Source of the DNA: an uncultured bacterium
Lineage (GTDB): Bacteria; Patescibacteriota; Minisyncoccia; Minisyncoccales; CAZLLZ01
Length of the DNA: 13,006 nucleotides
Direction: 5' to 3'
Assembly: GCA_965552115.1 (NCBI GenBank)
Contig: CBEVQU010000020.1
Span: forward strand, 1-13,006
The notes under the pieces were generated by a model. That model saw only the letters and a program-made list of their open reading frames with translations. It had not been told where the DNA came from and ran no database searches. How positions within the stretch are numbered: position 1 is the first letter of the stretch; each line of letters starts with the position of its first letter. Shown here in pieces: positions 1 to 13,006 of the stretch. Position numbers and translations under genes: made by a program.

Positions 1-371
1 TCTTAGCTAAAGATAAAAAGGAAAGTATTCTTTCTCTCTCTGTTAAATTTTTTGCTTCTTGTAAAATGACAAAAGTAGTGAAAAAAGATAAATTTTGGCC
101 AAAACCTACTGTAGATTCTGCTTTAATAAAATTGAAAGTCAAAAAAAACCTTCCTAAAATAAAAAAAGAAGTTTTCTTTAAAATTTTAAAGGCAGGTTTT
201 CTTCCAAAAAGAAAAAAGTTAACTTCTAATCTTTCGAAAAATTTAAAAATTAAAAAAGAAATTTTAGAAAAAATATTTAAAAAATTAAAAATCAAAAATT
301 TAGAAAGAGCAGAAAATCTTTCTTTAAATCAATGGATAAAACTATCAAAAGAAATTCAAAATTTCAAATAA
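1..371 (+). CDS. rsmA: 16S rRNA (adenine1518/1519-N6)-dimethyltransferase RsmA/KsgA, C-terminal part (5' end lies outside the window; the open frame starts at nt 3)
   Basis: The frame is open from nt 3 and reads ...KESILSLSVKFFASCKMTKVVKKDKFWPKPTVDSALIKL. The F-x-P-x-P-x-VDSA-(V/L) motif is the conserved C-terminal signature of KsgA/RsmA methyltransferases. The Lys-rich helical tail is typical of the family. The M at nt 66 in the ORF track is an internal residue, not the start. Confidence 0.75.
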   Translation, partial: LAKDKKESILSLSVKFFASCKMTKVVKKDKFWPKPTVDSALIKLKVKKNLPKIKKEVFFKILKAGFLPKRKKLTSNLSKNLKIKKEILEKIFKKLKIKNLERAENLSLNQWIKLSKEIQNFK

Positions 372-2863
372 AATTTATTCTTATCTTCTCTCTTTTTTTA
401 TTTTTTTTATTTTCTTTGCCGAAAGTAGCTTTCTCCCAAGAGTGTACTCAAGCAAACGAAGGAGAAACAAGACCTTGCAATGACTGCGGAATTCAAATTT
501 GTGAATGCGTCCAACAAAATGGAAATATTAGTTGCAGCTGGTCAGAATGTCAAGGAGAAGGAGTCTGTTGTACAGAAAATGGATTTTTCAGAGGAACAGA
601 TTACATATGTGACACCAAATATAAAACTCAATATAAATGTGAAGGTACGAATTGTGGAGATGATATTTTAAAAAGAAATTGTCATAAAAATAGGTATTGT
701 TCCGGAAATAGTGCAGATTGTACAGGAAACTGGTCAAGTTGGATTTGTGGATCACCTTCCCTTTTTGAAGATTGTGAAAGTTGGCAAAAATGTAAAGATG
801 GGACAGAATGGACAGATACTCAAGATCAAGTTTGCCAATGCGAAGGAGAATGTTTAGACAAACCTGAAAATCCCAGATATTATTCCAATCCTAACTTTTC
901 CGATGTTCCAGAAAAAAACTTAGGAAATGAAAATCTCTTTCTACCAATAAAATTAGATTGGGACGATATCCCAGGATGGAGAAAAAAAGGAGGGCCGACT
1001 TCTTATGTAATTGAAATAGAAAATACAACCAAAAATACTTTCTCGCAAACTCTCACTAAGTCTGAATTTATACCTCCTGAACCATGTCTTTTAAAATCAG
1101 GGGAAAAACATATCTGGCGAGTAAAAGGGTGTTGTAATTCAGATGGAACAAATTGTGGAACAGAAAGCGAATGGACATTTACTACAAACTTAGCTCCTGA
1201 GCCTTATGCCCCTAAAGATCCAGATTGGGCCGGTCCGCAAGAAAAAAAAGAAGAAACTCTTTCTACCGAATTAAAATGGTGTAAAACCGAAAATGAAGAT
1301 TTTTACGAGCCTTTACAGGATGGCTATTTCCCTAGAATTTACAAAATCTTGATTTTTCAAGAAGGAGAATGCCATCCCTTTCAAAAACAAGGTGAGGAGT
1401 GTTTACCTTTCCAACTCACCAACAATCTCTCTCCAGGACTACTTTCACCAGAGCCTGTCTTTTCGAATAAAGATTATCCTTATTTTACAAAAGATACTTC
1501 TTATAGTTGGAAAGTTTCTGCATGTAAAGATCTAGCGGGGATAGAATGTACACCTTATAGTCAAGAATGGAAATTTTCCTTAAAAGAAGAAATTATCATT
1601 AAAACTCCTTCTCTTCTTTCCCCTCCAAATGATTTCCATGGAAAACACCCTGTTGGGCTACCTGTTTCTTTAAATTGGACAGAGCCTTTTGGTGCAAGAT
1701 CTTTTGAAGTTGAAATATACGAAAATAATCAAAGAATTCATCGGAAAATAGTTTTCGCTCCACCTCTTATTTTAGATTCTCCTACTCTTTCTTTAAATAC
1801 TTTATATAAATGGAGAGTTAGAAGTTGCTGGGACGAAGAAGGAGAAAATTGCGAACCGGACTGGTCGGGATTTTATTTTTTTAAAACTACCGGAGAACCT
1901 CCTATTCTTTTAAACCCAGCGAATAACACCTCTTTACATCTTCCTATCGAATTTAAATGGAGTGAGGTACCAGGAGTGAACTCATATGTCTTTGAAGTTT
2001 TAAAAAACGGAGAAACAATTGTAAATAAAATCTCTTCCGAGCCTCTTCTTTTTTTAACTTATCCTGAGATAAAACAAGGAATATCTTATCTGTGGCACGT
2101 AAGATCTTGTGCTAAACCATTAGGAAAAATCTGTGGTTCCTGGAGTTCTACTTTTCAATTCACTGTTTCACGACTTCCCCCTCCAACTCTCTCTCTTCCA
2201 AAAGATAAAGATAATATTCCACTCTTCCAAACTCCTTTTTTGCTAAAATGGCAGCCTCTTTCTGGAATAAAATTCTATAAATACAGAGTGATTTTTCTGA
2301 AAAAAGATGAAGCGGAAAAAAATGAAGAATGCAAAACAGGAAAAGAAATTGAAGGAATTACTAAGAATTTCTCTGTTTATCTTCCTTTAAAATGTTTGGG
2401 AGAATATGAATGGCAAGTAGTGGGATGTTTTGATGAAAAATGCACCGAAATAGGAGATTGGAGTAAAAAACAGACTTTTTCCATAACTCAAAAAATCACT
2501 TCTTCAGAAAAAAGAGGACTAGTTCCTTGTAATCTTCCTTATGACATTCCAGACACACCATGGGATGAAAGGGAAAAATGTGAAATTAAACATCTTTTTA
2601 TTTTAATAAATAACATTTTAAACTTTCTCCTTTGGAAAATAGCTCCTATTGTGATAATATTATTACTAGGAACCTCTGGTCTTCTATTCTACTTCGCTTC
2701 TCTCTCTGGAGGAAATGTGGAACTTATTTATAGAATAAAGAAATGGTGGAAAGTAATTATAATCGGGTATATTCTCATTTTTGGAAGTTGGTTAATAGTA
2801 AGTTATACTCTGCTTCTTTTCGGATATAGAGTAGGGATTTTCGGAGAATGGTGGAAAATTTAG
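332..2863 (+). CDS. Large secreted/surface protein of 843 aa. It has a signal peptide, a Cys-rich module of about 140 aa, five FN3-like repeats each with a conserved Cys pair, and a C-terminal two-helix pilin-like (VirB2/TrbC-like) membrane hairpin. Putative T4SS-associated adhesin.
   Basis: The N terminus MDKTIKRNSKFQIKFILIFSLFLFFLFSLPKVAFS|QE has the n-, h- and c-regions of a signal peptide. About 21 Cys fall in residues 37-175. Five repeats each begin P-x-L-x-P...(L/F)xW and end Y-x-W-(R/K/H/Q)-V-x-x-C...C...W-(S/K)...F-(T/S). The last 90 aa (nt 2591-2863) carry two hydrophobic helices separated by a charged loop. The ORF is long, uninterrupted and overlaps the rsmA 3' end by 40 nt. Confidence 0.8.
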   Translation: MDKTIKRNSKFQIKFILIFSLFLFFLFSLPKVAFSQECTQANEGETRPCNDCGIQICECVQQNGNISCSWSECQGEGVCCTENGFFRGTDYICDTKYKTQYKCEGTNCGDDILKRNCHKNRYCSGNSADCTGNWSSWICGSPSLFEDCESWQKCKDGTEWTDTQDQVCQCEGECLDKPENPRYYSNPNFSDVPEKNLGNENLFLPIKLDWDDIPGWRKKGGPTSYVIEIENTTKNTFSQTLTKSEFIPPEPCLLKSGEKHIWRVKGCCNSDGTNCGTESEWTFTTNLAPEPYAPKDPDWAGPQEKKEETLSTELKWCKTENEDFYEPLQDGYFPRIYKILIFQEGECHPFQKQGEECLPFQLTNNLSPGLLSPEPVFSNKDYPYFTKDTSYSWKVSACKDLAGIECTPYSQEWKFSLKEEIIIKTPSLLSPPNDFHGKHPVGLPVSLNWTEPFGARSFEVEIYENNQRIHRKIVFAPPLILDSPTLSLNTLYKWRVRSCWDEEGENCEPDWSGFYFFKTTGEPPILLNPANNTSLHLPIEFKWSEVPGVNSYVFEVLKNGETIVNKISSEPLLFLTYPEIKQGISYLWHVRSCAKPLGKICGSWSSTFQFTVSRLPPPTLSLPKDKDNIPLFQTPFLLKWQPLSGIKFYKYRVIFLKKDEAEKNEECKTGKEIEGITKNFSVYLPLKCLGEYEWQVVGCFDEKCTEIGDWSKKQTFSITQKITSSEKRGLVPCNLPYDIPDTPWDEREKCEIKHLFILINNILNFLLWKIAPIVIILLLGTSGLLFYFASLSGGNVELIYRIKKWWKVIIIGYILIFGSWLIVSYTLLLFGYRVGIFGEWWKI

Positions 2864-2882
2864 CTTCTCTATATGAAATAAT

Positions 2883-3533
2883 ATGAAATATGAAAAAAAC
2901 CTTCCCTATTTAATTATCATCTTTATATCTATTTTTCTACTTCTCACAATTAGTTATTGGAGGTATTTAAAATTAGAAGAATTTTCAAAAAATTTTTTTT
3001 CTCCTAAAGAAATTTTTCAGAAAGAACTTGAAGGTATTAAAGAAAATTTTCCTCTACAAGAGGGAAATAACCAAGAGGTCAAATTTAAAAGCCCGGATGG
3101 AAAATTGGAACTAATTTATTCTTCAAGTTGGAAGGAATTACCTGGAAATACATTAAAAGGATTCTCTCCTTATTTTAAAAGAGATGGAGTTTCTCTACTT
3201 CTTTTTGCTCAAAAAATGAATTTTACTGAAGGAACCATTGCTTTTCTTCTTGTCCAGGAAATTGAAAAAAAGCCAAAAGAGACTATAAAAGATCTCATTA
3301 ACGAAATAGAAAAGGAAGCAGAAAAAAAGAAAGAAATTTCACTTAAAGAAAAAGAGGCAGAAGTAGAATTTCTCTTTTCTAAAGAAAAAGGAATACCTTG
3401 TTTCGCAAGAGAAAAAATTTTAGATGAAGGTAAAAAGTTTTTCTTAGTCGCTATTTTCTCTGCAGTAAAAGACTGGCCAACTTACGAAAAAGAAGCTCAA
3501 AAAATTCTTGATTCTGTTCGACTAATAGAGTAA
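2883..3533 (+). CDS. Single-pass membrane-anchored hypothetical protein of 216 aa. It has an N-terminal TM helix and an extracytoplasmic domain. It could be a VirB8-like component, but this is unverified.
   Basis: The N-terminal hydrophobic segment LPYLIIIFISIFLLLTISYW is followed by a Lys/Glu-rich soluble domain. The gene is tightly packed in the same orientation as its neighbours. No family motif is recognised. Confidence 0.6.
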   Translation: MKYEKNLPYLIIIFISIFLLLTISYWRYLKLEEFSKNFFSPKEIFQKELEGIKENFPLQEGNNQEVKFKSPDGKLELIYSSSWKELPGNTLKGFSPYFKRDGVSLLLFAQKMNFTEGTIAFLLVQEIEKKPKETIKDLINEIEKEAEKKKEISLKEKEAEVEFLFSKEKGIPCFAREKILDEGKKFFLVAIFSAVKDWPTYEKEAQKILDSVRLIE

Positions 3534-3573
3534 GTATTTCTTTTTTTTATTAAATGAGATAAAATAAAAAGAG

Positions 3574-4389
3574 ATGAGTCTAAACTTCTCTAAAAAATAC
3601 TTATTACTTTGGATAGTTTTGGTTTTGCTTTTTTTTCATTCTGAAACTTTGGCTCTAGAAGTTTCTTGGCCTACTTCCCCAGCAGGAACTAAATTAACAG
3701 ATGACTCAACTCTCCCCGAATTAATAAAATACCTCTATGAGTGGGGAATAAGTATCACAGGAATAATTCTTTTTCTTTCTCTTATCTTAGCTGGTTTTCA
3801 GTATCTGACTTCGGTGGGAGAACCTATAAAACTCCAAGAGGCTAAAGATAGAATCCAATCTTCTCTATTAGGAGTAATTTTTCTTTTAGCATCTTGGATA
3901 ATTCTTAATTTAATAAATCCTGCTCTTACTACCTTTAAAAATGTAGAATTCAATCCTTTAGAATCAGTGGAAGGAGAAATCACCTTAGATATGGAAGACT
4001 TACAAAAGCCTTGTGATTTTGCTTATTTATATGAAAAACCAAACTATGAAGGGGGAAAGAAAAGAATAGAGCCGGGGGAGAAAGTGGAATTAGGAGGTGG
4101 TGAGGAATATCTCTCTATTAAATCTTTTTATAGAGTTGACCAATGCACTCAAGAAGAAATTAATAAAGGAGATTGTATTAAAGAAAACGAAGAATATTAT
4201 AAAAAAGGGGGGGCTTGTACTGTTCAATTATATGCTAAAAAGAAAGTAGGGTGGTGGATTTTTGCTAAAGAGAAAGCTTGTGGAGATAAAATTTCTGAGA
4301 CTCAAGCTGTCCATCCTGACTTCTCAAGAATTTCAGACAGGCAAGTAACCTGTATAAGATTAATAAAACATGAACTCGCTGAATTTTAA
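3574..4389 (+). CDS. Pilin-like (TrbC/VirB2-like) membrane protein of 271 aa with a C-terminal Cys-rich extracellular domain
   Basis: The signal peptide is MSLNFSKKYLLLWIVLVLLFFHSETLA|LEV. The mature N-terminal region has two hydrophobic helices around a charged loop (GISITGIILFLSLILAGFQYLTSVGEPIKLQEAKDRIQSSLLGVIFLLASWIILNLINP), which is the VirB2/TrbC architecture. This region is homologous to the C-terminal hairpin of the 843-aa protein. The C-terminal 150 aa contain 8 Cys. Confidence 0.65.
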   Translation: MSLNFSKKYLLLWIVLVLLFFHSETLALEVSWPTSPAGTKLTDDSTLPELIKYLYEWGISITGIILFLSLILAGFQYLTSVGEPIKLQEAKDRIQSSLLGVIFLLASWIILNLINPALTTFKNVEFNPLESVEGEITLDMEDLQKPCDFAYLYEKPNYEGGKKRIEPGEKVELGGGEEYLSIKSFYRVDQCTQEEINKGDCIKENEEYYKKGGACTVQLYAKKKVGWWIFAKEKACGDKISETQAVHPDFSRISDRQVTCIRLIKHELAEF

Positions 4390-6628
4390 TAAATTACATA
4401 ATAAACTAGCCTTTTTAAAAACCCCTTCTTTCCTATTTTTTGTATTTCTTCTTTTAATTTTATTCATTCCAAAGCCTTCCTCTGCTTTTATCGGAACGGG
4501 AATTTTTGATTATTTTGATACTGCTTTAGAAGGTGTAGAAGAAATTGCAGGTCCTTTAGCAAAAAAAGTAATTAGTATATTCTTTGTGTACGTTATAGGA
4601 CTCATTTTTCTAGGAACTTCTACTGTTCTTCTAGAACAAACTATGAATCCTGAATGGTTATCTATTTATGGAAATCCTCTAGTAGAAAAGGGTTGGAATT
4701 TCACAGTAAATATAGCAAACATGTTTCTTGTATTAGGCTTTATTGTGATAGCTCTAGGGATTATTTTAGGAAGAAGAAGTCTTCAGATTAAAAAAACTCT
4801 TCCTAGATTAATTCTTGTGGCCTTTTTGATAAATTTTAGTTTACTTTTAGTAGGGGCTTTATTAGACATTTCAAATATTCTCTATAATACTTTTTGGAAA
4901 GGAAACGAAAATCTTCCATCGCAAGTAATAGATTTATTAATAGGCAAAGGAGGAAGTGTCCTAACAAATATGATTAGTTGGTTAGGGGCTTTAGCGCTAA
5001 GTTTTTCTATACCCTTCGTAGGTCCCTTTGCTCAAATAGCTCTCGTCTCATATCTAATAGTTGCTTTTCCTACTATGCTCGCGTGGTTTTTTCAAATAAT
5101 TTGCTTTTTTATTGTAGGAGGAATCTTCCTCTTGTACGGTATCTTGTTTGCTTTCAGAGTTTTTATTGTTCAATTATTAGCTATCATTTCTCCTCTAGCT
5201 TTTGTAGCTTGGATTTTTCCTCAAACAGAAAGATATTTCAAAACTTGGTTTAGAATGCTTTTACAATGGATATTTTTAGGTATTTTCCTTATTTTCTTTC
5301 TCTCTTTAGGATTAGCAGGAGCAGTAGCTCTTTCTGAGAAATTAGGAATAGGAGAAAATCCTACTCCTATTCCTGGCTTAAGTTGGTTTAAAGTACATGA
5401 TTATTTCGTGTATTATCTCTTTTTAACTATCTATTTAGGAATAGCAGCTGCTCTTGGAAGAAGAGTTACACCTATGTTTGTAGATCAAGCTTTAGGAATG
5501 TTTAATCAAGCGAAAGGAGCTTTTGTAGGAAGAATAGGAGGAGTTAGTAAATATATAAAAGAGAGGGCGAGAAGATGGGCAGCAGAAAAAGAAAAAGAAT
5601 TTGAAAGAAAGGAAACACCTAAAAAAACAACTGCCAAAATATGGAGGGGGATTAAAAAAGGACTAACAGGAACCATAAAATGGGCCCACAGAATAAGAGG
5701 AACTACAATTGAAGCTGGGTTAGAGAGAGATATTCAAGAGAAAAAAGAAAAATTAAAAGAAAGATTCGGTAATAATGTAGAACAAGCTAGAATTTTTTAT
5801 GGTAAATCTTGGAGAATTCTCCCGCCTACAGATAAAATAGCATTTACTCTTTACGCTGCCGAGGTTAAAGGAGGAAAGGGTTTAGTAAAAATGGGAGAAG
5901 AAGAAGCAAAAGAGGGAATTAATTTAATAGGGAAATCTTATTCAAAAAAACTCTCCGATGTTTTAAAGTATAATGTGAAACTAATGAAAGAAATGCTAGA
6001 AGATATTAGTTACGGAGGAGTATCATTAGATATTTTAGTGCCAGAAAGAGAAAAAGATAAAGATGTTATAGAGCTTATGAAATTAGGATACGAAAAAGCA
6101 GACGCTATTAAAAAAGCTGCTTTTAAAAAAGTTATAGATGACTTAAAATCTAAAGACATTGAGAAACTTACAGATGATACTCTTACTAATCCTGAATTTC
6201 AAGAAGTAACAGCTCTTTTTAAACCTTGGGGATTTATAAGAAAAATTGGAGAAGAATGGGGAGCAGACATTTTAGATAAAATCCAAGAAACTGCAGAAGA
6301 AATAGGATTAGAAAAAATTGCAAAAAGTAATCCTTCCTTTTTAAGAGCTCCTTACACCCCTGGAGGCTCTATTTTTTTAAGAAGGTGGTTTTTGGAAGGA
6401 AGAGAATTAACTCGAAATGATATAGAAGAATTAATCCGAAGAGCCAAAAGAGGAGACGATGAAGAGAAACCACCATCTTCACCGAAACCACCGAAACCCC
6501 CAAAACCACCGCCCAAACCTCCAAGAGGAAGAGCAGGAGTAGGAGTTCCAATTTACTGGACAAAAGAAAAAAAAGAAGAGGAAGAAGAGGAAGAAGAACC
6601 GAGAGGAAGAGTAGGAGTGGGAGTTTAA
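4370..6628 (+). CDS. VirB6/TrbL-like polytopic inner-membrane protein of 752 aa with a long hydrophilic C-terminal domain and a Pro-rich/poly-Glu tail
   Basis: A signal-like N terminus is followed by about 8 predicted TM helices in residues 60-370. There is then a roughly 380-aa charged cytoplasmic domain, ending in PPSSPKPPKPPKPPPKPPRGRAGVGV...EEEEEEEEPRGRVGVGV. This layout is that of Gram-positive VirB6-like proteins such as TcpH/PrgH. The start overlaps the upstream gene by 20 nt, and internal Met codons could be the true start. Confidence 0.55.
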   Translation: MNSLNFNKLHNKLAFLKTPSFLFFVFLLLILFIPKPSSAFIGTGIFDYFDTALEGVEEIAGPLAKKVISIFFVYVIGLIFLGTSTVLLEQTMNPEWLSIYGNPLVEKGWNFTVNIANMFLVLGFIVIALGIILGRRSLQIKKTLPRLILVAFLINFSLLLVGALLDISNILYNTFWKGNENLPSQVIDLLIGKGGSVLTNMISWLGALALSFSIPFVGPFAQIALVSYLIVAFPTMLAWFFQIICFFIVGGIFLLYGILFAFRVFIVQLLAIISPLAFVAWIFPQTERYFKTWFRMLLQWIFLGIFLIFFLSLGLAGAVALSEKLGIGENPTPIPGLSWFKVHDYFVYYLFLTIYLGIAAALGRRVTPMFVDQALGMFNQAKGAFVGRIGGVSKYIKERARRWAAEKEKEFERKETPKKTTAKIWRGIKKGLTGTIKWAHRIRGTTIEAGLERDIQEKKEKLKERFGNNVEQARIFYGKSWRILPPTDKIAFTLYAAEVKGGKGLVKMGEEEAKEGINLIGKSYSKKLSDVLKYNVKLMKEMLEDISYGGVSLDILVPEREKDKDVIELMKLGYEKADAIKKAAFKKVIDDLKSKDIEKLTDDTLTNPEFQEVTALFKPWGFIRKIGEEWGADILDKIQETAEEIGLEKIAKSNPSFLRAPYTPGGSIFLRRWFLEGRELTRNDIEELIRRAKRGDDEEKPPSSPKPPKPPKPPPKPPRGRAGVGVPIYWTKEKKEEEEEEEEPRGRVGVGV
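6476..6625 (+). repeat. Low-complexity coding repeats at the 3' end of the VirB6-like gene. They comprise a 9-nt periodic (ccaccgaaa)n Pro-Pro-Lys tract, a (gaagag)n poly-Glu tract, and a 27-nt imperfect direct repeat (6521-6547 and 6599-6625, 24 of 27 identical).
   Basis: These can be read directly in the sequence: ccaagaggaagagcaggagtaggagtt versus ccgagaggaagagtaggagtgggagtt. They encode RGRAGVGV and RGRVGVGV. Confidence 0.7.
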
Positions 6629-6639
6629 AAGAAAAAAGA

Positions 6640-6656
6640 AGAGATAGAACATCTCT
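6640..6656. terminator. Weak candidate bidirectional hairpin between two convergent genes: stem agagat / atctct with loop agaac
   Basis: A 6-bp inverted repeat lies at 6640-6645 and 6651-6656, between the VirB6-like stop (6628) and the SPFH stop (6670). On the minus strand it is followed by a U-rich run (complement of aaaagaaaaaagaa at 6627-6639). The stem has only 2 GC pairs, so it is weak. Confidence 0.25.
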
Positions 6657-6669
6657 CCTGAAGATTTAT

Positions 6670-7860
6670 TTATTCTTTTAGTTTCTCTTTGATTTCTTCC
6701 ACTTCTTTTTGAAGTTTTGAAAGAGCTTCTTTAACTACTTTCCATTCTCTCTCTGAAAATCTTTCTGGTTCTTTACCAAAAACACCACGTAAAACTTCTT
6801 GTAGTCCAGGAATAGCTTGAACTGCAAGGGAAGCTGCTAGAGGACTCTTTTCTACTGCTTCACAAACTCTTACCAGTTCTCCAGTTCTTCCGAGTGCTTT
6901 TACTGTTTCATAGACTCTCTTTATTCTTTCTTTCTCAGCATCAGCTAAAGTTTCTATTCTCTCTTTTTCTCTCTCTGCTAAATATTTTTTCAATGTAGCC
7001 TCTCTATATTCTTTAGGTGGATTTATAGATCTTATTTCTATCTTTTTTAGTAAAATACCATATTCTTCCTCAAATTCTTTTAATATTTTTAATTTCTTCA
7101 ATCTTTTCTTTAACTCTTCAGCCATACTTTGAGGCTCTGAAATCCATCTCTCATAAGATTTCTGAGTGATAACATCTCTAGCTTCTGCATTACATCTTTG
7201 AATCACTGCTTCCAACCAATTTTGAATTCTAAACAAAGCTTTATAAGGATTGACTACTCTAATTGTATATAGAATCTCTATATTTAAAGGTAATCTATTA
7301 ATATCCTCTGCCTTCTCTATTTTACTATAGTAGACGTCTTCTTTTAGAAGAATATAATCTAAGACTTCCTTCTCATGATGAATAATCTTCCCATCTTCCT
7401 TTATTCCTGTCCAAGTAAAACCATAAATATATATATCTTTTATCGGCCAAAAACCATAGTATCTAAACCCTCCTAAAGGATGGCACTTTTCTTTGTATAT
7501 TTTAGCTCCAGGTGTCCCAAGAGGAACTTTTTTTCCATCTTTCATCGGAATTCCTTCTTTTACTACATTCCACTGTTCATCTAAAGTATATCCTTTCCAT
7601 TGAATTAGTATCTTTATCACTTGGTCTCCTTTTACTACCACCTTCGCTGTTCCTTCTTTTACAAAGGTAAAAAATAAATTGTCTTCTGCTAATCCAAAGT
7701 ATACCCAGGCAAAAAGCCCAATAGGAATGGTTACCCAAAACACTAGTAAAAAGAGTATTTTCCCTAGAGAAAAATCAAAAGCTTTCGAAAGTAGAGACCC
7801 AATATACAGAAGTACTTCTATTCCTACCCATTTTATTAAAATCTTTAAAGAACTAATCAT
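6670..7860 (-). CDS. SPFH/band-7 (stomatin/prohibitin/flotillin/HflK-C family) membrane protein of 396 aa
   Basis: N-terminal TM helices are followed by a core that fits the SPFH pattern (IEILYTIRVVNPYKALFRIQNWLEAVIQRCNAEARDVITQKS...). There is then a coiled-coil tail rich in AEREKERIETLADAEKERIKRV-type repeats, typical of flotillin/YqiK-like proteins. Confidence 0.55.
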   Translation of the reverse strand: MISSLKILIKWVGIEVLLYIGSLLSKAFDFSLGKILFLLVFWVTIPIGLFAWVYFGLAEDNLFFTFVKEGTAKVVVKGDQVIKILIQWKGYTLDEQWNVVKEGIPMKDGKKVPLGTPGAKIYKEKCHPLGGFRYYGFWPIKDIYIYGFTWTGIKEDGKIIHHEKEVLDYILLKEDVYYSKIEKAEDINRLPLNIEILYTIRVVNPYKALFRIQNWLEAVIQRCNAEARDVITQKSYERWISEPQSMAEELKKRLKKLKILKEFEEEYGILLKKIEIRSINPPKEYREATLKKYLAEREKERIETLADAEKERIKRVYETVKALGRTGELVRVCEAVEKSPLAASLAVQAIPGLQEVLRGVFGKEPERFSEREWKVVKEALSKLQKEVEEIKEKLKE

Positions 7861-7932
7861 ACTTTTAAAATACCACTTTATTAAAATTTGTCAACATTTT
7901 TCTCTTTTTCTTTTTTTTATATAATAAAACTA
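7861..7932. promoter_or_regulatory. Divergent AT-rich intergenic region. It probably holds promoters for the SPFH gene (minus strand) and the operon running from the small ORF through the PrgI-like gene to the VirB4-like genes (plus strand).
   Basis: This 72-bp non-coding gap lies between divergent starts. It contains TTGTCA at 7888-7893 and TATAAT at 7920-7925, but they are about 26 bp apart, which is not the canonical 17 bp. Promoter elements are therefore suggested but not cleanly resolved. Confidence 0.2.
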
Positions 7933-8328
7933 ATGTCAAAAGAATATTCAAAAGAAGAACTCTGGAAACTTTATAAAAATTTACCTGAAGAATTAAAAGA
8001 AGCTATTTTTTCTGAAAAAATAGCCGAAGATATTTATAGAATCTGTGAAAGATACGGAATTTCAGAGTGTGGCAAGCTTTCAAAAATTGTAGGTCATACA
8101 TTTTTAGGAATATTACCTCCCTCTGAAATTGAAGAAACTCTAAGAAAAGAGTTGTTACTTACTTCAGGGAAAGCAAAAAAAATTTCTAACGAAATTCATA
8201 GGTTTATTTTTTATCCTTTTAAAAAAGAGATTTCTTTGATCTATAGTAAAGAAATTGAGACCTTAAAAGAAGATACTAAAAAAGAAATTGAGAAAAAAAG
8301 AGATATTTATAGAGAACCTATAGAATAA
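7888..8328 (+). CDS. Hypothetical small cytoplasmic protein of 146 aa. An alternative start at the Met codon at 7933 would give 131 aa.
   Basis: This is an open reading frame with Lys/Glu-rich helical character and no TM segment. It is the first gene after the divergent intergenic region and is co-oriented with the VirB3/VirB4-like genes. No family is recognised. Confidence 0.5.
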   Translation: MSTFFSFSFFYIIKLMSKEYSKEELWKLYKNLPEELKEAIFSEKIAEDIYRICERYGISECGKLSKIVGHTFLGILPPSEIEETLRKELLLTSGKAKKISNEIHRFIFYPFKKEISLIYSKEIETLKEDTKKEIEKKRDIYREPIE

Positions 8329-8332
8329 TACA

Positions 8333-8740
8333 ATGGAATTTCAAGTGCCACAATTTATAGAAAGGGAACCTAAAATAATTGGGCCTTTTACTTTTAAGCA
8401 ATTTTTGTTTTTAGCAATTTGTGGAGGAATCTGTGCTATTTTCTATTTTATTTTTCCTAGATTCATTTTTTATGCTTTAACTGCTTTAGTAATGGGAGGA
8501 GCTATTGGATTAATGGTAGTTAAAATAGAAGGACAACCTATTCCAACACTTTTGAAAAATTTTTTCTTTTTTTCTACTTCTCCTAAGCTCTATTTATGGA
8601 AAAAGAAAGAGATTTCTCCTCCTATCATTAAAGAAGAAAGGAAGATAGAAAAAAAAGAAAAAGAAACTACTTTAAAACTGGGAGAAAAAAGCAGACTTAA
8701 AAATATATTTACTAAAGTTGAACTAAGCCAGAGAAAATGA
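8333..8740 (+). CDS. PrgI-family / VirB3-like small T4SS membrane protein of 135 aa
   Basis: The N terminus MEFQVPQFIEREPKIIGPFTFKQFLFLAICGG... matches the PrgI-family pattern (VP-x-x-I...K-I-x-GP(F/L)T-x-(R/K)Q) and is followed by two TM helices. It lies immediately upstream of the VirB4-like gene, preserving VirB3-VirB4 synteny. Its TGA stop overlaps the next ATG (ATGA), indicating translational coupling. Confidence 0.55.
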   Translation: MEFQVPQFIEREPKIIGPFTFKQFLFLAICGGICAIFYFIFPRFIFYALTALVMGGAIGLMVVKIEGQPIPTLLKNFFFFSTSPKLYLWKKKEISPPIIKEERKIEKKEKETTLKLGEKSRLKNIFTKVELSQRK

Positions 8741-9390
8741 GAAAAAAAATTCTTCCCTCAACTCAACAATTTCTAGAATATAAGCAAATTAAGGAAGGGA
8801 TAATTATTTTAAAAGACAATTCTTTAAGAGGGATTTTAATGGTTTCTTCTTTAAATTTTGCTTTAAAATCAGATGAAGAGCAAAAAGCTATTTTATACCA
8901 ATTCCAAGACTTTCTAAATTCTTTAGATTTTACTTGTCAAATTCTTGTTCAATCTAGAAGATTAAATATCACAGGTTATTTGGAGAAATTAGAAGATTTA
9001 GAAAAAGCTCAACAAAATGAGCTTTTAAAGCTTCAAACTAGAGAATATAGAAATTTTATTAAAGGACTTGTTGAAAAAGGAACTATTATGACAAAAAAAT
9101 TTTTTGTAATTGTCCCCTATTTTCTTTTAGAAGCTAAAGGAGTTATATCTCCTTTAGAAATACTAAAAGGGAAAGCAGAAGAAGAAATTTTAACTGAAGA
9201 AAAGTTTCAAAGGTATAAAGAACAACTTTGGCAAAGAATGGAATATGTTGCTTTAGGTTTAAGAAGATGTGGTTTGGAAGCTTTACCTTTAAATACAGCA
9301 GAAATTATTGAATTGCTTTGGGAATATCATCATCCAAAAGAAGCTGAATTTGGATATTATCCAGAATTACCTCCCGAAATCTTAAAATAA
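8737..9390 (+). CDS. VirB4/TrbE/PrgJ-family ATPase, N-terminal domain ORF of 217 aa, ending at an in-frame TAA
   Basis: ...GIIILKDNSLRGILMVSSLNFALKSDEEQKAILYQFQDFLNSLDFTCQILVQSRRLNI... fits the VirB4/TcpF/PrgJ N-terminal pattern (dG-s-l-x-il-x-v-x-g-x-N-x-x-L-x-seeE-x-x-x-i...fLnsL-x-x-x-x-Qi). It is in the same frame as the following ATPase ORF, separated from it only by TAA at 9388-9390. Confidence 0.6.
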   Translation: MRKKILPSTQQFLEYKQIKEGIIILKDNSLRGILMVSSLNFALKSDEEQKAILYQFQDFLNSLDFTCQILVQSRRLNITGYLEKLEDLEKAQQNELLKLQTREYRNFIKGLVEKGTIMTKKFFVIVPYFLLEAKGVISPLEILKGKAEEEILTEEKFQRYKEQLWQRMEYVALGLRRCGLEALPLNTAEIIELLWEYHHPKEAEFGYYPELPPEILK

Positions 9391-9393
9391 ATT

Positions 9394-11196
9394 ATGTTTA
9401 AAATTTTTAAAAAAAGAAAGAAAAAAGAATTAGAAAAAGAAAAATTATTTGAAGAAACAGTCTTGACTAGTAAAGATATTGTTGCTCCTCCATCTTTAGA
9501 AGTAAAGCCAAATTATTTAAAAATAGGTGAAAGATTAGCTAAAACTTTCTTTGTTTTCTCTTTTCCTAGATATTTAGGAATGGTTTGGACTTCCCCTTTA
9601 ATCAACTTGGATATCCCAATGGATATTTCTTTTTTTATTCATCCTCTTCCAACAGGAGAATTATTAAAGAAACTAAGAAAAAGAGTAACAGAACTCGAAG
9701 CTGAGATAGCAGAAAGAGAAGAAAAAGGACTTATAAGAGAGCCTGCTTTAGAGGTAGCTTATAGAGATTTAGAGCTTTTGAGAGAGAGGCTTCAAACTGC
9801 CCAAGAAAGAATGTTCAAATTAGGAGTTTATCTAACTGTCTATGCAGATACAGAAAAAGAAATGAGAGAATATGAGACAACTTTAAGGGAAATTTTTGAG
9901 GCAAGGTTAATTTATTTAAAACCTGCTCTTTATCAGCAAAAAGAAGGATTCATCTCTTGTCTGCCTTATGGACAAGATAAACTTTTAGTTCACACTACAA
10001 TGAATACAATGCCTCTCTCTTCTTGTTTTCCTTTTGTCTCTTTCGATTTAAGCTCAAATGAAGGAATATTGTATGGAATAAATTTACACAACAACTCTTT
10101 AGTTTTATTTGATAGATTTTCTTTAGAAAATGCTAATGAGGTTGTCTTTGGAGTCGCAGGAGGAGGAAAATCATATGCTATAAAGTTAGAAATTTTAAGA
10201 TATTTGATGGAAGGAGTAGATGTGATCGTAATTGACCCTGAAAATGAATATAAAACATTATGTGAAGCAGTAGGAGGGTCCTTTTTTAAAATCTCTCTTA
10301 CTTCTCCAAACCATATCAACCCTTTAGATCTACCTTCTCCAAGAGAAGACGAAGACCCAAAAGATGTCTTAAGATCAAATATCATAAATTTAGTTGGTCT
10401 TTTAAGAATAATGCTAGGAGGTCTAACTCCAGAAGAAGATGCTATTGTAGATAGAGCTTTAACTGAAACTTATGCAGCGAGAGATATCACTCCACAATCC
10501 GACCCTTCTACTTGGAAAGAGAACATTCCTCTTTTGGAAGATTTAGAATCTGTTTTAGAAACAATGGAAGGAGCTGAATCTTTAGTTAGAAGATTAAGGA
10601 AATTTACAAAAGGAACTTATGCTGATTTCTTTAACAACCCCACAAACATCTCAATGGATAAAAATTTTGTTGTCTTTGGAATTAGAGATATGGAAGAAGA
10701 ACTAAGACCAATGGCAATGTTTTTAATTATGAGATACATTTGGAATACTATAAGATCGAAACTTAAAAAAAGAATCTTAGTAGTGGACGAAGCCTGGTGG
10801 ATAATGAAATCAGAAGATGGAGCATCTTTTTTGTATGGAATATGTAAAAGAGCTAGGAAATATTGGCTTGGAGTAACAACTATTACCCAAGATGTAATAG
10901 ACTTTATGAAATCTGTCTATGGGCAACCTATTATTACAAACTCTGCCCTTTGTCTTCTTCTAAAACAAAGTCCTGCTACAATTGATATAGTCAAAAAAAC
11001 CTTTAATCTAACAGAAGAAGAAAAGTATATGCTTTTGGAAGCTGAAGTAGGAGAAGGTTTGTTTTTTGCTGGAAGAAAACACGTGGCTATAAAAGTTGTA
11101 GCTTCTTATACAGAAGATCAAATAATTACTACTTCCCCTGAAGAAATAATAAGAATTCGAAAAAGAAAAAAAGAATTAGAGGAAAATCTCCCTTAA
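9394..11196 (+). CDS. VirB4/TrbE/CagE-family T4SS ATPase, C-terminal ATPase portion of 600 aa
   Basis: Walker A is VVFGVAGGGKSYA. Walker B is ILVVDEAWWIM, and the hhhhDEAW form is a VirB4 hallmark. The LGVTTITQDVIDF motif is also present. Together with the upstream ORF the length is about 818 aa, typical for VirB4. Confidence 0.8.
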   Translation: MFKIFKKRKKKELEKEKLFEETVLTSKDIVAPPSLEVKPNYLKIGERLAKTFFVFSFPRYLGMVWTSPLINLDIPMDISFFIHPLPTGELLKKLRKRVTELEAEIAEREEKGLIREPALEVAYRDLELLRERLQTAQERMFKLGVYLTVYADTEKEMREYETTLREIFEARLIYLKPALYQQKEGFISCLPYGQDKLLVHTTMNTMPLSSCFPFVSFDLSSNEGILYGINLHNNSLVLFDRFSLENANEVVFGVAGGGKSYAIKLEILRYLMEGVDVIVIDPENEYKTLCEAVGGSFFKISLTSPNHINPLDLPSPREDEDPKDVLRSNIINLVGLLRIMLGGLTPEEDAIVDRALTETYAARDITPQSDPSTWKENIPLLEDLESVLETMEGAESLVRRLRKFTKGTYADFFNNPTNISMDKNFVVFGIRDMEEELRPMAMFLIMRYIWNTIRSKLKKRILVVDEAWWIMKSEDGASFLYGICKRARKYWLGVTTITQDVIDFMKSVYGQPIITNSALCLLLKQSPATIDIVKKTFNLTEEEKYMLLEAEVGEGLFFAGRKHVAIKVVASYTEDQIITTSPEEIIRIRKRKKELEENLP

Positions 11197-11651
11197 GGAT
11201 AAGGTTTTATCACCACTCTTCTTTTGGGTTCTCTCCCTACGCTTTGAGTAGTAACATCTCCCCTTTCTGCTAACTCTAAATGAATGATTCTTCTTTCATA
11301 AGGAGGCATAGGGGGTAAAATTTCCTCCTTTTTTGTTAAAGAAACTTTATCTGCTAAATTTTTAGCTAACTCTTTTAGATATTTTATTTTATTTTGTTTG
11401 TAATTGTTAATATCAACATCTATAAAAAAATGGTCTTTGATCTTTCTTTTCAAAATCGCTTTCAATAAATGCTGAATAGAAAATAAACTCTTTCCATTTT
11501 CTCCAATTAAAATTTGAGGCTCTTTTGATTCAACTTTTAAAAAAATAGTCTCTTGTTTTGGAGGAAGAAAAGTTATTTTTACAAAAGGATCTATAAAGTT
11601 AAAAAACTCATTTGTGATTTTTTTTATTTTTTCAAAATCTTCTTTGGTCAT
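11193..11651 (-). CDS. jag: Jag/KhpB RNA-binding protein with KH and R3H domains
   Basis: The KH-like segment ILIGENGKSLFSIQHLLKAIL carries the GxxG loop. The C-terminal R3H motif is ERRIIHLELAERGDVTTQSVGREPKRRVVIKP. The gene sits downstream of yidC as in the conserved operon. Confidence 0.8.
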   Translation of the reverse strand: MTKEDFEKIKKITNEFFNFIDPFVKITFLPPKQETIFLKVESKEPQILIGENGKSLFSIQHLLKAILKRKIKDHFFIDVDINNYKQNKIKYLKELAKNLADKVSLTKKEEILPPMPPYERRIIHLELAERGDVTTQSVGREPKRRVVIKPYP

Positions 11652-11660
11652 TTTCTTTTT

Positions 11661-12353
11661 TTATTTTGATAAAAGATAATATTGGAAAATGGTGAAAAAA
11701 GTGCTTGTTATCCAATATAAAGCGACAGCTGCCGGAATTTTTAAAAGAATAAGAAAGGTAAAAAAAGGAAAAAAATATAACATTTGTTTTTGAAAAACTT
11801 GAGAAATTTCTTTTTCTTTCTCTAAAGAAAACTGGGAAGTTTGTCTTGTTTGAAAATATTGAGAAATTCCAGCTATTAAAGCTAAAAAAATACTAGGCTT
11901 TGAAAGATCCAACAAACCTAAAAAAAGAGGAGGAATTTCCTTTATTTGAGGGACAAAAGAATATAAATTTATCATAGATTGAGGAGAAATACCTCCCCAA
12001 AAAACTTTTAAAAGAGCAATTAAAATAGGAAGTTGAATTAAGAGAGGTAAGCATCCTGAAAATGGATTAATTTTTTCTTTTTTATATAATTCCATTAAAG
12101 CTTTAGCTTGTTTTTCTTTTTGGTCTTTATATTTTTTCTGAATTTCTCTTATCTTTGGCTGAAGCTCTGACATTTTCTTTTGAGATATTAAAGATTTAAG
12201 AGTGATTGGATAGAGAATAATTTTTACTATTAAAGTCAAAGCAATAATTGAAATTCCTAGATCATGAGGAGGAAGAAAATAATAAATAATTATAAGTAAA
12301 TTAAAAAGAGGTTTATATAAAATTGTGTAAAATAAAAAGGTAAAAATCTCCAT
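11661..12353 (-). CDS. yidC: Membrane protein insertase YidC (short Gram-positive/CPR-type form, 230 aa)
   Basis: LQPKIREIQKKYKDQKEKQAKALMELYKKEKINPFSGCLPLLIQLPILIALLKVF matches the YidC/Oxa1 core (MQ-x-lqPe...iqeKYk......qEmm-x-LYk-e-x-gvNP-x-x-GClP-x-LiQmPi). The protein has multiple TM helices. Confidence 0.85.
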   Translation of the reverse strand: MEIFTFLFYTILYKPLFNLLIIIYYFLPPHDLGISIIALTLIVKIILYPITLKSLISQKKMSELQPKIREIQKKYKDQKEKQAKALMELYKKEKINPFSGCLPLLIQLPILIALLKVFWGGISPQSMINLYSFVPQIKEIPPLFLGLLDLSKPSIFLALIAGISQYFQTRQTSQFSLEKEKEISQVFQKQMLYFFPFFTFLILLKIPAAVALYWITSTFFTIFQYYLLSK

Positions 12354-12354
12354 A

Positions 12355-12564
12355 TTAAGGTAAATCTACCCCTCCTTTAGAAAAAGGGTGGCATCTTAAA
12401 ATTCTTTTCAAAATTAAAAAAACGGCCTTTCTTTTATTATATTTTTTCAAAGCTAAGATAGAATATTCAGAACAAGAAGGATAAAATCTGCAGTGTTTTC
12501 CTAAAAAAGGAGAAATAAATAACTGATATTTTCTTAAAATGGAAATTAAAAATTTATTTTTCAT
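12355..12564 (-). CDS. yidD: Membrane protein insertion efficiency factor YidD
   Basis: The sequence ISPFLGKHCRFYPSCSEYSILALKKYN...LKRILRCHPFSKGGVDLP carries the canonical YidD motifs (CRF-x-PSCS-x-Y, RCHP, GG-x-D-x-P). It lies between rnpA and yidC as expected. Confidence 0.9.
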   Translation of the reverse strand: MKNKFLISILRKYQLFISPFLGKHCRFYPSCSEYSILALKKYNKRKAVFLILKRILRCHPFSKGGVDLP

Positions 12565-12907
12565 TTTTAAAAATTTTCATTTTTCTAAAAAGGAACTCAA
12601 CCATCTTTTCTATTTCCTGATAATTTTTCTCCTCCAATCCAGGTAAAGCAATGAAAATTCCATCTATGCCTTTTTTTAAAAAAGGAATTTTTTTTCTCAC
12701 AATTTCTCTCAGTCTTCTTCTGACTTTATTTCGAACTGTCGCTTTTTTAGATACTTTTTGAGAAACTATAAAAGCAAACCGACAATCTTCATCCCCTCTC
12801 TGATTAAAGACTTTTAGGACTAAATAATCTTTTTTCGCTCCTTTCCCTTTCTTAAAAACCCTCTCGAAATCTTTTTTCTTTTTTAATCTATTCTTTTTAG
12901 GGAGCAT
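12554..12907 (-). CDS. rnpA: Ribonuclease P protein component RnpA
   Basis: The basic 117-aa protein carries the RNR-like motif VSKKATVRNKVRRRLRE. It follows rpmH on the same strand in the classic rpmH-rnpA arrangement. Confidence 0.85.
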   Translation of the reverse strand: MLPKKNRLKKKKDFERVFKKGKGAKKDYLVLKVFNQRGDEDCRFAFIVSQKVSKKATVRNKVRRRLREIVRKKIPFLKKGIDGIFIALPGLEEKNYQEIEKMVEFLFRKMKIFKNEK

Positions 12908-12911
12908 TTTT

Positions 12912-13006
12912 CTAGACTGTCAATCTTTTCCTCTTTTTTCTTCTCCTTCTAGAAAGAATTTTCCTTCCAGATTTTGTTTTTTGCCTTTTTCTAAAACCGT
13001 GTTTCT
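12912..13006 (-). CDS. rpmH: 50S ribosomal protein L34 (RpmH), C-terminal 30 codons plus stop. The N terminus lies beyond the window end.
   Basis: Minus-strand translation from the window edge gives KHGFRKRQKTKSGRKILSRRRRKKRKRLTV*, which is the conserved L34 C terminus (..THGFR.R..T..GR.VL..RR.KGR..LTV). The stop codon is at 12912-12914 (plus-strand cta). Confidence 0.85.
   Translation of the reverse strand, partial: KHGFRKRQKTKSGRKILSRRRRKKRKRLTV

What the first reader, a model, noticed from the sequence alone, without database searches (positions are those of the whole stretch)
332..11196. Compact Gram-positive/CPR-style T4SS-like module beside the rpmH-rnpA-yidC-jag operon
Co-oriented, tightly packed genes encode a VirB4-family ATPase (Walker A, DEAW Walker B and TITQ motif all visible), a PrgI/VirB3-like protein translationally coupled directly upstream of it, a VirB6/TrbL-like polytopic membrane protein, and two proteins with VirB2/TrbC-like pilin hairpins. 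Uncharacterised membrane and small proteins that may fill other roles are also present. No VirD4 coupling protein, relaxase, integrase, VirB1-like hydrolase or VirB11 is seen in the window. The flanks are core chromosomal genes (rsmA, and the origin-proximal rpmH operon). This suggests a chromosomally fixed, non-conjugative, VirB4-powered surface apparatus, possibly for cell-cell or host attachment or for DNA/protein exchange in a reduced-genome symbiont. Such minimal systems are poorly characterised, and the adhesin-pilin fusion architecture here is unusual.
Basis: partly seen in the sequence, partly recalled or inferred. Interest (0 to 1): 0.8.

Follow-up and report, generated by a model that had tools for sequence, protein, structure and literature searches.

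The report
Known chromosomal T4SS of Patescibacteria
This is a real, origin-proximal type IV secretion-like gene cluster of an ultra-small (CPR/Patescibacteria) bacterium, but the system was already described in 2023-2025; the only fresh detail is that two near-identical strains carry completely different versions of its surface-exposed half.

Summary
The genes are there and profile searches support the calls. They are a VirB4 ATPase (CD1110 family), a PrgI/VirB3 protein, a remote VirB6/TrbL-like polytopic protein and two proteins carrying a VirB2-like pilin hairpin (PF18895). They lie between rsmA and jag-yidC-yidD-rnpA-rpmH, with dnaA just beyond.

Two details need correcting. A 217-aa TrsD-like ORF, homologous to the VirB4 N-terminal domain, sits between PrgI and the 600-aa VirB4. 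One gene (SPFH/Band 7) is on the opposite strand.

The core order and the rsmA/rnpA flanks recur in most of about 90 related Parcubacteria/Paceibacteria loci. No relaxase, coupling protein or integrase lies within 10 kb. So it is a vertically inherited chromosomal system, not an ICE.

This system, including TrsD, the pilins, the missing relaxase and the rnpA/ksgA/rpmH/dnaA neighbourhood, was published by Quinonero-Coronel et al. 2025 and shown essential in a saccharibacterium by Wang et al. 2023. The finding is therefore already known.

Incremental observations:
- Pilin-domain proteins in this clade are mostly large fusions (95 of 104).
- A 7.4-kb surface cassette is swapped between two strains 99.7-99.8% identical in the flanks.
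- A large unannotated family sits upstream of PrgI and ends in DxYREPIE.
- A PsbP-like protein lies between the two pilin-domain genes; it is not VirB8-like.

The parts
1..371 (+). 3' part of rsmA/ksgA (16S rRNA dimethyladenosine transferase); conserved left flank
   Evidence: Pfam RrnaAD E 1e-12. It is 99% identical to the full 275-aa gene of L081.
332..2863 (+). O1, an 843-aa secreted adhesin-pilin fusion. It has a signal peptide, a Cys-rich N-domain (21 Cys in residues 37-200), five ~95-aa Fn3-like modules each ending W[KRHQ]VxxC..C..WS..F.F, and a VirB2-like two-helix hairpin at the extreme C-terminus (residues ~755-832).
   Evidence: PF18895 E 5e-4 (below the gathering score). Local hairpin HMM E 1e-9. 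TM segments. Repeats. Weak but consistent Fn3/Ig hits.
2883..3533 (+). O2, a 216-aa membrane-anchored protein with a PsbP/Mog1/DcrB/LpqN-like domain. It evolves fast and always lies between the N-extended pilin fusion and the next pilin gene.
3574..4389 (+). O3, a 271-aa pilin-domain protein. It has a signal peptide, a VirB2-like hairpin (residues 45-114) and a ~155-aa Cys-containing C-terminal domain.
   Evidence: PF18895 31.7 bits, above the gathering score of 26.6. NCBIfam Mbov_0395 pilin-like E 1.4e-5. Only weak beta/gamma-crystallin hints for the C-domain.
4370..6628 (+). O4, a 752-aa 'extended' VirB6/TrbL-like polytopic membrane protein (about 7-8 TM segments in residues 12-363). It carries a ~390-aa hydrophilic C-terminal region ending in Pro-rich and poly-Glu low-complexity sequence.
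   Evidence: TrbL 21.6 bits, below the gathering score. TM segments. 7 of 42 homologues hit TrbL, best E 2.5e-7. Weak matches to TrwI (E 0.35) and PrgH (E 0.0047). C-termini are not conserved.
6670..7860 (-). O5, a 396-aa SPFH/Band 7 membrane protein on the opposite strand. It is embedded in the module in roughly half of the related loci that include the region upstream of PrgI.
   Evidence: Pfam Band_7 49.5 bits. Present between VirB6 and PrgI in about 25 loci.
7933..8328 (+). O6, a 131-aa cytoplasmic helical protein of a large unannotated family. It has a conserved helical domain, a variable linker and a near-invariant C-terminal D-x-Y-R-E-P-I-E. It is the first gene of the O6-PrgI-TrsD-VirB4 operon.
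8333..8740 (+). O7, the PrgI/VirB3-like protein (135 aa, TM hairpin at residues 19-55). Its stop overlaps the start of O8 (ATGA).
   Evidence: Pfam PrgI 32.3 bits, above the gathering score of 27. Sequence.
8737..9390 (+). O8, a 217-aa TrsD-like protein: a stand-alone homologue of the N-terminal domain of full-length VirB4.
   Evidence: NCBIfam VirB4_plasma E 4.8e-10 (profile positions 103-233), CD1110 positions 1-116, TrsD/TraD E 9e-4. Precomputed PF26593 TraC-like. Present in 83 loci, median 59% identity.
9394..11196 (+). O9, the VirB4 ATPase (600 aa; middle and C-terminal P-loop domains). Walker A is at 10150-10173, Walker B (DEAW) at 10780-10800 and TITQ at 10876-10893.
   Evidence: NCBIfam CD1110 377 bits, above the cutoff of 325, covering profile positions 166-734 of 752. 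PDB 4AG5 E 7e-46. Motifs.
870..8324 (.). Strain-variable 'surface cassette': O1 from codon 180, O2, O3, O4, O5 and O6. It is replaced by a diverged allele in an otherwise near-identical genome.
   Evidence: blastn of the window against L081 gives 99.66% identity over 1-869 and 99.83% over 8321-13006, with nothing alignable between. The junctions are sharp. Both alleles were seen in independent assemblies.
11193..13004 (-). Conserved right flank: jag/khpB (11193-11651), yidC (11661-12353), yidD (12355-12564), rnpA (12554-12907) and the 3' part of rpmH (12912-13004). dnaA-dnaN lie just beyond the window.
   Evidence: Pfam. L34 reading frame. dnaA/dnaN in L081/L086.

Best explanation
The window carries the chromosomal, origin-proximal type IV secretion system typical of Patescibacteria (CPR), in the layout seen in Parcubacteria/Paceibacteria. 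This system derives from the monoderm MPF_FATA conjugation machinery and has lost the DNA-processing half.

Shown here:
- An operon O6-PrgI-TrsD-VirB4 encodes the cytoplasmic and membrane-proximal motor. The VirB4 ATPase is naturally split into a TrsD-like N-domain protein and a 600-aa P-loop protein. PrgI/VirB3 is its membrane anchor.
- An upstream operon, rsmA-O1-O2-O3-O4, encodes the envelope part: a VirB6-like polytopic channel or platform protein and two VirB2-like pilin-domain proteins fused to large extracellular domains.
- The motor genes are under strong purifying selection and are vertically inherited. The envelope genes are hypervariable.

Inferred:
- VirB4 hexamers docked on PrgI/VirB6 extract the pilin hairpins from the membrane and polymerise them into a pilus or tube.
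- The surface or tip of that structure displays the fused Fn3-like/Cys-rich domains as host-binding adhesins.
- The structure mediates contact with a host cell and passage of macromolecules, either import of host nucleic acid or other material, or export of effectors. It does not mediate conjugation.
For: Component identities come from profile searches.

The split VirB4 is conserved. All of the more than 100 closest homologues are about 595 aa, and a TrsD-like ORF precedes VirB4 in 83 loci.

The rsmA ... PrgI-TrsD-VirB4 ... jag-yidC-rnpA order is conserved in most loci long enough to show it. dnaA-dnaN follow immediately.

Within the same genome pairs, VirB4 (median 68% identity) and TrsD (59%) are more conserved than the flanking housekeeping genes jag, yidC and rnpA (46-47%) and rsmA (38%).

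The closest plasmid VirB4s are at most 36% identical and come from monoderms.

No relaxase, T4CP or integrase lies in the window or in the 10-kb flanks.

Literature:
- The same gene set and neighbourhood was described across 2,417 Patescibacteria genomes, with VirB4 forming a monophyletic clade nested in MPF_FATA (PMC12102498).
- The T4SS genes, including the pilin array, are essential for epibiotic growth of Southlakia epibionticum (PMC10633639).
- Tubular structures, possibly T4SS pili, were seen at the parasite-host interface of a cultivated member that takes up host RNA (bioRxiv 10.64898/2026.06.21.733656).
Against: Function is inferred, not shown. No pilus has been demonstrated for this lineage and no cargo is known.

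The window's own VirB6-like protein and the O1 hairpin fall below the Pfam gathering scores.

No VirB8-like or VirB1-like gene is in the window. O2 is PsbP-like, not NTF2-like.

I could not scan the rest of the genome for a distant VirD4 or relaxase. The 2025 survey reports VirD4 homologues elsewhere in many Patescibacteria genomes.

Large domains fused to both kinds of pilin hairpin might be incompatible with a canonical VirB2 helical lattice. If so, these proteins may be membrane-anchored adhesins rather than polymerising subunits.
Confidence: 0.85

Rival explanations
1. The cluster is an ordinary integrated conjugative element, or the remnant of one, that happens to sit near the origin.
For: The VirB4, PrgI and TrsD families are those of Gram-positive conjugative plasmids and ICEs (CD1110, pGO1, pCF10).
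Against: The insertion site and core gene order are the same across dozens of species-level genomes.

No integrase, relaxase or T4CP lies within 10 kb.

VirB4 is more conserved than the neighbouring housekeeping genes and is at most 36% identical to any plasmid VirB4.

Published phylogeny shows a monophyletic Patescibacteria clade with rare inter-class transfer.
Confidence: 0.03
2. The module is a decaying pseudogene cluster: VirB4 has been broken by an in-frame stop into 217-aa and 600-aa pieces.
For: The two ORFs are in the same frame and are separated only by TAA-ATT. Together they cover the full-length CD1110 VirB4 profile.
Against: The split is universal in the clade: 83 loci have TrsD followed by a ~595-aa VirB4. 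Both pieces are highly conserved, 59% and 68% median identity. TrsD is a known separate gene in pGO1-type systems, is widespread in Patescibacteria and is essential in S. epibionticum.
Confidence: 0.02
3. The pilin-domain proteins do not form a pilus. They are membrane-anchored adhesins or surface-layer proteins that merely use a VirB2-like hairpin as an anchor, and the VirB4/VirB6/PrgI core works as a pilus-less translocon, as in Gram-positive conjugation.
For: 95 of 104 pilin-domain ORFs carry extensions, taking the proteins to as much as 1436 aa in total. Such extensions would be hard to pack in a VirB2 lattice. Monoderm MPF_FATA systems normally lack pili.
Against: In the F-pilin and T-pilin lattices, from my own knowledge, the termini face outward, so terminal fusions are topologically displayable.

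A few short pilins co-occur in some loci (for example L023) and could form the shaft, with the fusions as minor or tip subunits.

Tubular structures have been seen in a cultivated relative.
Confidence: 0.25
4. The difference between the two alleles of the 870-8324 segment is an assembly chimera rather than a biological cassette exchange.
For: Several metagenomic contigs end exactly at the junction next to PrgI (L082-L084, L088-L090). This is also what mis-joins at repeats would give.
Against: The window allele is reproduced at 100% over 26-6834 in SRR22214787. It is reproduced at 99.86% over 6946-8361, crossing the right junction, in SRR22214791.

The other allele is found in a 530-kb contig and in GCA_964514325.1.

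Both alleles keep intact, homologous ORFs in nearly the same order; O6 and SPFH are swapped.
Confidence: 0.05

Closest known systems
Patescibacteria-clade T4SS (Quinonero-Coronel et al. 2025, Microb Genom, PMC12102498)
   Same: The component set is the same: VirB4, TrsD, PrgI/VirB3, VirB6-like and VirB2-like PF18895 pilins. No relaxase is present. The location is chromosomal, next to rnpA, ksgA (rsmA), rpmH and dnaA/dnaN, as reported for Paceibacteria.
   Different: There is no difference in kind. The following are not mentioned in that paper's main text:
- the predominance of large pilin fusions;
- the embedded SPFH gene;
- the O6 family;
- the PsbP-like O2;
- strain-level cassette replacement.
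Southlakia epibionticum ML1 T4SS, SEML1_0006-0019 (Wang et al. 2023, Cell, PMC10633639)
   Same: VirB4 is split in the same way (a 612-aa ATPase plus an upstream TrsD-like gene). PrgI, a VirB6-like protein and PF18895 pilins are present. There is no coupling protein or relaxase in the cluster. The gene numbers place the locus near the start of the chromosome.
   Different: In S. epibionticum the pilins form an array of six short proteins (104-186 aa). A lysozyme gene and a non-essential NTF2-like gene lie in the cluster.

Here the pilin hairpins are fused to domains of 155 to 750 aa, and no NTF2-like or lysozyme gene is in the window. A LysM-M23 peptidase gene sits just upstream of rsmA in the same and sister genomes.
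Monoderm MPF_FATA conjugation systems (pGO1/pSK41 TrsC-TrsD-TrsE; pCF10 PrgH-PrgI-PrgJ; CTn2 CD1110)
   Same: VirB4 belongs to the CD1110 family. PrgI lies immediately upstream. A TrsD-type separate N-domain protein is present as in pGO1. The order VirB6-like, VirB3-like, VirB4 matches pCF10.
   Different: There is no relaxase, T4CP (PcfC), VirB1-like PrgK, VirB8-like PrgL or LPXTG adhesin PrgB. VirB2-like pilins are present instead. Identity to plasmid VirB4s is at most 36%. O6 shows no similarity to PrgF or PrgG.
Non-conjugative VirB4-based uptake systems (Ced of Sulfolobales; ComB of Helicobacter)
   Same: These are VirB4-type ATPase systems without a relaxase, used for import rather than conjugation. 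The published hypothesis for the Patescibacteria system is of this kind.
   Different: The window VirB4 matches CedB and CedD only weakly and partially (52.8 and 25.1 bits against cutoffs of 700 and 600). There are no CedA-like or ComB-specific components. This is an analogy of function only.

Membership tests
Patescibacteria-clade chromosomal T4SS | VirB4 ATPase with intact Walker A and B motifs, closest to Patescibacteria VirB4s and nested among monoderm (MPF_FATA) VirB4s | tested here: met
   CD1110 family, 377 bits against a cutoff of 325. Motifs are intact. The listed closest relatives (120 proteins, 80 loci) are 55-84% identical, and those carrying an organism name are nearly all Patescibacteria/Parcubacteria. 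The best plasmid hits are at most 36% identical and come from Actinobacteria and Firmicutes. I did not build a formal tree.
Patescibacteria-clade chromosomal T4SS | Separate TrsD-like gene (VirB4 N-domain homologue) adjacent to virB4 | tested here: met
   O8 at 8737-9390. NCBIfam VirB4 N-terminal matches at E 4.8e-10 and 2.8e-6; TrsD/TraD E 9e-4, below its cutoff. PF26593. Conserved in 83 loci.
Patescibacteria-clade chromosomal T4SS | PrgI/VirB3 homologue next to virB4 | tested here: met
   Pfam PrgI 32.3 bits, above the gathering score of 27.
Patescibacteria-clade chromosomal T4SS | VirB6/TrbL-like polytopic protein near virB4 | tested here: inconclusive
   The window protein scores 21.6 bits against a gathering score of 25.9. 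7 of 42 family members hit TrbL at E<=0.01. Matches to TrwI and PrgH are weak. Topology and gene position fit.
Patescibacteria-clade chromosomal T4SS | VirB2-like pilin genes (PF18895) near virB4 | tested here: met
   O3 scores 31.7 bits, above 26.6. O1 is sub-threshold in Pfam but scores E 1e-9 with the clade-specific hairpin HMM.
Patescibacteria-clade chromosomal T4SS | No relaxase or coupling protein in the cluster; chromosomal site near oriC (dnaA, rnpA, rpmH, ksgA) | tested here: met
   The rest of the genome could not be scanned.
Conjugative element (ICE or plasmid T4SS) | Relaxase, T4CP (VirD4/TcpA) and integrase or replication module linked to the mating-pair-formation genes | tested here: not met
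   None is present in the 13-kb window or in 10 kb on either side in the same-species contig.
Canonical VirB/D4 (MPF_T) T4SS | VirB7, VirB9 and VirB10 outer-membrane core, VirB8, VirB11 and VirB5 | tested here: not met
   No Pfam or NCBIfam match to any of these in any ORF. O2 was tested as a VirB8 candidate and is PsbP-like, not NTF2-like.
VirB2/TrbC pilin (polymerising subunit) | Short (about 70-120 aa mature) two-helix protein that assembles into a helical pilus | not testable with these tools
   The hairpin is present, but the proteins are 271 and 843 aa. Polymerisation cannot be judged from sequence.

The most novel reading that the evidence does not exclude
The rsmA-to-PrgI segment may be a recombination-exchanged host-specificity cassette. 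On this reading, the VirB6-like channel, the adhesin-pilin fusions, the PsbP-like O2, the SPFH protein and the variable part of O6 co-vary as one co-adapted unit. That unit is swapped wholesale between otherwise clonal strains, while the PrgI-TrsD-VirB4 motor stays fixed. The T4SS pilus or tube of Paceibacteria would then display receptor-binding domains encoded in cis as pilin fusions, and host range would be reprogrammed by cassette replacement. O6, with its invariant C-terminal DxYREPIE, would be a conserved adaptor linking the variable envelope part to the invariant motor, or else a secreted substrate.
Probability: 0.3. Interest if true: 0.55.

Novelty: already known. Interest (0 to 1): 0.3.

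Why it matters
The system matters for CPR biology. It is near-universal in a phylum that makes up a large share of bacterial diversity, it is essential in the one member tested, and it is the leading candidate for how these epibionts draw on their hosts. But the existence, composition, non-conjugative nature and origin-proximal location of the system are already published, so the finding as written adds one more example.

What could be worth a short follow-up:
- Evidence at population level that the envelope half is exchanged as a block between near-identical strains.
- Pilin hairpins in the Parcubacteria loci sampled here being mostly fused to large adhesin-like domains, unlike the short pilins of Saccharimonadia.
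- A very large unannotated family (O6, more than 7,000 50%-identity clusters) that belongs to the motor operon.

Tried and rejected
1. Recoding or an alternative genetic code as the reason for the O8/O9 split. Rejected: the stop is TAA, every gene closes normally in table 11, and the split is conserved.
4. Search for further alleles of the cassette with junction-flank 32-33-mers in JGI metagenome contigs: 0 hits, twice.
5. Rfam, tRNA and promoter/terminator scans of the window. There were no RNA families and no tRNAs, and promoter and terminator counts were at chance level.
6. Profile of the VirB6-like family against the PDB: only a weak TrwI match, E 0.35.
7. O3 C-terminal domain as beta/gamma-crystallin: only sub-significant hints (gamma-crystallin B E 0.32; Crystall_3 E 0.23; Inhibitor_I36 E 0.003 for the other allele). 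I kept this as a lead only.
8. O4 C-terminus as a conserved docking motif: not conserved among homologues.
Full report
**What is in the window.** The 13,006-bp window (27-36% G+C) is filled by fourteen ORFs.

On the plus strand:
- the 3' end of rsmA;
- O1 (332-2863, 843 aa);
- O2 (2883-3533, 216 aa);
- O3 (3574-4389, 271 aa);
- O4 (4370-6628, 752 aa).

On the minus strand: O5 (6670-7860, 396 aa).

On the plus strand again:
- O6 (7933-8328, 131 aa);
- O7 (8333-8740, 135 aa);
- O8 (8737-9390, 217 aa);
- O9 (9394-11196, 600 aa).

On the minus strand: jag, yidC, yidD, rnpA and the end of rpmH.

Gene junctions are tight. O1 overlaps rsmA by 40 nt and O4 overlaps O3 by 20 nt. O6 and O7 are 4 nt apart, O7 and O8 overlap by ATGA, and O8 and O9 are separated by TAA-ATT. 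No tRNA or Rfam family is present, and promoter and terminator consensus counts are at chance level.

**Check of the observation.**
- O9 is a VirB4. NCBIfam CD1110 family scores 377 bits against a cutoff of 325. Pfam P-loop_TraG scores E 5e-28. The best solved relative is the Gram-positive VirB4 4AG5 at E 7e-46. GVAGGGKS, VVDEAWW and TTITQD are all intact.
- O7 is PrgI/VirB3-like, above the Pfam gathering score.
- O3 carries a PF18895 T4SS_pilin hairpin above the gathering score.
- O1 carries one at its extreme C-terminus that is sub-threshold in Pfam (E 5e-4). It scores E 1e-9 with a hairpin HMM trained on the related loci.
- O4 is polytopic and hits TrbL/VirB6 just below the gathering score. 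7 of 42 of its homologues hit TrbL, and profile matches to TrwI and PrgH are weak.
- No ORF resembles VirD4, a relaxase, an integrase, VirB1, VirB8 or VirB11.

Two corrections are needed. It lies between PrgI and the 600-aa ATPase, and O8 plus O9 together span the full-length VirB4 profile. Second, the SPFH gene is on the other strand.

**Is it a mobile element?** No.

A scan of one genome per species returned 80 loci with VirB4s 55-77% identical, labelled Parcubacteria, Nealsonbacteria, Paceibacterota, Minisyncoccales and the like. In these loci and in further contigs the core order VirB6-like, (SPFH, minus strand), O6, PrgI, TrsD, VirB4 recurs. Where the contig reaches far enough, rsmA lies on one side and jag-yidC-(yidD)-rnpA on the other.

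In the same-species 530-kb contig and in the two closest sister species, rpmH is followed by dnaA-dnaN, and a LysM-Peptidase_M23 gene precedes rsmA.

Within the same genome pairs, VirB4 (median 68%) and TrsD (59%) are more conserved than jag, yidC and rnpA (46-47%) and rsmA (38%). The closest plasmid-borne VirB4s are at most 36% identical and come from Actinobacteria and Firmicutes.

The VirB4 split is not a lesion. All close homologues are about 595 aa, and TrsD precedes VirB4 in 83 loci.

**Comparison with the literature.** The system is already described.

Quinonero-Coronel et al. 2025 (PMC12102498) found VirB4 in 2,417 of 3,035 Patescibacteria genomes. It forms a monophyletic clade nested in MPF_FATA. 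It is accompanied by TrsD, PrgI/VirB3, VirB6 and VirB2-like (PF18895) pilins, usually without a relaxase. In Paceibacteria it lies next to dnaA, dnaN, rnpA, ksgA and rpmH. They propose a repurposed, possibly importing, non-conjugative machine.

Wang et al. 2023 (PMC10633639) showed by Tn-seq that the homologous cluster of Southlakia epibionticum (SEML1_0006-0019) is essential for epibiotic growth. That cluster has a 612-aa VirB4, a TrsD-like gene, PrgI, a VirB6-like gene and six short pilins.

A 2025 FEMS review calls these systems notable for their essentiality and for their potential to elaborate pili. A 2026 preprint reports tubular structures, possibly T4SS pili, at the host interface of a cultivated member that acquires host RNA.

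**Extra observations on the accessory genes.**

(a) Pilin fusions are the rule here. Of 104 pilin-domain ORFs in the loci:
- 83 have the hairpin near the N-terminus followed by a large C-terminal extension; the whole protein is 230-1436 aa;
- 12 have it at the extreme C-terminus after a large N-terminal domain, like O1;
- only 7 are short.

This contrasts with the 104-186-aa pilins of S. epibionticum. O1 has 40 cysteines and five ~95-aa modules ending W[KRHQ]VxxC..C..WS..F.F, with weak but consistent Fn3/Ig-type matches.

(c) O6 belongs to a large family without a Pfam model: 7,244 clusters at 50% identity at E<=1e-3, and 3,217 at 1e-10. It has a confidently predicted helical domain, a variable linker and a near-invariant C-terminal D-x-Y-R-E-P-I-E. 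It has no TM segment, no convincing structural match and no similarity to pCF10 PrgF or PrgG. It is the first gene of the motor operon in 63 loci.

(d) An SPFH/Band 7 gene is embedded in the module in about 25 loci. It is not mentioned in the main text or in the held supplements of the 2025 paper.

**Strain-level cassette replacement.** The 530-kb contig ERZ26872903 NODE_1 (L081) is 99.66% identical to the window over 1-869 and 99.83% over 8321-13006. Its PrgI, TrsD and VirB4 are 100% identical. The 7.4 kb in between cannot be aligned at the nucleotide level, except for the pilin hairpin (66%) and the last 16 codons of O6 (84%).

The junctions are sharp. The left one falls after O1 codon 179, and the right one a few bases 5' of the PrgI start.

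The alternative allele encodes homologous but strongly diverged proteins, with the order of O6 and SPFH swapped. Identities over aligned positions are: O1 55% (its first 179 aa are identical), O2 33%, O3 41%, VirB6-like 34%, SPFH 29% and O6 40%.

Both alleles are reproduced in independent assemblies, and several contigs end exactly at the junction. That would be expected if the alleles coexist. The two nearest sister species have yet other gene sets between rsmA and PrgI.

I read this as replacement of the envelope-exposed half of the apparatus by recombination in conserved flanks. That is the pattern expected for surface structures under diversifying selection from host specificity, phages or competitors. 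It rests on two alleles only. Scans for more found nothing.

**Most likely mechanism.**

Shown: a conserved motor operon (O6-PrgI-TrsD-VirB4) and a variable envelope operon (pilin fusions, O2 and the VirB6-like gene) at a fixed origin-proximal site, with no DNA-processing genes nearby.

Inferred from established T4SS biology: VirB4 hexamers anchored by PrgI/VirB3 on a VirB6 platform dislocate pilin hairpins from the membrane and polymerise them. The fused Fn3-like/Cys-rich domains, attached to termini that face outward in known VirB2/TraA lattices, would serve as adhesins. The structure would mediate host contact and macromolecule passage.

The direction of transport and the cargo are unknown. 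Whether the large fusions polymerise at all is also open; this is the third rival explanation.

**Verdict.** Interest is low to moderate and rests on the incremental observations above.

Noticed in passing
window 870-8324, compared with L081 1450-8927: Two genomes that are 99.7-99.8% identical in the flanks, with 100% identical PrgI, TrsD and VirB4, carry non-alignable alleles of the whole envelope half: the adhesin-pilin from codon 180, O2, the pilin, the VirB6-like gene, SPFH and O6. The junctions are sharp, and several metagenomic contigs break exactly there.
   Followed up: partly
window 7933-8328 (O6) and 63 related loci: O6 belongs to a large unannotated family (more than 7,000 50%-identity clusters). 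It has a helical domain, a variable linker and a near-invariant C-terminal D-x-Y-R-E-P-I-E, and it always lies just upstream of PrgI. It has no TM segment, no Pfam model and no convincing PDB fold match. It could be an adaptor for the motor or a substrate with a C-terminal signal.
   Followed up: partly
[not shown]
   Followed up: partly
window 6670-7860 (minus strand): An SPFH/Band 7 gene is embedded in the T4SS module in about 25 related loci, on the opposite strand, sometimes before and sometimes after O6. It is not discussed in the published survey.
   Followed up: partly
L086 54-1070 (minus); L091 3112-4077; L093 675-1694: A LysM + Peptidase_M23 gene sits immediately upstream of rsmA in the same species and in two sister species, just outside the window. 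It is a candidate cell-wall hydrolase standing in for VirB1.
   Followed up: no
80 related loci (L001-L080): Within the same genome pairs, VirB4 (median 68% identity) and TrsD (59%) are more conserved than the adjacent housekeeping genes jag, yidC and rnpA (46-47%) and rsmA (38%).
   Followed up: yes
85 related loci: Pilin-domain genes occupy one of two alternative positions: between rsmA and the VirB6-like gene (as in the window) or between VirB4 and jag (in most other loci). 95 of 104 are fusions to large extra domains, up to 1436 aa in total.
   Followed up: yes
window 6400-6628 (O4 C-terminus): The VirB6-like protein ends in low-complexity sequence: PKPPKPPKPPPKPP, a run of eight Glu and a duplicated PRGR[AV]GVGV. 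The C-terminal ~390 aa are hydrophilic and not conserved among homologues.
   Followed up: partly
window 3925-4389 (O3 C-terminal domain): The six-Cys domain fused after the pilin hairpin shows only sub-significant beta/gamma-crystallin-type hints: gamma-crystallin B E 0.32, and Inhibitor_I36 E 0.003 in the other allele.
   Followed up: partly
window 332-371: The start of O1 overlaps the end of rsmA by 40 nt. The surface operon therefore appears to be read through from a housekeeping rRNA methyltransferase gene.
   Followed up: no

Follow-up and report, generated by a model that had tools for sequence, protein, structure and literature searches.

The first gene of a type IV secretion system (T4SS) cluster in the 13,006-nucleotide stretch of DNA from an ultrasmall patescibacterium analyzed here (the window) encodes an 843-residue protein that is probably a modular VirB2-like pilin of a Patescibacteria-type (monoderm, MPF-FATA-like) type IV secretion apparatus (Table 1). 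Three parts follow its signal peptide: a cysteine-rich "head" (residues 36-179), a "stalk" of five FN3-like repeats (R1-R5), and a "pilin module" made up of a neck and a helical hairpin. Because head and FN3 stalk are joined to a C-terminal pilin module, the protein most likely serves the secretion machine as its own arm for host contact, rather than as a separate adjoining adhesin; the best reading is a modular minor pilin or a T4SS-anchored adhesin, for which an adhesive role is plausible. The first-pass annotation of this DNA had placed a surface protein beside a T4SS-like machine, and while the cluster is confirmed, the protein does not merely adjoin it: residues 719-843, with their two hydrophobic helices, are a PF18895-type pilin module that had been overlooked. 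The N-terminus (MDKTIKRNSKFQIK-FILIFSLFLFFLFSL-PKVAFS/QE) displays on inspection a basic n-region followed by a hydrophobic core, ends in AFS/QE, and lacks a lipobox. It is the expected signal peptide, of the Sec/SPase I type, and on this sequence evidence the N-terminal 700 residues should be taken outside. The gene start runs 40 nt into the 3' end of rsmA/ksgA (66..371). The protein belongs to no family in NCBIfam, had no match in a whole-protein sequence search of the PDB, and has no earlier description in the literature we searched.

Table 1 Features of the modular pilin gene and of its surroundings in the window.
Feature	Residues	Position (nt)	Strand	Description
Whole gene, modular pilin	843 aa	332..2863	+	ORF intact
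Signal peptide	1-35	332..436	+	Sec/SPase I type; hydrophobic segment 9-36
Cys-rich head	36-179	437..868	+	21 Cys; beta-hairpin-rich knob
Linker, NPRYYSNPNFSDVPEK	180-195	869..916	+	Conserved N-P-R-Y-Y-x-N-P motif
FN3-like repeat R1	196-286	917..1189	+	Cys 252, 267, 268, 275
FN3-like repeat R2	287-419	1190..1588	+	Cys 317, 347/357, 398/406
FN3-like repeat R3	424-520	1601..1891	+	Cys 499/507; seven predicted strands
FN3-like repeat R4	521-613	1892..2170	+	Cys 593/601
FN3-like repeat R5	614-718	2171..2485	+	Cys 667/688 and 699/704
Neck, GLVPC...TPWDEREKCEIKH	719-751	2486..2584	+	N-terminal segment of pilin module; Cys 733, 750
Pilin helical hairpin	752-843	2585..2860	+	Two hydrophobic helices, short basic loop; matches T4SS_pilin PF18895
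p216, partner gene		2883..3533	+	One N-terminal TM segment; conserved; follows the modular pilin in 13 of 26 related loci
Second pilin	271 aa	3574..4389	+	N-terminal PF18895 module, 31.7 bits, above cut-off
VirB6/TrbL-like polytopic membrane protein		4370..6628	+	Long charged, Pro-rich C-terminal tail
PrgI (VirB3-like)		8333..8740	+	VirB3 homologue
TrsD/TraC-like protein		8737..9390	+	Equivalent to the N-terminal domain of VirB4 (split VirB4)
VirB4-like ATPase, CD1110 family		9394..11196	+	377 bits, cut-off 325
7.45-kb cassette		870..8320		Without nucleotide-level similarity to sister strain L001

The assignment to the secretion machine follows from the C-terminus, a Patescibacteria-type VirB2-like pilin module (PF18895). 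It pairs two hydrophobic helices with a neck that a disulfide probably closes, and the small T4SS pilins of this bacterial group are its homologues. At residues 758-825, its PF18895 match (20.6 bits, E 4.8e-4) lies below the Pfam cut-off of 26.6, a threshold exceeded by the best (P0038, 29.5 bits) of the 22 among 40 full-length relatives that match the family at E<0.01. The decisive comparison was with a bona fide 157-residue PF18895 pilin of the sister strain L001 (38% identity over 82 residues, E 5e-16), a direct comparison with the neighbouring 271-residue pilin was weak (E 0.076), and homologue P0020 carries the NCBI name "pilin". AlphaFold2 helices span residues 752-791 and 796-829, and hydrophobic segments 755-793 and 805-832; the net charge is +2.0 in the inter-helix loop and -1.8 in the segment before helix 1, and the predicted membrane topology of the module is N-out. 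Conservation within the protein is highest in neck and pilin hairpin (46-50% pairwise identity), which include the invariant residues C733, T742, E746, C750, H754, and W820, the two cysteines being invariant in 147 sequences. With patescibacterial VirB2-like pilins such as the essential pilin array of Ca. Southlakia epibionticum, the protein shares the G-L-V-P-C neck, the C..K-H motif, the two hydrophobic helices, the G-x-W-W tail, a Sec signal peptide, and a setting beside VirB6, PrgI, TrsD, and VirB4 near oriC (PMC12102498, PMC12857230). Ordinary PF18895 pilins, however, measure about 100-160 residues, whereas here the module forms only the last 125 of 843, with ~680 residues between signal peptide and neck. 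A profile of the module matched nothing among all PDB sequences at E<=10, and thus none of the solved VirB2/TraA pilins, so that its tie to canonical VirB2/TrbC/TraA pilins is drawn from the Pfam family name and the literature (PMC12102498).

The ectodomain carried by this module strings five FN3-like domains into a rod that the Cys-rich head caps; the F-G hairpin of each domain is closed by a conserved cysteine pair, and there are extra intra- and inter-domain pairs. The five tandem repeats already proposed are related far beyond chance: all ten repeat pairs are homologous in profile-profile comparisons (hhalign; probability 97.3-99.8%, E 2e-11 to 1e-27), while control comparisons of the repeats with the N-terminal and C-terminal regions returned nothing. 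Their suggested beta-sandwich fold is likewise borne out by an AlphaFold2 model (pLDDT >90 over residues 196-718, seven strands per repeat, FN3-like sandwiches) and by Foldseek matches to the PDB, with FN3 arrays making up most of the top 50 (E down to 1.4e-15) and those of gp130 and fibronectin the best. The L-x-W and Y-x-W-x-V motifs are conserved in the repeats, and a W-x-V-x-x-C motif occurs five times, at residues 261, 391, 492, 586, and 692 (from R1 to R5, IWRVKGCC, YSWKVSAC, YKWRVRSC, YLWHVRSC, and YEWQVVGC). The (R/K) position of the closing motif described earlier holds R or K in three of the five. R2 has an extra insertion of 35-40 residues, with the inserted loop at about residues 317-380. 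Part of R3 (residues 483-519) weakly matches the bacterial Ig_Rha78A_N family (PF25788; 19.8 bits against a cut-off of 27.4), which 28 of 40 relatives match at E<0.01, some above the cut-off (41.5 and 36.2 bits); Pfam fn3 (PF00041) is matched by 1 of the 40 only. Tandem FN3 ectodomains (gp130, fibronectin, contactins, PTP-delta) and PF25788 have the same fold, with a Trp in strand B and a Tyr in strand F, but here every domain adds a conserved cysteine pair closing the F-G hairpin. Identity among the repeats is 29-48% and each is orthologous across the family, which rules out a recent internal duplication.

The order rsmA, modular pilin gene, p216, pilin, VirB6, PrgI, TrsD, VirB4, near rnpA/yidC, recurs in 24 loci found by a genome scan (23 genomes, one MAG giving two) and in two loci reached via P0001 and P0020, always with the modular pilin gene first among the T4SS genes; the scan was run with the neck-plus-pilin sub-alignment, the whole-family alignment being too divergent. 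The genomes holding the cluster are Nealsonbacteria/Paceibacteria, and across these loci VirB4 is 68-76% identical, compared with only 26-41% for the modular pilin. The second pilin of the window bears a C-terminal globular extension containing Cys. Within the family, neither the five-domain stalk nor the pilin base varies, while the head is exchangeable (Cys knob, M23, or C39-like peptidase). R1 to R5 appear in that order in 141 of 162 pilin-bearing relatives; the variation in repeat number that the first-pass annotation had proposed to look for across orthologues is thus absent, which excludes a variable-number repeat protein, and it is the head that varies instead. Homologue P0001 has a head identical to that of the window protein, so that little weight attaches to a homologue search with the head alone, which gave no matches. 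A minority of the family carries peptidase heads, which include Peptidase_C39_2 (58.5 bits) and Peptidase_M23 (56.9 bits).

Exchange is also visible between strains. The window and L001 are 99.7-99.8% identical at the nucleotide level on either side of the cassette that separates them, which spans the stalk and pilin of the modular gene, p216, the second pilin, the VirB6-like gene, SPFH, and p146, and whose left breakpoint (residues 179/180) falls exactly at the head/stalk junction. Such a mosaic could be an assembly chimera, but the ORF is intact and each of the two junction types also turns up in an independent protein (P0002, joining head and NPRYY linker; P0003, joining head and L001-type linker). 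Stalk and pilin are swapped jointly with VirB6 and the second pilin, which speaks for their having physically co-adapted with the machine, and the swap would mark a machine part under host- or phage-driven diversification.

In the mechanism that we propose, the pilin module would dock the protein into the T4SS, at the VirB6 channel, and/or into a pilus of small pilins, where it may serve as a tip or decorating subunit present in low copy. The head would be held 20-25 nm off the membrane (our rough estimate, assuming about 4 nm per FN3-like domain), reaching past the cell wall or S-layer to bind the host-cell surface or, in the peptidase-headed relatives, to cut it. Fast divergence and exchange of the stalk/pilin/VirB6 cassette might then reflect co-adapted surface parts under diversifying pressure. 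By our analysis, a VirB2-type helical lattice would have no room for 700 N-terminal residues of cargo on each of its subunits, and we therefore assume that the protein could polymerize only as a rare subunit or at the tip. A bolder version, which we put forward tentatively as a possibility, is a VirB2-type T4SS filament or channel in monoderm bacteria of the Nealsonbacteria/Paceibacteria group, with a specialised subunit that bears an exchangeable "warhead" (Cys knob, M23 peptidase, or C39-like peptidase) on a fixed five-FN3 stalk, its 7.5-kb stalk/pilin/VirB6 cassette swapped between otherwise identical strains as a tail-fibre-like host-range determinant of an episymbiont.

The bulk of the cargo also speaks for the strongest rival, a static membrane-anchored adhesin or spacer that attaches the cell to, or spaces it from, a host or its own S-layer, the hairpin being a pilin-derived anchor never drawn into a filament and independent of T4SS activity. 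Two hydrophobic helices suffice for anchoring, and no T4SS pilus has been visualised in Patescibacteria, for which a review mentions only a "potential" for pili (PMC12857230). We nevertheless regard this rival as unlikely, since conservation that peaks in neck and pilin, with invariant non-hydrophobic residues, goes beyond the needs of a generic anchor, the gene invariably heads the T4SS cluster, and strain exchange includes the second pilin and VirB6. Less probable again is an envelope-remodelling scaffold that replaces a missing VirB1, in which the stalk would bring a wall-active head to the bacterium's own wall or that of its host and let the T4SS channel pass, with the Cys-rich head of the window as a wall-binding rather than host-recognition module. 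The M23 and C39_2 heads on the same stalk/pilin base give this idea some footing, but they are the exception in the family, and Pfam, NCBIfam, and further head searches detected no catalytic or wall-binding domain in the head of the window protein, which also has no known fold and no relative among solved structures.

The cysteines of the modular pilin bear on how its ectodomain is stabilised. The protein has 40, exactly 21 of them at residues 36-176 (14.9%), in agreement with the Cys-dense N-terminal region noted earlier, compared with 18 in residues 177-740. Our case for disulfides combines conservation, covariation of Cys loss, and the parity of Cys counts. The single conserved pair per repeat that had been claimed (267/275, 398/406, 499/507, 593/601, and 699/704) is 97-100% conserved in 147 family members; further pairs are lost together (347/357, phi 0.89; 148/168, phi 0.80; 103/154, phi 0.61; also 268/317); and the Cys count is even in 97 and odd in 36 of 133 complete relatives (p 1.2e-7). 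The disulfide-stabilised ectodomain of the first-pass annotation is thus well supported, if indirectly, and its disulfides would make for a rigid, protease-resistant rod. Bacteria of this kind live mostly in anoxic habitats, and the cysteines might instead bind metal (Zn or Fe-S), as expected for an anaerobe without Dsb machinery. The C-x2-C and C-x-C spacings of the head (C49/C52, C57/C59, C168/C170/C174) are compatible with metal binding, as is the absence of any DsbA/DsbB/VKOR-type disulfide-forming enzyme from the 13-kb window and the 10-kb flanks of loci L001 and L002; a literature search on disulfide machinery in Patescibacteria returned nothing relevant. Metal binding is nonetheless very improbable: cysteines disappear in pairs, not fours, their totals are strongly biased to even, each repeat's pair shuts one F-G hairpin (i to i+5-i+8) in typical disulfide geometry, and the location behind a Sec signal peptide is extracytoplasmic. 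The invariant pairs would imply extracytoplasmic disulfide formation in these anaerobic, genome-reduced bacteria.

A modular design is known from type IV pili (T4P), in which pilins such as PilB and PilC of Streptococcus sanguinis fuse a polymerising pilin to an adhesive module and the adhesin thereby becomes part of the filament. The likeness is one of design principle only, as pilin fold and machinery are unrelated (T4P vs T4SS), and whereas in T4P pilins a class III signal peptide, cut by a prepilin peptidase, precedes a hydrophobic alpha1-N helix and the extra module is C-terminal, the present protein has a Sec/SPase I signal peptide and N-terminal extra modules. A T4P pilin is itself ruled out by that Sec-type peptide and by the C-terminal position of the hydrophobic pilin helices. 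On the bolder version above, the protein would be the first demonstrated case of a modular pilin in the VirB2 family. It would extend the modular pilin idea from type IV pili to VirB2-type pilins. T4SS-like systems are widespread in Patescibacteria, and the modular pilin offers a concrete, testable candidate for their host-contact element. Patescibacterial T4SSs have VirB2-like pilins, usually lack relaxases, and lie near oriC, and no adhesin was detected in them (PMC12102498); S. epibionticum, the one species tested, cannot grow epibiotically without its T4SS (PMC12857230), and high expression of T4SS pilins is known from Yanofskybacteria that parasitise Methanothrix (PMC10936435). An LPXTG/PrgB-type adhesin or a VirB5 was ruled out by the C-terminus (...GIFGEWWKI), which has no LPXTG, and by Pfam and NCBIfam searches that found no PrgB or VirB5 domain. 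The same role, target-cell contact, is proposed for the VirB5/CagL tip proteins of diderms and the LPXTG-anchored PrgB of enterococcal conjugation, but here anchoring would be achieved through the pilin module instead.

The C-terminal region of the modular pilin (residues 719–843), overlooked in the first-pass annotation, is a pilin module. Its residues 758–825 matched PF18895 (T4SS_pilin, the VirB2-like pilins of Patescibacteria) at 20.6 bits (E = 4.8e-4), under the cut-off of 26.6; the same family was matched by 22 of 40 homologues, with a top score of 29.5 bits, and one homologue is named "pilin" by NCBI. The module also aligned with an ordinary 157-aa PF18895 pilin of a near-identical sister strain (38% identity over 82 residues, E = 5e-16), and both proteins carry a G-(F/L)-V-P-C neck and a C-x-x-(C/K)-H-x-F motif before helix 1. 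Given this homology, the modular pilin looks like the small pilin with ~680 residues inserted between signal peptide and neck. Since no solved pilin was detectable by sequence for the module, the VirB2 link rests on the Pfam family and the literature (PMC12102498). Two hydrophobic segments (755–793 and 805–832) are present, the structural model contains a helical hairpin (752–791 and 796–829), and the family-wide charge is −1.8 ahead of helix 1 and +2.0 in the loop between the helices. This pattern suits an N-out hairpin whose loop is cytoplasmic, the orientation that an exported ectodomain ahead of it calls for. The small pilin gene of the sister strain (locus L001, 1179–1652) lies ~8 kb upstream of the cluster and encodes its own short Cys-rich N-terminal segment. 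Its counterpart probably sits just outside the window in the window's strain too, and the small pilin is a candidate major subunit.

We favor, as moderately probable, a reading in which the pilin module would dock the protein into the T4SS or into a filament of small pilins, as a subunit that is rare or sits at the tip. The five FN3-like domains and the head would then form a rod of roughly 20–25 nm (our rough estimate, at ~4 nm per FN3-like domain), bringing the head out beyond the wall or S-layer, where it would bind the host surface; in relatives with a peptidase head, the head may cut that surface instead. An unlikely alternative is a static adhesin held in the membrane by a pilin hairpin co-opted purely as an anchor: conservation within the protein peaks in neck and pilin (46–50% mean pairwise identity), whose invariant polar and aromatic residues exceed the needs of a passive anchor. 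Modular pilins are an established concept for type IV pili, and the window protein works alike in being modular; its identity as a type IV pilin is ruled out by the lack of a class III signal peptide, and identity as a PrgB, LPXTG, or VirB5 adhesin was likewise rejected. Homology, topology, and genomic context all align the protein with the PF18895 pilins, but these are small and single-module, and the modular pilin is neither. Full-text literature searches on patescibacterial pilins, FN3, and modular VirB2 pilins returned no description of an FN3-stalk/pilin fusion, nor is one mentioned in the main survey paper on patescibacterial T4SSs.

At its N-terminus, the protein has a Sec-type signal peptide (basic n-region, hydrophobic core 9–36, AFS|QE) without a lipobox, and its 40 Cys comprise 21 in residues 36–176 and 19 elsewhere. 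Five Y-x-W-x-V-x-x-C-type motifs occur at residues 261, 391, 492, 586, and 692, and profiles built on sub-alignments from 39 homologues were significantly similar in all ten repeat-repeat comparisons (probability 97.3–99.8%, E = 2e-11 to 1e-27), with no similarity to profiles of the head or C-terminal region. Local alignments gave only 29–48% identity between repeats within this one protein, which indicates old duplications. An AlphaFold2 model computed from a 40-sequence alignment (mean pLDDT 83.8; >90 over nearly all of 196–718) shows seven strands in each repeat, and its best Foldseek matches in the PDB are tandem FN3 ectodomains (E down to 1.4e-15), including gp130, the OSM, LIF, and leptin receptors, PTP-delta, fibronectin, and contactins. 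FN3 domains are marked by a strand-B Trp and a strand-F Tyr, to which the conserved L-x-W and Y-x-W-x-V motifs of the repeats correspond. By sequence, the nearest Pfam family is Ig_Rha78A_N (PF25788), matched by 28/40 family members at E < 0.01, some exceeding the cut-off, with the window's protein scoring 19.8 bits, below the 27.4 cut-off; classical fn3 (PF00041) was matched by only 1/40. Taken together, these data bear out the first-pass annotation in its count of five repeats, in its Cys-dense N-terminal region, which holds exactly 21 Cys, and, as a statement about fold, in its "FN3-like" label.

Among 1.84 billion representatives, profile searching recovered 1655 proteins at E ≤ 1e-30, and architectures were counted across 177 family sequences. 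The C-terminal pilin module was present in 162 of these; in 141 of the 162, the repeats number exactly five and are arranged R1 through R5, and most of the other pilin-bearing sequences are short, lack R1, and are probably fragments. The suggested check for variability in repeat number thus returned a number fixed at five. The remaining 15 sequences (1400–3800 aa) lack the pilin module and consist of 13–33 R3/R4-like repeats in tandem. The repeat thus serves more widely for building giant surface proteins, and in these 15 (e.g., P0043, P0095, P0107, and P0139) it is the same Cys-stapled FN3-like unit. Upstream of the stalk, a counterpart of residues 36–100 was found in only 12/40 homologues, and pre-stalk length ranges from <100 to ~1000 residues across relatives, with a Peptidase_C39_2 domain in P0005 (58.5 bits) and a Peptidase_M23 domain in P0055 (56.9 bits). 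In these two proteins the peptidase replaces or adds to the Cys-rich head, and the five-repeat stalk and pilin base are kept. Across these architectures, the head is the variable, exchangeable part of the family, and stalk and base its constant part. That the protein is instead a wall-remodeling scaffold standing in for VirB1 strikes us as improbable.

When 147 family members are aligned, the Cys pair of each repeat (267/275, 398/406, 499/507, 593/601, and 699/704) is 97–100% conserved and the neck pair C733/C750 is invariant. The model places the first Cys of each repeat pair at the end of strand F and the second in the F-G loop, so that the pair would close the F-G hairpin. Other Cys are lost together in the family alignment, including 347/357 (phi 0.89), 148/168 (phi 0.80), 103/154 (phi 0.61), and C667/C688, and in all seven cases in which C317 is lost, C268 is missing as well. 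Of 133 complete relatives, 97 have an even Cys count in the mature protein and 36 an odd one (binomial p = 1.2e-7), and the count for stalk plus neck is usually odd (mode 19), which implies one head-to-stalk bridge. Because Cys pairs are conserved, are lost together, and sum to mostly even totals, there is good indirect evidence that the ectodomain is fully disulfide-bonded, and metal binding by these Cys instead is very improbable.

The window (G+C 26–36%) contains a Gram-positive-type T4SS gene set ringed by rsmA (3′ end), jag, yidC, yidD, and rnpA (see table). The first 40 nt of the modular pilin gene (332–371) coincide with the 3′ end of rsmA/ksgA, an arrangement identical in L001, and a Shine-Dalgarno-like sequence was not found at the usual distance.

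Features of the modular pilin and its T4SS neighborhood, with amino-acid identity to the sister-strain locus L001
Feature	Position (strand)	Description	Identity to L001
Modular pilin	332–2863 (+)	Intact ORF, 843 aa	
Signal peptide + head	residues 1–179		100%
Repeats + neck + pilin	residues R1 196–286, R2 287–419, R3 424–520, R4 521–613, R5 614–718, neck + pilin 719–843		27–52%
p216	2883–3533 (+)	216 aa; conserved, membrane-anchored; one N-terminal TM segment	27%
Second pilin	3574–4389 (+)	271 aa; N-terminal PF18895 module (31.7 bits), C-terminal extension	39%
VirB6/TrbL-like	4370–6628 (+)	752 aa; C-terminal half long, hydrophilic	32%
SPFH/Band-7	6670–7860 (−)	Opposite strand, mid T4SS cluster	Unrecognizable; L001 Band_7 gene there without detectable similarity
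p146		146 aa; between SPFH and PrgI genes	
PrgI (VirB3-like)		Downstream of p146	100%
TrsD/TraC-like	8737–9390 (+)	217 aa; matches N-terminal part of VirB4 models	100%
VirB4 ATPase	9394–11196 (+)	600 aa; CD1110 family, 377 bits	100%
jag, yidC, yidD, rnpA		Downstream of VirB4	100% (Jag, YidC, YidD)

The order rsmA-modular pilin-p216-pilin-VirB6-p146-PrgI-TrsD-VirB4-jag-yidC was also found around two homologues and, in a scan of species-representative genomes, in 24 loci labeled mostly Ca. Nealsonbacteria but also Yanofskybacteria, Paceibacterales, and Parcubacteria, with some MAGs labeled "uncultured Ca. Saccharibacteria". Identity across related loci was 68–76% for VirB4 and 57–67% for TrsD, and only 26–41% for the modular pilin, 25–35% for VirB6, and 26–37% for p216; the exposed parts of the T4SS evolve much faster than its motor. 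p216, with no family match in Pfam or NCBIfam, lies directly 3′ of the modular pilin in 13/26 related loci and could be an assembly partner. The ~155-aa extension of the second pilin (orthologues 260–406 aa) has conserved Cys (PC...C...GGxC...CG...CIRL), and its segment LYEKPNYEGGKKRIEPGE, without a Pfam match, is reminiscent of a beta/gamma-crystallin Greek-key motif. The VirB6/TrbL-like protein ends in a low-complexity tail (PPSSPKPPKPPKPPPKPP) that contains two copies of an RGR(A/V)GVGV motif and eight consecutive Glu. The SPFH/Band-7 gene occurs in only a few related loci (L007 copy 58% identical), and the VirB4 split into TrsD/TraC-like protein and ATPase is common to all related loci. 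Patescibacterial T4SSs are described as MPF-FATA-like, with VirB2-like pilins, mostly without relaxases, located near oriC beside KsgA, RnpA, and DnaA, and without a detectable adhesin (PMC12102498); the lack of a relaxase in the window, which also holds no coupling protein, agrees with published surveys (PMC12102498). Epibiotic growth of S. epibionticum requires the T4SS and its pilin array (PMC12857230).

Comparison with L001, taken from a 530-kb ENA contig, revealed a strain-level mosaic. Nucleotide identity is 99.66% over window positions 1–869 and 99.83% over 8321–13006, and the 7.45-kb block between them (870–8320, vs. L001 10539–18016) has no nucleotide-level match. This block holds the stalk and pilin portion of the modular pilin gene, p216, the second pilin, the VirB6-like gene, SPFH, and p146, and its internal gene order differs, with SPFH then p146 in the window and p124 then Band_7 in L001. 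The left junction falls at aa 179/180, exactly the head/stalk boundary, and the right junction 12 nt upstream of prgI. We read this mosaic as a homologous replacement of a cassette that would carry those components of the machine that are exposed and adapted to one another. A chimeric assembly could also account for it, but the modular pilin ORF is intact, and independent database proteins show both junction types.

Follow-up and report, generated by a model that had tools for sequence, protein, structure and literature searches.

Two putative modular pilins with opposite domain orders in a Patescibacterial type IV secretion locus

Results

Two genes of one operon-like string in the analysed DNA (13,006 nt, hereafter the window) probably encode modular pilins bearing surface domains. 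In an 843-aa protein (the giant) a two-helix hairpin is C-terminal, and in a 271-aa protein (the medium pilin) a related hairpin follows the signal peptide. The hairpins are paralogous copies, of two subtypes, of the type IV secretion system (T4SS) pilin module (PF18895), and we assign a probability of about 0.6 to the reading that both proteins work as modular pilins. The architecture had gone unremarked, and the system to which it belongs is one already described, not a novel type.

Organisation of the locus

The window comes from an ultrasmall Patescibacterium (CPR) of the Paceibacteria type and covers its chromosomal T4SS locus, which lies close to the origin. It carries VirB6-like, PrgI/VirB3, TrsD and VirB4 genes and adjoining jag-yidC-yidD-rnpA; neither a relaxase nor a coupling protein was found within it. 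The genes are co-directional (forward strand) and tightly spaced, with the pilin genes at the head of the locus. The giant gene (332..2863) overlaps rsmA by 40 nt. It is followed after 19 nt by a gene for a 216-aa non-pilin protein (2883..3533) and, after a further 40 nt, by the medium pilin gene (3574..4389). The 216-aa protein has a single, N-terminal transmembrane segment, and a search for a family match gave none recognisable. The medium pilin gene overlaps by 20 nt the gene of a 752-aa VirB6/TrbL-like protein (4370..6628; PF04610 TrbL, E 2e-4, sub-threshold), which is polytopic with a hydrophilic C-terminal half and is presumed to be the assembly platform. Finally, a PrgI/VirB3-like protein (8333-8740; PF12666 PrgI, 32.3 bits), the VirB4 N-domain-like TrsD (8737-9390; TrsD match) and the VirB4 ATPase (9394-11196; NCBIfam conju_CD1110 VirB4, 377 bits, above cut-off; also VirB4_plasma), all on the forward strand, form the energising core of the T4SS (8333..11196).

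The giant begins with a Sec-type signal peptide (residues 1-35) and a Cys-rich region (residues 36-175; 21 Cys). Five repeats of ~100 aa follow at about residues 200-715, with the signature W-x-[VF]-x-x-C...C...W at residues 262, 393, 494, 588 and 694. The pilin module (residues 728-843; 2513..2860, forward strand) opens with the motif GLVPC(733)...C(750)xxxH(754). AlphaFold2 places helix 1 at residues 752-791 (nt 2585-2704) and helix 2 at residues 796-829 (nt 2717-2818); they are separated by a short basic loop region (YRIKKWWK), and helix 2 is followed by the conserved tail GYxVGIFGxWWxI. The family has 39 full-length homologues of 554-1010 aa, one of which is named 'pilin' by NCBI. Within the giant family, conservation peaks in the pilin module (identity 0.49, compared with 0.39 in the ectodomain), where C733, C750, H754 and W820 are invariant. 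Judged by its sequence, the C-terminal ~115 aa is a whole free-standing small pilin of the LVPCG type, with an ectodomain of ~715 aa grafted N-terminally.

The medium pilin shows the opposite layout. Its signal peptide (residues 1-28) and a conserved WPxSPxGT N-terminus precede the hairpin, and a linker leads to a hypervariable, putatively beta-gamma-crystallin-like C-terminal domain (residues ~146-271, nt 4009-4386). Helix 1 (residues 47-79, nt 3712-3810) and helix 2 (residues 84-113, nt 3823-3912) were again placed by AlphaFold2, and the loop between them reads GEPIKLQEAKDR. Identity in this family is 0.65 in the pilin module and 0.21 elsewhere. The protein is a second pilin subtype (WPxSPxG-type) with a C-terminal beta-gamma-crystallin-like graft.

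Homology of the two hairpins

The earlier note had described two paralogous hairpins in swapped domain order within 2591-3936, an interval that comprises residues 754-843 of the giant, the whole 216-aa gene and residues 1-121 of the medium pilin. Both peptides it quoted are present, LNFLLWK...GSWLIV at residues ~763-823 of the giant and IKYLYEW...ASWIIL at residues ~51-111 of the medium pilin. Both proteins have exactly three hydrophobic segments, namely the signal peptide and two transmembrane helices. Structure prediction bore out the hairpins, giving a helix-turn-helix with a pLDDT of about 90 in each protein. The opposite domain orders were confirmed as well, and both arrangements are conserved families rather than one-offs.

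We then compared the hairpins at the pairwise and the family level. First, BLASTP between the two gave an E-value of 0.095 with 26% identity, and Smith-Waterman scores against composition- or segment-preserving shuffles gave a z of 2.2-2.7 (P 0.02-0.04). The earlier statement that the segments align convincingly was therefore too strong for the pair itself. Second, hhalign between the giant-family and medium-family alignments gave a probability of 95.9% and an E-value of 5.9e-9 over 51 columns, far beyond chance, whereas the reversed-sequence control gave 2.5%. In addition, the matches were reciprocal: a leave-self-out HMM of the medium family matched the giant at residues 757-823 (P 9e-5), and the giant-family HMM matched the medium pilin at residues 60-114 (P 5e-8). 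Finally, small free pilins bridge the two proteins. The giant module matched free-standing LVPCG small pilins over its whole length (BLASTP, 1e-14 to 1e-17), and further BLASTP E-values of the bridge were 4e-22 and 6e-9. The hairpins are paralogous modules whose pairwise similarity is marginal and whose homology is made solid by the profiles.

Assignment to the pilin family

Both proteins have the build of PF18895 (T4SS_pilin; gathering threshold 26.6 bits), in which a signal peptide is followed by a two-transmembrane helical hairpin with a short polar or basic loop. The medium pilin matched the profile with 31.7 bits (E 1.6e-7; residues 45-114, profile positions 3-71 of 71), and of the 34 homologues listed for it, 32 have a precomputed PF18895. 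The giant remained below the cut-off, with 20.6 bits (E 4.8e-4) for the whole protein and 24.9 bits for its C-terminal 125 aa alone. In the giant family, 25 of 33 members matched at E<=0.01 (best 5.4e-8), and the LVPCG small pilins matched by the giant module carry PF18895. Across the family, the module is present in 42,480 clusters (50% identity) in N-terminal, C-terminal and tandem architectures, and N-terminal modules preceding domains of 300-1400 aa are among the examples.

The hairpins had also been ascribed VirB2/TrbC pilin topology. This held for the T4SS pilin-type module (PF18895); membership of PF04956 (TrbC/VirB2), for which neither protein gave a Pfam match at E<=0.1, was not supported. 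When alignments A4, A1 and A2 were compared by hhalign with genuine VirB2, the probabilities were 5.8%, 0.6% and 4.1%, covering helix 1 only, and the sensitivity of this comparison is limited since the VirB2 set (120 proteins, all PF04956) is narrow and Rhizobiales-centred. Fold searches returned generic helical hairpins, with no solved pilin among the matches listed (best 50-60 per search). Therefore, the VirB2/TrbC topology is a resemblance and not a demonstrated membership.

A sortase or exosortase anchor, which the earlier note had named as the assignment that would count against its claim, was excluded by motif and hydropathy inspection. There is no LPxTG and no C-terminal PEP-CTERM-type signal, and there are two helices rather than one. 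PEP tripeptides occur only at residues 249, 289 and 373 of the giant, far from its C-terminus, which consists of two helices and the conserved aromatic tail.

The Mycoplasma ICE Mbov_0395 family of pilin-like conjugal transfer proteins belongs to a monoderm MPF-FATA-type system whose VirB4 relative (VirB4_plasma) matches the VirB4 of the window. Its model (NCBIfam NF045849) matched residues 51-115 of the medium pilin (E 1.4e-5, 24.7 bits), under its cut-off of 40 bits, and gave no match to the giant.

Conservation of the pairing

We looked for the same pairing in homologous loci. The gene order was the same in five of five syntenic metagenomic loci, with the VirB6-like gene at the same position in all five and the triad of giant, ~210-aa gene and medium pilin in four; the medium pilin is missing at this position in L004. 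Homologues of the 216-aa gene (~204-214 aa) were seen at the same position in L001, L002 and L005. Among GTDB species-representative genomes, the giant lies upstream of the medium pilin in 32 loci and is absent from 13. The median gap between the two genes in the 32 loci (793 nt) fits a gene the size of the 216-aa gene. Given L004 and the 13 loci that lack the giant, the pairing is common and not obligatory. Small free pilins of 127-197 aa are also encoded in related genomes.

A pilin array has been defined as at least two divergent pilin genes, in tandem or with one non-pilin gene between them, near virB4 with TrsD/PrgI/VirB6 (PMC12102498). The window has this arrangement.

Discussion

We propose that each protein joins a conserved membrane and polymerisation hairpin to a surface domain of lower conservation. 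The Sec pathway would export the N-terminus, and the signal peptide would be cleaved. Once the hairpin had inserted, its short basic loop would face the cytoplasm and its two ends the outside, which would make either graft extracellular; the appended domains of both proteins are predicted to lie outside the cell. The VirB4/TrsD/VirB3/VirB6 machinery may draw the hairpins out into a VirB2-like filament, or else keep them beside the machine. The giant would most plausibly be present in few copies (at the tip, at the base or sparsely) and serve host or prey adhesion, with medium and/or small pilins as the filament bulk. We infer polymerisation, stoichiometry and adhesion, and with them the roles of major pilin (271 aa) and tip adhesin (giant) that had been suggested before; as the possible major subunit, the small free pilins have at least as strong a claim as the 271-aa protein.

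As in VirB2/TrbC and TraA, a signal peptide is followed by a two-helix hairpin of ~70 aa with a short basic loop, and the genes lie with VirB3/VirB4/VirB6 homologues. Sequence and profile comparisons gave no significant similarity to these pilins, there are no signs of cyclisation, acetylation or lipid binding, and the host is monoderm in contrast to their diderm T4SS. We know of no large domains appended to VirB2 or TraA. Both termini of these pilins lie on the same, outer side, as is predicted here; in the F pilus they are outside and the lumen holds the loop, which is on the cytoplasmic side while the pilin is membrane-inserted (PMC5018250). With the termini outward in a conjugative-type pilus, N- and C-terminal grafts would be geometrically equivalent, which would explain the swapped order. 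As counterpoints, a 715-aa graft would be sterically demanding on a pilin packed as tightly as TraA, and the searches showed no sequence or fold link between the predicted pilins and the structurally solved VirB2/TraA pilins.

The hairpin may instead be a pilin-derived two-helix membrane staple that displays surface proteins independently of the T4SS and does not polymerise. This would suit the very diverse extensions of the module across its 42,480 clusters, the generic hairpins returned by the fold searches and the fact that no pilus has been observed for this lineage. We consider it rather unlikely. Both the T4SS and the genes of the pilin array are essential in S. epibionticum (PMC10633639; PMC12857230), and in many genomes the two genes studied here keep to a set place in the T4SS cluster, immediately upstream of the VirB6-like gene. 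Furthermore, conservation in both proteins is highest in the module, with invariant or near-invariant residues in and around the hairpin, which argues for specific protein contacts over a generic anchor.

Coupling proteins pick out the known T4SS substrates in the cytoplasm, whereas the present proteins have Sec signal peptides and a pilin-type topology. This makes it improbable that the two are secreted or displayed T4SS substrates (effectors or adhesins) in which the hairpin is a recognition or targeting signal and not a filament subunit. Their family-level identity with small free pilins also fits structural subunits better. In favour of the substrate reading, the hairpin and conserved WW tail could serve as a docking element, the window is without a relaxase or coupling protein, and the literature suggests co-option of the system for non-conjugative functions (PMC12102498; PMC10633639). 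Lastly, a chance or compositional likeness of unrelated transmembrane hairpins, which the pairwise BLASTP and shuffle values would allow, is highly improbable and effectively refuted by the profile tests, given the 95.9% hhalign probability against 2.5% for reversed sequences and 0.6-5.8% for VirB2, a different transmembrane hairpin family, the reciprocal HMM matches, the Pfam family common to both proteins and the small pilins that bridge them (1e-9 to 1e-22).

Papers of 2023-2025 (Wang et al. 2023, PMC10633639; Quinonero-Coronel et al. 2025, PMC12102498; reviewed in PMC12857230) described VirB2-like pilin arrays in T4SS loci of Patescibacteria, treated them as small pilins and reported no adhesins. 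These arrays belong to the same domain family (PF18895) and, like the present locus, lie near rnpA/ksgA/dnaA in Paceibacteria with no relaxase. Unlike in the published arrays, the module here is fused to an N-terminal 715-aa ectodomain or a C-terminal beta-gamma-crystallin-like domain. The modular build of the pilins is what goes beyond the earlier papers.

To our knowledge, modular pilins have so far been known only from type 4 filaments. If the adhesin idea set out below is true, T4SS pili would have arrived at the modular design on their own, with grafts at the N-terminus as well as at the C-terminus. In Streptococcus sanguinis, PilB and PilC likewise combine a conserved polymerisation module with a grafted functional (adhesive) module and are minor subunits that functionalise the filament (PMC8179133, PMC9934059). 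Type 4 pilins differ in belonging to an unrelated filament superfamily. They have one helix, at the N-terminus, are processed by prepilin peptidase and bear grafts only C-terminally; the likeness is one of analogy, not homology.

A further, tentative idea, which we hold to be less than even, is that the giant family is the 'missing adhesin' of the Patescibacterial T4SS. If so, the giant would be a modular conjugative-type pilin that joins a VirB2-like filament by its C-terminal pilin module, probably at the tip or sparsely. Its variable Cys-rich, Ig-like ectodomain would then be displayed to recognise the host, and the 271-aa family would put a hypervariable crystallin-like domain on the shaft. 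In the one system tested, neither the Patescibacterial T4SS nor its pilin array is dispensable for epibiotic life, and pilin modules that routinely carry large variable extracellular domains would be concrete host-recognition candidates. The pilin domain of the giant family lies just under the Pfam threshold and is thus easily missed, so that HMM-threshold surveys will undercount it. In Paceibacteria-type genomes, giants of 760 to more than 1400 aa have a conserved place at the start of the T4SS operon.

Homology of the two pilin hairpins

The earlier note described paralogous pilin-like hairpins in swapped domain order at 2591-3936, and both quoted peptides were found where it placed them. 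The interval comprises residues 754-843 of the giant (843-aa ORF, 332-2863, + strand), the entire 216-aa gene and residues 1-121 of the 271-aa protein (ORF 3574-4389, + strand). Each protein has exactly three hydrophobic segments, namely an N-terminal signal-peptide-like segment and two TM segments, which are C-terminal in the giant and N-proximal in the 271-aa protein. On inspection of these hydrophobic segments and the motifs, reading the hairpins as sortase/exosortase signals was considered and rejected. AlphaFold2 predictions based on the family alignments gave a helix-turn-helix in both, with helices at 752-791 and 796-829 of the giant (last 125 aa modelled; mean pLDDT 80, approximately 90 in the hairpin) and at 47-79 and 84-113 of the 271-aa protein (mean pLDDT 84).

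The two segments had been said to align convincingly. For the two sequences as such this was overstated: pairwise BLASTP gave 26% identity with an E value of 0.095, and Smith-Waterman scores against composition-preserving and segment-preserving shuffles gave z values of 2.7 and 2.2 (P 0.02-0.04). Since the pairwise significance is marginal, the claim is carried by profiles, which bore out the homology. The 271-aa protein matched the Pfam family T4SS_pilin (PF18895) at 31.7 bits, above the gathering score of 26.6 bits, and residues 758-825 of the giant matched it slightly below that score (20.6 bits, E 4.8e-4). For the 271-aa protein we gathered 34 homologues and for the giant 39, and aligned their hairpin-bearing parts (A1 and A2, respectively). 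A comparison of A1 with A2 by hhalign gave a probability of 95.9% (E 5.9e-9) over 51 columns covering the second half of helix 1, the loop and helix 2. The probability fell to 2.5% when A2 was reversed and was 0.6-5.8% against VirB2, a genuine but different TM-hairpin family; because these controls stay low, the A1/A2 signal is not a generic effect of TM hairpins. With HMMs built without the window's own sequences, the 271-family model matched the giant at 757-823 (P 9e-5) and the giant-family model matched the 271-aa protein at 60-114 (P 5e-8). Furthermore, 25 of 33 giant-family C-termini matched PF18895 at E<=0.01. At the level of sequence families this evidence is decisive and confirms the homology of the two hairpins. 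Thus, PF18895 and the profiles together show that the pilin-type hairpins in opposite domain order are real and were correctly read.

Relation to VirB2/TrbC and other systems

Membership of the hairpins in VirB2/TrbC proper found no support. There was no match to PF04956, and hhalign probabilities against 120 genuine VirB2 proteins were at most 5.8%. The local hhalign alignment with VirB2 kept register through helix 1 and the amphipathic stretch that precedes the TM segment (MVNNICTFILGPFG vs. LINNILNFLLWKIAP), but was not significant. With either hairpin alignment, sequence-profile searches of the PDB gave noise alone (a rhodopsin transducer, MagT1 and similar, E>0.2), and fold searches with the hairpins were uninformative on a VirB2/TrbC link. 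The 271-aa hairpin also matched a pilin-like family of Mycoplasma ICEs below threshold. In function, the closest analogy is with modular pilins from type 4 pili, for example PilB of S. sanguinis (PMC8179133); that filament system is unrelated.

Two pilin subtypes with additions at opposite ends

Related loci also encode free-standing small PF18895 pilins of 127-197 aa. After the signal peptide, four of them start with (G)LVPCG...C-x-F-C-(H/D)-F, followed by the hairpin and a Trp-rich tail at the end. The last approximately 115 residues of the giant read GLVPC733 ... C750-x3-H754, the hairpin and GYRVGIFGEWWKI, and this C-terminal module matched the small LVPCG pilins across its entire length (BLASTP E 1e-14 to 1e-17). 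Because of this whole-module match, the giant is a complete LVPCG-type pilin with an ectodomain of approximately 715 aa added N-terminally. The N-terminal module of the 271-aa protein carries other motifs (WPxSPxGT ... YLYEWGI ... AGFQYLTSxG ... SWLILN). It matched another small pilin, of 137 aa, in a syntenic locus (L004, 19233-19646; BLASTP E 4e-22) and also the LVPCG-type pilins (E 6e-9 to 7e-6), and is thus a second pilin subtype with a C-terminal addition. In a combined alignment, the two subtypes were collinear over the whole hairpin.

The ectodomain of the giant consists of a 21-Cys N-terminal region (residues 36-175) and five units of approximately 100 aa, each ending in W-x-[VF]-x-x-C ... 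C ... W (signatures at 262, 393, 494, 588 and 694). These repeats were seen solely as a motif pattern; self-BLAST of the giant gave no significant internal match. Nothing usable was found for the ectodomain in Pfam, NCBIfam or PHROGs; a sub-threshold Ig-domain match (PF25788) was the sole support for a beta-sandwich, and the FN3 assignment of the earlier note is a plausible guess. Mean identity within the giant family was 49% in the pilin module, 39% in the ectodomain and 30% in the Cys-rich tip; within the 271-aa family it was 65% in the hairpin and 21% in the C-domain. This pattern, with modules better conserved than the appended domains, is the inverse of what is expected of simple anchors.

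The locus and recurrence of the pair

The window has a G+C content of ~31%. From rsmA/ksgA to the VirB6-like gene, the genes run closely spaced in one direction, and neighbours overlap or lie apart by at most 40 nt. The 3' end of rsmA/ksgA (66-371, +) precedes the giant; the 216-aa ORF (2883-3533, +), with a single TM segment, lies between the pilin genes; and the 271-aa ORF is followed by a 752-aa polytopic, VirB6-like protein (4370-6628, +; sub-threshold TrbL/VirB6 match). Then come a gene for an SPFH/Band-7 (HflK-like) membrane protein (6670-7860, -) in the middle of the T4SS cluster, a 146-aa ORF (7888-8328, +), a PrgI/VirB3-like gene (8333-8740, +; PrgI match above the Pfam cut-off), a gene for a 217-aa TrsD-like protein resembling the VirB4 N-terminal domain (8737-9390, +) and the 600-aa VirB4 ATPase (9394-11196, +; NCBIfam conju_CD1110, 377 bits, above cut-off). 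Downstream of virB4 lie jag, yidC, yidD and rnpA on the - strand. The locus is the origin-proximal T4SS locus known from chromosomes of Patescibacteria and in particular of Paceibacteria, where virB4 typically neighbours rnpA, ksgA and dnaA (PMC12102498).

The order recurred in each of the five syntenic metagenomic loci, L001-L005: rsmA (uncalled in L005), the giant (778-909 aa), a 204-216-aa gene and the VirB6-like gene, on through PrgI, TrsD and VirB4. Where the loci reached far enough, jag, yidC, yidD and rnpA came next, with dnaA too in L004. In L003, a few unrelated genes intervene between the giant and the 216-aa gene. In 4/5 loci, the gene immediately before the VirB6-like gene encodes a medium PF18895 pilin (248-406 aa). 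The pairing was also sought in 79 GTDB species-representative loci with a 271-type pilin, found with the 271-aa family alignment. A large same-strand ORF with a C-terminal module lay within 3.5 kb upstream of the 271-type pilin in 32 of the 79, and the giant was absent from 13 loci with sufficient upstream sequence. Complete large ORFs measured 760-1482 aa, and the median giant-to-medium gap of 793 nt fits the size of the intervening gene.

Several other features of the locus were recorded. TrsD is encoded apart from VirB4, and its stop codon precedes the VirB4 start by 3 nt, a split already reported as typical of Patescibacteria (PMC12102498). In the VirB6-like protein (an "extended VirB6") the C-terminal half is long and hydrophilic, especially at ~6380-6620, where the tail closes with stretches of PPKPPKPPPKPP and poly-Glu and two copies of an RGR(A/V)GVGV motif. 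Since the Band-7 gene occupies the same place in L002, L003 and L005, its association with the T4SS machine is suggested to be conserved. The 216-aa and 146-aa ORFs are both conserved in the cluster; neither product had a usable match in Pfam, NCBIfam or PHROGs or any match in the PDB, and the 216-aa protein was considered as a candidate for a VirB8-like role. Away from the T4SS cluster itself, approximately 9 kb upstream of the giant and adjoining the gene for the CCA-adding enzyme, there is a second site with a conserved small free pilin of the LVPCG type (L002 1179-1652, L003 936-1319, L004 2697-3197, L005 1542-2135). In this genome the corresponding region lies upstream of the window start.

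Proposed display of the added domains

Each protein combines a Sec-type signal peptide with two TM helices, and basic residues lie in the short loop region (RIKKWWK; KLQEAKDR). By the positive-inside rule and VirB2/TraA biology, the N-terminus would be exported, the loop cytoplasmic and the C-terminus back outside. Given that topology, the N-terminal addition of the giant and the C-terminal addition of the 271-aa protein would both be extracellular. If the Patescibacterial module polymerises as VirB2/TraA does, an addition at either end would be shown on the filament surface, which would explain why either domain order is tolerated. The adjacent VirB6-like, PrgI/VirB3, TrsD and VirB4 proteins would be the expected extraction and assembly machinery. 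Since ~72% of the surface of a TraA-type pilin is buried within the filament (PMC5018250), a 75-kDa addition on every subunit seems unlikely. We infer that the giant may be a low-copy subunit, placed at the tip, at the base or sparsely, or a machine-associated adhesin, with the shaft probably built of small and/or medium pilins.

The window's pair belongs to the published Patescibacterial pilin arrays, and the finding is not categorically new because the family and the system are already known. In S. epibionticum, both the pilin array and the T4SS are essential (PMC10633639), and a 2025 review stresses a possible pilus in these monoderms (PMC12857230). A survey of Patescibacterial T4SS explicitly reported that it detected no adhesins and treated VirB2 as a small protein (PMC12102498). 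In the literature searched, no paper stated that the pilin module is joined to large surface domains in one order or the other, or that the giant/medium pair is a conserved feature at the operon head. What is added to the known system, modest but useful, is the modular build, its conservation and the topological reasoning behind it. These nominate candidate host-recognition proteins for an essential, poorly understood machine.

The module in other architectures

A hairpin-core profile was searched against 1.84 billion cluster representatives and matched 42,480 proteins at E<=1e-3 and 1,900 at E<=1e-10. The best 150 of the 42,480, a list skewed toward the two families from which the profile was built, included 52 giants and 12 medium proteins with a C-terminal module, 12 small pilins, 27 proteins with an N-terminal module and a C-terminal extension, and 46 with at least three modules per polypeptide. 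Judging by these matches, additions at the N-terminus and at the C-terminus are both common. One giant homologue is already named "pilin" by NCBI.

Outside the window, "polypilins" carry 6-16 tandem pilin hairpins in one polypeptide (P0074, P0075, P0081, P0082, P0103 and P0183); P0074 (552 aa) has six module copies spaced about 85 aa apart and P0183 (1775 aa) has 14-16. The reverse giant architecture, an N-terminal pilin module with a 300-1400-aa C-terminal extension, occurs in L060-L081, for example in L061 (2-4363, a 1454-aa ORF with the module at residues 64-131), L062, L070 and L081. These N-module giants are often arrayed in two to five consecutive genes, and L033 has two C-module giants in tandem.

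Follow-up and report, generated by a model that had tools for sequence, protein, structure and literature searches.

Two adjacent open reading frames, ORF1 (217 aa) and ORF2 (600 aa), are most probably two functional chromosomal T4SS genes of Nealsonbacteria-like Patescibacteria that jointly replace a single VirB4 of about 790 aa; we put the probability of this reading at roughly 0.93. A sequence-only reading had described the pair as one VirB4 ATPase interrupted by an in-frame TAA and had offered three options: a genuinely split gene, described as rare, a recent nonsense mutation, or a sequencing or assembly error. Sequence comparisons indicate that ORF1 and ORF2 are two conserved functional genes with a normal boundary; pseudogenisation and an artefact of assembly are both excluded.

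An origin-proximal T4SS locus

The window, that is, the whole stretch of DNA that we analysed (13,006 nucleotides), contains the following features.

66–371: C terminus of ksgA (Pfam)
3574–4389, plus strand: T4SS pilin-like (VirB2-like) protein, 271 aa (PF18895 T4SS_pilin, E 1.6e-7, 31.7 bits, cutoff 26.6)
4370–6628, plus strand: VirB6/TrbL-like polytopic membrane protein, 752 aa (PF04610 TrbL, E 2e-4, below cutoff)
8333–8740, plus strand: PrgI-family (VirB3-like) small membrane protein, 135 aa (PF12666 PrgI, E 1.5e-7, 32.3 bits, cutoff 27)
8737–9390, plus strand: ORF1, ATG at 8737 to TAA at 9388–9390, 217 aa; TrsD/TraC-like, stand-alone
9388–9396, plus strand: junction TAA-ATT-ATG, comprising the ORF1 stop, a 3-nt spacer (ATT, 9391–9393) and the ORF2 start
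9394–11196, plus strand: ORF2, ATG at 9394 to stop at 11194–11196, 600 aa; VirB4 ATPase
9394–10059, plus strand: ORF2 aa 1–222, basic N-terminal tail and second part of the VirB4 N-terminal domain
10060–11196, plus strand: ORF2 aa 223–600, VirB4 C-terminal ATPase domain
10150–10173, plus strand: ORF2 Walker A motif GVAGGGKS, aa 253–260
10774–10791, plus strand: ORF2 Walker B motif ILVVDE, aa 461–466
11193–12907, minus strand: origin-proximal block of jag (R3H/KH), yidC, yidD and rnpA (Pfam)

Genes for VirB4, TrsD-like, PrgI/VirB3-like and VirB2-like pilin proteins and, at sub-threshold similarity, a VirB6-like protein therefore lie together in the window and make up the component set of the Patescibacteria T4SS, which is MPF_FATA-related (PMC12102498); the T4SS_pilin profile also matches weakly at 332–2863. 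The locus is origin-proximal, with ksgA and rnpA as neighbours and dnaA, which falls just outside the window, directly beyond rnpA in assemblies L001 and L002. The TGA stop of the PrgI-like gene (8738–8740) overlaps the ORF1 start codon (ATGA), and a PrgI-family gene also precedes the ORF1/ORF2 pair in L001, L002 and L004. The closest homologues of the pair are named Nealsonbacteria, Paceibacterota or Patescibacteria.

ORF1 and ORF2 together tile VirB4

Sequence profiles and a predicted structure suggest that ORF1 corresponds to the beginning of the VirB4 N-terminal domain, over approximately 200 residues. A search with ORF1 returned 5,671 homologues at E ≤ 1e-3, and the best 120 were all stand-alone proteins of 183–247 aa, nearly all of 210–217 aa, and all tagged with Pfam PF26593 'TraC-like'. 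The same precomputed assignment is present on the identical 217-aa gene in assemblies L001–L005. An exhaustive profile search of the family yielded 2,910 clusters (50% identity); of the 150 best clusters, 149 were shorter than 600 aa. Alignment of 22 ORF1 sequences (alignment A1) showed 78 invariant columns and a C terminus common to all; the mean column identity of ORF1 is 75%. In many members of the family, the C terminus is extended by a long low-complexity stretch, which can reach ~440 aa.

ORF1 aligned to the beginnings of longer profiles, namely positions 13–174 of 375 in TraC_F_IV, 1–116 of 752 in NCBIfam conju_CD1110 and 103–233 of 894 in NCBIfam VirB4_plasma. It also matched positions 28–145 of 201 in NCBIfam TrsD/TraD (NF041427), at 19.1 bits (E 8.9e-4) and below the 200-bit cutoff of that family. 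A fold-level search was needed because the A1 profile, compared with PDB sequences, gave only spurious matches to Speedy proteins (E ~0.02). With the AF2 model of ORF1 (pLDDT 75.7), the top 14 PDB matches were all R388 TrwK/VirB4 (probability 0.90–1.0; next match at or below 0.1), a modest fold match (TMq 0.47, E 2e-3) for which the tool does not report the aligned TrwK residues.

The best 120 homologues of ORF2 were all 591–614 aa long. ORF2 exceeded the conju_CD1110 (NF045971) cutoff of 325 with 377.1 bits (E 1.7e-112), covering profile positions 166–734 of 752. The N-terminal ~120–165 positions of this family are not found on the ATPase polypeptide here; positions 1–116 match ORF1, not ORF2. 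Residues 223–579 of ORF2 matched the VirB4 C-terminal domain structure (PDB 4AG5) with an E value of 6.8e-46, and ORF2 also matched P-loop_TraG (E 4.9e-28). Both Walker motifs are intact; G256, G258, K259, S260, D465 and E466 are invariant among 22 homologues (alignment A2), and the mean column identity of ORF2 is 82%. The AF2 model of ORF2 was unusable (pLDDT 46.6), with a shallow alignment in which all rows were >73% identical.

The upstream piece had been taken to be the VirB4 N-terminal domain, which is correct for the first part of that domain only: residues 115–192 of ORF2 still hold positions 297–373 of the 375-position TraC_F_IV profile, so that the profile is split between ORF1 (13–174) and ORF2 (297–373). 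By the Pfam and NCBIfam limits of the N-terminal domain, the break falls within that domain and not, as had been implied, between it and the ATPase domain.

A fused form of VirB4, of ~790 aa, occupies the syntenic site in Colwellbacteria-type Patescibacteria (the P0353 clade, 775–807 aa). At the locus of P0353 itself (797 aa), the order is PrgI, the fused gene, jag, yidC, rnpA and dnaA. ORF1 residues 9–204 align with P0353 residues 8–213 and ORF2 residues 23–595 with P0353 residues 227–797, and the ORF1/ORF2 break coincides with the site of a short 13-residue linker in the fused relatives. Two termini of the split proteins are absent from the fused form: the ORF1 tail, GYYPELPPEILK, and the ORF2 head, MFKIFKKRKKK... 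We considered whether the conserved tail motif GYYPE[ILV]PPE acts throughout the family as a docking peptide in place of the covalent linker, and rejected such a general role, as the motif occurs in only 3 of 150 family clusters (50% identity) and in none of 118 fused proteins; it is specific to one clade. Two members of the fused clade that looked like recent fissions, P0409 and P0505 (L089 and L090), were also discarded, their apparent 600-aa genes being artefacts of 100-N scaffold gaps.

An alternative is that ORF1 is an accessory T4SS protein, such as an adaptor or regulator, that acts independently of VirB4 rather than being a detached subdomain that reassembles with ORF2. The low-complexity extensions in its family would fit this alternative, as would the Gracilibacteria TrsD homologues that are not linked to virB4 (PMC12102498) and an actinomycete plasmid in which the module is fused to a PrgI/VirB3-like protein and not to the ATPase. 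Against it, the module is collinear with the N terminus of fused VirB4 proteins, its predicted fold matches VirB4, its position close beside virB4 is conserved, and a whole clade has the module covalently fused at the same locus. We therefore consider an independent ORF1 unlikely.

Under the preferred reading of two genes that replace one VirB4, ORF1 would supply the TrsD/TraC-like module, equivalent to the start of the VirB4 N-terminal domain (about 200 residues), and ORF2 would supply the remainder of that domain together with the Walker A/B ATPase. General operon biology suggests that the PrgI/VirB3-like gene, ORF1 and ORF2 would be co-transcribed and translationally coupled. By analogy with the R388 VirB3–VirB4 structures, the ORF1 protein may dock non-covalently on the hexameric ORF2 ATPase and mediate contact with the VirB3-like membrane protein, which would rebuild a VirB4-like motor at the membrane. 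Both the physical association of ORF1 with ORF2 and their translational coupling are what we infer from these two sources.

The two-gene layout is conserved

The coordinates and shared frame given by the sequence-only reading (ORF1 at 8737–9390, ORF2 at 9394–11196, TAA followed by ATT ATG) are exact: the two starts are 657 nucleotides apart (9394 − 8737 = 657 = 3 × 219), and reading the sequence at the junction showed no further stop between the ORF1 TAA and the ORF2 ATG. Neighbouring genes fall in one frame one time in three. The common frame in this genome is a coincidence, no more than chance, because 78 related loci from distinct GTDB species spread over ORF1-to-ORF2 frame offsets 0, 1 and 2 as 23, 27 and 28.

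ORF1 and ORF2 are two genes at every one of these 78 loci, a census biased by retrieval with close-clade-specific motifs; the unbiased evidence for the split comes from the ORF1 homologue search (5,671) and the exhaustive profile search (2,910 clusters). Relatives at 60–91% identity have two genes in every case. Across the census, the gap between ORF1 and ORF2 ranges from −4 (an ATGA overlap) to 476 nt, with a median of 7 nt. The two genes overlap at nine loci (ATGA at eight, TAATG at one), and ORF1 ends with TAA at 52 loci, TGA at 17 and TAG at 9. Some of the in-frame relatives carry additional stops within the spacer. Moreover, the identical pair of 217 and 600 aa, with the same TAA, is present in five assemblies that are independent in sample and pipeline (ENA, NCBI and three Logan runs). 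Alignment with orthologues and comparison with independent assemblies at 9388–9390, both proposed with the sequence-only reading, thus single out the first of its options, a genuinely split two-gene VirB4 with length-conserved homologues, and refute the other two. The qualifier 'rare' does not hold: the split is the predominant state in this lineage, and has been published.

Another explanation is programmed readthrough or recoding at the TAA at 9388, which would produce some fused 818-aa VirB4 beside the two separate products. The in-frame layout without a second stop ahead of the ATG is compatible with this idea, but in two thirds of the relatives the two genes lie in different frames, and the spacer of several in-frame relatives holds extra stops. 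Scans of the window with Rfam and for tRNAs gave no matches, and at the junction neither conserved RNA structure nor an Rfam family was seen. An A directly after TAA is, to our knowledge, not among the leaky contexts. Readthrough is therefore very unlikely.

Even less plausible is a recent nonsense mutation that turned a single virB4 of ~818 codons into a pseudogene. The shared frame, with only TAA ATT between the two parts, and the fused ~790-aa versions in other Patescibacteria would be expected from such an event. However, the stop position is conserved across thousands of stand-alone ORF1 homologues, the related species keep two genes whatever their relative frame, with all three frames represented, and the split proteins have termini of their own that the fused form lacks. 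Both products are strongly constrained, as seen from their column identities and intact Walker motifs, and the signs of a pseudogene, namely relatives with a single uninterrupted ORF together with relaxed constraint, were not found. A false stop from sequencing or assembly error would explain the in-frame layout, and artefacts exist in the family (the scaffold gaps of L089 and L090), but it has next to no chance of being correct given the same genes and TAA in five independent assemblies, a junction free of N runs and a stop that, as had been noted, lies outside any homopolymer (aaaa TAA att atg).

A ribosome-binding site before the ATG at 9394, proposed as a further check, does not discriminate between these explanations. 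No Shine–Dalgarno motif was found upstream of the junction, and this result is uninformative because, on comparison of upstream sequences, the motif is missing from almost every gene in the window.

Implications

For annotation, adjacent ORFs that share a frame at T4SS loci of Patescibacteria should be neither joined into one gene nor marked as a disrupted virB4, and the 217-aa gene should be named a TrsD/TraC-like VirB4 N-terminal module. A motor of two polypeptides in most lineages and of one in others provides a natural experiment on how the VirB4 N-terminal domain couples the ATPase to VirB3.

The TrsD-like module occurs in three states: free (in the window and in most Patescibacteria), fused to the ATPase (Colwellbacteria type) and fused to VirB3/PrgI (actinomycete plasmids). 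pGO1-type plasmids have the free gene layout too, but the link to their TraD by sequence is weak. It is possible, although we hold this only tentatively and think it doubtful, that the joint after about the first 200 residues of VirB4 is a module boundary, mobile over the evolution of monoderm-type T4SSs, and that the free form sets the stoichiometry of the anchoring module rather than reflecting neutral fission. If the free form does set the stoichiometry of the membrane-anchoring module apart from the ATPase hexamers, it would contribute to the regulation or assembly of an essential T4SS. The Patescibacteria T4SS has been reported as essential for the epibiotic lifestyle, as known only from Tn-seq of Southlakia epibionticum (PMC12102498).

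Comparison with known systems

Single-chain VirB4-like proteins (the CD1110 family NF045971, the P0353 clade and R388 TrwK/VirB4) are tiled along their whole length by ORF1 and ORF2; ORF2 passes the CD1110 cutoff and its ATPase domain matches 4AG5 and TrwK. The difference is that here the first ~200 residues form a separate polypeptide; the fused form has its 13-residue linker at the place of the stop codon, the 3-nt spacer and the second start codon.

The staphylococcal TraD/TrsD and TraE/TrsE proteins of pGO1/pSK41 (NF041427) are similar in order and size. A pGO1/pSK41-type plasmid of S. aureus encodes a 135-aa protein, a 227-aa TraD and a 670-aa DUF87 ATPase in the same order as the 135-, 217- and 600-aa proteins here, mirroring traC-traD-traE. 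The window thus has the same layout, a gene of ~200–230 aa between a small VirB3-like gene and a VirB4-type ATPase of ~600–670 aa. The alignments are collinear but weak, with hhalign of alignment A1 against S. aureus TraD giving an E value of 0.024 and a probability of 2%, and the sequence similarity is far under the family cutoff (19 versus 200 bits). In staphylococci the system is a relaxase-containing apparatus for plasmid conjugation, whereas that of Patescibacteria lies on the chromosome, near the origin, and mostly has no relaxase (PMC12102498).

In actinomycetes, PrgI-family/SCO6880-like proteins such as that of the Embleya plasmid NZ_CP108778.1 contain a TrsD-like module (hhalign probability 95%, E 3.4e-8). 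As in the window, this module is separate from an ATPase of ~640 aa, which is 36% identical to ORF2; it differs in being fused to the VirB3/PrgI-like membrane protein, whereas here it stands alone between the two.

The closest counterpart is the TrsD–VirB4 pair of Patescibacteria (Quinonero-Coronel et al. 2025, PMC12102498; Wang et al. 2023 for Southlakia epibionticum), which shares components, location and lineage. In the 2025 work (PMC12102498), TrsD is the most abundant T4SS component in Patescibacteria and a remote homologue of the VirB4 N terminus, 1,664 copies are associated with virB4, and the Gracilibacteria homologues are unlinked to it. The T4SS clusters are chromosomal, origin-proximal (near dnaA, rnpA and ksgA) and mostly without a relaxase, and a TrsD homologue of Southlakia epibionticum is listed as essential from Tn-seq cited there. 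The homology between TrsD and the VirB4 N terminus rests on that study and on our own profiles, as the term 'TrsD' is absent from the main text of Guglielmini et al. 2014 (PMC4027160). Nothing substantive separates the pair in the window from the published one, the in-frame TAA-ATT-ATG being a local coincidence. The two-gene TrsD–VirB4 arrangement near dnaA was already known, having been published in 2025 (PMC12102498); the window contributes no new principle and is one more instance of an arrangement that is real and ordinary for the lineage.

Locus layout and the ORF1/ORF2 junction

The window is AT-rich (GC 27–36%) and, by gene content, is a compact type IV secretion system (T4SS) locus.

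Features of the locus
66–371: C-terminus of ksgA
332–2863, +: pilin-like protein (weak PF18895 match, E 4.8e-4)
3574–4389: pilin-like protein (PF18895)
4370–6628, +: VirB6/TrbL-like membrane protein
6670–7860, −: SPFH (SPFH/Band-7) protein
8333–8740: PrgI/VirB3-like protein, 135 aa
8737–9390, +: ORF1, 217 aa
9394–11196, +: ORF2, 600 aa
11193–12907, −: jag, yidC, yidD and rnpA, convergent

Longer assemblies of this genome have dnaA directly past rnpA, and thus the T4SS locus is origin-proximal. Re-reading the junction, we found exact agreement with the coordinates and common frame claimed for ORF1 and ORF2: ORF1 runs from the ATG at 8737 to the TAA at 9388–9390, a spacer of ATT follows at 9391–9393, and ORF2 runs from the ATG at 9394 to a stop at 11194–11196. 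The TAA also lies outside a homopolymer, as had been claimed. At 8737–8740, the start codon of ORF1 and the stop codon of the PrgI-like gene overlap as ATGA. No Shine–Dalgarno motif was found for the ORF1 start or before the ATG at 9394, and nearly every gene in the window likewise lacks one.

The product of 332–2863 (+) is an 843-aa, cysteine-rich, secreted protein whose weak PF18895 match is confined to the last ~70 residues; its sequence resembles that of a very large VirB2-like pilin fusion in which the extracellular part is repeated and contains Cys and Trp. The VirB6/TrbL-like protein closes with ~60 aa of low complexity that contain PPKPPKPPKPPPKPP, a stretch of poly-Glu and two copies of the motif PRGR[AV]GVGV. 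The SPFH/Band-7 gene, which sits amid the T4SS genes but is read from the other strand, was also found in a 530-kb assembly (L001).

ORF1 and ORF2 divide the VirB4 N-terminal region

ORF2 is a VirB4-type ATPase. It exceeded the cutoff of the NCBIfam CD1110 family of VirB4-like conjugal ATPases (377 bits, cutoff 325; profile positions 166–734 of 752) and matched P-loop_TraG (E 4.9e-28), and its residues 223–579 matched 4AG5, a crystal-structure sequence of the VirB4 C-terminal domain (E 6.8e-46). The Walker A (GVAGGGKS) and Walker B (ILVVDE) motifs are intact and invariant across homologues. ORF1 matched VirB4 profiles at their N-terminal ends only, at positions 1–116 of 752 in CD1110, 103–233 of 894 in Mycoplasma ICE VirB4, 7–80 of 792 in VirB4_CagE and 13–174 of 375 in TraC_F_IV, and weakly matched the TrsD/TraD family (28–145 of 201). 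When an AlphaFold2 model of ORF1 (pLDDT 75.7) was searched against the PDB, the best 14 matches were R388 TrwK/VirB4 chains (probability 0.90–1.0, TMq ≤0.47), and everything beyond them had a probability of ≤0.1. The proposal that the upstream piece is the VirB4 N-domain therefore holds for the start of that domain, but the rest of it is in ORF2: residues 115–192 of ORF2 matched the last positions of the N-domain model TraC_F_IV (297–373 of 375), which places the break inside the VirB4 N-terminal region and not at the N-domain/ATPase boundary.

Separate genes are the rule in the lineage

The sequence-only reading had treated the in-frame TAA as a split gene, a pseudogene or an assembly error. 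The first of these was correct, although not in calling the arrangement rare: separate ORF1 and ORF2 genes are the rule in the lineage. ORF1 had 5,671 homologues at E ≤ 1e-3, of which the best 120 (identity 64–100%) were stand-alone proteins of 183–247 aa, almost all of 210–217, and an alignment of 22 sequences had 78 invariant columns and a common C-terminal end in all. The best 120 homologues of ORF2 were each 591–614 aa long. An unbiased ORF1 profile search of 1.84 billion cluster representatives found 2,910 clusters, and 149 of the best 150 were shorter than 600 aa (median 225).

This conservation of stand-alone ORF1 homologues refutes pseudogenization, as does a junction census in which the two-ORF layout was kept, as separate genes, at 78 of 78 related loci from distinct GTDB species; these loci were retrieved by close-clade motifs, and the unbiased support for the generality of the two-gene state comes from the homologue and profile searches. 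Relative to ORF1, the ORF2 frame was 0 in 23 loci, +1 in 27 and +2 in 28. Given this even spread, the shared frame in the window is a coincidence, and a conserved readthrough mechanism is excluded. The gap between the genes ranged from −4 to 476 nt (median 7), with overlaps of ATGA in eight loci (−4 nt) and TAATG in one (1 nt), and the ORF1 counterparts ended in TAA (52), TGA (17) or TAG (9). An assembly error is ruled out because, among nine contigs on record with the exact ORF2 protein, all five that we compared, each from a different sample (ENA ERZ26872903; NCBI GCA_964514325.1; Logan SRR7051320, SRR22214787 and SRR22214801), carried the 217-aa PF26593 'TraC-like' gene, the identical TAA and the 600-aa gene.

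Of 150 clusters in the TrsD-like family, 31, or about one fifth (P0262–P0277, P0322 and others), were 300–443 aa long. Two whose sequences we read, P0271 and P0322, have a long Pro/Gln/Thr/Ala-rich, low-complexity C-terminal extension past the conserved ...YNP domain end, and several others look similar, as judged from their final 30 residues. At a Staskawiczbacteria locus (L063, 3643–4122), the trsD-like gene and virB4 are 476 nt apart, compared with the median of 7 nt. A hairpin, AGCACATAA-(loop)-TTATGTKCT, is conserved in the trsD-like/virB4 spacer of four related species (L008 3640–3661; L020 3633–3654; L051 3654–3675; L053 1248–1269); it had no second copy in these four ~6-kb loci, was absent from the window, and could be a small terminator, attenuator or repeat element.

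Fused forms in the same phylum

Among the best 150 cluster representatives, one is fused: P0353 (797 aa), encoded at the syntenic site of another Patescibacteria genome (PrgI, fused gene, jag, yidC, rnpA, dnaA, dnaN). Residues 9–204 of ORF1 align with P0353 residues 8–213 (42% identity) and residues 23–595 of ORF2 with residues 227–797 (58% identity), so the split stands in place of a 13-residue linker. Compared with P0353, the split proteins have added termini of their own, an ORF1 tail, FGYYPELPPEILK, and a basic ORF2 head, MFKIFKKRKKKELEKEKLFEET. Proteins of the fused form make up a genuine, sizeable clade (P0391–P0509): 118 of the 120 best hits were clusters of 775–807 aa (identity 59–100%), and many are named Candidatus Colwellbacteria. 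The fused form, a TraC-like module plus the ATPase, occupies the same origin-proximal locus (for example, L086 544–2937, NCBI GCA_964615945.1); thus, split and fused architectures coexist in the phylum.

Two 600-aa 'split' genes in the fused clade (L089, GCA_964368705.1; L090, GCA_964474545.1) were artefacts of scaffold gaps: at each locus a run of 100 Ns interrupts the N-terminal region, and the fragments of the N-terminus lie upstream in a different frame. We also dropped the GYYPE.PPE tail of ORF1 as a general docking motif because it is clade-specific, occurring in 3 of 150 family clusters and none of the 118 fused proteins.

Proposed mechanism

The ATGA overlap and the 3-nt gap suggest co-transcription and coupled translation of the VirB3-like protein, the N-module and the ATPase. 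VirB3 is held by the N-domain of VirB4 in the structures from R388. The ORF1 protein most likely acts in an analogous way, docking on the N-terminal part of ORF2, where it would bridge ORF2 to the PrgI-like membrane protein.

Comparison with known systems

The window is a classic example of a published TrsD–VirB4 arrangement, and the finding is already known. In a survey of Patescibacteria T4SSs that names pGO1 as prototype, TrsD is the commonest T4SS component of the phylum (2,272 homologues, 1,664 associated with virB4) and co-occurs with VirB4, PrgI/VirB3, VirB6 and VirB2-like pilins; the clusters are found close to dnaA, dnaN, rnpA, ksgA and rpmH, and the Southlakia epibionticum TrsD homologue is listed as essential (Quinonero-Coronel et al. 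2025, PMC12102498). A 2025 review also treats these systems (PMC12857230), and the small protein already has a Pfam family (PF26593, TraC-like).

An S. aureus pGO1/pSK41-type conjugative plasmid has a 135-aa gene, traD (227 aa) and a DUF87 ATPase (670 aa), matching the window in gene order and gene sizes; ORF1 aligns weakly but collinearly with TraD (E 0.024; NCBIfam 19 bits versus a cutoff of 200). NCBIfam SCO6880_fam weakly matched the PrgI-like protein of the window and residues 79–194 of ORF2. On an Embleya sp. plasmid (NZ_CP108778.1; L088 865–1911), a 349-aa 'PrgI family protein' carries a TrsD-like module at residues 143–291 (hhalign probability 95%, E 3.4e-8) and, by this match, is a fusion of a VirB3-like protein with the VirB4 N-module; the ATPase is encoded separately, two genes downstream, has 643 aa and shares 36% identity with ORF2. 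This joint is thus open in more than one monoderm-type system, and the module can stand alone or be joined either to VirB3 or to the ATPase; such an apparently mobile module boundary is the sole mildly novel angle, a descriptive one.
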